Shown here: positions 1 to 64,000 of the stretch, one piece after another | Layout of the letters: each line of letters starts with the position of its first letter | Position numbering within the stretch: the first letter of the stretch is position 1 | From: Blasia pusilla | Taxonomy: Eukaryota | Direction: 5' to 3' | Assembly: GCA_050084515.1 (NCBI GenBank) | Contig: CM114271.1 | Location: 27,280,001 to 27,344,000, forward strand | Length of the DNA stretch: 64,000 nt | Made by a program: the position numbers and the translations under genes | Notes under the pieces: generated by a model | Seen by the model: the letters and a program-made list of their open reading frames with translations, nothing else | Databases searched by the model: none | Told to the model about the DNA's origin: nothing

Positions 1-1209
1 AACTATTAATCAAAATATTTTCGGGGTATAATTCCCATGTTTGTCAAAAAAATAAAATTAAAAAAAGAGACAAAAATTCATGAGAATTAAATGGCAAACA
101 AATTGTATGGGAAGAGGGAAACAAAGGGAAATTAGGAAAGAAAAAAGGAAGCAAGCGAATTTAAATGGAAGGTTTTACCTAAGATTTGTACAAAGCTTTA
201 AAATGGTACATTTACAAAGAAATAAATGTGCCTATTTTAATTTTAATTTTTAAAACGTATTTAAAAATAGAAGAGCCAAAAAATTATGAAAATAAAATCG
301 GAAAAAATAGGGAAATTTCCCGAAAATGTGGAAAATTGGAGAGAAGGGGAATTTTTTATTTTTAAAAGGATATTTTATTTATAAAAATATATAAAATATT
401 AGGTTAGGGCTAGAATCAGTAGCCCAAACCTACCCTTCATCTATCTACATGTCCCGACTCTACCTGCCGCTGCCTCCTTCGTGAATCGTGCGGCCCCTAA
501 ACGCTCTCGCTCTCTCCGTCTGATCTGCGATCGGACGGCTGGGGCTAGGGATGCTGCCGCCACTGGCCCGCTTCCCCCTTCTCCCCTACCCCGCACGACT
601 CTCACTCTCCCCCGACCAATTTATGATCAGATGGGTGGGGCAAGGACGCCGCTGCTCCTGGCCCCCTTCCCCCTTCTCCAATCAACTTTCTCCCCTCCCT
701 CGTATGATCTGCGCTCAGACAGATGGGTAAGGGACGTTTCCGTCCCTTGCCCCTTCTCCCCTACCCCAATCAACTCTCACTCTGCCCCGCTCCTCCGCTC
801 TCACTCTCCTCCATTTTTCTTTTGACCTCTAGTCTCCATTTTGTGTTTTGGTCTCGTTTGTCGTGCGCATACACATCGATACACAACGTACATCGCTGTC
901 ACCCAACACACATACAAACACGCTTGATCCCATGCTAACTCATGGCATCCTAACAACGAGACAAGAAGTACTAAAATATCTCCAATAAAGTAAGATCCAA
1001 TCTCTCTCTATACCATCTCACACCATAACTCTCAAAGGTGTGCACTCTATCTCATGTCAAACCAAACCCACTCTCCTAATGAGAGGCTTGGGTTATACTC
1101 ACAAGGCAAGGGACCATAGCTCCGCCGCCTCATACCAAGAGGTTCAACAAAGAGAGAATGAGCTTTCAAGCTCTCTCTCCTTAAGGTAAATCCCTCCCCT
1201 CTCCCAAGC

Positions 1210-1530
1210 TGTCGCGCCCCTACTCTCCTTGAACATCAATCTTTAGTGTTGCGGAAGCGTGCGTTCAGTAGGTCACGAACTCATCGCCGATCTGCACCCA
1301 AACACGCACTCTCGTTAGTCGGGTTTGGCCAACCGGCGTTCCAACCCACCGAGTCCTAAACTCGGCGTCTCATCAAGCTCAACCTTCCTTAGTTCCTAGC
1401 TCCCAACACATGGCAAGTCCTTCAAGACTTGGAACAGACTTCCTGGTTAGTCCAGGGATCTGAAACGGCACTTGCACGCCTAGCGATCCCAACTGTTCAA
1501 CGGTCCTCGTGTGAGTTCCAAACCGAGCCC
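1210..1530 (-). repeat. Short 3' terminal repeat of the chromovirus (only the distal ~320 bp of the LTR)
   Basis: Near-identical to 6430-6750. Similarity stops after ACCGAG(A)CCC; the remaining ~680 bp of the LTR is absent here. Confidence 0.9.
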
Positions 1531-1802
1531 GAGTGTAATCCAACACAAGGTCCTGTTCTAGGTGCTTATCCATATACGAGCTCTCACCTCAAATACTCCT
1601 TGTCTGTCCACTTGTCGTACATTCTAAGTCTATGATGAACGACTCATAGCCATGCACTACCACATACAAATTGCAATCAACACTGGTATCGAATCTCCAA
1701 ATCCATACACTCCTTTATTGCAACACTAGCATATTCTAGTTACAACGGCCTTCGGCCCAAGATTCCACTGATTACAAGTCATGTCTCTAGCTTCTCCTCG
1801 TA

Positions 1803-4800
1803 CTAACGTATGTGCTTCGCTTGTGTTCGCTTGAAGTCACGCAACAATTCTTGCGCGTGTTCCAAATCCTCTTCCGCAATCCAAGTCGCCTCCTTCACAT
1901 GGTAGCCCTTCCATTTTACCAAGTATTCATACTTGTTGGCCCGACGCCTCGAACGTTAGATGGTCTCCACCTCGAACTCCGGCTCCTCATTTACGATGAC
2001 CGGGTGCGGTCTCACCACCTGTCTCCGCTCGAAACGTCCATTATCTTGAAGGTATTTCTTCAACAATGACACATGAAAGGTCGGGTGAATCTTGAACTCG
2101 TCCGGCAGCCTCAACGTATACACATCCTCAAACGGGTTTGTCACAATCACATACGGTCCAAAGATACTTTTGGCGGACTTCGCAAACAACTCTTTCGGAA
2201 GAGTGAGATTCTTCACACTCAACCACACTTGTTCTCCAACTTGGAATCGTACTTGGCGCCGACTCTTGTTAGCATGCTTAACGTACCTCATTTGAGCATT
2301 TGCAAGACTTCGCCTCGCGCTCTCTTCTCGTTCTCGCATCTCTACCAACAAACTTTCTGTCGTCACTTGTCGTGTTCGTGCCAATGTAGTACCCTTCGAA
2401 GGGCTAGATCAAGAGGCCCTTCGGCTCGTCCATTTGCCAGGAGAAACGGAGATTCTCTGTTGCGAATGCTTGGTCGAGTTGTAGCAAAGATTCCGCCATG
2501 CTCACCACCACCGACCCAATCGCGTTGATCAAAGACCGACATAATTCCTCAAATCGATTCACGATAGAGTTTACCTTTTCATCTGTCCATCCGCTGTGGG
2601 TGGAAAGCCGTCATCAAACTCAGCTTGGTCTTAAACCTTTCGAACAAGTGCTTCGAGAAAGCACTGGTAAACTTTGGATCCCGATCTGAAACAATGCTCC
2701 TCGGCAAACCATGCGCACGCCACCAGCTATCGAGGAATAGTTGCGCCGTCGTATACGCCGTTGCGGAATCCACCGTCGGCACGAATCTCGCCAACTTGCT
2801 AAACCGATCAACAATCACCAAGTATAGCGTTGTATCCCCAGATTTCGAAGACTCGTGATGAAATCCATACTCACACTTTGCAAGGGTCCTTCGGGATCGG
2901 CAAGGGATGCAAGCAAGCCTTGTTTCTTATCATAAGAGACTCTATTCGCTTAAGGTGTCACCACAGGTCTTCACATATTGAGCAACATCCTCCTTCATGT
3001 TGGGCCAAAAGAACCGCCGATAGAACGACTAGCGAGATTTCTCTCCTTTATGTCCGCCAAGGGTCCGTCGTGACATTCCGCTAACACCTTGGTTCGCATT
3101 TCGCCTTGCCCTACATAGATCCTCGTGTTTGAACCTTAGTAAACCGTGACTCAAACTTATGTTGGCCACCTTCTCACCCTCGCTTCAACTTCCTCGGTAT
3201 TCCCTCGCTTGAGCATCCTTCATATATCCTTCACGAATCCTTCTCTCCAGATCTGTTTCCTTAGGGAACATTGCTCTCAAGACTGTGTGTCGTCGATGGC
3301 ATGTGTTCCTCCTGCGACTTAACGATCCTGGAATCACATTATCTTTACCGGCTTGTGGATCAACTCTACATCCATCGGCGCCAAGGTATCATGCCACCGC
3401 AGATTGTTTCGGTGTCACTCGATCCTGGGTCTCAAAATACTTGAGTGATATATTATTGGTGAATACTCGAGTCCTGGTGGAGCCCTAGATAATGCCGCCA
3501 CTTCCTCAAGAAATGTACCACCGCGAACAACTCTTTTCGTGAGTAGGCCATCTCCTTTCGTGTCGCTAAGCTTCTTGCTCTCATATGCCACCGGTCTCCC
3601 TTCTTGCACCAACATTCCCGCAATCGCGAAATCACTAGCATCGATATGCACTTGAACGGTTTGTCAAACTCGGCAGCTTTAACACCGGTTCTGCGATAGA
3701 ATCTGCTTCACTCGGTTGAATGCCTCATTAACTTCCAGGTCCAAGTCGTGTTGGCAAACTTTGCCGTCAATCCGTGAGAGGTCTCACAATTCCCGAAAAG
3801 TTTTTCACATAAGTACGATAAAATTGCAACGCACCTATGAACCTCCTCATCCCCTTTACCAAGTGGATGGGGTTCCCACTCGGAAATAGCCTTTACCTTT
3901 TCCATGTCCGGTCGACGCCATCTCAGATCGACCACGTGACCCAAGAATTTGATCTTACTCCAACCAAATTCGCTCTTCTCTACATTCGCATCTGGTGATT
4001 TGCCCTTAGCTTAGACAAGACCGCTCTCACATGTAACGTGCTCCTCTAGTGACTTGAATAGATAAGTATATCATCGATATAGATGATAACATACTTATCC
4101 ATTTCCTTGTGAAAAATGGAGTTCATCAATGTGGTGAACGCCGGAGGCGCGTTACATAGACCGAAAGGCATCACTACAAACTCAAAGGAACCATATCTCG
4201 TCCCGCACGCATCTTCTCCACATCGCCTCGGCAATCCGAACTGGTAATATCCTCGACTTCAAGTCAATCCTACTGAAATATCTCGCTGCCCGACCTATCA
4301 AAGAGATCATCTATCCTTGGAAGAGGATAATTGTTCGAACCGTCACTTTGTTGGTGCACGGTAATCAACACACTGACCTCATCTTTCCATCCTTCTTCTT
4401 TACAATGAGAACAGTGCTCTATAAGGTGACTTGCTAGTCCTAATGTAACCCTTTTCCAAGAGCTCACTTAATCGCTTTTCAACTCAAGAAGTTCCTCCTG
4501 ATTCAACCTATATGGTGCTTTTGAAGGCGGTTGGGAACCGGGTATGATCTCTATCTTATGATCTACGGCTCTATGCGACGGCAATTCGTCGGAAGCTCAT
4601 TTGTCAAGACATCCTCAAACTCCTTGACCACTTCTGAAGTGGTTCTGGGACTCCCCTTGAAGCGGCGTCCGATCTCTGCAGTATCGCTTGTAGCCTCCTC
4701 CACTTGTCTCATCAAGTAGAGAAATCCATCCTCCAACTCAGTCATGCTCCTCCTTGTGATCGAGTTCACCAACTCCATCTTCGCTGGAACCTCACGGACC

Positions 4801-6300
4801 AACCGCACAGAATCGTTTGCCTTTTAGCAAGACGCTCAACCTCAATGGTCGGCGTCTTAACTCCACCTCATACGCATCTAGGAGTGTATTCCCAAAACTC
4901 CGTCAATGCCGTCCATTTCGCATACAGTGAAATTCTCCTTCAACTCGAATACCCCGCATCCTACTTTCAAACCCAAGACCAAATCAGAAGTCCGATGAGA
5001 CTTGCCTCCTACAAATCCCACTCAAATGGGCTCGTCCGCCTTAGAGGTAGACAGCCCCAGTTCCTTCACGATTCTCAAGCTTAGGAAGGAGTGCGAAGCA
5101 CCTGTATCCACGACCAACAACACATCGCGATCAGCAATCTTGGATCTTAGGTACACCAAATTGTGCGTCGTCTTGGTGACTTGAAGGGACGTCTCCATAT
5201 CGCCCGCCAACATATGCTTAGCAGCAAACGCAATCATACTCCCATTACTAACCTTCGGTTTCGAACAACCTTTCGACAGTGCCCGGTTCGCCCGCGGTTG
5301 TAGCATATGACCTTGCCGTTCCTCGTCTTTGAGTGTTGTCCTCCTTTCGCCGCATGAAGTTCCACTCGCTTTTTCTTTGCCGGGGCAGCGACTCTCGCTT
5401 CGTCTTGGCCCCACTCCAGCCTCTTTTGAACGCCTCCTTATTTTTCGACTTCTTGAAAAAAACTTTTGACTCGAAGGGTTTCTAGGTTTGGACCTCATCG
5501 TCCCCTAATCCGCTCCGCTAGCTTCGAAGGTCCGCGCAGTCTCGGCAACGTCGGCATTCGGTAAAGGGGCTTTCGGCGCTCGGCTTGAGTCCACTAATGA
5601 AGATAGCCTTCTTCGGCGTGCTCATCCATCTTCGGACTAGAAGTCGGTTTCGCACTAAACTCCCTCACATACGCGCTTAAGGAACCACTCTGCGCATCCC
5701 GACGCATTCCACCGTGTCACGCAACCCTTGGTACTCGGAGTGAACCGATCCCCAATCAACTCCTTGAACTCCTCCCAACTCGAGGTGACTCACCGCCCGA
5801 GATATTCCTCTCGTTGAGCGGTCCACCATTGTAGAGCATGATCCTTGAGAAAAGTAACGGCTATCGTCACCTTGTCTTTCAGCTTTGACCTTCTCGCGCC
5901 TCGAAATGCCTGATTCGATTCCGTAAGGAGATCCTTCACTTTCGCGAGCGCCCCACTCCAATAAATGGCGTGGCGGTTCGTCTTGCAAAGCTTTTGCCCG
6001 CACGGGTTTCGAGTGGCCTCTAACTCGGCAATCCGCTTGCTTTGCTTTGGGACATCTGCTCCACCAACACCTTCAACAAGTCCAACGCCTGGCTAGACTC
6101 CGTCCTTTCCTCGAGTTTGGGCCCACGGCCCCGCGGAAGGAGTCGCCAGGGACGTCCTCACGATCGGGCGTTCGGCTCTTGGGTCTCGACTCCTCTATAG
6201 CTTCACGGTCCGGCATTGGTTCCTCTCTCGGTTCACGCCGCTTGATTCGGCGCTTCTTGGGTTGTTCTCCTCGATCGCCATCTCCAAGCCAACTCACTCA
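1803..6300 (-). pseudogene. Chromovirus gag-pol (gag, PR, RT, RNase H, IN, chromodomain), fragmented by many frameshifts
   Basis: ORF fragments 5022-5498, 4046-4234, 3415-3651, 2579-2821 and 1956-2384. Manual translation of 1803-1955 gives EYLVKWKGYHVKEATWIAEEDLEHAQELLRDF (chromodomain). The gag boundary is approximate. Confidence 0.9.
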
Positions 6301-6416
6301 GATCTCCTCCTCGTTTCTTGCGTCCCTCCTCGAGCGTCCGAGTCTAGCCGCTACCTTAAAATTTCCCAAGCGTCCGGCTGATCCCACGACCCCAAGTTCT
6401 CACTCACCAAGGATAA

Positions 6417-6427
6417 GCTCGATACCA
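6417..6427 (-). promoter_or_regulatory. Primer binding site, initiator tRNA-Met type
   Basis: Minus strand reads TGGTATCGAGC 2 nt after the LTR end. The canonical plant PBS-Met is TGGTATCAGAGC, so one A is missing. Confidence 0.85.
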
Positions 6428-6429
6428 CT

Positions 6430-7427
6430 TGTCGCGCCCCTACTCTCCTTGAACGCGTCAATCTTTAGTGTTTGCGGAAGCGTGCGTTGATGGGTCACGA
6501 ACTCATTTCCGATCGCACCCAAACACGCACACTCGTTAGTCGGGTTTGGCCAACCGGCGTTCCAACCCACGAGTCCTAAACTCGGCGTCTCATCAAGCTC
6601 AACCTTCCTTAGTTCCTAGCTCCCAACACATGGCAAGTCCTTCAAGACTTGGAACAGACTTCTGGTTAGTCCAGGGATCTGAAACGGCACTTGCACGCCT
6701 AGCGATCCCAACTGTTCAACGGTCCTCGTGTGAGTTCCGAACCGAGACCCAAGTAATTGAGTCGCGGCGTGAAATCCAAGAGGGATATCTAAAATCGCCT
6801 CAATGGATTTGGTGCAGGTTTTCCAACCCAACGCCCAAACTCGCGTTCCGTTCCATGCCCTTGAGCGCCCTGGCGCCCAAAGTGGGGTTTGGGTTCCAAG
6901 CACTCTCGGAGACCTTCCCCCTTACTAGTACTTCTGGGGTTCTCCAATAACCCCTCCCCTTTGCGAAAAGAGGTTCGGGCCCTTCATTGTGGCCCTCAAC
7001 CCGACTCCACTTACAGTCGTTTTCGGGTCGTGTCTCGTCCGCTGCTTATGCGTTTGCAGCGATCTTTGGTGTGTTTGAACCGGCTCTTCATAAGCTTTCC
7101 AACGCACTCTTATTTGCTCCAAACGCATCTCGGCGCTAAAAGTTATGGCCATAAATACAGTCGGAAACTCTCAAACGCAAGTGGCGTTCCAAATCCGGAT
7201 CTTTCTTTTGGCAACCCACTTCCTAGACTCGACTTCTTTCAAGTCTCATTCCGCGTTTGGTCCAGGTTTCTGAGTCGCGACCATCACATGTGAAATGCGA
7301 CTTCTCGCTCGCGTCTCATCTCTTGTCTCCTCTTTGAGACAACTCCAACGCGCAAACCATCTTAGCGTGAGCCCGCTAATGTTCCGATGTTCCGCTTGGC
7401 ACTTGTTTGGTCATGAGGGTCGCGACA
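6430..7427 (-). repeat. 5' LTR of the chromovirus (998 bp)
   Basis: TG...CA with 7-bp terminal inverted repeat, flanked by the PBS on one side and the TSD on the other. Confidence 0.92.
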
Positions 7428-7724
7428 CAAGCTCTCTCCATGGTAACCTATTCTCCCAAGTCACCTCCTTGGCTCTTCACTTGATGTAGGAGGTCAAGGG
7501 TCATTTACCAAAAATAGAAAGTCAATCATATAAGTAAAATGGTACTTACCTAAAATAGTAAATTTCTCAATATGGCTCCGAATGAGCCGAAACGAAGGAG
7601 AAGCCTGCTCTCTCAGGTTTCTCGGGGCCTGAACACATCATCCTTAACCTATTGAGCGTGTCCTCCACTACCCTTGAAGGTGCTCTACTAGATCTCACCG
7701 ATCTATCATAAAAGACGTGACAAT

Positions 7725-7852
7725 TGTCGTGCGCATACAAATCGCTACACAACATACATCGTTGTCCCCGAGCACACACACAAACACGCACGATCCCATG
7801 CTAACTCATGGCATCCAAACAAGGAGACAAGAAGTATTAAAATATCTCCAAT
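7725..7852 (-). repeat. Internal 128-bp duplicate of the LTR terminus, directly adjacent to the 3' LTR (copy 1)
   Basis: Direct repeat of 859-986, separated from the LTR end at 7722 by the 2-bp spacer AT. Confidence 0.9.
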
Positions 7853-8053
7853 CGCCCCCATAATTGGTGGTTAGGTCCCTCTAACTCTAGATAGCCATCT
7901 ATCCCTACCTACCATGACATACATCTCTCGGACACTAAGAGCAAGAAGGTCGGGTGCTCATGTGGCCCCATCGTTAGTCGTCTTCCTGTCATAGAAAAAG
8001 TCGGAATCAAAACCTACCTAATATCTCCTCTATGTACATCTGGGACACATCCA

Positions 8054-11030
8054 TCATCCCCAAGGAACCCTAGTGAGAGGTGGCGTCAGACATGCCATAT
8101 GCCAACCTTGCAAACATCCATCACAGATTAGCATCGTGGCCGCACCACGGGCAGAACCACACAACATACAATGCAAACCTGTAGGAACTATTGCTAAGCT
8201 TGAATCTACTGTACCATCAATATTAGGAAGATGACATGGCGCAAAATTACGCACATGGTCCTTCCATACCATACCAGCGCGTCCCTCCAGCAAGAGAATA
8301 CCGGATGGCAAAACGTCACGTACTCTCGGGATAGTGCGCCTTGCAGTCACATCCAACGTCATCGCTGTTGTCTGCTGTAAGTAGACATAATCTCCTTGAT
8401 GAAACCTCAGGATAGTTGGTTGATAACCATCACCCCGAATAGTCGTATACCTCAACGTATCTTGATGCTGCACAATCGCCAAGTTCTCGAACGCCATGGG
8501 CATCACTCTCTGAAACAACTCAGCCCTCTGAGAATATGCTCGCATCCAAAAATCTAGGTCATCAAGGTCCAGCACCTCACCAACATCTTGACGAATGGCC
8601 ACAGGTAAATCTGGCTCTCGGCCATAAAGTAGCAAGTACGATGAAAAAGACGATAAGGATGCATGCCTCTGAATCTGTATGTCATCGCCAACCAGTGCAA
8701 CTGCAGGTCCCAATCTCCTAAGTGACCTCTCTACAAGCCATACTTGCGTAAACCCCTCTTCACCGTATGCACAACTCTCTCCGCTAATCCATCCGTCTCA
8801 GGATGATCTCGCGAAGTCGTGCGATGGTCGATCAGCGCCTGATCAAACAAGGTCTGGAACTCACCGCGAAACTCGGTACCCTGGTCTGTCAACGTCTCAG
8901 CCGGTGCACCATAATGACTCATCACTCTGTCAAGGAAGGCATAAGCTACTCCCTCACTTGCTTTGTCAAGCAATGCAACCAACTCGATCCACTTTGATAA
9001 ATGATCGACCATCATCAACACATAACGACTGTGACGCTCCGTCAAAGGCAAAGGTCCTGCAAAATCCAAATTCCATCTGTACCCTAAGCCAATGATTGGT
9101 AACGGATACAACTGCGGAGTCAGAGCATTGAACGATGCTCGGACCCGATCACACACCATGCACCTGGAAACAAATAACTGAACGTCACTCTGCATGCCTC
9201 GCCACCAATACTGAATCTGGAGCAAGCTGTACGTCCGCTTCACCCCAAAGTGACCCAACTCCTCGTGGACATGCTGCACTAGTCGTGCTCTCTGTAAAGG
9301 ATACGGCACTACACGTACTATGCCATCCTCCCAAACCCGCAAAACATGTGTCCCCTCCCAACGGAACCGTCTAGCCTGCTCTAGGATTTGATCCCGCTCT
9401 CTAGCACCCACGGTGCTCGCAAAGCTGATAGTCCGAAGGTACTCCAAGACTAATCCATCATCATGAATATCTCAGCCATCTGTCGTCTCCTCACTGGCCT
9501 TGGGATCCAAGGACTCTCCACTAGACCTCGCCATTGATGTATACACAATGTGGCTCTCCATAGCCAACATGCTTAAATAGGCTGACGCATGCCATCTTGG
9601 CACTGACTCCTCATCACTCTCTCCATGCCATCGAGCTCCAGTTGCATCTTGTTGACTCGGGCATGGGTTACGACTCAACCCATCTGCATCCTGGTTGAGC
9701 GTCCCTGGTCTATGTACCACCTAAAAATCATACTCCTTCAACAACAGAGCCCATCTCGCAAGCTTCCCTCTAAGCTTGTCGGACTCCATCAACCACTTCA
9801 GTGGTTGATGATCAGTGATGATGGTAAGGGGATTGTCGAATAAGTAACACTTGAAATGTGCTACAACCCACACTGAAGCCAAGCACCCACCCTCATACAA
9901 GTTGTACTTCACCTCTGCAGTATTGTTCGAGCGGCTAGCGTAAGCCACCACGAACTCTGTACCCTCATCATCATGCTGGATGAGCACTGCTCCAAGCCCC
10001 AACATGCTCCAATATATGTGCAACTGGAAAGGACGCCCCCTGATCGGTCTCCTCAAGATGGGCACGGACGTCAACCTGTCCTTGAGCAACTGAAATGCTC
10101 GCTCCTGCTCATCCTCCCTGTGCCACTCGTGATCCACCTTGGTCAGCAAGATCAGCGGCTTCGCAATCGAATTGAATCCCTTGACGTACCGCCGATAGAA
10201 GTTTGCCAATCCCATCAATCTGTAGGGCGTGGAATAAGTGAGATAGCCTCTACCTTTGTCTTCTGAACACCAAGGCCCGCAAGGTATATCGTATAACCCG
10301 AGTACTCAATCTGATTGCAAAAGAACTTGCACTTGCTTTGATGTAGCTTCAGCCCATGTAATTGCAATCGTCGAAACACCTCCTCTAGATGTCGCTCATG
10401 CTCCACAACCGTGACGCTAAAGACTACGATGTCATCAATATAACACCTAGCAAAATCCAGACTAGCTAAGATCCTATTCATGACCCTCTGAAACTCAGCC
10501 GGGGCATTCTTTAACCCAAATGGTAAGAATCGCCACTTGTACAAACAATTCTTCTCATGAGGATCGATGCCCCAAAATGCCATCTTCTGCATGTCCTCCA
10601 ATCTGATAGGCAACTGATGGTATCCGGCTTACAAATCCAATGAACCTTTGAGTGACCAATCGCATCAAAGATCTCTCCAGGATAGGCATGGCATACTTAT
10701 CGGACTTTGTCTGCCGATTGATAGGTCGGCAATCCCCACACATCCGTCTATCCGTCCAGTTGCCATGTACATCCGTCTTGGCGGGCATGACAGTGGCAGA
10801 TGCATACTCCCCATACGACATCTCCACTAGTCCTGCTCCAACCAAGTCGTGGCTCCTACTCTGAATCAGAGCCCTCCTATATCACTACACCTCTAGGGTC
10901 GTCAGAATATTAGCGTATCACTCGACAACTCAATGCGGATCCCCGGTCCCTTCAGCGTGCCCAAATCCTCCATGCTAAACGTAAAGCAGCTCCTATAACT
11001 CTTGAGGAACTGATGTATTCGGCGCCGCTC
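8054..11030 (-). pseudogene. pol remnant: RT - RNase H - integrase - PHD finger
   Basis: ORFs 10555-10845, 10215-10613, 9721-10218, 9472-9720, 8731-9447 and 8054-8713, separated by in-frame stops and a few frameshifts. C-terminus CMLCGSARGAATMLICDGCLQGWHMACLTPPL is a PHD. Confidence 0.93.
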
Positions 11031-11399
11031 TTCTCCTGTCAACTGAGGGCCCATATCTAGCTCCCAAGTCTCCATCGTGACAACGGTAGGACTCTCTGAC
11101 GGGGATATCGGTGGTTGCTATGGTGCAACCCCGTCTCAAACAACAACACTCGACCGCTCTCCTGTAGCCAACTGCAAACTCTGATCTCCTCCACATGGAG
11201 TGCCCAGAACCACGCTTGACATACCGACAAAACATCCCAAGAAGTCCAAGGGTGTCTCTCTTGATCTCCCCTCATGTGTCGATCTACTCAGGTCTCGCCC
11301 CCAACCACTGCCTCCACCATCTCAATAGGCATGGGGCTCACCAACGCAACTGTTGTGATCTGTCGCAATCTCATCCGACGCTCACCACTCCCAAATCAA

Positions 11400-12345
11400 G
11401 ATCCTCGTCAGCGATTCGGGTTCATCGCTCGAGCCAAGACATGGCGTCATGATGCCTCCGATCATCGACAGATCGCCATCACTCACCTCGTGGGGAAATC
11501 CCATCGCCCGCTCTCTCTCGTCGGCGTTGGGCTCCACCAACCTCTGAACCTGGTCATCCCAAACCAAACTAGGACCGGCCTTCTTATATGCATAGGAAGC
11601 GGGAAAACTCACAAATGTGGGAAAGGTTGCCCGCGGCTTGCCTACCCTGTTGACCACAGTCAACGGTGGTCGATCATCGTGCCTCACTGCCCATGAGCGA
11701 CGACCTGGATCCAGAATGGAATCCACTAACAAATGGGAGGGGCGCTCCACTCTCGCATACGCCCTATGTAAGAGCGCATGGGGCACGAAGTTGGTCCATC
11801 ATAGACGCGGGCGATGGGCTCCAGAATCCACACTCGCTGTATCCAAGAACACTGCTGGGCCGATCCAGGCACGCATCTGATGAGCACTCGTCACCTCCCG
11901 TGAACTGGAGTCTCCTAAGATCGGCACATTCTCTAGAATATAGGCTCGAGAAAAGGTGCTCATGCAACTGCCGTAAGACCCTCAACATCTCCCAAAACAA
12001 CCTGGACCGAGTGTGAGCCAACCCGTTGCCTCGTCCAGCACTCTATTGGCCCTGACATAGCCAACTCGCAATGGCCAAATCAATGGTGCCTAACCGATCT
12101 AAGTCCTGGGCCCCCAACAACGAAATATCCCTCGATAGGGAACTCTGGTATCCCTGTACCGCGCATGCAAAAAATAAGTCGGGAAAATGTAGGCGTAATT
12201 GCGCCACATGTCGTAGTGAGACGCGCCTTGCAACATCATCACTCTCCACATACATGTACTGCTGCACTCGCACTCATGCCCGCAAAATAGCAGCTAACAT
12301 GGTACTAATCCTTCCAAAGAGATCTAACACTCGAATACCCTTCTC
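11400..12345 (-). pseudogene. Retrotransposon-encoded C5 cytosine DNA methyltransferase domain (DNMT3/DRM-like catalytic motifs)
   Basis: Manual translation in order: motif I IRVLDLFGRIST (~12340-12301); II YMYVE; III RDI; IV/V DLAIASWLCQGQ*SAGRGNGLAHTRSRLFWEMLRVL (Cys codon 12055-12057); VI YILENVP (ENV 11925-11933, after a frameshift); VIII LDTASVDSGAHRPRL*WTN; IX ERERAMGFP; X-like RHVLARAM (after a frameshift). Confidence 0.9.
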
Positions 12346-12779
12346 CGGTGTACACCACACAATGGGTGTGGTATCCAAGGGTGTCATTGTAGCACTCCCT
12401 GCTACCTCGGGTTCCTCATACCTATCATGCTCCGGTGCAAATGCCTCACTCCACGCGGTTTGCACGTGCTCATCTGCCAATCATCGAAGCTCCTAAGTCG
12501 AGCCCCACAGTGGCACCTCTCCTCCACGGAATGATACGGCTACCATAACACTCCTCTCCATAGAAATTTTAGGAACATGAGTATTCTCTGCATGCACATG
12601 CCCCTCAATCAAATCCCTAGGCCAAGTGATGGCACTGCTAAATGCTGCTAAGGTCGCCATCTCTCCTGGCCCTTGCTCGATCACTGCACATGTGAATCAA
12701 ACGAATAATGAGCTAAGGCACCCATCACCTAACTACCATCTTGGTCTGTATAAGACGCTGACTCTTCCCATTAGTCCAC

Positions 12780-13150
12780 GGAAAACTCCATTGGGTATAA
12801 TCTTGCTCCACCAACCAAGACGTTGTAAGACTCTCCATTAGTCACTATCGCATTGGCTCGCACCACAGACTCATCTATAGGATATCTCGGGCGAATCCTC
12901 ACCACAACCTCCTATCAGATAATATACTGTGTGATACTCGCTCCACCTAAGGATGTTTATATCCGGAATGGACAACGCTCCACATCGGCTCTCGTCAAGC
13001 CCAATTGTCTGAATGACGCTTTCCCCAACATCAAGGATTACGCTCTAAAATCCAACAAGACGCGCTGCGTACCAAAAGTTCTACCTCCAGGACTCACCAA
13101 CTGGAAGACCTCTCCTCGGTTATCCAACAACACAACACCAGGAGAACATC
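12780..13150 (-). pseudogene. Aspartic protease remnant of the DNMT/PHD element
   Basis: Minus strand translates QRVLLDFRA*SLMLG (degraded LLDSGA) and later YNVLVG. Homology is lost beyond ~13150. Confidence 0.65.
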
Positions 13151-14869
13151 CACTTAGAAATGTTACGATGGAAACTTCACTTTCTTGTTATATTTTATCA
13201 TCAAAACTTATCTCCAATATTAGTCAAATCATTTCTACACCTATTGGTTTTTCTCTCCAAAAATCCTTCCATATGTTTTCAAGCATTCTGATTTGATGCA
13301 TGACTCTCCTTATTGAATTTTTTCATGTTTAGCTTTTAAAACCTTGGATGGAAAACCTTTCTAACCATCACCAGAGCTAGTATGGCACTCTCTGAGGTGA
13401 GAGTTAAATGCCAGGAAGATCATAAGGAAGAAGAAACTTTATGACACATGGCAGTTTTTGAGATGTGGTATAAGAAGAGAACCCAGATCCACTTGGGTAC
13501 CCAACCCATGTAGCCAAAATCTTTGGGTATCACGAAAAAATTGGTTGAGTAGGTTGAAGAGAGCAGATATTTGATGAAGAAAAATGCATCTGTTCCCTGA
13601 CATGTATGGGTTACCTGAGACTATGTTCGGCAAGCAACCTGATAACCTGTGGTTACTTTGACTTGCATACTTCACCGGATCCTGGTAGTAGGCTCAAGAC
13701 CTGCCACACGATGTAACTAAGGGTCGGGATTCTATTACTGCTCCGCTCGAAGGGGAAGAGACCGAGCAGGATACAGGCGAAATGTCATCCACAGGAAAGC
13801 ACTGGTTTAACTTACACAGATTACCACAAAGGAAGATGGGAAAACCCTCTCTGGTATCCCGTGCAGGTTATAGTTTTACCAAGGAGCCATTCACATCAGG
13901 AAGAATACTCCTGAACATAGAGGAGAATGCCAGTAGAAGCGCATTCTAGGTATCTATGAACAGTGTGCGTTTGAGGTTAGGTGAACTCCAATCAGTCAAG
14001 GGATAATCACAACCTGCTAAACCATAACTAGTAGCACAACATTATCTTTTGCACGAACCCCAGCTTGTGTACTGACTCTCACACACACCCTGACAGGCAA
14101 GAGTAACTTTTATTTCCACTTCAGTTCCTGAACACCTCGTCGCATAGATACCTTTCGCAATCTAAGAACTTCATTCAGGGCTTACCAGCATGAGGAAACA
14201 TGCTTTAAAATATCCTTTCACTGAATAAGCTATTCGAATTAAACACAATCCAAGAATAAAAGTAAAAGTGAACTAATATGAACCAAAATGTCTTTTTAAC
14301 ATTAATTTCCTCCTCTATAAGTAGGAAATAAACGTTAAAATGTGAAGTTGGTGATGAGTACAACAACAGGACGTACATACCCAAAGAATTTGGTATTGGT
14401 GTAGGATCAATCAAATACCTTTCAGTATGAGCTGAGCAAACTTCAACTTGGGCTCACTTTCTTGAACTACTCACAAGAGGGATTGAAGTTGCAGTGGTCT
14501 GCTCAAATGGATTTCAAACAAATAACATTGTTACTGAGATAGTGAAGACTACGAAAGAAATCTAGTTTAAATACTAATGATATGAAATCTTTCTGATGTT
14601 CGCTTGTCTTAAGCAACATGTCTTGGCTTTCCCATGCACCTAGTCCAAACTGGAGATGTGTATGGGAGCGTCTGCTACAATCATTCTCTTTCCTTATCTC
14701 AGTCACAATGCTATTTATGATTTGTTTACTATAAGCTCACACTGCTCCAAAAGCACCTGTCATTCTCATTCATGATGAGTCCCAACTGGACAATCCAGAA
14801 ATGAACTTTGACTAGACTCCATTAATTTTGCTGAACTGTTGTGATACCCGGATGAGGATATCCCTGCTC

Positions 14870-17638
14870 TCACTTGAAAAATATCCGTGAATTTTGAGCT
14901 GCCTCAACACTGTTCCTTAAGACTTTGATTACACCTGCAGGATCCTTCGATCCAAACACAGCACTACCTGCTACCACGACATTGGCCCCTGCTGCAGCTG
15001 CTTCATCAATTGTAGAGGGTGCTAGTCCACCATCAACCTGCACAAGGAAAGTGTGATGCATATTTCTTGCCTAAACTCTGACTTTGACTGCTATCCACTC
15101 ATGGCCACACATTCCCTTGTGAATTTCTATGATCTACTTCATGCAACTTGATCTACCATGGCCAAGCTGGCAAGACTGGAACATGTGGGTATTAGGTGTA
15201 GAACTCGATCAGATGAAATTCTATCCGAGTAGAGGTTTATTTCTCAATTATTGTGGGTGCCGTAAATAATGCCACTTAATAAGAGTTCCTTTCTGAACAG
15301 AAATGATTTTCAAGGTGATGCCTCAGCATCGAATCAAGTAAAGCCAGCAGAATGCAGGAGTAAATAACCCATAAAGAAGAGATTTACACTGTTTTCAAGC
15401 TAAAATAAAATCATGTTTGTGAGAGGTGGGTGCCTCTGAAGGAATAATGAAACTCTAGAAGAAAATACCTGAATGTCCAGGTGAGGATATCTACACCGCA
15501 GAGTCTTCACCTGAGATCAGCATCCAAATGGATGTTCAGTTCCTCATGTAAGGAGTAGCCTTGAACCATATTGGAGGATAAAGTTGAAATGCCAAGCAAA
15601 AGCAATGAGAGAACTACAGTGAATTAACTGCATCAATCACTCTTACATAATGTCATAGTGAAAAAGAGTGCACCACACTGCTTCTGATATATGAGAGAAG
15701 TGCGGACAGGGAGATGGACTGCCACCACACCTTTGGCATCATATCTGGCATAAATTTCTGCCCACCAAATCCTGGCTCTACTGTCATGACCAGGACCATG
15801 TCCACCTTGTCTTCCCCTTCCAGCTGAACAGAAGCAGTCAATGTGAGATGACTCTGGACTTGCATTAGCTCTATAAGCAGAAGTTACGATACTCAAGCTT
15901 TCATGACAGAAATGGTTAAACAACCTTACAAGAGGGAAAACATCTTCAACTGGCGTCCCAGGCTTCAGTGACACAGAAGCCTGCATACCCGACGACTTGA
16001 TCCTCCTTATCAATTCCTTCCAATTGTCTGCCCATCAGCAACAAACATTTAAAACCTTGTACAATAACTGAAACATAAGAGGAGCATTCCCAATATTCCA
16101 CCGTTCAAAAGACTTTGGGGGTTCACTGCTTGGATATAGCATGATAGGACTATCAGGTTTAAAGAGAAAGCATTGGAAGAAGTGAAAGACCAATCGAAGC
16201 AAAGATAATTTGCATGAAACACTAATCCCACTTCCACATAGTGAGATTAGTGTGGCATGCAAATTATCCCAGAATCACCTTACAGAGACAACCCTGACAA
16301 GATTGGTGGACTTATCACGTATGACTAGAGGAGCGACAAATATGCAAGTGGGACAACTCATTGGATCTGTCGATCCCAGAGCTTTGAAGCAAAAAGCACA
16401 TTAGAACCACCCTCATATTCATGCGGATACTATTGATTGTGAAGTCTGCTCCCAATACCATAGAGTACCCCAACTTGATGTAAGTTGACATCACACCTTT
16501 TGCCACCTCTATATGAAAAGTGAAAGATGATGCTCCAGCCTTCGCAAAGGGTTCAACATACTCCATTGGATTTGTTACCATGAGATGGCAATCTAGAAAA
16601 GCACTGTAATGCACAGGTTCAGGGCATGTCTGAGTTCTGTTGCAACTCTGTCACTGATTCTCTCTTCCCTTTCGTACCAGAAACCCTGCACTAGTTACCA
16701 AACCAATGCACCTATCAATCAAAGCCATACTAGTGATGCTGATTTTCGGCAATTGCTTTGTTTTGAATCCAAAACTGTGGAGAACCAAACCAACTTCAGT
16801 GACTCGCAGCATGCACACACAACATGACATGACATTCGCTCACCCTTCTAAACATGCTACCAACCACAACTACTCCAAAGACTAGACGACAAATGTCCAC
16901 AGCAGCCATTTACGTACGTGGTGTGTTTCCTCAGCGCCTTGATGATAGGCTCTCCGATTGTAAGATTTGGAACAAAGTGTCTGCCCCAAAGAAGGCGAAG
17001 GACAGGTGGAAGAGAAAAAAAGAAAACCAGAAACTACAATCAGCAGCCTCAACAGACATTCTTCCATTTTTAAACCCAAAGCCTGAATGAACTTAGCTAT
17101 GAAGGCGCTGAGAATTACTCAAAGAATACAGCACACTGATCCTCTAAGATAACACCACGCGGTTTTAAGCTCCGGACAGGTTTCAGTATAGTTGAAAACA
17201 TTCATTACACAAAAGCATGTGCAACAATCGCCGCCACAGAATCCAATAGCCAGGTGCTTACCCATCCTGCACCATCAGAGTTCAAGAGCAAAGTTCAGGA
17301 CTTTGACTCACTTGCCTTCAAGACCGTGAACATGGATTCAAGCGATTGATCCCCCATCTATCGTATGTCCATCGATGGCCATTCGGACTAACACATATTT
17401 CTCGACATCTGCTGGGGGACAAAACATCGCGCTACCTAGAAGAAATACGTTTCATAAGTAGGCGTAAGAAGACGGGTTCTGAAGCTCGATATACCATCAC
17501 ATCCATATGGAGCCAGTCAGCTCCACAGTCCTCCATGAACTTGGCCTCAGATGCCAGATTCGCAAAATCGGAGGACAACATCGATGGAGAAATCTTTGGT
17601 TTTGGCAGTGATACACCAGCTCTCGCGCCCTCGTCCAT
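14870..17638 (-). CDS. RPE: Ribulose-5-phosphate 3-epimerase, cytosolic type. Exons 17638-17495, 17266-17262, 16980-16918, 16603-16497, 16027-15930, 15823-15731, 15510-15469, 15037-14870
   Basis: Spliced GT-AG model keeps frame: [73 protein letters not shown]. No transit peptide. The ATG directly follows an AG acceptor, suggesting a 5' UTR intron. Confidence 0.95.
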
Positions 17639-18720
17639 CTGACAAACAAAAGAGAAACGCCTTGTCAGCATTTCCGAAAACCGACAATTCCGATACTCAT
17701 CCTGAAGAGAGCCACAGCTTACAGAATGCTCATTCACGCTCTTCCTTTCGCGAGAGAGACATTCAACACGGTTTCACTCCAACTCTGGATGATGGACAGA
17801 CTCCGTGACTACGACTCGAAATGGTTGCGATTAAACACGACTGCGATGCCTAATATCCTGTCCGATTGCAACTTTCACGATGAAGGAAGGAATGAGGGAA
17901 ACGTCCAGACACCACAACGAATTAGGACTTGTAATATTTGATGGCTCCCGTGCTGGCCAACTCACGAGAACTTGCGCTCACACTCTGTGATTTCCAACGA
18001 AGATCGTCATCCCCAAAATTCTTCCGATTTCTACTTCAAGAAGGAACTCATTGTCGAGGCAAACTCGAAATGCTGAGAAAGGAGACAATCTATACGGCGC
18101 GTGATACCTCAATCTGACCTGACTATGATCTTCTATATTTTCCGGCGAGATCGCAAACCCCATGATGACTTGCGGTTGCAATGTCCACGACGGAGGAGGG
18201 CACACTTAAGGCTACCTCCATACACCGCACGGAGATACCGACTATGAATCGATTTGTCTGGCAATTGCTCGCTTAAAATAATCTACCAATGGTACTCAGA
18301 CTGTCTCAGGAGAATCGCAAGCCCTAATTCCCAGAGATATAACTCCACAGATGGAACTCGCAGTTAGGGTAAGCCGTGAAAAGCCCTAAGCACCACGGAA
18401 AGCGATTCAGTATCTCCTGCGATCAGTCGATCAAGATGACCTAGCGACGATCCTAAGCACTTTCCAGAGACGATCGCAATTCTTCAAATTCTCAGCGATC
18501 GAAAGCTCAAAAATAAACAGAACTCACAATTCCGGAAAACCTCCAGACGCCGCAAAAACACGGCAATCACGAGTATATCTTTCCCGCGAGGAAACGCTAA
18601 TCACGAGTGTATATCTCCAGCGTTCACTCGCTGACGGTGAATTCGCGATGACAGCCCCTGTTTCGCATTCCCCCCTCCCAAAATCCCCTGAAATTGCTCT
18701 CCCTGCAACTCCGCGCGGCC

Positions 18721-18838
18721 GCAGCTTCACACTTGAACGCACCCACAACGACTCCAAGCGCCCTCGCTACTGCGCGGCAGCAGCTTCACACTTGAACGCA
18801 CCCAAAACGACTCCAAGCGCCCTCGCTACTGCGCGGCA
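18721..18838. repeat. 59-bp tandem duplication upstream of RPE
   Basis: 18721-18779 and 18780-18838 differ at one base. Confidence 0.95.
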
Positions 18839-21479
18839 ACGTGCGACGGATCCTCAATCGCTCCCCGCAGCGCTTCCTGCTGGACCAAGACCATCGCCGC
18901 AGGCACCGACGCGGGCGGTAAGAGCGGGGGAGGGGGTAGAGCGACTGGATCCGAGCCCAGGCTGCTGGCGTCGGGTCGACCGACGGTTGAGGGTCGACGG
19001 CGGGCGCCACCGACCCACCGACACGTGGGAGTGTCGGGCAGGAAGGGAAGGTTTACCGCCCTGACCAGACCCGCGCTCCCGGTGAGAATTCCGTGGACTC
19101 GGAATGTGCGGTAGCCTGGAGGATGACGACCGTGAATGCTCTCCGTTGCGTTCCGTTCGAGAGGGGCACTCGCCACGCCGCCGATTCCGGGTACGACTCC
19201 CGGAGCCCGCTACTGCAGCCAACTTTGCGGGGATGACTTTGGATTTGTGCCTCCAAATCTGGTGGCGACTTTCCCCAACGCTTCCGCCTCCAATTTCACG
19301 AAGGCTTTGGCGACATCAATTTGGAGAAGATCCTGGGGTCGCGTTCCGTTGCTTGCTAACGTCCACGAGCTTTATGCGTTAGAATTGAACGAAAAAAAGA
19401 CGTGACTGTCAAATATTTGTGTACAGTCACTTTTTAAAGCATAAGAACATTTTTCTAATCTAACTATTACTAATAAATATATTCACATACATCGTATTAT
19501 ACAAATATAACTCGTGTGAATTTTTAACGCATTAATTATGGTAAGCTAACAAATAGAAGTTGCTTTCAGTTACTATTGCTAAAACCAGCAAGGTAACGAA
19601 ACTTGGCGGAGGGAAAACAACGTGGAGATTTCTCTTACTTTAAATTTACACTATCAGGGCTATTATTAAACGGTACGAAACGATAGAAAAAGCATGTAGA
19701 CTTATTAATCCTTCACTTTCCAAGAGTAGCATACTCACTTTTTGGACGTACTTAAGTCATGTCTTTTTCATAATAAAGCTAAAACTTTACGATCGGTAGA
19801 AATACGTATATACATTTTTTTAACTCACTAAACAAAAAATATCTGATTGACAACAAGATTGCTAAACTTTAGGATAATGGTCCACTACGTGGCCTGCATA
19901 CCACCTCACAAAAAATGGACCTAATTTCCACGAATGGCATGGGATGGAATTTTTCCTTTAAAAAATAATGGAAAACATGATAAGGTCATGGGAGAAATTA
20001 GAGCCTTCATATTTTGCATATGTTTTTTGGAAGGGTAGTAAAGACGGTACACACCACATCTATAAAGTAGAGTTTGATTAAGTGAATACATCTTTCCTCT
20101 CATGACTAGACACAAGCTAAAAGAAGATTTCTCTTTATATTTCGGGGCACCACGAGAGTCCCCATAAATTGGTTGGGATGCATTGATGTTTTTCAGTTGA
20201 AGAGTCTAAAAGGGACGTTCTCAACATTTTGGTGGGTTTTTCTTTTTGCAAATATATCTTTATTTCTTACCAAACTCCAATTGCTTTACACTAAATCTTG
20301 ATAATAAGGAGACGCTTGAGCCAAGATGATTGTGTAGTCATACATTTGCGTTTTATTTTTTATTTAAGTCAAGACCATGAATTTCCTTTTGGATTGTCAC
20401 ATGACGAATGGGCTCTCATGATTGACATAGAAAATGACGAAAACAAAATTAGGGAGGGGATTATGTACTTCAAACATGCTTTTTTTTACTTCTTGATCTC
20501 TTTCATGGGGCATTGTAGGATGGGAGGTGAGTGTTTCTTGTCATCTTATGGAAATAAATTATAATGAGGGACAAATAATCAAGAAAGAGGTCTTAGCCTA
20601 TTTTCATTCCCCATATGACTTCTGAAAGGGGCAACAAAGAATTTAGTAATGATCAAATGATTGGACTGTCCAAAATGAAGAAAAATTAATTGAAACGGGT
20701 CTCTTCAAGAGTTAGACAAAAAGTCCTTAACAATTGGTTTTGATGGCACAAGTACTTTGGGGTATTGGAGTGCCAAGTATGGTTATGAGATTTTGTGAAG
20801 TTGCAAAGCACTTCATTAAAGATTATATTTGTTAATGAAAGATAGCTCCTCAATCTTTGAGATAGTAGATGATCTTATAATATCTCCAAAGAGTTGAGTT
20901 CATCAATGGAAAAAGGAGATGAACGGAACGCATATCGCCTATCACAACGGATGTAGTGAATGTATAAATTATGGTTTCTTCAATTACATGCGATGATATT
21001 GATCTTCGCGAAATATCTAAATACCCAACACGTTGTGTGAAATACCCTTATCTATACCAAATTATCTAGCAAGCAAAAGTCTATTTGTGCAAAGAAAATA
21101 CTTTCAATTAAATACATGTTTTTGCTCGTAATAAAACAAGGTACACATGGCAACATTTTACAAAAATCACACATGTGGTTGATGAAAATGTTTCAAGTAA
21201 GGAATCATTGTGCATATTTACCCTAAGTCATTCTTGGAAGTGTTTTCAATACTATCATTTACAATCACACAAGAAAGGATAACCTTTTTCAATAAACACA
21301 CATAGATACCTTTGAGATAAGCAAAATGTGACTATATGGAAATCAACGAGTTATTCACATCTCCATTAACTAACATTATCTAGTCTTAAAATTTTATTGA
21401 CCTCACTTGAAGAAGAAGGCATTTTATGTGGCTGCTAGTCAACAACGCTAATCACCTCTACTATATATGCCCTATCTTG

Positions 21480-24400
21480 ATATCTAGGATTATGCTCTAC
21501 ATTTTTTAAATGAGCATATACTAATCTAGCTACCTTCACAATCAATGCTCAAACGACATCTCAAGAAGTACATGGATGTCTATCCTTCCTTGCCTTGCCC
21601 CCACCTGATTCCTCAATAGTCTCTATAAGCAATACTTGGATTAGATGGGATGGACATGGCTTGTATATCTTATATTTTAGCCAATCCCACGTTGGTGATC
21701 TATATGAGACTTCATCGCCCAACCCAATATATATCTCCAATGATGTCTCTAATAAATCCAACACCATTATCAGACTTTAAAAGAAATCCATCAACCACTC
21801 CCACATATTAATAGTAGGCTCCTCCATCCCTTGTGCTTTGTTATCCCATATCATATATAGTCTCTCTTGATGAAAGGCATGAAATGTTTGAAAAATTACA
21901 TATGTAGATAGTATTTCCCTCCCCCATCCTATTGACTAAAGCCAATCATATTCTACCATCACAAGTCACCACTTGCAATCGTTGGTTTAGATTGGATATG
22001 GCATCAATTACCAAGTGTGATGCTCGATGAACTCCATCACAAGATCCCCTCAATATCTATGATTATAGATGGTTGTTCTGTTCACCGTTTCATGGAAATT
22101 TTAACCTTCCATCATCGAGTGTGCGATCCAAGTCTTTTTGCATCTTGAAACATTGATGGTCCTAACTAATACCTCATTTGGTACACACTCGTCATGACTT
22201 GCAGACTAGAGTCACCCAAAAATTGCACATTCTCCATAATGTACATTATAGAATATATTTTATTCTTGTGCAAGTATCTTTATGCTTGCGACATCCCCCA
22301 AACCATGTTCACCCTTAGGTCAACCAAACAACCAATGAATGACTCTCACATGACCATCCAAATATAACCAAATTAATGATGCTAACAATGTCTAAATCCT
22401 CCCCCCAGAAAAATGAAACATATGCGTTCAATGTTTGTTGGTACCTATGTATTTTTGATGTGAATAAAAACTTTAGATACTACTTGACTAACCTCCCCAC
22501 ATGGCATAATGAGACTCGTTGTACAATCTCATCCCTCTCAATATTTAGATATTGACACACTTATATATTGGCTCACAACACTACATTCAACCTCGAACTC
22601 ATCCCCCCAAAGAGATGAAACACTCTCACATCCTCCTTTGGACCTTTTCCAAATGACTTGTTTGATATCCACATCACAAAAGTTTAAAGGTTTAACTTTG
22701 CTAAAATTTCAACATAAAATCTAATAATTCTAACGTTCATATTGATTTCGATATAAACTTAAATACAATAATATTAATATTTTATATCAATGAACTTTCA
22801 ACGTCAATTTTGACACAATAAAATAATTTCAATACATGAATGATATCTTAAATACATGAAACACAAGTTGCACTCTAATTGATATCAAAATGATATAGCT
22901 CCAAGTTTTATGATGCAAGGGTGTCAATATTACCATTTCATGAGCATAATTGTCATCCAACTCCTCCTAATCTAAACCAAAGACTAAGTTCTATACCTAC
23001 CTTACTAGCTCATCAATACTCATATACAACTCAATGCTCGTATCTCATGATGGTGAAGAGGTATTTTCGCCAAGATAAGGGATACACAACATGGCATATC
23101 TCTCTATGGGAATATTCGCTACATGAGCATTGTCCTCCAACAACTCTCTTGGTCAACTAACACTTTCACTGAATATTGCCAATGTGGTCAAATATCTCCT
23201 TATGTATGGACGATCACTACACCACACAAATCAAATTAGTAGTTGGCTCATCCGAACCATCACCTAATCATCATTATGTTTTGATATAGTATTTTCTCCT
23301 CCAAAAAATCAAGGATGAACCCAAGGGAGATACAAATTTTGACTTCTACCAATATAAATTTGTTGATGCTGTAATTTCATGTGTGTGCATCAATGCTCTA
23401 TCACTCAAATGCTTTGAATGGAATATGACCACCATCTCTTATCGAATCATAAATTTCATGCATGAAACACCTTCAATTTATGTCGATATGTGAAAGAGGT
23501 ATACCTCAATGTCTTCTGTCCACAACCCTAATTCCGCCCATTGGTCCCCTCATGTGGGTTAATCTTAACCCCACCTCTTGATGGCTTGGTTACTCTCGCA
23601 GCACCTCGAGTCACCACCGCAGCAGCCTAAACATGAGCCGCACTACACATAAATCCCATCCTGCAAAATCCTCACCAGCATCGTGGTAAGATATGGAGAC
23701 TGGCGACACACTAGCTAGTAGCTACTCTCAGCTCCATGTCTGCCCTTAGTTGCGTCATCATCGTGACAACAATCCTCAGCTCCAACTGATCGATGCAAGT
23801 AAGAAGCGCTGCATTGGATGCATATGCACGTCCTTCATCTCCTATGACTGGTGATGGAACTCTACCACCATGATCATCCACTTCTCGATCTCCACCAACT
23901 CTCTCGCCCCCAAGTCCTCTGCCTACCTCTCCACATACCTCCCCACGAAGATCAAAACACGTATCCCTAGTGTGACCATATCGATGACAATGATCACACT
24001 GCAATTATGGTGGGGCCATCCTAGGTGGCTCTTGAGCAATCGGATGCGCCTCCGGACCTATACCATGTTATGGGCAGTCCCTTTGCCTATGGTGGTCCAC
24101 CACATGTCCAACAAGCCCACCCTGGTCCATGCGGGGTAACATATGTTGCTACGGGTTATGGCCTTATCGGCTCACAATAGCCGCCCTGCTCTCTAGGCCC
24201 ATCGGCCCGCTCCTCCGGTACTAGTGCATGCTCGAGCACCTGTGGGTCTACTCCTACTTGTTGAATCCCGTGAAAATCCCGTGGTCACTACCTTCACCTT
24301 AATCATGTTGAGCTCTATCCGCTCAGACAACTCGAAGACCACCTTCAATGTGGGCTTCGCTGTGTGAAGCAACGTCCCATCCCGAACTCTCCTCCCTAGC

Positions 24401-25600
24401 TCATGGTCCAGCATACCGTAACAGTACTATACTGAGTACGTCTTAGTCATCCCATATGTCATAATGATCAACCGTTGCATGCGCATGAACGCCTCCCTGA
24501 GACTCTCACCCGATCTCCACTGAAAATCTTGTAGACTCTTCAACTTGTTGGTCCGCACACCATATAGCTCCTCCCCAACTGTCGGAGGAACTCCACTGTA
24601 GGACTATAACTTGGTGGTCCTCTACCACGAGAGGTCTCTGCCACCTCACCACTTGCACCGCCATCCTCTCCATCTAGTCCCCGGGATGCTGGTGTAGGTC
24701 TCTCCGCCCTCACTATCCCATCATACGCCTTGCGACCACTAGTGGACACATACCCAATACACCCTCCAGGCATCGATCTCTACTGAGTATAAAGATCGGA
24801 ATTCCATGTAGTCAACCATCGGAGGACTCTGTAAATGCTGGAACAGACCCTTACACGCCATGAAAGGGTTGAAAGTCGTAGGGGCTCAAATCTCATGGAA
24901 GTCACACCATGCGTCAAACTCCTGAATGAAATCGTCAAGATCTATGGTGCCTATTGCACTCGAGAAATGACGCATGCTTCAGTGGCCCATGTCATCCATT
25001 TCTCCCCACATATCATTGTCGCCATCTGCGATCTCATTACTTGACCCGTTGTCTAGTGATAACAATCCAGCCACAGATAGAAGTCGGGATAGTTCCTCAC
25101 TAGAAACCCCTCGATACCTCACGCCACTCCGTGTCACTCTACTACCACTGATCATACCTTCCCGTTCATCCGAACCCTAGGAGAATGTTGTGATAAAAAC
25201 CCTGTCTCACCCGCTCAAGCACTCAGACTCATTGAGAGTCTCCTACGTTCCTCACTATCTCACCTACCCTAATGCGAATCCCGTGATGTCACACCCGGCC
25301 TCGCGCACACTCAACACTCGGGCTCACCCTAAGCCTTCCAACTAACTCACCTAGACTACTGACAATGTCGGGTCACACACGCAATCCCTACTCTGCAACC
25401 GCCGTATATCTACAAACATGCTACACATGCATGGAGACTACACTCGTCACCATCGCTACACCCATCAAACACCAACAACTACTCGATATCCAACCCTCTC
25501 AATCACACAAGATAAGTACGGGAAAAGGGAGTCGAATGGGTAACTTGAACATGTCCGCCAATCTACTACACCGTCAACACTCACAGCTCCATGTGCCTTG
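21480..25600 (-). mobile_element. Old, degenerate Gypsy element related to the DNMT/PHD family (gag recognisable, pol highly decayed)
   Basis: MLDHELGRRVRDGTLL..PTLKVVFELSERIELNM resembles the gag at 48848-49816. Zinc knuckle QCDHCHRYGHTRDTC. Leader near 25510-25560 resembles 50085-50130. Faint pol-like DNA at 21480-22400. Boundaries approximate. Confidence 0.7.
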
Positions 25601-27949
25601 ATAACCTCCAGGCCACGACACTCTTCTCGAACATACGTCGAACCTCACGTCAATAGATGCAAACTATCTATCCATCGGCATCGACACGTGTGTCCCCATC
25701 ACAACCCTCGCACCCACAATCGGTGAAAAACTAATAAGTCAACCCCCAATCAACTCGTAATATTTTCCATCATGAATCCCACCATTCTCGCAAAACACCA
25801 AGTCCCCAAAACTCTCTCCCACTATGTAACTCAACTCAACCACGTGTGACCCCTCAACTTTGTAACCTGAACCAACCACATTCGGCTCCTTGCTCCTACC
25901 ACATCTGTCTTTGCTCTACCACATCCACCTATGCCTCTACCACGTCAGCTCATGCCCTACCATGTCCGTCCTTATAACCACGTACAAGGACTACTGCATT
26001 CCCATCCAACCACGTCTTCTACCACATCCTGCACGGTGCCCTATGCACCTCAAAAGGGTCTTAAGTGCAGGGGCAGATCCTTAAATTGGGGGGGTGGGGG
26101 GGGGGCATCAAGGGACCTGGGGGTCTTTCTCGTGTAAAATCAGATTAGTAAAAATGGCTCACCCGGCCTAAAAACTCACTCATGAATCTACATCGGCATA
26201 TTGAACCACATCCACCCTCGCTATGAGGGAATTCATACATTAGCACCCTAGCTCTTACACACCCACACACACACATATGCAAGAGAGGTATTCCTAAGGC
26301 TCAACATGAGAAAGATGGCTTGAGAAAGCCATCTCTCTCACTCTTATACCCTTAGCCCCCAAAAGTAGATCTCCCAACGATAACGTGCGTGCACATGTTG
26401 TCAAGTGATCGTTTCTAACGCAATAAATGTGTCGCCAACCTCATCCGACATCTAGGGATGAAGTTACACCCGAAAAACCCGCTGACTCTCTATGTTGTCG
26501 ACGCGATAGAGCTCTACCTATGTCAAAAACGCATCCTTATACCCTCAAATTCACCAAGTATCCTAAGATGATTTGTAGGATGAAGATGAGGTGCATGCTT
26601 TTGTATTATTGATCCCCTCTCTAGAATTTTGGTCTCATGTTTCATGGAAGCTTGCATTGAGCAAGTCTTGCTTTCGTTACTAATCTACACACAAACACAA
26701 TCAGCCTCACATCTCATAAGTTTGGGTCTTTGGTCACATCTCAAACTCAATAGTTCTAAAAGAGATTGGATGCCAAAATCTAAACCCTCATTCCCTACCA
26801 TGGGTAAGCCATTGAAAACTTGGAAAAAAATTCATGAATAGTCTAGGGACCTAAAATGGCGCGAATGCAAGTGTGTGGCTATCCCAAATGCCCAATGGAA
26901 CTCAAACAAGTCTCCAACCATAACTCAATATCCGAGTCTCAAGTCGAGGTCTAAGTTTAGTGTTAAAAACTATACTGCCTTGATTAGACTTGGTGACAAA
27001 ACCCCAATATCAACCTCTCAATCCATCTCAAGCTTTTTATTAAACTCCCATGGCTCCCAAGGTGGGGTTCATGCTCCAAAATTCCTCACAAACCCTCCCC
27101 CATATGTATGATTCTAAAGATATTTGGCCCCTCATTCTTCCGAATTATTCCAATTGGGCTACTCCTTGTAGCCTTCAACCCGAAAAACCACTTCAAAAAA
27201 ATTAGGTATGTTTTAAGAGTTCGGTTTGTGTGTTTGTCCAAAAGTTTTGGTATGTTGGAGTCATCTTATCAAAGCCTTCTAACTTCAACTTATATATAAA
27301 AAATATCTTAGGTCCAAATATCTTAACCTTAGACATGTGGAGCCACCAAGCACTCAATCGGATTCCAAGCTAGGTTTTATCATCTTTAGATTCTAACTCT
27401 TGTGGGATTTGAGCTCTTCTCAAATTCCACCCTTTATTTAGTCATCGTTTCTTAGATCATCACCATAATGATTCAAATGCCCATTTAGGCTCATATATTT
27501 ATTTTGCAATTATGTATTGCTTGTAAGACTCCGACGCATTTTGATCATAGTAAGAACCCAATAGAGTTTGAATGTTTCGTGTTGGTGAGTATTTTGTATG
27601 AAGGTTATAACATTCACCCCTCATTAGAGTGATATATAGATTCCCTCATCACACAAACCTTTGATCTCCAATCATCTTTGGGAATCCAAATCCCCTAAAC
27701 ATAAAAATGCATTTTAGTAGTTAACCCGCATCTTTTGGCTTAAATCTTAGGTTATCCCACCAACACTTAGAAACCATCAACTTCTTTTTATAGGTTACTT
27801 CTAGACTAGCTTCCTTGAAACTAATCTTAGTTGCTCTAATAAGACAATCAACTAAGCATTCTCCCTTAGATTTTGGAAGTTGGGGATCCGGAAAAAACAT
27901 CAAGGTGTGCGAACTAGCAAGTTGAAGAGTCTACTTGGATTCCAACAAA

Positions 27950-28720
27950 GATTGGGTAAGAATATTTGAGATTTATCCACAAACATGCGACAAATACTCA
28001 TTACCACTCATGGATTTGTACAAACATGTCGTATAGTATTAGTATGGCGTCTTGGACCAAGAGCCAATATATAGAGTTTGTGATATGATGTTGCTAGATA
28101 CCATGAAACACACCTTGAAGTGATCTTCAAGTTATTTGAACGGATGGAGCTCTAAACGAGTGAGGAATATGGAATGGCAATAGAATTTGCATGAGAGCCA
28201 ACATGTCCATGAGCTTCGGTATCCCTATTGGTGCAACAACGCGCTTCAAAGCCAAGCAAAACAATTGTTATGCCCAGAGAGCAAGGAAAGTATCGTAAGA
28301 TGATGACCCATATAGACATACGTTGAACAGCTAGAAGGGGCCAAGTTTTATTTGTTGGACATATGTTAGACCCAACACATAGATGGAGTGCATAGATCAT
28401 GGTGGAGGACAAAGAAGACCTCATATTTCTGAGGACTCACCTTATATTATATCACCACAACCATAGTGTGATCATTGTCATAAGTTTGCTAATATAAGAG
28501 ATCATGAGCTAGAAGGGCCTCCTCACTTGGCCTCTTTACATAGTTCTATATCGACACAAATACATCAAGAAATGGTGGAAGGTTTATACTTGGAAATGCG
28601 AGAACGTAATAAATGAACAAGAGAGAGACTTCTAAACTAGCTTCTAAAGGCTCAATCAAGATAGATGCAACAAACTAACAAAAAATGACGTTAAGTGAGA
28701 TTCCAAATGGGATTCCATAG
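27950..28720 (+). mobile_element. Degenerate Gypsy integrase remnant
   Basis: 28620-28710 resembles the integrase C-terminal region of the chromovirus (AQ..Y...AN..RR.V.FQ.G), with many stops. Confidence 0.5.
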
Positions 28721-29924
28721 ATTCCAACCCTAAATAAGTCGAATCCTAAATCAATGCTTGGACGGGAATCTATTGAATAGGTGTGAAGTTTAATCAAAGT
28801 TAGAGTTTCATATTATTAATAAATTTAGGCTTAAATTTATTAATGACATGAAACTCAAAGTTTGCCTTTTTAAAAATATTAATTTCGCTTAATTTTGAGG
28901 TTGAAACTAGGGGCTCCTCGACTATCCTAGGCCTCTAACACTTAAGTGCCATCAATGATATCAACTTCCTTTAGTCCATGGTCTGATGGTGTGGTTTTAA
29001 TCATTGCCACTAACTCGTCATATATCTCACGAGAAATAGTGGATGCATACGTTGGAGCACAATGCACCCTCCACGCATTGATCTCTACCAAGTATGAAGA
29101 TTATAATTCATGATAATTATGTATATGAAATCCTTTCAAATGTTGTAACAAAACCTTCCATACCAAAAAATGGTTGAATTGTGCAAGAACTCATACCACA
29201 TGTGGAAATATTGGACAAAACCATCCAAATCGATAGCGCTTATGGTTTCTACAAAAACAATTTCATCTAAAATTTAAGTATGTTATTATTAGAGTAGAAT
29301 AGTAATTGGTTGTCCATGTAATGGACTTGATCATATGGATGGAAATTAAAAGACCTTACAAATGAGGAATATAATAAAGCCATTAGATATATGTAAAATT
29401 TGTAGAGTTTAACATCAAAAAATTTAACTATTTTTCTTTTCTAAATATGGGAAAATTATTGTAAAATTTTGAATTGAAATTTTAACTGAACATAAAGGAA
29501 AATCTGCAAAATTTCAGAATAAAATTGATCATGAAAATAATTTTTAAAAAGTAATTACCAAAACCTATTCTACATTCAATTTCTGGCTTAGTATGGGGTA
29601 AAATTAAACATAAACTGAAGAGATTTGAAAGGCTTCATATGTGGCGCTTATTGGAATCTTCTTAGCCAGAGCTAATCATCATAATAATCTGATTTTATAT
29701 GCCTGATTTAGATTATAGATATAGAAAGATGTCTATCATAACAATAATAAAAAATAAACTTTTTTAATAAATTTAATTTGTATTGTTCAGTTGTTTAAAA
29801 TTTTTCTTTTTTGTTTGGAATAAACTTTAGTTCATTTTATTATTAGATTTGGAATCTAGTTGATGTTGTGGGGCACATCAATATTATTATGGGAGAGTGC
29901 CTTCTTGTTGTTCAAATACCTCTA

Positions 29925-30090
29925 TGCTTGACATGTGGTGATTGGGCAGCAAGAAAATGTTTCACATGCTATGGATAGCAAGAAAAATTTAAATTTATGT
30001 ACAACATCATTAATCTCTTCCCTTCACGGCTTATACACTAGCTCTTCAAACACTTTTTTTTTCCCGTGCATCGCACAGACACCTTATTAG
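29925..30090 (+). mobile_element. Helitron-like 3' terminus
   Basis: Subterminal hairpin (C)CGTGCATCGCACAG followed by ...TTAG|T. The ~160-bp segment is homologous to 58700-58850. Confidence 0.6.
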
Positions 30091-30991
30091 TTTCATAATA
30101 ATAATATCTTACAATGCAATATCCATTCTTCGAAATTTTTTTGGAATTCACTAAGAAAGATAAAATATACCCAAAAAGTAGACATGAAGAAACTTGGCAT
30201 AATTATTAAAGAAATGAGGGATCAATGACATAGAAAAATTTTAATGATATATTCCAACGATGAGAAAAATAATAGAGGGAAAAATGACAAAATATTTGGA
30301 GGGAAAGAAAACAAAGAGAAAGATTCCTTGAGAAATGTGACCATGGAGCATGGAACTCTTAACATGATTGGAAAAGCCTTCTCATCATGTTAAGAGTTCG
30401 AAAAATCTTTGTTGGAAGAATCTCATCATTATGAGAAATCAATTGATGGCCATTGCCATGAAAAAGATAATTAAAAAACAATGCAATGGTTAAATCTAAA
30501 ATTTAATCATAAAAATTACCAAAATCCAATTAAAACCTAACAAGTAAGAAATTTGAGACACATGACACGCGTATGAAACTAAACTAAATAATAACATGAA
30601 AGTTGACTCAAAAAATTAAAAAATTAAAAAACCAAACTAGTAAGTTTAGCTCACCTATACTTCATCGTCATTATCTTTGAGGCAAAATCCATATTGCCAT
30701 ATTAATATGAACGTATCCAACGAAAGGAAATAAAAAATTGGAAAGAAAGGGAAGAATATCTACACTCTTAACCAAGCATAGAAGGAAACTATAAGAAGTG
30801 AAGGACTAAAGCATAAATTTTTATTTCACCATAACTACACTAAGTGGCACTATATTTATTCGTATCGTGCCTGCCTCGTATCTCCGAATTGATCTTATTT
30901 TATTTCATGGAGTTCCGTAGGGACATATGTCAACCCAGTACTAGAGAAGTGGTATCTTTTTTTGTGCAAGGACACATGACAAGGATAAAGA

Positions 30992-31152
30992 TGTCATGCG
31001 CATACACATCGCTGTCACTAAACACAAACGAAGGGGAAATCTGCTCTCTCAGGTTTCTCGGGGCCTCAGCATGTCGACCTACTGAACGTGTCCTCCACTA
31101 CTCACGAAGGCGCTCTTCTAGATCTCACCGATCTATCCTAAAAGACGTGACA
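30992..31152 (-). mobile_element. Internally deleted solo LTR (161 bp) of the DNMT/PHD family
   Basis: TGTCATG...CGTGACA with 4-bp TSD AAGA (30988-30991 and 31153-31156). Both LTR ends are joined at an AAAC microhomology. Confidence 0.85.
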
Positions 31153-33713
31153 AAGACAAGGTAAGTTAGAGTTTTCTTAGTTGTAGACACATATGAACGT
31201 TTGAGGGTTCTGGGTGTAGAAAAATGTTTTTGCACTTCCTACTTTGGAGAAGGAAGTGGAGCCGACTCTAATGTAGGAGTGGAAGTGCAGCTAAAGTGGA
31301 AGAAGAATTAGCAGTTGGGTCTATCGATGTGATATGTGGCTTTGATTTGTAGTTGTTTCAAGTGCATTCGAATCTGAAGAGGAAGGATCTCTATCTGTGT
31401 CCAAGTGCGTTCGAATCTGCAGCCTCTTTCAAGTGCGTTTGTGCAAATGTGAGCATCATATTTTTCAATTTAGTGGCATCTTTTTCATATGGCAGTGTGT
31501 TCAGATTATGTTTGAGCCCACTTTGAGTCTTGGCCGTGGGTCTAAGAGCAGACGAATTTACCAAGAATACCCTTGTTAGAGACTTAGATCAAAGTTCATC
31601 CTTCAAATAGAAAAGTTTGGCTTGCAGTTTCCTTTAATTCATCCCTTGATCCCTCATCCTACTCATTGCAGAACATCTTCCATTCGCACAATCCATGCAC
31701 TAATAATCCAGATATTTTTCCTCTCAATTATCGATCATGACAGACTTGCTAGTGATTCCTTTGGATGCTTTCAAACGGGGCATTGTTTGCATACCACAAA
31801 CCAAATGAACTCTCGGCTTTACGTGCCTGAAAAAACAAACTACTCTTTGTAGTCGCTTGAATGGGTCTGGGGTTTTGAGCAAACACAAGAGAAAGATTCA
31901 TCCGCTACCTTTTCAATGGTGTCACCACTCCTTGCAGAAGTGCATGATGCTTCATCAGAATTACAGGGAACAGTATGCCATGACTATCTCCAAAGTTTCA
32001 CAACCACACGACTTCCACTGCACAATTCAAATTGTGTTCCTATTCGATAGGATCGAGTAAGATTTAGTTGTGTTGTAGCATTGGGCAATAAAGCTTGAAT
32101 ACATCATTGATTTGGTGTGCTGGAGCCCATGGTATCCTCTTTCTTCTATGTAAATGCACGAGCATCCAATTGGTGCGATTGACGTTGATTATGAGCTCCA
32201 TCCGATGTGTCTATCGTCAGGATTTTTGTTCAAGCGTTGAATATGTCACAATTCAAGTTCCAGGATAGTTCATTTTGTAGAAGATCTATGTTCTCTTTCC
32301 CAACGGTGATGACAAATCATATCCACAAGATACCAGGCTTTCAAATTTGTTCACCATTTGCGGCGGAGGTATGTGCTTCCCCTTGGGACTAATGGAAAAT
32401 CTTTCATAATAAGATTGCACGAAGAAACGTGGATTCTTCTATGTGTTGAGATCATTGCATTTAAGTGCTTTAAGAGTGATCGACTACTCATAGCGACTGT
32501 ACGTAGGGGAGAGGTGTGCATTGGGATGTGTTGAATAGCTACTTGAGGTTTCAAAATCCACTTGGCACCATAATTTCCACAACCACCAAATGCACATCCC
32601 CCCACCAAAAACCAACACCTAAAGAGCGCTCATTGAAGGAATGCTAAATATATAGAGCAAAGAGCTTTCTGGATTTAAAGTACCATACTTACAATCAACT
32701 ATCCTAGAGAATTGTGACTAGACTCGACTTGAAGAGCTAGAGATGTTCAAATGTCTATATTATACTATATCTTGATGATTTGGTAGATAACCATCGGAGA
32801 GTAAATTCTCTGGCTATTGAAAAGGTTGAGAATTCGAGCAGCTTATTGCTCAACAAACAAACCATCAATCTTAGCTATCTAGAACTTAAATGAAGAAATC
32901 CATGCATATATTTTGGATGTGGAGGTGATCATAAGTGCAAGGTATCCAAACTCTAGCGTCCAAGATTCTGTGCCTCGCAATGTTGTGTCCATTACCGCTG
33001 GCCCAAAGATCGAAATCCTTCTCATTGAGCTTCCACATTCCTGAAATCCGGACCGTTTCGCTCCTTGGCAACTGAAAGCCGCATTGCTCCACAAGGCAAA
33101 TAGTTCGAATATGTTCGGAATGGATGGAAATAGTATATGATTCGACCCTCAAACGTGAGCACTCGAACTTACAAGTCTCAGGCGGGCCAATCCCTGTACA
33201 TGATCTCTCGCCGTCCCGGTACTTTGGGGAATATCGGAATGGAAATTGAAATTCAAAATTGATTCGCAAGGAGGGAGTAGAAGTAGGGAGAAGAAAGAAT
33301 GGCTGAAGAGGCCCCATGTCGCGTGGCTCCAAACCTGAAGCAATGGAACACATACCCGTGCATTGCAGGGGCACCTTACTAGTAGACATCTAGAAGACAC
33401 GAGAGACTCTTAGCATACAATAAAAATATGCTACAAATCTTCGTGAAAGGCTCCCAAATGTGTCAATCTATGAAAATGCATCACTTCACTCGCTCGTAGG
33501 AAGCGAATCACAATACCTATGAAAATTTCATCTTGTGGGTGTGTACTTGGGTTCGCAATTGGGCGACGAGATAGACAACCATAGGAATCCAAGAAATTTT
33601 TCATCAATCTATCTTTGTATGTATGTAAGTATGTGCTTGGGTGGGCCACAAAGTGCGACCAACACTAAAGATATTTTTTTAAAATAAATAAATAAATAAA
33701 TATATATATATAT

Positions 33714-36700
33714 GTAGTAAAAAGATGGGAAACCCATCACGATACAAAAGAGGGGGCATGGAGACCCAAAAAATAGACCTCAAGAGGCCGAAACCGGCTC
33801 TGAGGAGAAAGAAGGGGCCCTTCCCCCCTAGCGACCAAAATCACCAACAGCAGAGACAATATCAGCAACACCTAGAGAACCATGACTACTACTAAGTGGG
33901 CCTCTAGCATTGGCGTCTCCAACCGCCTGAGCCCACCCGCAGAAGCCGATTTTCCTAGGCGCGCTGCAAAGCTATGGAGACCCGTTGCCTACAATAAAGT
34001 ATCGTAGTGGCTTAGGACAACCCATTTCTTGACTGGCGATGATGGGCGCAATCCGTAAGGAACGAGTCAAACCTCTCCCCCATCGCCCCGTACATCTCAA
34101 TGGCTAGGGGGATAAATCGATGTCCGTCATGAAGTCGACTATAAATGTGGGTCTTCTTGACCGCCGCCGCCGCTCCTTGTAGCAATCTCCCTTGTGCTAC
34201 CATTTGGGCTCGCACCGCCTCTCGCGTAGGATCCGTCACTACAACATCCGCTACCACCACCTCAGACTCCCTCGTCATGTAGAGATCAGCACGAGTAAGG
34301 GAATCCCGCATGGAGTAGTGCCTCTCTCTTTGTACATGGAATCCACTCTCCCAAGCAATAGAGAACATAATATCCCGCACTGCATCGTGAGTGGCTATCC
34401 TCTCACCCCAAATTGGACACCGTGCCAAATGCACACCAAGTGGATCCAGACTCCGGCGACACTCGTAGTGTGTCGAACCAACCACTGTTGGTTGGGGCAG
34501 GCCCAGTCAGAACCTCATCGCTGTAGTGTAGGTAAGTGGTGCGATGCGGAAAGCCGGGACGAGGGGACGAGCCCCCATCCATGAGCCTGCCCCCTTTCCG
34601 GAGCAAGAGCGAATACAGGCCCGAACCTCCATGGGGATATTCCTGTCCGACATAGTAGCTCTAAACAATGCATCAAAGTAGGCTTCCATCAAAGAAGATT
34701 GGAGCCCAGACTGTCCGGAGGTAACTAGGGAAGAGAAAGCGGGAAGAACTGCTCTAGCCTCAACAAGAAGGGAGTCTCTACAAGCTGAGAGTGAAGACTG
34801 AAGTGGGAAAAGACCATCCTCAACCTGGGAAACGTACTGTAAAAGTAGCGGTCTATCCCTAACAAAACATGGGAGCAAAGGAGGGGTGCTACAATGGCCC
34901 AACTCCCTAAAAAGGTTGAAGAAGCCACTAATTCAGTCGCTATGAGCCCTACTCCACCAAAGGCAATTGTCCAAGAAGCCTGTTTACGAGCTAACTCCCC
35001 TGCAGGGGCACTCTAATGAGCCAGGTCCTAGAAGATCCCCAAACGCATGCATAATCTTTCTATCAAAGGATCTATACAAGGAAGAAATATGGCCAGTCGT
35101 CCACACGGTTCTACACAGATAACCAGGTCTATGGGCAAAACATGACGAGAGGATTCCATAAGCTACTTGAGGGTCACCAATCCTCGTGAGATCGTCGACA
35201 TGAAGAAGATCCTCGGTAAGAGCCGCCGCCACAAAACTCGATACAAAGTCCTGGCTCCCGAGTGGGACTCCCAAGACGCGAAGCCCTCCAACACGTGTCA
35301 AAAAAATGTCGGGTAATTGAATATGCGCTGACAAGCCTAATGAAGACCAAGCCTTGCACTTTCCCACCTTCACTGCGAGGCCGACGTGTGCCAACTGTGC
35401 TGAAATGCAGGAACAACCAAGTCTCCAGGGCCGAAAATGTGAGTATCATCTGCCAACAAAGGGAAAATGCAACCCGAGAAAGCCTCCACCGTAGAAAGAA
35501 CCGCTCGATAATGAGCCAAACCAAACAATGCACCACCCAGGGGATCACCGGGTCGCGTCCCGGTAGCAGACTCCAAGACCGTGACCTCCTCCTCGAACCT
35601 ACCGTGGTGAAAATAGAGAGCCAAGGGAGCCCCATAAAAAGCATGCACGAAGGGAATCATGCTCGCTATGGGACCCCCTGCATCTCTCAGCTCCGTGAAG
35701 ATAGCTGCCCGAGACACTGAGTTAAAGGCGTTCTCCACATCAACTAGGAGAACCACCCACCGGGATGTATATCTAAACAAGCCCTCAAACCTAAGGCTAC
35801 AGCCTCACAACCGGCTGGCGTGGCCACTCCAAACTGGTGCGGACTCAGATGTGACTGGAAAGCCTCACGGAACTGCAAAGCGATAGTGCGACTCATCAAC
35901 CGCAAGAGCACCTCCCCTATGGCAATCGGACGGATCCCTCCACCCTCCTTCGATAACGCCAAAAGTTGCCCCGCCCCCAATACCTGGGCTACTACTGTTG
36001 GCACTCTCCCCTGAGCTAGGTGAGAGGCAACCTGAAGCAACTCGGAAAAGCCGCTAGCAAAGTCCTCGGAGGGAAATCAATCACGAAGGTGTTCGTACAT
36101 CATACCGGATAACCCTCCAGCTGCTATCCTAGGGGAACGCCCAAGTGCCCGTGCAAAGAGGGACGGGTCTAGGCATAAGGTCGTGTCAAGATGGAAGTCA
36201 CGTACAAATGATGGGATGTCAACCACTGGACGAGGGTGTAGCCTCCGGAGGGCATCGAGGGTAACAGTGGAAGGAGGAGCCATATCCATGGGGCGGAGCG
36301 CACGAGCCGCTCGCGAGTACTCCCCGACTCGCCCAAGTCTCCTACATCGTCGCAATCTGGCAGCTACAAGATCGTCTGCTGGGAAACCATGTGGAGTGCT
36401 ACCTCTGGCATATGCCACGAACTCGCTCTGCAGAGACTCCCAATCACCTCCTCGGAAGCGCCGCAATCGGGCCACAACCTCTCTATGGCCAGCCTTTCCT
36501 CCTCGGGTATAGCGAATACACCATCGTGGAAGGAGAAGTAGTAGATACCACGAGAGCTCATCCATAGGATCAAGTGCGATCCTAGATAAGGGAAGGATGA
36601 AAGACTAGCGAAGCTCATCCCGAATAGCATGGGGGATCCTATGAAACAATCTCGGGCAGGGAAAACGGGTCTCAAAGAGATCTGTGATACTGCCAAGGTG

Positions 36701-37100
36701 GGACCTCAACCACTCCCATGCCTCGGGAGGGGGCGATGATGCATGAAGCACCTGTGAGCATCCATGATCGACTGGAGGAACCACCCATCCGAATCTATCA
36801 AAGTCAGGATGTTTAGCCGCTAAATGGTTCCGAATTCCTGAACGAGTGAAGAATTCGGGACAACAAGGGCATTTTGTATCCCGGCTAGACGACCCACGAG
36901 CCCCTACGCGAGGGGCCGATGCGGATCGAGGCAGGGACACCTCTCACCAAGAAGAGAACATGATCCCCTCCGTCAAACTCGAGAGACAAACCCTACCAAA
37001 ATCTGCCCCACAACCCCCATTCGAACTAGCCCTAATGGTAACCGACTCTCTTCCCGTCCACGGAAATGCTCTCCCTAGTATGAACTCTCATCTACCATCT
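33714..37100 (-). mobile_element. CRE-clade non-LTR retrotransposon (C2H2 zinc finger - RT - CCHC - restriction-like endonuclease), frameshifted
   Basis: CPCCPEFFTRSGIRNHLAAKH; GGIRPIAIGEVLLRL..QFGV; DVENAFNSVSR; PGDPLGGALF; LADD; HLARC..THDAVRD..RADL..ADVVV..FIPLAIE. The 3' end abuts a (TA)n/(TAAA)n tract at ~33682-33713. The 5' boundary is approximate. Confidence 0.88.
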
Positions 37101-38670
37101 TCACCTATGACATATGGCCCAACCCCCTCCCCAAATAATGTAGAGACAGTATGGAGGTACTAGTGATATGGAAAAAGAATAGATGGAAAAAATAGATGGG
37201 AATAGAATGGGATAAGGGAGGAAAACATGGGTCAAACGTGAACGAAGAATGTGTGTGGCTACAGAATAAGGACATAGAGAAAAAAAAGAAGGGTGGTGTG
37301 AAATAACAACATGAGTTGTCTTGGAAACATTCAAAGCATTACAACAAAATGTGACGACAAAGAGGACCCTAATACCTACATGAGAAACCTTAAAACAACA
37401 AAAATTTACAAAACAAAATAAAATGAAAAATACTTCACTGAAAGATTAACGTCACGGATCAAAACGCAGAGGAAGTCGGTATCTCCGTTTTGATATAATA
37501 CACGACCCCCCTCCATCAGTCTCCTTCTCATCGCGTGGAGCTCCGCCGCTCAAGATAACGGGTGCACTTCGATGGCACAATTGAGTGGAGGCCTGGCCCC
37601 TTTTGTGGGGTGAGAGAAAGGCGAACGGAGGGAGAGGAAGGAGGCGCTTCATAATGAAACGACGGTGTTTTCGACGCGACGAAAAGGAAGTCATTATCCA
37701 CAATAATGAAGCTCCACGTCGCTCGGGCGGATCTGCATGGGCCGTCGTCGTTCCGTTGTGGGGTGGCGAGTTAGCCAATCGTGTCTCTCTTTTCTCTGTG
37801 TGCGTGTGATCTATCTGATCGACTGGACGGACGGACTGGCGGGCGGGACAAGGACTTTCCCTAAGTTAGCCACGACTGTAGCGCGCACAGCGGCGCGAGG
37901 GCGTACTGAGTGGGAGGCGCCGCAGTCATCTCGTGGGCAGCGGGATGAAGGACCGGGCGGACGGGCGAACGCTTGCACGCGCGGGTCAGTCGAAGGGGGA
38001 GGCCGAACGGAACTGTGCGCGGCCCGTGCTGCGCAAGAAACCCGTCCGGCCGTGGCCGTGGCCTTCGCCTCCTTGCCCCACCTGTCACTAGCTCGGAGCC
38101 AACATCCATCCATATATCAACCGATCCGTAGGTAGGGTGAAGGTTGCAAGCAAGCTTGCACCACATCAGAGCAGAGCACCCAGTACCTCAGCGAGCGGGC
38201 GAAAAAGCCTCATCTTCCCTTTCCAGTTCTGATCGTCGGCGGCAGCAGCGACCACAGCCCCATCCCGTATCTCTTCCTTCATCTCGAGCGAGCGAGCGAG
38301 CGAACCAGGAGTAGGCGAGCAGGAAGGAAGGAAGGCACACAGAGAGGGAGAGAGAGGAGAGGAGAGAAGAAGGGAGAGAATATCAGGATCTCATAGAGGG
38401 AGAGGTCGCCAGGAATCGTGCGTGCATCTTGGAGTTGGCAGGCAGCAATCGGGAAGAGGAGCCCTGGGGGTGGGGGATTTGTTCTGGGGACGAGAAGAGC
38501 GGGCGAACTCTCCAGCACCTTCGCGTGTGCGTGTGCGCGTGTGTGAGTGTGGTGGGGAGGGGAGCGGAGCGGCAGCAGCTTGGACGGATTGTCGAAAGGT
38601 GTTGTGGCTTGCTTGTTGGTGTGTTGGTTCATTCGTGCGTTCGTGTGGGTGAAGGTTTCACATCCAGAGC

Positions 38671-39882
38671 ATGCGTGTGATAGGTGCTGGCATGGCGACG
38701 GACAACACGCGGGCATCCTCGACGGAACAGCTTTACCCTAATGAGCGCACATCGGGGCGAACGGACTACGCACAATTGGCCAATCACGATGGCAAATTGA
38801 TGCCGGGGCTGCTCCGATGCTGCGACGGGCAACAAACTCGGCTGGACGGAGAATCGAGGAGAGAATTCCTCAGCTCCAAGGACGCCAGCAAGCGGAAGAA
38901 GGTCAATCGTATTGCGAAGCTTAAGCAGTGTAAACTGGACGCCCGTCGAGAACAGTGGCTGTCGCAAAGTAGCCATAGCCGGCCCAAGCAGGACAAGCAG
39001 TATCAGTGTGTCGGCAGTAAGGACGATAAGGACGTGCGTGCAGAGAATGCGACCTGTGTGGAACAGGGCTCGTCGAACCAAGATGAAACGCAGTCAATGA
39101 TAGCGCGGCTTGCTGCTATTCCGGGAGGGACCAAGTTCCATGGTGGAGAAGAAGTGGGTGTGTCGGTGAAGAATGAGCAACACGGAGAGCAAAGAAAGGT
39201 ATGTACACAAGGGTCTGGCATTGACCATCAATTCTCTTCTCCTTACGGCAGTAGGTGTGCGAGCAGCAGTAACAGTTCGGGAAGTGGAAGCGAAGACAAT
39301 GATGTTTCATTCTCCCTCGAAACCGAAGACGATTGGGAGGTGGCAGCTGATGCCCTTACCATGCCCGGTTCGTCCGTAGCCAAGGTCACGAGTCACACGT
39401 CGGAACCCCCTTTTGATTGTCCGGATAAAAAGAGCAAGGCACCATCCACCTCAGATCTCCACAATGGCATGCTCAAACCGGATTATAAATGCAAGGGTCC
39501 TGGATTTAGGTTAAAGGCTAGAGTTGCAGGAGGACGAGCTTGGAGGCCTGATGATGTTTCTCGGCCACCGACACTACCGCGGCTGGCAAAGCAGCACAGT
39601 TTCCCATTAGAATCCAGTGCAGCAGTTTGGAGTGGGCTTCAACAAGGTGGTAACAACGTATGGGGCCCTCCCCCGGCACCGTCATATTGCCCAATCTGCA
39701 CAGAAGAGCTGGATGTGACGGATTCCTCATTTTTCCCATGTTCTTGCGGCTTCAGGTTGTGTCTCTTTTGTCACCATAAAATCTCGTCAGATGACGGTCG
39801 CTGCCCTGGTTGTAGGAAGGCTTACAGCCCTGATGTAGCCATGAAGCTTTCTCGCACCACAACATTCTGGTTACGTGTATAA
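38671..39882 (+). CDS. Plant RING-finger protein with C-terminal NOT4-type (C4C4) RING; putative E3 ligase; intronless; start may be ATG 38692 (MATD)
   Basis: 403-aa ORF. N-terminal KRKKVNRIAKLKQCKLDARREQWLSQ motif, central AWRPDD..RP..LP.L.KQ.SFP, and RING CPICTEELDVTDSSFFPCSCGFRLCLFCHHKISSDDGRCPGCRK. Confidence 0.93.
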   Translation: MRVIGAGMATDNTRASSTEQLYPNERTSGRTDYAQLANHDGKLMPGLLRCCDGQQTRLDGESRREFLSSKDASKRKKVNRIAKLKQCKLDARREQWLSQSSHSRPKQDKQYQCVGSKDDKDVRAENATCVEQGSSNQDETQSMIARLAAIPGGTKFHGGEEVGVSVKNEQHGEQRKVCTQGSGIDHQFSSPYGSRCASSSNSSGSGSEDNDVSFSLETEDDWEVAADALTMPGSSVAKVTSHTSEPPFDCPDKKSKAPSTSDLHNGMLKPDYKCKGPGFRLKARVAGGRAWRPDDVSRPPTLPRLAKQHSFPLESSAAVWSGLQQGGNNVWGPPPAPSYCPICTEELDVTDSSFFPCSCGFRLCLFCHHKISSDDGRCPGCRKAYSPDVAMKLSRTTTFWLRV

Positions 39883-42358
39883 ATGCGCTTCTTTTTGTTC
39901 CAACCTCTACGAACTCTTACTGGTAACAGAAAGATGGTGATCCACTTTATACTTTGTTGCAGTCGATTGTTTCTCTAGAAAAAAGAAAAGAAAAAAAAAG
40001 TGGTGTCCAAGCTTTCAATAAGTAAAGTCATTGCAGTGTGACAAATAAGTACAGCCATTGCCGTGTGACAAATTACCGAAACAGTTGTAGACTTCTAAAG
40101 GATCGTAAATTTTCCGGAATTGGGCCCCTACAGTACGTACTTGACGAACTTGTGATGGTACGGATGCGTTGAAAAATATGCTGAGCTCACAGACGAAATT
40201 CGTAGACGCAGGGGAAACTATCTTAATTCAGTTTATTTTTCTTTAGAATCGCGACATCGCCTTGATCTCGATGGCCAGGATAGAGCTTTTGGGATCTTCA
40301 GAATCCTCTCCTGCAATGGTAGTGTAGGTTGAAACATCTCCCTCTCTTAGCCCCATCCAACCAGGGGTAGGTGGACGGGTCTATGGTCGCATAGCTATGA
40401 CAGCCGCTACCTTAAGTCTCGCTCACATGATCGCAACTGACGACAGATACTTCTGAGTGAAAACATTCTATCTGTGAGAAACTTGCCATTGTGCGAGCTG
40501 CTGGTTCGAGACCTGCCACTCGAAACAACGAGGGTGTACCCTGTCCGGAAGAAGTACTAGGATCTCCGACTGGTGATGAAGCGTTTCTTCAGAGGAAAGA
40601 TCACTTCTATAGTCGACATGTGAATTGTTAAGTTACGATGTTCTAAATGGTTGATGACCGCTGCAAGACTGGGTGAGCTTATGTGGTTCTGTGTGTAAGC
40701 TCGCTCCTTATTATCATCACAGCATGACCAGTTTTTGTTAGGAAGAATTAGGAATATAGGAATTACAAGGTATAGAGATATATGATAACGATGGTTAGTT
40801 TCTCGACTCTACTCGACATCAAATCGTATGAGTCCAGGAATGGTCCATGGATAAATGTCAGAGACGTCGCAACTCCCACGGAAAAACCTGTCTAGACCCG
40901 AGTCAGGAAGTCGAATCGTTGAAACGGGGGCGCAACACTCGACGCCGGTCCATGACAATTACGCACAATCTCGTCTGTCGGAAGGCTGCGATTGTCCGAG
41001 CGCGATTCTCCAGCCCACGAAGTCACTAGGGACATAAAATCGTATGCCGGGGAGTCCACGGGATGGTCAACTGCCAAGGCTCCGTCCATCTCCGAGTCTC
41101 CGTCCTCATTGGTCCGCCATCGACTTCTCCTGGCGGATTCGGAACCGGTTCTCAACCCGGCCGAGCGTTCGGACACAGCCGATTTTGTGGCCGAGTCGGA
41201 TGAACAGTCGGGGTATAGATGTGGTTGCTATCATTCCTCAGCACACAGCATCAGATCCGAAGGAGATAATTTTGGAGTTTCCGTCGCTCGTTTACATGCA
41301 GCCTCGCATCCAAGTGAAGCGACTATGATATCAACATGATTCTTGTTCTGTTCTGATCTTACTCTGCCGCAGCCTACGATCCCACCAGCAGAACATTCTG
41401 GTGAGCAAGTGCGCCAGAGTATCATTTCACATGCTCCTTAGGAAGTGTGCATCGGTAATGTCAACTGACGAAATATATCGCGGCATCTATTTCCCGACGC
41501 ATCGGAAACTTCAAGCCAATAGGCCGTTCGTTCTACTTCCCTGCCCTTCCATTTCCTACGGAGTCTCGCACGCACCTCCGCTCACGCAGACCCTGCATGC
41601 CATTGCTATCCGTGTCGACACTACACGACATCCGCTCGACTATGTCCCGACCTTGAAAACCCCTGCTAAGTAGCGCTTTGCTTGTACCACACGGCATATC
41701 AGCTCCATATCGCGAGAAGCTCCTACACCATCGCAATTCTTGCTCACGGTGTCATGCCATACTCTCGACTTGATGCCACAGATTCCAAAGCCTGCCAATC
41801 GCGGCTTAGGTCGAGCGAGGCCGGTGTTAGAAAGTCCGTTGCTTCTCGACATGTCACCAATCCGAGCGATCGCTCGTGGCACAAGACAGTCGGTTGCAAA
41901 AGCGAAGCGAAGCACATAATGTGCATTCAATGCACATTCGGGCGGCTTGGCAATGTCACTTCGTTCCTGAAAGTGGCGCGTTAGGGCTGCTTTTGGAGCT
42001 CCTCCGCACCCTAAATCCTTCGAAACCGCGAATCAACCATTCGTTCGGCACCGAGCGAGGGCGTGTTCACGTACCGCCGGACGCCAATGGACGGAGAGTT
42101 CTATCTATCCACTTCGTTAACCTCAAGAGCGCCAATCATTCCGTAAAGCTCCGATCAGATAAGGCAACATTTACGGCCAAGGTACTGAGACCACCTCTAC
42201 GCTCTTTCGTCTCATGCCCTCTCAGCTTCCCTCCCCATAACTGTTACTCCTACCTCCGGAAGGCCGTGAATATTCCTTTGTTAAACTAACAAAATCCGAT
42301 AGTTGGGAGAGAATGAATAATCTCACTTTAAGCTACTTAAACTAATTGATTCCCTTTA

Positions 42359-42445
42359 GAGCCCCTTCTTTCTTTTTAGGGCCGGTTACGGCAGCGGGTT
42401 GGCTCTCTAGGCCTCCCCCTCCTCTTTTGTGTCTCCCATGAGTTT
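42359..42445 (+). mobile_element. Short fragment resembling the 3' UTR of the CRE element
   Basis: GCCCCTTCTTTCT..GCCGGTT.CGGC..CCTCTTTTGT.TC is shared with the reverse complement of ~33730-33825. Confidence 0.5.
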
Positions 42446-43476
42446 TTATTCAAACCCATCAAACGTTTTTATTATTGAAGTTCATTATTCTTCTTATAGA
42501 ATTAAAAAGGTTAATCAATTTTCTCCTTAGGAGAAGATATATGTTGGAAATAATAGTTTTTGCCATTAAATACCTTTTTACGGCCTTTACAAGTACGTCC
42601 AAATTAATATCCCTCACAGGGAGTGTGCCACATCCCGCTTTTTTGTTCTCAATGTTGATACCAGCCATGTCGACATATTACTTAAGTGGGTGATTGAAGA
42701 TTCGTCTTTTCTGATTGCATTGATGTCGAGTTTCGATGTCATTAGGGTACATTCGCGTGCAAGGATTTTTTTTCGTGTGCAAAGCTTTCGAGTGCCACAA
42801 TAGCCACGGCCATTTCCCGCTCTCCCTATTTCAAGTTTCATGCGTGAAGTTGTCCTAATTGATTGACTTTCCTTCTGTTCGATATCCAAGAACGATTGAG
42901 CCGGGTGTGGCTCGTGTGATGTTGTCCATGCGCACCTAGCCTAGCTACTACACAATTTTCGTGTAATGGCAAGGCAACGTGTTCCAACCTACTGCTACCA
43001 TAGGGCGCAATGTCCTTGACACTATTTTTTTTCACATTGTCAAGACCGACGAAGCACGAGTGTTGCTTTTCCATCTCAGTTCGCAAGTGAGTGCAATTAT
43101 ATTGGGACTTTCCTTACGTTTCTTTGCTTGCAATTCTGCACTTGTTGCTGCCTCATTTTCCTGGACGCTGCTTCTTCTAATTACACCGTGCGACGCTTTC
43201 GCTTTCTCAATATTTTTTAGCTCCATCAATTTCTGCGGTGGTTCTCCACTTTGTTTATTTGTTGTTTCGCGCCCGCTTGGTGCTTGTAATCTGCATTGCC
43301 TTATTAACATCGGTCAAGACGTTTGTGGTTTGCGATCATCATCATCATCATCGACATATGCATATTCCAATTTTGTACCATCTGTCCCCTATCTTTTTTA
43401 TTGCGTTTGAGAAATTGAGAGAGTCTTCATAGACGTAGCATCCGCTCCTTCAGGCCTATATAAGACCTGAAGGAGC

Positions 43477-44116
43477 TGTTGTGCGCATACACATCGCAAC
43501 ACAATGTACATCGCTGTCATCGAACACACACACAAACACACACGATCCCATGCTAACTCATGGCATCCATACACAGAGGCGAGAAGTACCAAAATATCTC
43601 CAATAAAGTAAGATCCAATCTCTCTTTACACCATCTCACACCATAGCTCTCAAAGGTGTGCACTCTCTCTCTTGTCAAACCAAACCCATTCTCCTAATGA
43701 GAGGCTTGGGTTACACTCACAAGGCAAGGGACCATAGCTCTGCCGCCTTATGCCAAGAGGTTCAAGAAAGAAAGAATGAGATCTCAAGCTCTCTCTCTTG
43801 GAGGTATACCCCCTTCCCTCTCCCAAGCCCTCTCAACGGTAACCTATGCTCGTAGGTCACCTCCTTGGCTCTTGACCTGCTATAGTGGGTCAAGGGCCAC
43901 TTTCCAAAGTGGAAAGTCAACTAGCAACAACATGGAAACTTACCCAAAATAGTAAGTTTCACTATATGGTTCCAAATGAGCCGAAACGAAGGGGAAACAT
44001 GCTCTCTCAGGTTTCCCCAGGCCTCAACAGGTCATCCTCGACCTCCTGGGTGTGTTCTCCAATGCTCGTGCAGACGCTTTGCTAGATCCCACCGATCTAT
44101 CCTAACAGTCGTGATA
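43477..44116 (-). repeat. 3' LTR of copy 2 (640 bp)
   Basis: TGTTGTG...CGTGATA (terminal CA mutated to TA). Aligns to 859-1209 plus 7433-7722. Confidence 0.9.
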
Positions 44117-44118
44117 GC

Positions 44119-44246
44119 TGTCGTGCGCATACACATCGCTACACAACATACATCGCTATCATCGAACACACACACAAACACACACGATCCCATGCTAACT
44201 CATGGCATCCATACACAGAGGCAAGAAGTACCAAAATATCTCCAAT
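44119..44246 (-). repeat. Internal 128-bp duplicate of the LTR terminus (copy 2)
   Basis: Direct repeat of 43477-43604; 2-bp spacer GC at 44117-44118. Confidence 0.9.
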
Positions 44247-46334
44247 CGCCCCCCTAGGTGGTGGTTAGGTCCTTATAACTCCAGATAGCAATCTATCCCT
44301 ACCTACCACGATATACATCTCTAGGACGCTAAGAGCAGAAAGACTGGGTGCTCATGTGGCCCCATCGTTAGTCGCCTTCCTGTCATCCATGTCACAGAAA
44401 AAGTCAGAATCGAAACCTACATAGTATCCCCTCTATGTACATCTGGGACACATCCATCGTCCCCGAGGAACCGTAGTGAGAGGTGGCGTCAGACATGCCA
44501 CATGCCAACCTCTCGAACATCCATCACAGACTAACATCATGGCCGCACCACGAGCAGAACCACATAACATACAACGCAAGCATGCAGGAACTACTGCTGA
44601 GCTCGGATCTACTGTACCATCAATGTTAGGAAGGTGACATGGCGCATAACTACGCACATGGTCCTTCCATACCATACCATCGCATCCCTCCAGCAAGAGA
44701 ACACCGGATGGAAAAACGTCACACACTCTCAGGATAGTGCGCCATGCAGTCACATCCAACGTCCTCAGTGGCGTCTGCTGCAAGTAGACATAATCTCCAT
44801 GTTGAAACCTCCCGGTAGTTGGTCGATAACCACCACCCCGAATAGTTGCATAACTCAACGTATCCCAATGCTGCGCAATCGCCAAGTTCTCGAACGCCAT
44901 GGGCATCACTCTCCGAAATAACTTAGCCCTCTAAGATCATGCTCACATCCATATATATGGGTCATCAAGGTCCAACACCTCACTAGCATCTTGACGAATG
45001 GCCGTAGGTAAATCTGGCTCTCGGCCATAAAGTAGCAAGTGCAGTGAAAAAGACGGTAAGGATGCCTGCCTGTTGAATCTGTATCCCATCGCCAACCACG
45101 GCAATTGGAGGTCCCAATCTCCTAGGTGACCTCTCTGCAAGCCATACTTGCGCAAACCACTCTTCACCTTTTGCACAACTCTCTCCGCTAATCCATCCGC
45201 CTCGGGATGATCTCGCGAAGTCATGCCGTGGTCGATCAGCGCCTGATCACACAAGGCCTGGAACTCACCGCAAAACTCGGTACACTGGTCTGTCAACACC
45301 TCAGCCGGTGCGCCATAATGACTCAGCACTCTGTCAAGGAAGGCATAAGCTACTCCCTCACTCGCTTTGTCAGGAAATGCAACCAACTCAATCCACTTTG
45401 AGAAGTGCTCGACCATCACCAACCCATAACGTTCAAGCCAAAGGTCTTGCAAAATCCAAACTCCATCTATATCCTAAGCCCATGATCGATAATGGATGCA
45501 ACTATGGAGTCAGAGCATTGAACAATGCTCGGACCAAATCACACACCATGCACCTAGCAACAAACTACTGAACGTGAGTCTGCATGCCTCGCCACCACTA
45601 TTGAATCAGGAGCAAGTTGTACGTCCGCTTCACCCCAAAGTGACCCAACTCCTCAGGGGCATGCTCCACTAGTCGTGCTCTCTGCAAAGGATGTGGCACT
45701 ACGCGTATTCTACCATCCTCCCAAACCCTCAAAACATGTGTCCCCTCCCACCGGAACCGTCTGGCCCGCTGTAGGATCCGATCCCGCTCTCTAGCACCCA
45801 CGGTGCTCGCAATGCTGCCAGTACAAAGGTACTCCAAGACTACTCCATCGTCATGAATATCTTGGCCACCTGTCGTCTCCTCACTGGCCTCAGGATCCAA
45901 AGACTCTCCACTAGACCTCGCCATCAAAGTCTCCACACTCTAGCTCTCCATATCCAACATGCCTAAATAGGCTAAAGCGTGCCATCTTGGCACTGACTCC
46001 TCATCATTCTCTCCATGCCATCGAGCTCCACTCGCATCTCGCTCACTCGGGCATGGGTTACGACTCAGCCCATGTACATCGTGGTTGAGCATCCTAGGTC
46101 TATGTACCACCTGAAAATTGTACTCCTGCAGCAACAAAGCCCATCTCACAAGCTTCCCTGTAAGCTTGTCGAGCTTCATCAACCAATTTAGTGGTTGATG
46201 ATGAGTGATGATGGTAAAGGGGTTGCCGAATAAGTAACACATGAAATGTGCGACAGCCCATACCGCATCCAAGCACTCACCCTCATACAAGCTATACTTC
46301 ACCTCTGCAACGTTTTTCGAACGACTAGCGTAAG

Positions 46335-46808
46335 TGTCATGCGAATCCACATCGTCATACAACATACATTGCTGATATACCATACTCACATACATACATA
46401 ACATAGACGAGAGCATCCAAAAACACAAGTGTACCACAACTGAAATCTGCGAAAGACCTACTGTCATAAAACACATATACAATCATATACAATCGAGCCA
46501 AACCCACTCCACGATGGGAGAATCAAGGTCGAAGCTTGCGGGAACCACCATAGCCAAGAGCTCTATTCACTACCAAGGCTAACTCCCAACGCAACAGACT
46601 CAACTCAAAGAACTAACTATTCTTTGAGTGCACTCCACACTATATCCTCCAACCTAAGAGCGGGCCCTACTGGAAAAGTCACCCTCAACTGAGTAATCCC
46701 TAACCCTATGTATGAAACCGCATCTCTACCTAGACACTACGGCCCTACATAAGGTATGGCCTCTACTAGCACACTATACTCTATGACATAATCTGTATGG
46801 TCATGACA
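46335..46808. mobile_element. Solo LTR (474 bp) of another family inserted in RNase H of copy 2
   Basis: TGTCATG...CATGACA with 4-bp TSD TAAG (46331-46334 and 46809-46812). The empty site GCGTAAGCCACC is present in copy 1 at ~9938-9949. Confidence 0.92.
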
Positions 46809-47477
46809 TAAGCCACCATGAATTCTCTACCCTAATCATCATGTTGGATGAGCACCGCTCCAAGCCCCAACATGCTCCAATCTGTGTGCAACTGGAAAGG
46901 AAGCCCCATGATCGGTCTCCTCAAGATGGGCACGAACGTCAATCTATCCTTGAGTAGCTGAAATGCTCGCTCCTGCTCATCCTCCTAGTGCCACTCATTA
47001 TCCACCTTGGTCAGCAAGGTCAGTGGCTTCGCAATCGAACTAAATCCCTTGACGTACCTCCGATAGAAGTTCGCCAATCCCATGAACACACAAACGTGGC
47101 TCACATCTGTAGGGCGTGGAATGCGTGAAATAGCCTCTACCTTTGTCCGGTGAACACCAAGGCCACCTGGGTATATCGTATGACCCAAGTACTCAATCTA
47201 GTCATAGAAGAACTTACACTTGTCTGGATGTAGCTTCAGCCCATGTAACTGCAATCATCGAAACACATCCTCTAGATGTCGCTCATGCTCTTCAACCGTG
47301 GCACTAAAGACTACGATGTCATCAATACAACACTGAGCAAAATCCACACCTGCCAAGATCCTATCCATGACCCCTTGAAACTCAGCCGGGGCGTTCGTTA
47401 ACCCAAATGGTAAGAACCGCCACTGGTACAAACAATCCTTCCCGTAAGGATCGATGCCCCAAAATATCGTCTTGTGC

Positions 47478-47950
47478 CGTCGTCTTACTCAAACAAAAAT
47501 AAGTTTGAGTAAGTCTCGATGTTTTCGGCACATACCAGAGGATGTGCAGGTTTGGAGGGGGTGAATGTCGTATAGTAAAATCAGCCAGTGTGTAAACTCC
47601 TTCCTCGTTAAGTGTTAGATAGAATTTTATTAGTATTAAGTAAATTAGCTTAGGAAAAGGAAATCCTCATGTTTAAACCTCTTTATGGTGCCTCTTTTAT
47701 GCGGGCCCAACTTTAGAAAAGAGGTAATAAATAAAAGATGACTTTATAAAAGTAAAGTAGTGAGGTTGGTGCTTTAATGAAAAGCAAAAGTAGGTTTGGT
47801 TGGTGGCTAGATTAGTTGGGGTAATTTGGAAAATATCAAGTGGGTAAAAGATGATATTTTGGAAGAGATATGAGGAAATCTACTTGTGTCAAAATGTGAT
47901 TGGCTAAGCCTTGAGAGGAAGCAATGTGGCACAAGATAAGATCTTCTCAG
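47478..47950. other. Unrelated AT-rich insert at the deletion breakpoint of copy 2, with a terminal hairpin
   Basis: RT homology to copy 1 stops at ~47477. Perfect 11-bp inverted repeat at 47484-47494 / 47503-47513. Retroelement-like coding sequence resumes at ~47956. Confidence 0.6.
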
Positions 47951-50900
47951 AGAGTTCATCTTGCATCAACCGCGTCTGCCGCAGCTAGAAGGCATGCCCT
48001 TACTCGAAGAAAGACTCTCGACACGACACCGACAACATCACCAACTCTCCAGGAACTTTGATCAGGACCCATCAATAGGGTCCTCATCGCCTCAGACAAC
48101 GTGAAAGATTGAGGAAGCCTAGTCTGTTTCCTCGCTTCCCCTCGTTGTGGATCCAACTCTACGGCTGCTCCATGCGTCAGAACTGCGTCTGCCTCCATCT
48201 GGTCAACCCCGCACATCCAACCAGGATCCTCCATATCTCCTACTGCTCCATATGATGTCAATGCCACAGATCCTGCATCAGGTAATCTCAATGCCATATC
48301 GGCAATCTGCTCTTGTAGCTGATGTATCTGAGCAGCCATCCTACCCTCATGCCCGACATCTCCCTTGACGTGTCTAAGTGGTAGGACTCTACCTCCTCCA
48401 CAGGCAGCTCCACCACCGTGTCGGGCAACTCTAGCTCCTCATCCCCCACAGGACCACCTGACGCACAATCTCTAGGCCCACCCGATTGGCTACTCGCTCT
48501 GATGCCCTCTCTGGCCCTCGGTCTAGACGTAACTCAGAATGTAAACAGAAACACATGGCGCGTGTATGACCATACCTCTGACAATAGTCACACTGATAAC
48601 CTCCTGGTGCTGCACCATCTCCTCCTCCATGCTAAGGCACACATCCATGACCTTGATGAGTGCAATCGCATTGATGATGGACTCCACCACATGACCAACA
48701 AGTACTAGTAGGCGGCTGCTGCTAAGCCGCATATGAAGGCGCAGGTCTCTGTGGCATGGCCTCCCGGTATCCTCCCTCAGCTCATCGTGACACTGTTGAC
48801 CTATCTCGGAGTCCACGTTGCTGCATAGGTGGTGCAGAAAATTGCGACTACTCTTGCCCAGAACCCATGGTGGCTATGCTCTCCTCCCCCATGTTGCGCT
48901 CAATGTTCTTGGCGGTCTTAAAAACATCTCTCAACGTAGGGGAGATATTCATAAGAAGCACCCCCTCCCGCACCCGTGTCCGTAGGGTCTCATCCAGCAT
49001 CGCGTACCATGATTGGATAGCCTGAGCCTCTGTCACCCCCTGGGTGACGTTGATCAACCGGCCCAAGCGACTGTAAGCCTCACGCAAACTCTCACCCAGG
49101 CGCCTCTTGAAGTCGTGGATGCTTCGCAACTTCTCCGTCCGTACCCCTTGGTAGCTCGCCCTTAACTCAACAAAGAACTCAACCACAAGGTTGAATCTGG
49201 GACGAACCCGACTAGACGGTGCAACTGCTCCCGTGACCCCTCCTAAAACGTCACTAGTGGAAGAGGAAGTAGCCTCTCTTGACTCCTCCTCCTCATCTAG
49301 GAACGGCTCCATCCATGACACATAATATGGGTCATAGTAGAGCCTCCACGCCTCAATCTCACATGCATATCTCTGAGAGAACTCATGGTAATCGTCCATG
49401 GGCGCCCCCTCTAAATGATGGAACAAACCATTCCATGCTGTAAACGGGTTGAACTCTCTAGAGTTCGTGGCCCGCTGGGAGTCGCACCAACTCCTAAACT
49501 CTGCTATGAAATCATGCAACTCAATCGTACCTACTGCACCTGAAAACATACGCGCTCCTCTACCCCGGTTGTCCATCTCATACGCCCAACTGGTAAGACC
49601 ACTCACAATATGTGGCAATGTGCGCACAAACTCTTCTACACCCTCCCCCTTGTCTGACGATGATACAGAAGGAGGTCGAGGTGGTCCCTCACGTGGAGAC
49701 CCTCGGAACCTCGCGCCACTCCGCGTAAAACCTCTAGAGCTACGCTCGGGTTCACCACCTCGCCTCTCAAAGTCCCAAATGGACATCGTGATGACCCTCG
49801 TGCCCCTCTCACCCAATCACTCTCAACCTCGCGAGTAGTCCCTCAATCACTCATGCCAAACATGTGGCACTCGATCTACACTCTCCCTCCCCGAGACGTG
49901 TAACGTGCGGCAACATGCGGCGTGGTGCGGCAAATCGACCAGACTATCATCTCATCGACAACCTACCCTCAACTCTGGACATCCCACACAATCTATGTCC
50001 CCTAAACTACATACATGAATGATGCTTTCAGCATCCACAAAACCCAATATCCCCAAATAAACTACCCAGATCCCAAAATCCCTCACACGTGCAGGGTAAA
50101 GGACTAGTATGGGTAACCTTAACACATGTCGATGTCGCTCCTCAGCAACTGGAAATCTCGACCCCAACTTGGTCTTGAAGATAACTCCTCCAATCAGCAA
50201 GTCGTACTCCTCTCGTACTGACGCTGCTCAACCTCCTCGATGTGCGGTGCGGTCGAAGCGATGCAAGTGATCGGCGACGCACGGAACGGCTACAAACAGC
50301 ACGGCACTGGGGAATGGGGTGCGGCACTCGGTGACATACCCTCTTCAATCAGCAATTCACATGCTCTGCTCCTTCGTGAAGGAGCAGTTCCGCAATTGAG
50401 ACGGTGCGGTGCAGCCACGAGCAGCACGGCACAACAATCAGCGGCTCGTTGAAGATTAAAGTCATTTGCACTGCATGTTAAATATGCCAAATCCAAAAAA
50501 TATGTATGTTCACACATTAATTTTAATAAATTACTATTATTAGCCCTACATATATTATTGTTAAAGTAACTCACAACATTAATCAAACTACTTAGGCCGC
50601 ATACTTCTTTAGTAAATTATATAATATTAAAACAACCCCATGCAATACACAGACGAGATGATTGGAAATGAAACAAGTATGCAACCTAACAATGTACGTG
50701 TTGGATTAACCTACATACATAGAGGTAGACCGTAATGTTACTACAAGGTTTTAATAGCATAATTACTTAGTACAAATTATACTTAGCTGGTAATTGAGCC
50801 ATAGCAAACTTGGTGTTGTACTATTGGTTGGCTTTAGGTATGCATGGTATTGCCCATGATGCATAAATGATGAGAGTGTAAAGAAGAGAACTTAGATGAT

Positions 50901-53900
50901 CTTATATCAAACCCTACTAGCATAATATCCGTGCTATGCACAGGTGAAGATTTCCTAAAATTTGTTAAATTTGGTCCTATTAATTTAGTTATTCGCTTAA
51001 TCTCAACAACAAAAGAAATTTGAGACGACATGTGTCAACACGGAGAAGGGTTTTCTCTAACACCATCCTCTTTTACTTACATGGACGAGTTTGAACAGAG
51101 CGGACAATAACTATGATGCTACAAAGAGCGAGTAACTTTTTAATAGGTCGAATACTATGTTAATATAAGGTGTAGTAGAAGAATTACTTAGTAGTAAACA
51201 TACATAGCCGAGGACTGAGCCATAGCTAAGTGGCTAGTGTAGTGTCCTTGGTTGGCTATAAGTATGCATGGGATTGCATGAAATGAAAAAAATAATAGGG
51301 AGTGTAAACAAGTGAATTTAAATGCTCTTATATGAAGCTCATGGATATGAATAGGGTGGGTGAAAGTGCCACTCTCAAGTGGAAGGAAGGCTAGGCAAGT
51401 AAGCGCAGGTTGACGCAAGCTACATGCCACAAACGGGAATGGAAACACCACTAATCGAAAAGGTAGGAACGGACTAGATCTGATATTTTTTGTGATGGAA
51501 ATATCTACACAACCTGCAATGTTCATGACCAGCCTCCATAGATACACCTAGAGCATAGAAGCGGTAGAGTAGTCTGGGCAGTGCAATGGCGGTGGAACAA
51601 CATTGATACAAACTCATGGATAATTTTTTATCACAACCGATGAAGTCTAGTTTTTCCAAAATGAAAGCTTGTAGTTATTAATAGAAGAAAGGAAATATTT
51701 CGGGCGAGTTATGGTTTTAAACATAATCCCTTCACATGTATATATGCTTGTGTATAGAACTATAGGTAAGGCTTGTTGGTTGTGAGTTATTCTCCCGGTG
51801 ACCATTTGTATAAGTGGATGGAATCACGCTACAACTAGCAAGGTGGATAAATAAATATAATGTAAAGAACTGACTACAAGTTACTAAAAATATATCATTC
51901 CTAAAATATGTAGTAATAAGCAGCATGCCTTGTTCAAAAGCAGTGTCGAATTGTTATGTACTCAATGAGCAAGTCTTGAACTCACATGTTCTTATAGTCA
52001 TCATGCCCTTTAGAGATAAGAAAGAAGTTTTCCACGTGAGAGAACAAATTTATAATTCCTATAATATGTAGATATAAGCAACACAACATGTTGAAAAGTG
52101 GTGACCAAATGTTGTGTACTTAATGAACAAGTTTTGAACTCGGGTGTTTAGAAAACCACTATGCCTTTTATACTTTAGAAATAAGCTAGGCAACTAAGCA
52201 ACAAACTACTCCTTTGATAGAAACAAAAAATTCCCTGAGAGTATAGAGCTACCTACTTCAAAGTACATAAATATTGTAACTATGAAAAAAAAATGCTACT
52301 TTAGTTTCAATAGGATAGTGCTTGATACAATATTGATTAAGTAGTTAAAGCTCAAATGATATCTCCATGAGTTGTTGTCGAGCACCTATAATCTTATCTA
52401 TGCAAATGACCCTCGTTCTTGGTACCATACGACATCACTGACCTAAAAATGTTGTCGCGATCCTCACATGCATTCAACTAAGCTTTCATGATCTCAATAT
52501 TCTTGATGGCTACATCAAATAATGTTACAATTACATTATCAACAAAATGCCCATATTCATCAATGTCTCAAATGATAAGTTTCCTAGCTCACACCGGATT
52601 TCCTTTGGCATTTGACGGCAACATGTGGTGTATGCAAAATGGGAGTGGGGTAGCGACTACTCCTTGACTTGCTTGCAACATCCCTTATCTATACGTGAGA
52701 GGAGATCAATACGTTAGAGCCTCTGTAGGCGAAGGTGGTTGGATAGTAGTAGTGGCTATCAAAAGACTAATTAATGATGTAAAGGATATAACTGAAAAAA
52801 TAATCACATAGATAATTGTGAGCAAAAGGGTACAATGGGCTCAGGAAATATGTAAGGTAGTGCATGAATTTAGATAGCAAAGTATGTGTGAAAAATGTTA
52901 AGGAAACAAGATGGCTATAGTAGGGTCGATCTACTTCTTATGGTATGACATTGCTCACCATCAATAGTAGACAAACAAGCTCCAAGTTTTCTACGGTTTG
53001 ATGGCAAATGGGAAAAATAGAGATAGGAAGGGGAGATGGTTGCCCTTGAGTATGGGCAAGAGCAAAAATGAACCCTTGGTATGTTGATCCTTTAGTGCAG
53101 ATAGGCAATGAACGCCATCGGACACGCAGACAAGCGTATGCACAGAACCTAAACCAATCCAACTAGGTTTCTAGATGCTTATCGCCATTTGATATTATGG
53201 CTGATAGTGTTGGTGCCCATAAAAAACATTTGCACCTCAGTACATTCTTGTCATCCCTGGCCAAATTGATTGGGGTGATAGCCTCTTTTGTAACGTAGGC
53301 AACCAACAAACAAAGTGTGAGCATGATCACATGGTTGATAGTGCTATCGATGGAAAAATTAATTACATCCCTACCACTTTTGTGCTAGCTTAAGGTAGTA
53401 GTCCACATTTGTAGGCAACAAACGATAGGCGGTGAAGCATGCCCATTAACAAGTAGGAGCAGTTGTTGTCAGTAAGAACTAGTTGCGTAGACATAGATGT
53501 TGTAGAGAGAGTAAATGCCATAAATATCATACATCACCAAGACTAAAATGAGCTTCACTCCACAAACAAACAAAAAGCGAATCCAACGTTCTCTATGCTA
53601 TGTCATGGCATCCGGTGTATCTCCTAGTATGTAGCCTCATATCGCACCAATGGCCAAGTATTATCTGTAACCATTTCATTGACGCGCACACATACATACT
53701 AGATATTTGTGCTAGCTCAAGGTAGTCTTATCTAGTATCTAGATGTAGCCTCAGATAGCACCAATGGCCAAGTATTATATGTAAGCATTGCATTGACGCA
53801 CACACTACTCTATTGCTGCCAAAATTTGTGTGATGTTTCGCAACATTACTCCTTGTCGCATACTTAGAATGACCACATAGTAGAAAGAAGGTCAAGTCAT

Positions 53901-56900
53901 CTTGGACATTGGTATCCGTTGAAGGGATTCTTTCAAATAGATTTTGGAGACAATGTAGTAGTGTAGTATGGCTTACTTGATTTGCGCACCAACTCATGCC
54001 AACTATTAAAGAAGCGATAAAAGAGGCAAGTATACTGAAAGGTAGGATTTTCACACATCTCCCTCAAGGAATTTGTGGCACATTCGGAAGATCGTTGAAT
54101 TTTTTTCCATGAACTCTTGGGTGTCGTATCCCTAAGCTAAGCCTCTGACTTGGCATTGATCTAATGGTTTGCATAGGTACACATAAGCCTACCGACCATA
54201 TGGGCACCCTACCCTCTCTTCTCTTTGTGTCAGGGAGCGACGTGCCACCACAAGATTTACATGCAAGATTTATGCACTAATAGTGGGGGCCATGAAAATT
54301 CACATTTGAGATGATTGGGAATGAAAAGACTCACATATGGAGGATGATAATGTAAAGTTATTGGGCACATGATGAATTTCTAGAGTTTAACATTATAAAA
54401 TGAGAAAGATATTTTTTGTAATAATATATCTAAAACATTTCACAAATTCACATATTTTATTTTGTTGATTGGGGAAAAAAAGAAGTTGTTCCTTTTCCAA
54501 TCCTCGTCTTTCAATTGATAAAAGAAATCACTCATTTGAATTTCCCAAAATAGAGATGAAATGTTTCTCCCAATCAAACTTGAATATCAAATCTAATATT
54601 GATTTTTTTTCATAATTTTGAAGAATAATTCTTGTCTCAAATTTGTCCTATTATACTTTTTTCATGTTTTCCCAAAATCGGAATTAAATCCCCCTCCAAA
54701 CTAAACTTGAAAATTAAATTTGTAACAATGGGAAATTTTAATAAATTAATATTTTAAAAAAAGTAAAAATTAAAAGAAGGAATTAATCTTACTATTATAA
54801 CCTTCCCTTCATCATTTTCTTAATTTTACCCAATAAAGAAAAGGCTTCATGATTTGGCTCCATGGAAAAAATTTATATATCACTCATTAGTTAGTCCTCA
54901 AGACGAGGTAGCAACCTTAATAGTACAATATCATAAGTTCCTAAAATGATAAGTTTAATGGTGATACATCTACTCAATCCTCATAGTCATATGCTTAAGT
55001 GATATCAGTACATATGGACTTCAAATAATCATATTGTATTTAAAAAAAATTCACAAGTAGAAATACTTCTTTAGACTCATATATTAAATTACCGCTTGGA
55101 AAAATGGCTTACCCAAAGAGATACTGGTTTCTAGATCTCCAAAGTGAGAACCCCATGACCATATATGGGATCCAAGGGTGGCTTGGACTTTCCCTCGGTT
55201 AACTTTTAGTAGCCCTAAATTTTTTCCCATTGGTTGTCACATGAGATTAGGCACGACAAATCATCATAAATTATTTTTCTCATGAGGCAAGATAGTCTCA
55301 AGAAATTATTATACACAAAAATAATGTGGTTCAAAGCCGTGCAGATAACCAACATCCCCGTAGAAACCATAGATATAACTTGTTTTCTTACTATATTCAC
55401 ATTATCATTCCACAAATGATACACATTGAATTTTTCAAAAATTATGGTGTATTTTTTGCAATAATCTACTAGTTGATGCTTGTAGGATGCACGTGTTATA
55501 AATGATTGGTAATTTAAATTATCCATCATTACATTAAAACACGTTACCCATTAACTTAATTGACCCTAAAGATATGTGTTAGAATGACATTAGTTGAGAA
55601 CTCCAAGTGTCAAAAATCAAAAGAGCACTCTCTCAAAATACTATAGATTAATATATAGCCCATGCTATTCACAATTTTTTTGTTTCAAAGTAAGAAGGAA
55701 GGGAATTGAATTTTGTTTCCCAAAACAAAGAGTAATATCTCATGGCATTTTATTCAGGTCTCTTTTTCCTTGATGTAACTTATTAGGAAAACTCATACAA
55801 GTGCATACAAAGCATGTGATTTCTCGAGGTAGAACCATTGTCAAATTACAATGGTTTATAAGAAGTTTTTTTTTTATTTTACACTATTGCAAGACTAGGT
55901 GACAGACTCTACTTTTCAAAGCACGACCATATAGACAAACTTAAAGAGAGAATGTTGCCAATATGCATCCACCATTAAAGGCACCCAATACTTGAAACAT
56001 TTGTTCAGGAATTAAAATTTTCATGGGATCATATGTGAGAGCAATTTTTAGACACCTAAATCTCCAATACATCCACCTCATGGGTATATAAGCTAATTTA
56101 GGATTTGCTATCTATAATATTGTTTGACGACCATCTCCTCATTGGCGACACACCTCCATCTTACACAAGTTGTTAACAATATCTCCTATCTTAACACATT
56201 TTATTATCATTATATGTTACTTTTTCTTACGTACTATATATCCTTCATATACCATATAACAAATTGTTTTATGTTATTATACAATATCAATTCCCACAAA
56301 AATTTTATGGGATCACATGTTAGAGCTACAAATTTTATTTTGAAATTTTCCAGTGTGTTCACTAAAGTTCACTTTGTAACTCACGTGCTTGCAATATATC
56401 ATGTCTTTTATGATAGTTTGATAAGAATCCCCTTTGTTTTGGCTCATATGGAGTTATATAGAGAAATTTATTATTTCGGGGAAATTCTTATTAGGAGGGT
56501 AGATAACTTTCCACTTTGGAAGTGATCTTGACCTTGAATAGTTGGTCAAGAGTTAATGAGATAACCTACGAGCACATGTTATCATGGAGAGAGTATCACA
56601 TATTAGTTAGCTGATGGATAGAATTCTACCTCCTCAACGACATAGAGGATTAGCGGACTATTTGGGTGTGACTTAGTCTTGAGATGTTGGATGAGGTTGG
56701 TGAGAAGTCCATTACGTTGGGAGCGTTATTTTGTACGATTTCCATTTTTTCTATTTATGGCCAAATGGCATACGTTTTGTTGATTTCTTCATAATGAAGG
56801 GTGGGTGTGACTTGATATATCGATGTAGATTCCAGAGTGGAGTTGACCGTGTGAGTCATTTTTACTATGATTGTACATGAGAAAGATGTGTAGTGTCGAT

Positions 56901-57039
56901 GTATATGCGTGAGTATATTTTGTTTACAAGTGGATCAACCCGCTTGTTGGGAAGATCAATGTCATGTGATTTAGATATGATCAACCATGTGGATTTTGTA
57001 GTGATGTGTATGCTCATGACAAAATTTTGGGAGAGGGAA

Positions 57040-57161
57040 GGGGATATACCCAAAGAGAGTGATCTTTAGAGCTCATTCTCTCTTTGTTGAATCCTAAATA
57101 AGCTATGGTTCTCCATGTCCTACGAGTAACCCAAGCCTCTCATTAGGAGAGTGGGTTTGGT

Positions 57162-57221
<60 letters not shown>

Positions 57222-57350
57222 ATTTGTGTGAGAGCTCGTACACGGTCATTTCGGTGTTCAGATGCCATGAGTGAATATGGTACCTTGCGTGTTTGTGCTC
57301 GTAGTCGGTGATAATGATGTATGTTGTGTAGCGATGTGTATGCGTATGAA
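57040..57350 (+). mobile_element. Diverged partial LTR of the DNMT/PHD family in opposite orientation, containing a (GA)n expansion
   Basis: GTAACCCAAGCCTCTCATTAGGAGAGTGGGTTTGG and GATGTATGTTGTGTAGCGATGTGTATGCG are reverse complements of LTR segments. Confidence 0.8.
57162..57217. repeat. (GA)n microsatellite
   Basis: Direct reading. Confidence 0.98.
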
Positions 57351-58699
57351 AAATCTAATCTCAATTATTTGAGATATCTATCTATAGTAATTTATAAGAT
57401 ATTATCTTCTAATTCCAAGAGAGACTCTTGATGTCAAGCATATCTGCCCCTCCCATATCAAACTTACCTCATATAGTTAATTTTACACACAAGGTTTAAT
57501 TTCATTTCCTTCATCTAAGGTCTGGTTGGTGGTTACTCACTAGGTTGTCCATTCACATTTGTCCAACCACTAGTATTCTTTTGAGATTTGTCTAGAACTA
57601 TTAACTTTGTAATTAGCTAGTTTGTTGCCCTTTTCTTTTAACATTTCTCATCTACTTACCGTCTTGAAATACAATTGCATTTATTTTGTCCTTTTTTAAA
57701 AAATTGATTATTTTTCTAGAGTGTCCAGCCAATTTTTGAATATCTCTTCTTTCGACATTTGATATTTTAAGCAAATAAAGTTATGATATGTGTCTTGGGC
57801 TAAGTTAGAAACAATTTGGGCGTCAAGTTGGGATCCATTGGTGATTAATACTAGGTCAGTTAAATTACCCATCATTATTCCATAACCCACGACTACGTAC
57901 TAGTTTATTTTTATCTATATAATAATTGACAATCACATATGCATAATACGACAAGATAGCGAGACAATAAGACAAAATAGTTAACACTCTTGAATTTTGT
58001 TTCCTTAGCCTCGTTAGATGGGTACAAATAGGAAAAGGAAAAGAATAGGATTTGAATGGAATATATATTAATCAATTAGTAATTAATTTAGTATTATAAT
58101 GGATAATTATAAATATTAATAAAATATAATTAATATGATAAATAACCAAAAATTTAGAATTTTTACCTCAATTCATATTTGATGGAAAAAGGAAATAAAA
58201 ATATAATGAAGGAGTAGATTTTTTTAAAATTTTATGGAAAGATAAAATTACTTAGTGTATTGGGATATCATTTAAATTTGAATGGAGGATTATAATTACT
58301 AAGAACAGTGAAATGTTATAACTCTTCTAAGATTTTAGAAAATAGAAATCATAATTAAAATTTGAAATAAATAGCATGATCATTTTAAGAAATAATTATA
58401 TTAATTCATATGTTATATTTTGGGGAAGGAAAAGAATTTGAATGGAAAAGGAAAATAATTTCGTTAATTAAAATTAGATAAGATTTTGGTTAGTGAATGT
58501 TTTGTTGGTGTGAAGAAAAATTATTGTTTGAGCTTTTACGAAGGAGTGAAATTATTCAAGGGAGATGGATGTTATTTAAAAGTGAAAATTTCTTACTCTT
58601 TTAAGATTTTAAAAAATAGAAATTACACTCAAAATTCAATTTAGAAATTTAAACATAATTAATTTTTTTTATTGACACCTGTTTTTTAAGGCCCTATTA

Positions 58700-58850
58700 A
58701 CATGTGGTTATTGGACAAGAAACAAAATTTTCACGTGTTATGGACAGAAAAGAAAAAGTTTGAATTTGTGTGCAGCATCATTAATCCATTCACTAATAAA
58801 AGCTCTTCAAACATTTTTTTATTTTCCGTGCATCGTACGGATACCTTAGT
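58700..58850 (+). mobile_element. Helitron-like 3' terminus (second copy)
   Basis: Hairpin CCGTGCATCGTACGG followed by ATACCTTAG|T. Homologous to 29925-30090. Confidence 0.6.
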
Positions 58851-59550
58851 GATAATCTATATTACTAAGTGAAAGTGCTCATGCTACTAAAAATTATCAT
58901 CAGATTTAAAGTAATTAGACAATCCATTAAGGTCTTATCTCCCCACTCCCTTTCACAATTGCAAATCCTTCCGTTGAAGATTCCATTCTTTAGGACCCCT
59001 ACTACTAGACCATATTAAGTGGTTTTTTTTTCTCTCTTGAGTCCATGTTTTCCAGTAGCCTCTATGTGCTAAATCTATTATGGCCTCAACACATAGGTGC
59101 TACATCTATGAATAGAGATGTCAGCCAATTAAATAAAGACATTTCGATTCATTCCATTTCATATTAATATTTTCAATTCTCTCCACTCATGTTAATTTTT
59201 TCTTTATTCTCAATTTTAGTATTCCGTTTACTCACTCCATTCCATGTGTTTTTAATCTTTCTATCCATATGGTGTTAGTGTTTCTTTTTCACTCTCTCCA
59301 TTCCGTTAGTATCATGTTTATGGTTCCATGTCCAATTTTCCTCCCCGGTTTAAAAAAACTTAAAAGATATGTACCACATAACATTACACACTTATTTTAT
59401 TTTATTATTATGGTATGTAACACACGCTTAGTAAAGTGGATTTATATATCTAATTGCTACGGAACATCTACACTAAACCCGCAGATTCATATCTACTCCC
59501 GCCTCTTCTAACAGCGCTGCAGTGCAGCGCAAGGAGGGGAGGGGAGGGCT

Positions 59551-60427
59551 ATGGCGATGGCTGTGGCTGTGGCAGGAGGTGCCGTGAGTCGGCCATCTCT
59601 TTGCTGCTTGTCGTCCCCAGCGCCTTCGGCGAATCAGAATTGTGCCAATGTACCGGTCTGCGACGGGGGCTTTCGGGTGCAGCGATTGCAGAGTGAGCTT
59701 CGGTCTGGCTGCAGGAAAGGAGGAGGTGGAAGATTGAAACCCAAACGGGTGGAAGTACTCTGGGGAGTGGCGGTCGCGTCGCTGAAGGTAGATTTCGTTC
59801 CTGTCTTGGTCGCAGTGGTATGTGCCAAAAATACCGCACGTTTTCTGTACTGGTCTTTCCGTGGCGCGGAGACGACGATGCGACTGGTTGTGAGGTGAAT
59901 TTTGGTTGAATTATGAATCTCAAGTTTGATGGTTTGAGTCTGCTCCTACCGCGACACCCTTGGATTCGGAAGCTGTGTAGGATACTCCATCTCATGGAGA
60001 AGGTTGTGTAATTGGCAGTGACATGAACTCCTTGCACATGGTCGAAGGTGGGAACGGCGGCTCTACGACGATGGCTTCTGCTGCAAACCTCATGATTTGC
60101 AAACCTGTGGATGAAAGTCTTGTGGAGAAACGATGAAATGAAACGACAGTCGTCTGTAAATTCCCACGAGAATTCCTTGAGCTTCGCCGAAGTAACTGTT
60201 TGTATCAACTCTTAGGATTGTAAGAATGAGTACGCTGCCCGCAGCTTCAATTCTGAGCAAGGCGCCTGAAATTTCAAGGGCATGGCAAATCGAAGAGCTC
60301 CAGGGAGAGTGCTATAAACAGCAGAAAAGCTCTGAGAAGTTGGTTTTGTGCATGCACAATGGTTCCACGAGATATACATTCCGAAGTCCTTGATGAATTG
60401 AAAGCCAGCCTTGTGTGGTGACTGACG

Positions 60428-60518
<91 letters not shown>

Positions 60519-61746
60519 CTTGCTGCAACATGTGTGGCTTCTACAGGCTGAAAGAAGCTGGAAACATTGTTCTCTTGAGCAGGATGCGGAACAGTTGGTA
60601 AAGTCGGGGGTTGTGCGAAACGTGGCGCCAGAAGATGTCTCAGGTCTGCTCTCTCGAGGGGAATACAAGCTGTTGGACGTTCGGCCTATTTGGGAACGAG
60701 AGAAAGCTCATGTGGCAGGTTCATATCACGTGCCTCTGTTCGTAGAGGACATGAGCACAGGTGCCCTACCACTGCTGAAGAAAGGCATACAAATGGGCCA
60801 AGGGGGATGGTGGATCGGGCTTAAACTCACCACCAGGAACGACCAGTTTCTCCAGCAAGTGCTGGCCAAAGTCCCGCAGAAGGAGAAGCTTCTGGTTGCT
60901 TGCGGAGAAGGCTTGAGGTGAGCTCTGTGGGTCCAGTTCTAGCGCGCTGTTCATTTCCGTCGTAGAGACCCCAAATGGTGACTTTTCATTCATAGGTTGC
61001 CTTTTTCTCCTTTTGTTGGTTTGGGAAGGAGAGTTCCACGAACCGGTCTCATTGCCCTTTTCTCATTGTGCAAGTTGGGGTTAGGTGAGACAATTCGTTC
61101 GCATTCAGCCGTAGAGGACCTTTGTAGAGAAATTCGTACTGGTCGACCGGTTAATTCTGCTGGGCTTCGTGGAGGGTGGAGCTGGCGAAGAAACGTTTAA
61201 CAAAGATCTAGTACTTGTCGGTTCTAGTAGTAGATTGCCTGTTGGAATGCAATCGTTGTGACTGCGTCTGGTTAGCTCAAAGGAATTCAGATCAAGGTAC
61301 AACTGGACCTGCCATGGTGGAGCGTGCAAATGCACCACAGTCAAGTGAAGAAGACTGTTTGGAAGCCCCACCTGATTAGCGTGGTAGAGGACGCCTTGAG
61401 GAGTGTGCTGTCTGCGATTGGCATGAATAGTCAGTCGCTCGGAGGCTTGGGTTGACTGTCACAGGCAGATCCGTCATCGGCAGCCACAGTGTTTCAGTCT
61501 CTCATGGTGAGTCGTGTGCAAACTTGTTTGTGATTTGGCAGGTCGTTGCTGGCTGTAGAGGAGCTCTCAGATGCTGGCTATGGACAACTGGGATGGCTCC
61601 GAGGAGGATTCAACAGTGTGAGAGATGACGCTATCGACAATGTTCGAGGAACCACGCGGCTCCGTTTCGCCACTTTAGGAGGCGTCTCCGAGTATCTTCT
61701 TAAAATCGCCCTGTTTTTCCAGAGCCTGAGACGCTCTGCCAACTGA
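59551..61746 (+). CDS. STR10: Rhodanese-like domain protein, STR10-like, probably plastid-targeted. Exons 59551-59787, 60547-60917, 61542-61746
   Basis: GT-AG model keeps frame: LVKSGVVRNV.P..YKLLDVRPIWEREKAHV.GS.HVPLFVED..LLKK..LVACGEGLRSLLAV..GYGQLGWL.GGFN. Ala/Ser/Arg-rich N-terminus. The exon 1 donor is the least certain boundary. Confidence 0.88.
60430..60516. repeat. Compound (CT)n(CA)n microsatellite in STR10 intron 1
   Basis: Direct reading. Confidence 0.98.
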
Positions 61747-62919
61747 TCGGAGCTCGAAAAGTGACATGCAGTAAAGCTCGGCACGCTCACACTCGAATTG
61801 CACAATGCATCTCTCTGATTCAGATGACCAGGGACACCGTCGCATCATCCTTTTGGTAGGAACTTGATTACTGTAATGACCATTTTCTCTCAACCGCCCC
61901 AGATTTTCTAGCTTGGGGGTTATGCAGGCAGGAGTAGAATAATAAATCCATGTGCGCACATGGATTCTTTCTAGTTCGCCACGCGATAACCACAAAGTTA
62001 CTCCGGTAGTAAACCTGAGGACAATGACGAATAGAAAGTCATTATTTTAGTGGCATCTTGCAAGATGTCTCCCGTGAACAATATGCGCTGTGCTATCGGA
62101 TATTCTCCATCGGTGGCGACATTTATAAGTGATAATGTTAGTAAACATCCAAAATTTCCTTTCGTTATAACTCGATGAATCCAGATCAAGTTCCAACTCT
62201 GGAGCCTGCAACAGTCAAGTAACGAAGGCCGTCTGGAAACTCCCACCTGATTGGCATGGTAGAGGACGCCCTGGGCAGTTCTGTCTGGACAGTCAGTAGT
62301 TCGGAGCCTTGGGTTAAATGTTACACGGACCCAACAAATTTTACCCAGAACATCTTCATCTATCTAGTAGATTAGAATGTTCCAAGCAGGGTAATTACAA
62401 TTGAGAAGGAAAATACATCATTTAAATAATACACTATTTCCAATCCGTCGAAGGCAAAATTTTTGCTCATTAAGTCCACTTGGTATGCTCAATTAAGTTA
62501 CACAAATCACATTTTCTATCTATCTAGAAAAAATCTTTTTTCTCCTGCAATTACAATAGGCCGACAGACCATACCCTACTACTACCAGAAGACAAATGTG
62601 TCTTCATTTCTCTGACCAGCTTGCAAAGTTCTTAGCTACATCACGTGACTGGAGGCAGCTTCTCGGGAGTACAATCCAGTGATGACAGACAGCAATGAAC
62701 CTTTCCCCACTTAGTTACTCCTTGATAGATCAAGAAGCATCCCTTGCAGCTGTGGTGGAGTTGAAGTGCAGTTTTGCTTTGCACTAGAGAGACATGCTTC
62801 AGAGGTAATGAACCCCAATTTCACATGAAATACCCGGGAAAAACTAAGTTGTGTCAATGACAGCCATACCATCCAGTCAAGTAAGCTAAAATACCAACTT
62901 CACTTTAGAAGGTTGGGAC

Positions 62920-63853
62920 TTATGATACACTTTCAATTGCCATACCAAGAGCCCATGCAGCTTCCACAGGTGCACCATGATATTTCACCTTCTTGACCAG
63001 GGTTATATGTTCGTCACGTCCAACTCCTGAGTTGAATCAAACAGTAATGTCAGTGGAGTTAAATAACAAAGACCACTGATCTTCCAGGGTTCATTTTTAT
63101 CATAAATGTCAGTAGTAATATCCGGGAGACCAATTTCACATATACTGGAAAACTACAAATACTTCATACACAGCAAACTCAATTTCCACTTGATCTTCCA
63201 AAGATTTTCAAGAAACAAATCTGATGACTCACCGAATCCTTCAACAAGAAGAACATATTGATACAGAAGGTCCATGCAGAAGTACGGGGCATCTGCAGGT
63301 GAAATGCTGTAAGCTGTAGAAACATCGTCGATGTTTTTACTACAAACTCTTAACGCAGCCTTCTCAAAATCTACAGCTTTGATTGTAGCCTCTATGGCTG
63401 CAGCATCTTTGATGATTCCGGCCTGGCCATCAATCAAAGTAGTATTAGGTCTTGAAGCATAGGACATCACATCAACAAATAAACCCAGCAGAAGTGCAAG
63501 ACTCCACTCTGCCACTTTATACAAGTAGTTCAGGAATCAAGTAGTATCCATCACCAAATCCAACCACAACACAAAATTATGATTAATAGATCTGTTACTG
63601 TGTGAGTCTGAAACCAATACTTCTGTCAAAAGTCTTACCTCCAGGGCCCTGTCAAAAAAAAATGAGGCAACAAGGAGCTTCTTTCTTCCATCTCCACCAC
63701 CTCCACTCCAGATCCCTCCAAAAGTACACTGCATGCTTGCGCAGGCATCATCTTTCCTAAGAGCTGCCAATATAGTTGCTTTGCAGCTCTTGATATGTGC
63801 ACCATCTGGCCCAGCAACTGCTTTATGCTGATCACCACCGTAGGAGTAGTATC
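62920..63853 (-). CDS. APY: Apyrase (GDA1/CD39 family), last three exons 63853-63639, 63422-63233, 63026-62920; the gene continues beyond the window
   Basis: CTFGGIWSGGGGDG..VASFFFDRA; DFEKAA..C..PYFCMDL.YQY.LLVEGFG; ITLVKKVKY..VEAAWALG.AIE (ACR5). GT-AG junctions are in frame. Confidence 0.93.
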
Positions 63854-64000
63854 CTAGGTTATACGCCAGGCAAATACTCAGTCCCAACATATGAGGAAGA
63901 TGACTGACTCCCTCATCCAGACACCACTACTCTTGCACAGCGTTAGGTAATCTTGGGATCACACATGTACATTGAATCAGATTTTCCCACAACATACCAC

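Follow-up and report, generated by a model that had tools for sequence, protein, structure and literature searches.

Split direct repeats with a palindromic inner junction in a Ty3/gypsy-type family of Blasia pusilla, and a possible joined-end route to integration

The window analyzed here, a stretch of 64,000 nucleotides of Blasia pusilla DNA, contains two related retroelement copies (Table 1). In both, Pfam matches follow one another on the minus strand in the order RVT_1, RT_RNaseH, Integrase_H2C2, rve, which is the Ty3/gypsy order, and relatives of 1033-1083 aa aligned colinearly with the window pol in tblastn searches. The pol reading frame of copy 1 is interrupted by frameshifts. Upstream of its reverse transcriptase (RT), positions 11493-12615 are similar by tblastn to the segment that bears a cytosine-DNA methylase in relatives. 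Gag and protease models had no Pfam match in the upstream ORFs of the window or the 5' ORFs of two related loci (L011 and L020); the sole match among these ORFs was a weak one to a methylase. The methylase model PF00145 matched the ORF at 5627-6097 of L011 (E 4e-4) and, below the curated cut-off, the relatives P0036 (E 7e-4) and P0041 (E 3e-3), and a match to it is carried by distant protein relatives of the window integrase.

Table 1. Features of the two element copies and of related solo units in the window.
Feature	Position	Strand	Remarks
Copy 1 terminal A (A2)	859..986	-	element 3' end, terminating ...GCGCACGACA at 859
Copy 1 B2, 3' part	987..1209	-	nested LTR element splits B2 at 1209/1210
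Copy 1 B2, 5' part	7428..7722	-	B begins TGTCACG at 7722
Copy 1 spacer AT	7723..7724	-	2 bp, in CA-nn-TG palindromic junction
Copy 1 internal A (A1)	7725..7852	-	duplicate described in the sequence-only reading
Copy 1 G-run ATGGGGGCG (element strand)	7853..7861	-	adjoins A1 start; probable plus-strand primer tract; kept in all relatives
Copy 1 pol	8033..11100	-	RT, RNase H, integrase (H2C2 + DDE core), C-terminal PHD finger; Pfam, tblastn of relatives P0009-P0012
Copy 1 region upstream of RT	11493..13145	-	likeness to relatives ends near 13145
Solo B-A unit, internally deleted	30992..31152	-	about the first 125 bp of B and the last 27 bp of A; 4-bp duplication AAGA
Copy 2 terminal A (A2)	43477..43604	-	
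Copy 2 B2	43605..44116	-	begins TATCACG at 44116 (TG mutated to TA); includes GGGGGTATACC box region
Copy 2 spacer GC	44117..44118	-	2 bp
Copy 2 internal A (A1)	44119..44246	-	
Copy 2 G-run TAGGGGGGCG	44247..44256	-	
Copy 2 pol	44436..47477	-	PHD, integrase, RNase H, part of RT; broken at 47477/47478
Solo B-A unit of sister family	46335..46808	-	inside copy 2 RNase H region; 4-bp target duplication TAAG (46331-46334, 46809-46812)
Solo B-A unit, diverged	56396..57349	+	70-78% identical to copy 2 repeat

At the 3' end of each copy, a repeat made of a segment B and a terminal 128-bp segment A is preceded by a second A, so that the tail reads A1-nn-B2-A2, with AT as the spacer in copy 1 and GC in copy 2. 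Internal and terminal A are 89.7% identical over 126 columns in copy 1 and 95.4% identical in copy 2 (BLAST, E 2e-56), a likeness far beyond chance in both cases. A G-run lies immediately 5' of the internal A in each copy, and no purine tract was found directly upstream of B in either. The regions 859-1209 and 43477-43828 are 89% identical; since homology breaks off precisely at 859 and 43477 and the flanking sequences are unlike each other, the two insertions are independent. An earlier, sequence-only reading of this DNA had reported the duplicate, its distance of 2 bp from the 3' repeat and the short G tract upstream of it, and these observations hold for both insertions.

Solo B-A units are also present in the window. 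Two of them have perfect 4-bp duplications, and for the one inserted in copy 2 the empty site is also preserved in copy 1. We did not find an A upstream of the B start in either the internally deleted or the diverged unit. Sensitive BLAST searches of the window did not find the 5' repeat (B1) of either copy, and neither 5' end lies in it. A partial related element (21780-25137) shows a B-like region near 26100-26600 followed by a leader that is not A, and is too diverged for its ends to be defined.

The evidence for the family as a whole comes from raw reads of the same species and from related elements in metagenome contigs. In five full-length metagenome loci (L011, L017, L026, L040 and L053) the 5' repeat consists of B only and the 3' end is A-B-A, and one further locus (L057) has the same ends. 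Among ten distinct 5' ends in relatives, A was found neither upstream of B1 (0/10) nor after it (0/10), the leader adjoining B1 directly; L048 and L055, which show no B1 in the 10 kb upstream, add nothing to this count. A pair of identical direct LTRs, one per end, which is a Ty3/gypsy trait, is absent in relatives. The 3' A-B-A was seen in 19 of the 61 loci examined, most of the others being too short downstream to tell and some of the 19 being one locus assembled twice; at least 14 distinct elements from other assemblies, which belong to four sequence families, share the arrangement. The order of the integrated element is target site duplication (TSD)-B1-leader/PBS-gag-like-DNMT-like-RT-RNase H-IN-PHD-3'UTR-G-run-A1-GC-B2-A2-TSD, and the 128-bp duplicate (A1) represents the inner half of a direct repeat that is split, with B at the 5' end and near the 3' end, and A on both sides of B2.

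The B-only 5' end was seen directly in relatives; for the window's own family it is backed indirectly by read depth. In raw reads of the same species (42,119 reads), depth was ~2000-2400 in the internal region and peaked at ~4400 in B, and it was ~3700-4300 in A with both sites summed, so that A:B:internal is ~2:2:1 and not 3:2:1 in the species of the window. The duplication itself is borne out by these reads: no loose-end class of at least 576 reads was listed at the 3'UTR/A1 boundary, which indicates that the arrangement holds for most of this family of thousands of copies.

The sequence-only reading had also noted that internal and terminal A have element-specific variants in common, and had proposed that the duplicate is homogenised with the A of the repeat. 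Our site counts agree with both. The window pair gave 6 by-element, 1 by-position and 0 cross patterns, and seven related elements gave 67 by-element patterns versus 24 by-position and 23 cross. In a tree, A1 and A2 pair by element for the diverged elements (support 100/98 in L023, 94/90 in L027, 87/86 in Wc1 and 81/89 in L026). A1 thus evolves in concert with A2. A few A2 variants shared by L003 and L011 hinted at position-specific inheritance of the two segments, which we rejected because the by-position count (24) equals the homoplasy control (23).

The elements begin with TG and end with CA, and 4-bp target duplications flank them. These are perfect, at the start of B1 and the end of the last A, in six of the eight elements having both ends (AAGG in L011, TCTC in L017, AATC in L026, GGTC in L053, TACA in L009 and TGTT in L020); L029 has a 3/4 match, and in L040 the start of B1, which adjoins AATG, is damaged. 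The junction between A1 and B2, CA-nn-TG, had been likened to joined ends, and the relatives strengthen this likeness: it is a near-palindrome, CACGACA-GC-TGTCATG, whose spacer has a constant length of 2 bp and is always GC or a transition of GC, and it reproduces the joined genomic ends exactly. The parts of the repeat that are conserved are the 3' half of A and the start of B.

The priming signals lie elsewhere. The G-run adjoins A1 wherever it is clear (13 distinct elements) and in every family examined, contrary to the earlier suggestion that the duplicate replaces the polypurine tract (PPT); from its position exactly at the start of the internal A, the first base of A is likely to be the plus-strand origin. 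The leader that follows B1 is complementary to a segment of B ~30 nt downstream of a TATA-like box. Perfect complementarity at this PBS, over 10-16 nt, was found in five of the nine loci with both B1 and leader, a length attained by no more than 3 of 1000 shuffles; the four loci without exact complementarity are degraded copies. Two families have different yet mutually complementary sequence pairs (CTCAAAGAACT/AGTTCTTTGAG and TCTAGAAAAACT/AGTTTTTCTAGA). TGG, the expected start of a tRNA-type PBS, opens neither the leader nor B.

Tf1 uses a self-priming mechanism in which the start of the transcript pairs with a site just after U5. The complementarity seen here, between a post-U5 site and the predicted transcript start ~30 nt past the TATA-like box, points to a Tf1-like self-priming. 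The plant Tcn1-type clade, without a tRNA-type PBS, has likewise been predicted to self-prime (Neumann et al. 2019, PMC6317226, in the part available to us). The window family, whose integrase ends in a PHD finger, does not belong to that chromodomain-bearing clade. Priming of both the plus and the minus strand therefore looks conventional, which shifts the oddity from the priming step, where the sequence-only reading had placed it, to the location of the integrated ends. The positions of PPT and PBS expected in Ty3/gypsy elements fit only if the repeat unit is taken as A-GC-B.

The remaining junction, between B2 and A2, has the appearance of an end-to-end joint. In L053 it links, to the very base, the last position ahead of the PBS with the first one past the G-run. 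It varies by indels among close relatives, with 1 additional nt in L003 and 17 additional nt plus CGAG from the primer tract in L017, and occurs in three lengths within the L053 family. Splicing was considered as its origin and rejected: only L026 has GT after the end of B1, and the joint lies one base away from an AG acceptor.

Taken together, the genomic copies look like a circularised DNA copy reopened at the internal palindrome. The model that we prefer, and to which we lean slightly, is that the DDE integrase integrates a joined-end or circular intermediate cut at CACGACA-GC-TGTCATG. Judging from sequence signals, transcription would start in B1, with R lying in B. The minus strand would be self-primed at the leader start as in Tf1 and the plus strand primed from the G-run, and the two together would yield an ordinary linear cDNA, [A-GC-B]-PBS-...-PPT-[A-GC-B], with A-GC-B as the LTR unit. 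The apparent integrase sites (the end ...CACGACA and the start TGTCATG...) would then face each other inside the LTR instead of lying at the ends of the cDNA. Joining of the cDNA ends, in a 2-LTR circle or an LTR-LTR tandem, would create the B2|A2 joint, the counterpart of a 2-LTR circle junction. The integrase would cut the leader-adjacent palindrome between CA and GC on each strand, leaving 3'-recessed CA ends with 2-nt overhangs, and the permuted molecule would be inserted with a 4-bp duplication. The internal A1-GC-B2 would be both an inherited copy of the attachment site and the U3 part of the LTR of the next generation. Repeat-less B-...-A copies and free B-A units would result if a 1-LTR circle were used or if both palindromes were cut. 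The circular or tandem intermediate resolved at the CA-nn-TG junction, already put forward in the sequence-only reading, is retained here; what changes is the joint of the cDNA ends, which we place at B2|A2.

A 2-LTR circle would contain two identical palindromes, and a cut at the other one would generate B-A-B-...-A copies. We did not find such copies among the ten distinct 5' ends, five to six of which come from copies known to have the A-B-A tail. Under equal use of both palindromes this result has a probability of ~3-6%, and it counts only weakly against the model. A broader claim, which we advance tentatively and hold to be somewhat less probable than its opposite, is that this green-algal/bryophyte-like Gypsy DDE clade integrates from 1-LTR or 2-LTR circles and not from linear ends, so that circles are productive and every new copy bears the fossil of a circle junction.

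The layout of the repeats resembles that of the DIRS order. In the accounts of PAT-like and Ngaro elements available to us, the split direct repeats are arranged as A1-coding-B1-A2-B2 (PMC7192593, PMC5890265). Both these repeats and the ICR of DIRS-1 have been proposed as a template that restores the ends. Compared with these descriptions, the elements analyzed here likewise have one 5' repeat and a three-part 3' tail whose inner junction equals the joined ends, with the same implied need to restore or reuse joined ends, probably via a circular form. As described, the DIRS order has a tyrosine recombinase and no target duplication, whereas this clade has an H2C2 and DDE integrase with a PHD finger, TG...CA termini and 4-bp duplications. 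An end repair of the DIRS type, without a double-stranded 2-LTR circle, is the first alternative to weigh. The transcript would lack the outer part of B1 and of A2, and A1-GC-B2 would serve as the template or splint from which RT restores the missing ends before the integrase inserts the molecule. The shared layout, the exact match of the internal junction to the joined genomic ends and the concerted evolution of A1 and A2 would all be accounted for. However, the G-run and the self-priming site mark precisely the two outer limits of the A-GC-B unit, and ordinary two-jump reverse transcription already accounts for the B2|A2 joint. Moreover, neither the elements nor the proteins related to them revealed a tyrosine recombinase (Phage_integrase was unmatched in the ORFs of the window, L011 and L020 and in P0012, P0016, P0036 and P0041, although the copies are degraded and may have lost an ORF), and target duplications are present, unlike in DIRS elements. 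We regard end repair as unlikely.

Direct repeats in retroviral RNA promote template switching, and reverse transcription might accordingly produce the linear B-...-A-GC-B-A directly, through extra switches on read-through RNA between both copies of A and both copies of B, with primers at A1|B2 and no joined-end intermediate. The conserved 3' half of A and start of B could then hold primer functions beyond integrase recognition. Yet the start of B, without TGG, is not complementary to a tRNA-type 3' end, the end of A is not purine-rich, and the conserved G-run and leader complementarity are left without a role; the indel heterogeneity of the B2|A2 joint also suits end joining better than templated copying. 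This direct route appears to us a little less credible still than DIRS-type repair.

The sequence-only reading had assumed ordinary B-A LTRs at both ends, with an extra internal A in place of the PPT that is regenerated in each cycle. Solo B-A units with target duplications and variants common to A1 and A2 are what it predicts, but the split architecture predicts such solo units just as well, through recombination between B1 and B2. None of the ten 5' ends of relatives carries A after B1, and read depth of A is similar to that of B and not 1.5 times as high. Furthermore, 2319 reads run from the end of A into sequence with a consensus agreement of only 0.33, and no conserved primer-site sequence class was found after A ends in the same-species reads. 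We therefore abandon this view of the LTR as very improbable. A longer LTR, A-nn-B-A at both ends, would place the G-run directly before an LTR, but it is refuted for the relatives, whose 5' repeats match B only with target duplications adjoining the start of B1, and solo units begin at B; we give it next to no weight. Misassembly, or a local tandem duplication that followed insertion, has only the general risk with repeats in its favor and is refuted by the two independent insertions in the window, the thousands of read-supported copies in the same species and the at least 14 elements of four families in other assemblies, and we give it equally little.

The preferred joined-end model recalls an old proposal for retroviruses. 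In textbook LTR retrotransposons and retroviruses it is linear cDNA that integrates, circles being regarded as dead ends. The Panganiban-Temin model of the 1980s reportedly took the junction of the retroviral 2-LTR circle as the attachment site, and the integrases of HIV-1 and foamy virus are said, in later reports, to cut the palindromic LTR-LTR junction. The likeness lies in a palindrome formed by two facing integrase ends, at which staggered cuts after CA would restore processed ends. The retroviral palindrome is confined to the circle, whereas here it is found within every LTR unit, and genomic copies bear the apparent circle junction (B2|A2) of a form that is considered a dead end in retroviruses. 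TOC1 of Chlamydomonas, another green-lineage retroelement, is said to have an "unusual arrangement of long terminal repeats", likewise split between the two ends; it is not known to encode a DDE integrase.

The closest parallel that we are aware of is KnitGypsy-Dnmt3 of Klebsormidium nitens ("Gypsy-DNMT3" of streptophytes), described, in the part of the paper available to us, as a Gypsy element whose pol includes a cytosine DNA methylase (de Mendoza et al. 2018, PMC5890265), and noted in the legend of Fig. 4c to have a DIRS-like repeat structure (PMC5890265). That legend is the only mention of DIRS-like repeats in Gypsy elements that we found in the literature, and we found no worked-out mechanism for them. 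As far as the available description goes, KnitGypsy-Dnmt3 shares with the window family the Gypsy domain set and, with its relatives, the DIRS-like arrangement of repeats; a weak DNMT-like segment upstream of RT in the window and L011 may add to the likeness. The DNMT-like part lies upstream of RT in the window family, while in the long relatives P0036-P0041 RNase H precedes it and IN follows it, and the PHD finger is not mentioned in the available account of KnitGypsy-Dnmt3. The comparison is one of descriptions, and that account gives no boundaries, target duplications, priming sites or mechanism.

Thousands of genomic copies thus appear as circular permutations of the cDNA predicted by their own priming signals, with an apparent end-to-end joint. 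If the joined-end route is true, an internal palindromic site can serve a DDE integrase in vivo, and the DIRS-like repeats noted without explanation in a Gypsy clade in 2018 would be explained. If circles integrate, the clade would offer a natural example of the long-abandoned route with the circle junction as attachment site, and would link LTR and DIRS-type retroelements mechanistically. The system is tractable, with natural copies in abundance and a palindrome defined at 18 bp. Standard LTR finders will misread such elements, in which the B1/B2 pair lacks a duplication beside B2. Repeat-less B-...-A copies ("class II") are present in short-read metagenome assemblies; they may represent A-B-A loops that were collapsed, or recombinants between A1 and A2 that arose after insertion and, if real, they are invisible to standard LTR finders. 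For both reasons, the family may be under-annotated in bryophyte-like and algal genomes.

The duplication described in the sequence-only reading is real and of greater interest than a local one, but its interpretation has to change: what is odd is a split repeat, by which the integration ends come to lie within the LTR unit. The window holds two minus-strand copies of a Gypsy-type element, both missing their 5' end within it (see the table below). In element orientation, copy 2 reads pol - 3'UTR - TAGGGGGGCG - A1 - GC - B2 - A2 - flank, where A1 and A2 are the internal and terminal copies of the 128-bp repeat A and B2 is the 3' copy of a second repeat, B; copy 1 is organised in the same way. 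Identity between A1 and A2 is 95% in copy 2 and 90% in copy 1. Homology between the two copies extends as far as the A2 ends, beyond which their flanks are unlike; the insertions are thus independent. The coordinates, the G-run and the element-specific variants common to A1 and A2 had all been read correctly. Copy 1's B2 is broken up by an LTR element of a different family nested in it and by a stretch without counterpart in copy 2.

Features of the elements in the window
Feature	Position	Strand	Remarks
Copy 1, A1	7852 down to 7725	minus	spacer AT
Copy 1, B2	from 7722 downward	minus	split by 1210-6749 and 6750-7427
Copy 1, A2	986 down to 859	minus	
Copy 1, PHD finger	8068-8167	minus	
Copy 1, methylase-like segment	11493-12615 (wider stretch 11493-13145)	minus	upstream of RT
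Copy 2, A1	44246 down to 44119	minus	then spacer GC
Copy 2, B2	44116 down to 43605	minus	
Copy 2, A2	43604 down to 43477	minus	flank beyond
Copy 2, PHD finger	44436-44570	minus	
Nested LTR element	1210-6749		LTRs ~1210-1530 and 6430-6749, spacing 5220 bp; weak RT-like tblastn match at 3776-4477
Stretch in copy 1's B2	6750-7427		~680 bp, between nested element and copy-2-homologous part
Solo B-A unit, L011-like family	46335-46808		within copy 2 RNase H region; 4-bp duplication TAAG; empty site kept in copy 1
Deleted solo unit	30992-31152		flanked by AAGA
Diverged solo B-A unit	56396-57349	plus	two extra A-end-like motifs inside B (~56880-56910, ~56996-57021); (GA)n run at ~57165-57217
More distantly related third element of this kind	21780-25137 and ~26100-26600	minus	5' part only, 3' part missing; gag-like and DNMT-like regions; B-like region with GGGTATAAGAG box, then non-A leader

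Relatives were collected by scanning metagenome contigs with an integrase alignment, which gave 80 loci (L numbers below); 61 were examined, the 19 shortest being omitted. An A pair 250-900 bp apart was present downstream of the integrase in 19 of the 61, some of them repeat assemblies of one locus (L015=L017, L007=L011, L019=L020, L058=L067=L074, L045=L048). Among the 21 loci with no less than 5 kb of upstream and 1.8 kb of downstream sequence, five (L011, L017, L026, L040 and L053) had B alone as the far-upstream repeat (B1); L057, whose B2 is truncated, is a sixth such locus. None of the 10 distinct 5' ends (all loci with B1 and leader) had A upstream of B1. B1 starts with TGTCATG or TATCATG and the last A ends with CGACA, and perfect 4-bp duplications flanked these termini in six of eight elements with both ends; in L029 three of four positions match, and in L040 the B1 start is damaged. 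From the B-only 5' ends and the duplications we infer that the integrated unit is B1...A1-GC-B2-A2, bounded by integrase-type ends, and we consider this split-repeat architecture very probable. The L011-like solo unit inside copy 2 indicates that at least two split-repeat families coexist in this genome. Some relatives have long tandem arrays following their 3' ends or close to them (L012:2492-5136, beginning directly after the terminal A; L077:10180-11180; L023:5806-6347).

A missing polypurine tract (PPT) had been taken as the anomaly; however, in every family A1 is immediately preceded by a G-run (TAGGGGGGCGAG, ATGGGGGCGAT or TCTGGGGGGGG). Candidate priming signals were also found at the other end. 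In five of nine loci with B1 and leader, the 10-16 nt that directly follow B1 show perfect complementarity to a stretch of B, which lies downstream of a GGGGGTATAAA-type box at a distance of 27-32 nt (16 nt are complementary in L011, 12 in L053, 11 in L020, and 10 in L026 and L029). No more than 3 of 1000 shuffles matched these lengths; the remaining four copies carry mutations. The sites of the L011 and L053 families differ in sequence, each still complementary to its own partner, that is, they covary. The layout points to self-primed reverse transcription as in Tf1. Self-priming is predicted for a plant clade without tRNA-type sites in a passage of PMC6317226. If transcription starts in B, and if a primer-binding site (PBS) follows B1 and a PPT precedes A1, the linear cDNA expected from ordinary reverse transcription is [A-GC-B]-PBS-...-PPT-[A-GC-B].

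B2|A2 corresponds exactly to the predicted right cDNA end joined to the predicted left end; at the L053 joint the base before the PBS adjoins the base after the G-run. Small indels occur here among close relatives (+1 nt in L003, +17 nt and a CGAG derived from the primer tract in L017, three lengths in the L053 family). A1-GC-B2 is constant in length, with spacers GC, AT, AC or GT, all transitions of GC; arms included, this junction is a near-palindrome, CACGACA-GC-TGTCATG, whose two halves are the genomic ends. The genomic copies are thus circularly permuted relative to the predicted cDNA, and their B2|A2 looks like a 2-LTR circle junction. The most economical reading is that the cDNA ends would be joined, the palindrome would be cut on the leader side by the DDE integrase, and the permuted molecule would then be inserted by integrase; we lean modestly towards this route. 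Repeat-less B...A copies would result if 1-LTR circles, or both palindromes, were cut, and copies of this form with a single A at the end were found at 11 distinct L011-like loci (L004, L008, L009, L018, L020, L022, L024, L025, L029, L033 and L038), versus seven with an A-B-A tail; L009 and L020 have perfect 4-bp duplications. These 11 may be 1-LTR-circle products, or equally A1/A2 recombinants or collapsed short-read assemblies. The weak point of the joined-end route is that we saw no B-A-B-...-A copies, the product expected from cutting the other palindrome. It competes with two other explanations, end repair of the DIRS kind on single-stranded cDNA and direct multi-switch reverse transcription.

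The suggestion that the duplicate is homogenised within elements was right. In pairwise comparisons among seven distinct L011-like elements, 67 sites were by-element (both A copies of one element differing from both of the other), 24 by-position and 23 cross, the last measuring homoplasy; the window pair gave 6, 1 and 0. Across families the 5' half of A cannot be aligned, but the two copies in one element are identical there. In a maximum-likelihood tree built from 20 A copies, the proposed clustering by element was seen for the diverged elements L023 (100/98), L027 (94/90), Wc1 (87/86) and L026 (81/89), in which A1 paired with A2; the tree did not separate the recent burst and showed no grouping by position. 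Over all 20 copies, the nearest neighbour was the partner copy in 7.

One raw WGS run of the same species label (X17) and three contig sets were aligned to positions 43300-45500 at 85% likeness. From ~2 Gb read, 42,119 X17 reads were placed, so the family has thousands of copies. Depth, both read directions summed, was about 2000-2400 over the internal part, about 4400 over the best-conserved part of B, and about 3700-4300 over A with both sites added, most A reads having gone to the A1 site; it was low over the initial 60 nt of B in copy 2, which differ from the family majority. A:B:internal is thus close to 2:2:1, versus the 3:2:1 expected for two B-A LTRs plus an internal A. The largest loose-end class comprised 2319 reads running off the A end, with a consensus agreement beyond it of 0.33 (0.37 in X2, another sequence set); these sequences are random flanks, and the X17 loose ends contained no conserved class such as 5' LTR-to-PBS junctions would give. 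B-A LTRs at both ends, as originally proposed, are therefore refuted or nearly so by the X17 depths and loose ends together with the B-only 5' ends of relatives. The read survey and those 5' ends speak as strongly against a long A-B-A LTR. Among the classes listed, none of at least 576 reads fell at the 3'UTR/A1 border, so the junction is continuous in most copies; an artefact is likewise refuted, or nearly so, by the X17 reads and the metagenome relatives. Differences among family copies in these reads were mostly C>T (206 places) and G>A (193), with at most 49 of any other type, the pattern expected from deamination of methylated cytosines.

The architecture is already known, barely, and the window's element is a further member: a figure legend in de Mendoza et al. 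2018 (PMC5890265) gives a DIRS-like repeat arrangement for KnitGypsy-Dnmt3, a name we did not find elsewhere in the literature searched. A 2026 preprint mentions "streptophytes (Gypsy-DNMT3)" in a passage that does not discuss termini, and PMC7192593 gives a summary of the split repeats of DIRS elements and of their ICR model. Nothing further came from searching the literature for a mechanism or for LTR retrotransposons that integrate through a circle junction. We did not find in print the borders, duplications, priming signals, or a reading of the tail as circle junction plus built-in palindromic attachment site, though repeat borders may be given in the supplement of PMC5890265.

Pfam searches identified RVT_1, RT_RNaseH, Integrase_H2C2 and rve in both copies. 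In these and most relatives, pol/integrase ends in a PHD finger, in the place where chromoviruses have a chromodomain. The named sources among 48 protein relatives are liverworts, one moss and green algae. Several distant protein relatives have a C-5 cytosine DNA methylase domain, and a segment of copy 1 resembles their methylase-bearing segment; PF00145 matches are weak and below cut-off (E 4e-4 to 3e-3, including L011:5627-6097). The methylase-like segment lies upstream of RT in the window's element, whereas in long relatives it lies between RNase H and integrase.

Follow-up and report, generated by a model that had tools for sequence, protein, structure and literature searches.

Does a liverwort retrotransposon encode a DNA methyltransferase of its own, and if so, is the enzyme a regular part of its family or an accident of one copy? 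The question is raised by a decayed element (element A) of Blasia pusilla, which lies in a 64,000-nucleotide stretch of contig CM114271.1 (positions 27,280,001 to 27,344,000) that was analysed as a whole and is called the window here. A sequence-only reading had placed C5 methyltransferase motifs on the pol strand of this element, between protease (PR) and reverse transcriptase (RT), in a genome whose genes looked land-plant-like. By its genes the host is indeed a liverwort: a host RING gene matches Calypogeia, Riccia and Marchantia first.

Delimited by motifs and database matches, the decayed DNMT3-like C5 cytosine methyltransferase domain (DNMT) occupies 11396..12480 on the minus strand, as do all coordinates given below. 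Its motifs follow one another in canonical order, as had been claimed: motif I (LDLFGRIS, 12304-12327), II (YVESDD, 12235-12252), IV (SWLCQG, 12049-12066), VI (YILENVP, intact, 11922-11942), VIII (GAHRPRL*WTN, 11790-11822), IX (ERERAMGF, intact, 11496-11519) and, in the third frame, X (RHVLARAMNPN, 11414-11446). They are spread over frame 0 (position mod 3 = 0; 12480->11956), frame 2 (11981->11496) and frame 1 (11482->11231), so that the earlier estimate of about two frameshifts was right: the first, from frame 0 to frame 2, falls between motifs V and VI (11951..11958), and the second, from frame 2 to frame 1, between motifs IX and X (11483..11495), where the tblastn HSPs switch frame. In addition, there are at least eight in-frame stops, three at 12274-76, 12043-45 and 11799-801 and five TGA codons between 11396 and 11485. 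Motif I is mutated to FGR (G->R). Aligned to its relatives, which have GWPCQG in motif IV where the window has SWLCQG, the copy has retained the catalytic Cys and changed Pro to Leu, and its ENV is intact, in agreement with the sequence-only reading. With two frameshifts, at least eight stops and the changes in motifs I and IV, the window copy is unable to make the enzyme, and the copy had rightly been called inactive.

The inactivating lesions in the window DNMT, including those in motifs I and IV, are mostly C->T or G->A, and the window has T/A where the reads have C/G at 253 places, with the opposite direction at 83. At the site of the first frameshift, 231/256 and 205/268 family reads of the DNA run carry a short insertion relative to the window copy; since most family reads differ here, the break is peculiar to this copy or shared by no more than a minority of copies. 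In the region of the second frameshift, 1172 DNA reads part from the window copy at 11493. CpG observed/expected does not set the elements apart (0.75 for element A vs 0.75 for the whole window).

Identification of the domain by profile depends on intact relatives. Against the PF00145 gathering threshold of 22 bits, the N-terminal half of the window domain reached 12.6 bits (E 0.09) and the C-terminal half gave no match; Pfam found nothing in five raw ORF fragments, and phmmer searches of the PDB with the decayed halves returned spurious WD40 and cadherin matches only, or none. This shortfall is due to decay, as intact relatives pass PF00145 with 27.5-46.1 bits; the profile search proposed at the outset thus failed on the window copy and succeeded on its relatives. 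The C-terminal half had 23 matches in the protein database (E 1.7e-54 to 6e-11), 18 of them with PF00145; the matches include Marchantia, Calypogeia and Sphagnum proteins, the best at E 1.7e-54 with 58-64% identity. Conversely, tblastn of Marchantia proteins against the window gave HSP sets of E 1e-123 to 9e-140 across PR and DNMT, and placed the domain between protease and RT on the pol strand, as first read. The relatives' catalytic motifs are intact (FGGIS, GWPCQG, ILENVP, RAHRxRLWWTN, ERERAMGF and RRQVLGQAMDLN), motif IV in 12 of the 13 relatives aligned, with a gap in P0011 and ECQ in P0020.

These intact relatives allowed us to assess which kind of methyltransferase is carried. In a phmmer search of the PDB with relative P0004, DNMT3A (8e-11), DNMT3B (7e-10) and DNMT3C (5e-9) came first, followed at lower rank by tobacco DRM (4e-7), AtDRM2 (2e-4), bacterial M.HaeIII (4e-4) and DNMT2 (9e-3), with no DNMT1 or CMT at E<0.01. 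An AF2 model of relative P0003 (pLDDT 80.4) gave the same picture in Foldseek: among the matches listed (37, ranks 1-50) all were DNMT3A/B/C, with E 3.5e-18, and against catalytic-domain-only chains the target-normalised TM was 0.77-0.84. We also considered a DRM and rejected it, as the circularly permuted order (VI-X before I-IV) is absent and the motif order is collinear with DNMT3A. By relatives' sequence and predicted fold, the element carries a C5 cytosine methyltransferase that is DNMT3-like, non-permuted and close to DNMT3A/B/C, and the affinity first suggested from the decayed motifs held on intact proteins. The element DNMT shares with host DNMT3 enzymes (animal DNMT3A/B/C and the Physcomitrium DNMT3 treated in passages of Yaari 2019, PMC6453930) the best sequence and fold matches and the I-IV-VI-VIII-IX-X order, and the C-terminal helix of DNMT3A aligns with the motif X region. 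However, unlike host DNMT3, the element DNMT is intronless and lies inside a polyprotein without PWWP or ADD, neither of which Pfam detected in P0014, P0009, P0163 or P0003, where gag and PR stand upstream instead. Motifs VIII and IX are also farther apart than in host DNMT3, and identity to DNMT3A is only 20-22%.

What surrounds the domain is a Ty3/gypsy-type pol in the order PR-DNMT-RT-RH-IN-PHD (RH, RNase H; IN, integrase). Element A, decayed and 5'-truncated, runs from 13146->7428 and continues from 1209->859. Its protease region (12750..13146) aligns to residues 608-739 of Marchantia P0014; no protease was found by Pfam in this decayed stretch, whose active site at 13041-13052 is DFRA plus a stop codon where Marchantia has DSGA, the position of about 13050 given earlier being correct. 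Gag is absent because of the 5' truncation at 13146, where 2013 DNA reads continue into dissimilar sequence and depth drops from ~740 to ~3. Downstream of the DNMT, the reverse transcriptase (10218..11066; RVT_1 E 7e-24) retains YIDD despite several frame changes and is 60-70% identical to residues 696-942 of Marchantia P0009. It is followed by RNase H (9730..10113; RT_RNaseH E 9e-30), the integrase with its H2C2 zinc finger and DDE core (8800..9294; Integrase_H2C2 E 1e-16, rve E 4e-10) and, at the integrase C-terminus, a PHD finger (8036..8170; PF00628 E 7e-7). The PHD finger recurs in another element of the window, element C (PF00628 E 3e-11), and at the C-terminal end of relatives P0020, P0025, P0164 and P0182. 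In this respect the element resembles the chromoviruses, also Ty3/gypsy, which have a chromatin reader at the integrase C-terminus that presumably guides insertion; their reader is a chromodomain, whereas here it is a PHD finger accompanied by a chromatin 'writer', the DNMT.

The 3' end of element A is split. Its first portion (7428..7852) is non-coding, consists of repeat B1 (7724-7852) together with the initial part of segment A2 (7428-7723), and is collinear with 43824-44246 of element C, where the 131-nt unit recurs at 43474-43604 with 95% identity. The remainder (859..1209) holds the rest of A2 (987-1209) and repeat B2 (859-986) and is 89% identical to 43477-43828 of element C. Between the two portions lies element D (1210..7427), an unrelated, nested Ty3/gypsy LTR retrotransposon with TG..CA ends and inverted termini, a 5-bp duplication (CAAGC at 1205-1209 and 7428-7432), 95% identity between 1210-1534 and 6430-6754, and a protease and Tf2-type SH3 domain; it is an insertion, separate from the DNMT element. 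For the DNMT element itself no LTR pair was found in the window. Elements A and C carry only the B1-A2-B2 part of an A-coding-B-A-B arrangement, which is seen in full (A1...B1-A2-B2) in the related metagenome loci L006 and L013, while only one B is present in L007, L012 and L004. A search of the window for a 5' counterpart to the 3' repeats of the three elements A, B and C yielded nothing at E 1e-2; A1 is missing because A and C are 5'-truncated. The designation as an LTR retrotransposon thus stands for the pol (PR-RT-RH-IN with a DDE integrase), but may not hold in the sense of canonical LTRs, since the repeats of L006 and L013 are of the A-coding-B-A-B kind.

Could the DNMT be a host fragment captured by, or nested in, this one copy and irrelevant to the family? 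Such an origin would fit the decay of the window copy to below the Pfam threshold, and it would fit element C (43474..49816), which belongs to the same family (86% nucleotide identity to A over RT-IN) and has no DNMT. Element C has gag, then RT-RH-IN-PHD, then B1-A2-B2; its gap takes away not only the DNMT but also PR and the N-terminal portion of RT, which marks it as a deletion. Moreover, a second, more diverged remnant, element B (21477..25017), carries a DNMT in the same place. Identified by tblastn of P0014, residues 2-470 and 878-1261 of which map to it, it comprises gag (25017-23531) and DNMT (22641-21477) without RT and is AT-rich through decay; the DNMT pieces of element A find it with E values of 6e-17 and 3e-12. 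As a side observation, the region upstream of its gag (26124-26516) resembles a solo terminal piece at 56428-57353 (74-76% over ~100 nt), which is suggestive only.

Copy number speaks against a single capture as well. In reads of the same species, DNA depth is ~3.0 on the single-copy flank, whereas the four DNMT bins reach 973-1941 (mean ~1440, ~480x) and RT-IN ~2300: the DNMT region is present in several hundred copies in the Blasia pusilla genome. Furthermore, all 14 eukaryote-type metagenome loci carry the DNMT, between PR and RT wherever the contig reaches that far, and in relatives single ORFs span PR-DNMT-RT. In Marchantia P0009, a single protein holds DNMT (460-529), RT (833-919) and RH (974-1098), and P0163 is one ORF of 2188 aa with CCHC, PR, DNMT, RT, RH and IN. 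Read from such ORFs, the family encodes gag-PR-DNMT-RT-RH-IN-PHD as a single polyprotein; the ORFs come from relatives, no copy seen from Blasia pusilla being both intact and full-length. Among liverworts and mosses, DNMT-bearing relatives occur in four genera or more (Marchantia, Riccia, Calypogeia and Sphagnum), and they are also found in Closterium. Given the read depth, element B, the 14 metagenome loci and the single ORFs, we reject a one-off capture, to which we give next to no credence; that other copies might uniformly lack the domain, one of the outcomes named beforehand as fatal to the sequence-only reading, is likewise excluded.

The family is also transcribed. RNA depth is 3-32 on the DNMT and 40-68 on IN-PHD, with the same strand bias as a neighbouring spliced host gene, i.e. 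the RNA is sense-strand, and as the RNA reads are mostly 90-95% alike to the window copy, it is sister copies that are expressed. Evidence of constraint is modest. Decay has affected every one of the 14 metagenome copies, in which no ORF exceeds 332 aa, and among them dN/dS, which the tblastn-guided codon alignment biases downwards, is 0.61 for DNMT (88 pairs), 0.675 for gag-PR (63 pairs) and 0.36 for RT-RH (35 pairs). The dN/dS comparison across copies that had been suggested beforehand therefore points to only weak constraint on the DNMT, no better than that on gag-PR.

Such a value might mean that the domain is kept for something other than DNA methylation, be it RNA methylation or a structural or DNA-binding function within the polyprotein. 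A LINE-type retrotransposon DNMT gave no DNA methylation in yeast according to passages of de Mendoza 2018 (PMC5890265), where an RNA substrate is proposed, and the relative branch with ECQ instead of PCQ in motif IV would also suit a role of this kind. However, SAM-binding and catalytic motifs (I, IV, VI, VIII, IX and X) are kept in liverwort, Sphagnum and Closterium-side relatives, and among solved structures the DNA enzymes DNMT3A/B/C come nearest, with DNMT2, a tRNA enzyme, far lower. We regard a role outside DNA methylation as improbable.

We believe that the observations are best explained by an enzyme that serves the element itself. In intact copies the DNMT would be produced as part of Gag-Pol and, because it is located between PR and RT, would be expected to accompany RT into the particle or the pre-integration complex. 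Inside it, the enzyme could methylate fresh cDNA de novo and perhaps the DNA at the insertion site too, while the PHD finger of the integrase would read histone tails and pick that site. Methylation of the element's own cDNA is our best guess for the role of the enzyme. Taken jointly, we consider it highly probable that element A is a decayed, 5'-truncated Ty3/gypsy-type copy of a gag-PR-DNMT-RT-RH-IN-PHD family with a DNMT3-like enzyme and that the family has a counterpart in Klebsormidium.

Alternatively, the enzyme of intact copies may act in trans, its targets being the host genome or competing transposons, for example by setting methylation around insertions or by adding de novo methylation where the listed host enzymes include no DNMT3. 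The family is transcribed and numbers hundreds of copies, and once cut out by the protease the DNMT would be at large in the cell. In Marchantia, the host enzymes listed in passages of Schmid 2018 (PMC5784723) are MET, CMTa/b and DRMa/b only; nevertheless, the plant has many element-borne DNMT3-like genes with intact motifs. Accidental genome methylation by retrotransposon DNMTs is also discussed in parts of de Mendoza 2018 (PMC5890265). However, the PR-DNMT-RT position suits co-packaging better, and RNA per copy is low, the depth summed over hundreds of copies being about that of one host gene. Action in trans thus strikes us as rather unlikely, and we retain methylation of the element's own cDNA as the preferred reading.

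Elements of this general kind have been described from algae. In passages of de Mendoza 2018 (Nat Commun 9:1341, PMC5890265), the arrangement of the DIRS elements is given as 'A-coding region-B-A-B', and KnitGypsy-Dnmt3 of Klebsormidium nitens is said to share this repeat structure. As described there, KnitGypsy-Dnmt3 resembles the liverwort family in having a non-rearranged DNMT3-type methyltransferase inside the pol ORF, Gypsy domain composition and DIRS-like A-coding-B-A-B terminal repeats, with catalytic residues kept in intact copies and some copies silent or decayed. The host differs: a charophyte in which the same passages stress that copies are few, whereas here it is a land plant, a liverwort, with hundreds. 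SymbioDIRS-Dnmt3 of dinoflagellates, to judge from its description in parts of that paper, is also alike in its DNMT3-like domain in pol, its A-coding-B-A-B repeats and its two coexisting domain orders, but has a tyrosine recombinase and DIRS-group RT in place of the DDE integrase, H2C2, PHD and Ty3/gypsy-type RT-RNase H found here. Activity in yeast is reported in those passages for the dinoflagellate DIRS-type enzyme only, not for the Gypsy type. Since the DNMT3-in-pol design and the A-coding-B-A-B repeats are shared with KnitGypsy-Dnmt3, we regard the family as their land-plant counterpart among the Gypsy-DNMT3 elements, on the ground of common design and not of a phylogeny, and a kind already known is now extended to land plants. 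The tree that we built (FastTree, 88 rows) comprises element-borne DNMT domains only, from which 41 rows of unknown arrangement and rows with <260 aa of DNMT had been dropped. Among 20 representatives looked up by name, two proved to be Closterium and no Klebsormidium sequence came to light.

The sequence-only reading knew of no such element in land plants. This agrees with our full-text searches, which turned up no description of retrotransposons with a DNMT from liverworts, mosses or any other land plant; the search covered main texts, and bryophyte sequences may already be included in the supplementary trees that accompany de Mendoza 2018 and a 2025 MBE paper (PMC12344493). What is not new is the kind itself, known from KnitGypsy-Dnmt3. 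The Marchantia gene identifiers of our database matches are absent from the searchable papers.

On a broader view, liverworts including Marchantia polymorpha, for which host MET, CMT and DRM are listed, might harbour DNMT3 genes on retrotransposons by the hundred, transcribed and in part intact, that supply real de novo activity, either as pre-methylated cDNA with which new insertions would come in already marked or as spill-over onto the host, in an ancient lineage shared with Closterium and probably Klebsormidium. In this full extent the proposal is speculative and we hold it to be doubtful. If true, it would amount to an element-encoded arm of land-plant DNA methylation, one overlooked because its genes are filed as hypothetical proteins. 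Retrotransposons that bear the type of enzyme with which hosts silence them have so far been known from dinoflagellates and one charophyte alga; with their abundance and transcription in liverworts, the question can now be pursued in land plants, including a model that can be transformed and has good methylomes. Within the family, the position of the DNMT is conserved across liverwort, Sphagnum and Closterium relatives, and the domain is also found in two alternative places in pol. A range from Closterium to bryophytes, combined with two places in pol, favours an old mobile 'writer plus reader' toolkit (DNMT plus PHD) over a recent one-off capture in Klebsormidium. On a practical matter, surveys of bryophyte 'DNMT3' genes may be counting transposon copies.

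The C5 cytosine methyltransferase (DNMT) domain of copy A, the decayed minus-strand retrotransposon copy, is split over three minus-strand frames, which we followed through stop-to-stop ORFs and read-throughs with X at stops. Frame 0 (12480 to 11956) carries motif I (LDLFGRIS, 12304-12327), motif II (YVESDD, 12235-12252), motif IV (SWLCQG, 12049-12066) and the helix RSRLFWEML; frame 2 (11981 to 11496) carries motif VI (YILENVP, 11922-11942), motif VIII (GAHRPRL*WTN, 11790-11822) and motif IX (ERERAMGF, 11496-11519); and frame 1, from 11482 downwards, carries motif X (RHVLARAMNPN, 11414-11446). Frameshifts lie at about 11951-11958 and 11483-11495, in-frame stops at 12274-76, 12043-45 and 11799-801, and five further TGA stops between 11396 and 11485. 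The sequence-only reading had described a canonical motif order, LC for PC, an intact ENV and about two frameshifts, all of which proved accurate, and it rightly called the copy inactive: with two frameshifts and in-frame stops in the domain, copy A makes no enzyme.

On its own, copy A is too decayed for Pfam detection. None of five raw ORF fragments of the domain matched PF00145, the C-terminal read-through was without any Pfam match, and the N-terminal read-through reached 12.6 bits (E 0.09) against a cut-off of 22, so that the search proposed earlier gave no significant match for this copy. The C-terminal half matched 23 longer proteins (E 1.7e-54 to 6e-11, the best at 58-64% identity) from Marchantia polymorpha, Calypogeia fissa, Sphagnum and metagenome or Logan records, and PF00145 is present in 18 of these 23. 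Marchantia proteins aligned with the window as one collinear HSP chain from 13142 to 11231, with set E-values of 1e-123 to 9e-140. By these alignments, homology of the domain to real proteins is overwhelming and goes well beyond chance. Thirteen aligned relatives show the motifs FGGIS, YVE(R/K)DE, GWPCQG, ILENVP, GSRAHRxRLWWTN, EPNADERERAMGF and RRQVLGQAMDLN; compared with them, copy A has changed G to R in motif I and P to L in motif IV, and its stops fall at W, R or Q positions.

The rest of the element follows the same strand. Downstream of the DNMT lie reverse transcriptase (RT; RVT_1, E 7e-24), RNase H (RH; E 9e-30), integrase (IN; H2C2 E 1e-16, rve E 4e-10) and, at the C-terminus, a PHD finger (E 7e-7). 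On the upstream side, the protease (PR) part of relatives aligns with 13142-12750, and the active site DSGA of Marchantia has its counterpart in DFRA plus a stop codon at 13041-13052, bearing out the protease previously placed near 13050. Copy A has no gag and its homology ends at 13146, where 2013 DNA reads of the family continue into other sequence and depth drops to the single-copy level. Homology, reads and depth all break at this point, so copy A is 5'-truncated, and it adjoins a host gene at that gene's 3' end. The 3' side of element A is split by a nested, unrelated Ty3/gypsy element (element D, 1210-7427), with its last 350 nt at 1209 to 859. Element D, a different minus-strand LTR retrotransposon with gag, protease and Tf2-type SH3 sitting in the 3' non-coding end of A, has inverted termini (TG..CA) and is flanked by a 5-bp duplication of its target, CAAGC, at 1205-1209 and 7428-7432. 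Its LTR positions match at 95% over the first 325 nt only.

The assignment to a methyltransferase family comes from intact relatives. The Calypogeia relative P0004 best matched DNMT3A (8e-11), DNMT3B (7e-10) and DNMT3C (5e-9), followed by tobacco DRM (4e-7), Arabidopsis DRM2 (2e-4), bacterial M.HaeIII and M.HhaI, and DNMT2 (9e-3); DNMT1 and chromomethylases were absent from this search at E<0.01. Its alignment with DNMT3A is collinear from motif I through motif X. An AlphaFold2 model of another intact relative, P0003, based on an alignment of 30 rows (mean pLDDT 80.4; above 90 in the core), retrieved DNMT3A/B/C in all 37 rows listed among Foldseek ranks 1-50 (E 3.5e-18), with a target-normalised TM of 0.77-0.84 against chains of the catalytic domain alone. 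Both the P0004 sequence and the P0003 model thus support, for the family, the proposal of a DNMT3-like enzyme that is not permuted as in DRM. Cellular DNMT3 has PWWP and ADD accessory domains, whereas the element proteins lack both.

The family is broad. A full HMMER scan of P0003 against 1.84 billion cluster representatives gave 2363 proteins at E<=1e-3 (793 at <=1e-10, 230 at <=1e-30), and polyproteins of 1000-3456 aa are frequent among them. Named sources include Calypogeia, Marchantia, Riccia, several Sphagnum species and two Closterium strains, and no vascular plant is named among the matches listed. One protein, P0163, encodes zinc knuckle, protease, DNMT, RT, RNase H and integrase in a single 2188-aa frame, and shows what the window's arrangement looks like when intact. 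Across 161 proteins, 20 had the order PR-DNMT-RT, 73 the DNMT only and 68 the order RT-RH-DNMT-IN-PHD (P0020, P0161, P0164, P0182 and 64 others, from metagenome and Logan records), which is the commoner of the two arrangements among diverse representatives. A FastTree phylogeny of 88 DNMT domains, a quick, midpoint-drawn tree from which 41 rows of unknown arrangement were dropped, places the two on opposite sides of one branch (SH-like support 95), with all liverwort, Sphagnum-like and Closterium rows on the PR-DNMT-RT side. The RT-RH-DNMT-IN-PHD elements form a sister group, the arrangements separating cleanly in this tree.

A scan of metagenome contigs yielded 16 loci, 14 of eukaryote type (67-80% to P0003) and two of bacterial type (34% over 62 residues). 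All 14 eukaryote-type loci are decayed (ORFs of at most 332 aa) and keep the order gag-PR-DNMT-RT-RH-IN-PHD wherever the contig is long enough. Two of them (L006, L013) have full repeats, with A1 upstream of gag and then B1, A2 and B2 after the PHD finger (A1 vs A2 86-88%, B1 vs B2 88-91% identity); L007, L012 and L004 have a single B, as expected from B1/B2 recombination or truncation. Window elements A and C carry a B1 (131 nt)-A2 (about 510 nt)-B2 array in which B is a direct repeat. The arrangement 'A-coding region-B-A-B' is that of DIRS elements, and KnitGypsy-Dnmt3 of Klebsormidium nitens pairs the same repeat layout with a Gypsy-type set of domains (de Mendoza et al. 2018). Since Gypsy-type pol, a DNMT3 in the polyprotein and A-coding-B-A-B repeats are common to both, we file the liverwort family with KnitGypsy-Dnmt3. 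By these shared features it is a new member of the already described Gypsy-DNMT3 kind and not a new kind of system; the sequence-only reading is confirmed in its observation and largely right in its interpretation.

Raw reads under the matching species label (a Hi-C DNA run and three stranded RNA runs) were aligned to 8000-18000 at 90% likeness. DNA depth, both directions summed, was about 3.0 on the single-copy flank (13344-18000), 973-1941 on four DNMT bins (mean about 1440, roughly 480-fold over the flank), about 2300 on RT-IN and about 770 on the protease, figures that are rough owing to partial alignments and the 90% cut-off. Several hundred DNMT-bearing copies in the genome can safely be concluded. 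RNA reads on the element had almost exclusively the orientation covering the neighbouring minus-strand host gene, whose introns appear as CT..AC joints in 35-80 RNA reads; depth was 3-32 on the DNMT and 40-68 on IN-PHD. As the majority of element RNA reads are only 90-95% alike to copy A, sister copies and not copy A are transcribed in sense. At the first frameshift, a short insertion absent from copy A is present in most DNA reads (231/256 and 205/268), so this lesion is private to copy A or a minority of copies. Reads and copy A differ at 787 places; among 473 listed for the DNA run, the window has T/A where reads have C/G at 253 and the reverse at 83, i.e. copy A decayed mainly by C to T and G to A changes.

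Tblastn-guided codon comparisons of the 14 decayed metagenome copies gave a median dN/dS of 0.61 for the DNMT (IQR 0.56-0.70; 88/91 pairs passed filters), 0.675 for gag-PR (63 pairs) and 0.36 for RT-RH (35 pairs), values that mix selection in active lineages with later neutral decay and are biased by the alignment method. The dN/dS comparison suggested earlier thus shows the DNMT to be no less constrained than gag-PR, and only that. The stronger argument is persistence, the domain and its catalytic motifs being kept in the corresponding position in elements from a zygnematophyte alga as well as from liverworts and peat mosses.

Our data show a DNMT3-like domain, its catalytic motifs complete in intact relatives, as part of the pol reading frame in an abundant, transcribed family. 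The enzyme would be translated within Gag-Pol and, lying between PR and RT, would stay with RT; it could then methylate double-stranded cDNA or integration-site DNA de novo, and the integrase PHD finger may read histone tails and so affect site choice. Within this explanation, we tentatively give somewhat less than even weight to methylation in cis, of the element's own cDNA. An effect of the DNMT in trans on the genome seems unlikely, and a role outside DNA more improbable still. Payoffs discussed by de Mendoza et al. (2018) are resembling host DNA, deamination protection, shaping of insertion chromatin and self-restraint.

The accessible text of that study leaves Marchantia and liverworts unmentioned, and five DNA methyltransferases (MET, CMTa/b, DRMa/b) are given for Marchantia (Schmid 2018). 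A 2025 MBE paper (PMC12344493) and a 2026 preprint (10.64898/2026.05.21.726589), in their accessible parts, name 'streptophytes (Gypsy-DNMT3)' solely by citing the 2018 work. In agreement with the suspicion that such elements were undescribed in land plants, we found no description in searchable full texts, with supplements and subscription journals outside this scope and a prior mention possible; none of six Marchantia gene identifiers occurred in searchable papers. What is added here is a land-plant host range, a high copy number with expression and, for the wider family, its division into two arrangements; the liverwort family also opens the function of transposon-borne DNMTs to testing in Marchantia.

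The window holds two further remnants of this kind. Element B (25017 to 21477, minus strand, AT-rich) has gag, then a heavily decayed DNMT in the corresponding position, and no RT. This remnant is much more diverged (just 35-47% protein identity to copy A), and with it the genome is shown to have hosted two or more subfamilies of DNMT-bearing elements. Element C (49816 to 43474, minus strand) belongs to the family of A (86% nt identity over RT-IN) and keeps gag and RT-RH-IN-PHD, a deletion having removed PR, DNMT and the RT N-terminus. At 56428-57353 a related element has left a solo piece of terminal repeat in the opposite, plus-strand orientation; an extra segment of about 435 nt in this piece resembles 26124-26516, upstream of the element B gag, a likeness that hints at an A segment at the 5' end too. 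All four retroelement copies have C-poor coding strands (GC skew about -0.2 on the plus strand), and CpG observed/expected is 0.55-0.75 in the DNMT elements, not below the 0.42 of the adjacent host gene.

Host genes had been called land-plant-like, and a RING-type (PF14570) ORF of 409 codons (38653-39882, plus strand) agrees: its first matches are Calypogeia fissa (E 8e-111), Riccia sorocarpa and Marchantia polymorpha, with Sphagnum, ferns, lycophytes and seed plants ranking below them. As liverwort proteins come first, the host is a liverwort, and at 56-60% identity it is none of the annotated species. By eye, we identified a ribulose-phosphate 3-epimerase-like host gene from exon translations (14400-17800, minus strand; introns confirmed by RNA joints) and a LINE-type reverse transcriptase remnant (34000-36600, minus strand). 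One joint of the epimerase-like gene, 16981 to 17494, has non-canonical ends, three unplaced letters and 38-51 reads per RNA run, and could reflect either a micro-exon of 3 nt or misalignment. Upstream of a rhodanese-like stretch, an ORF contains a long (GT)n/(GA)n microsatellite (about 60400-60700).
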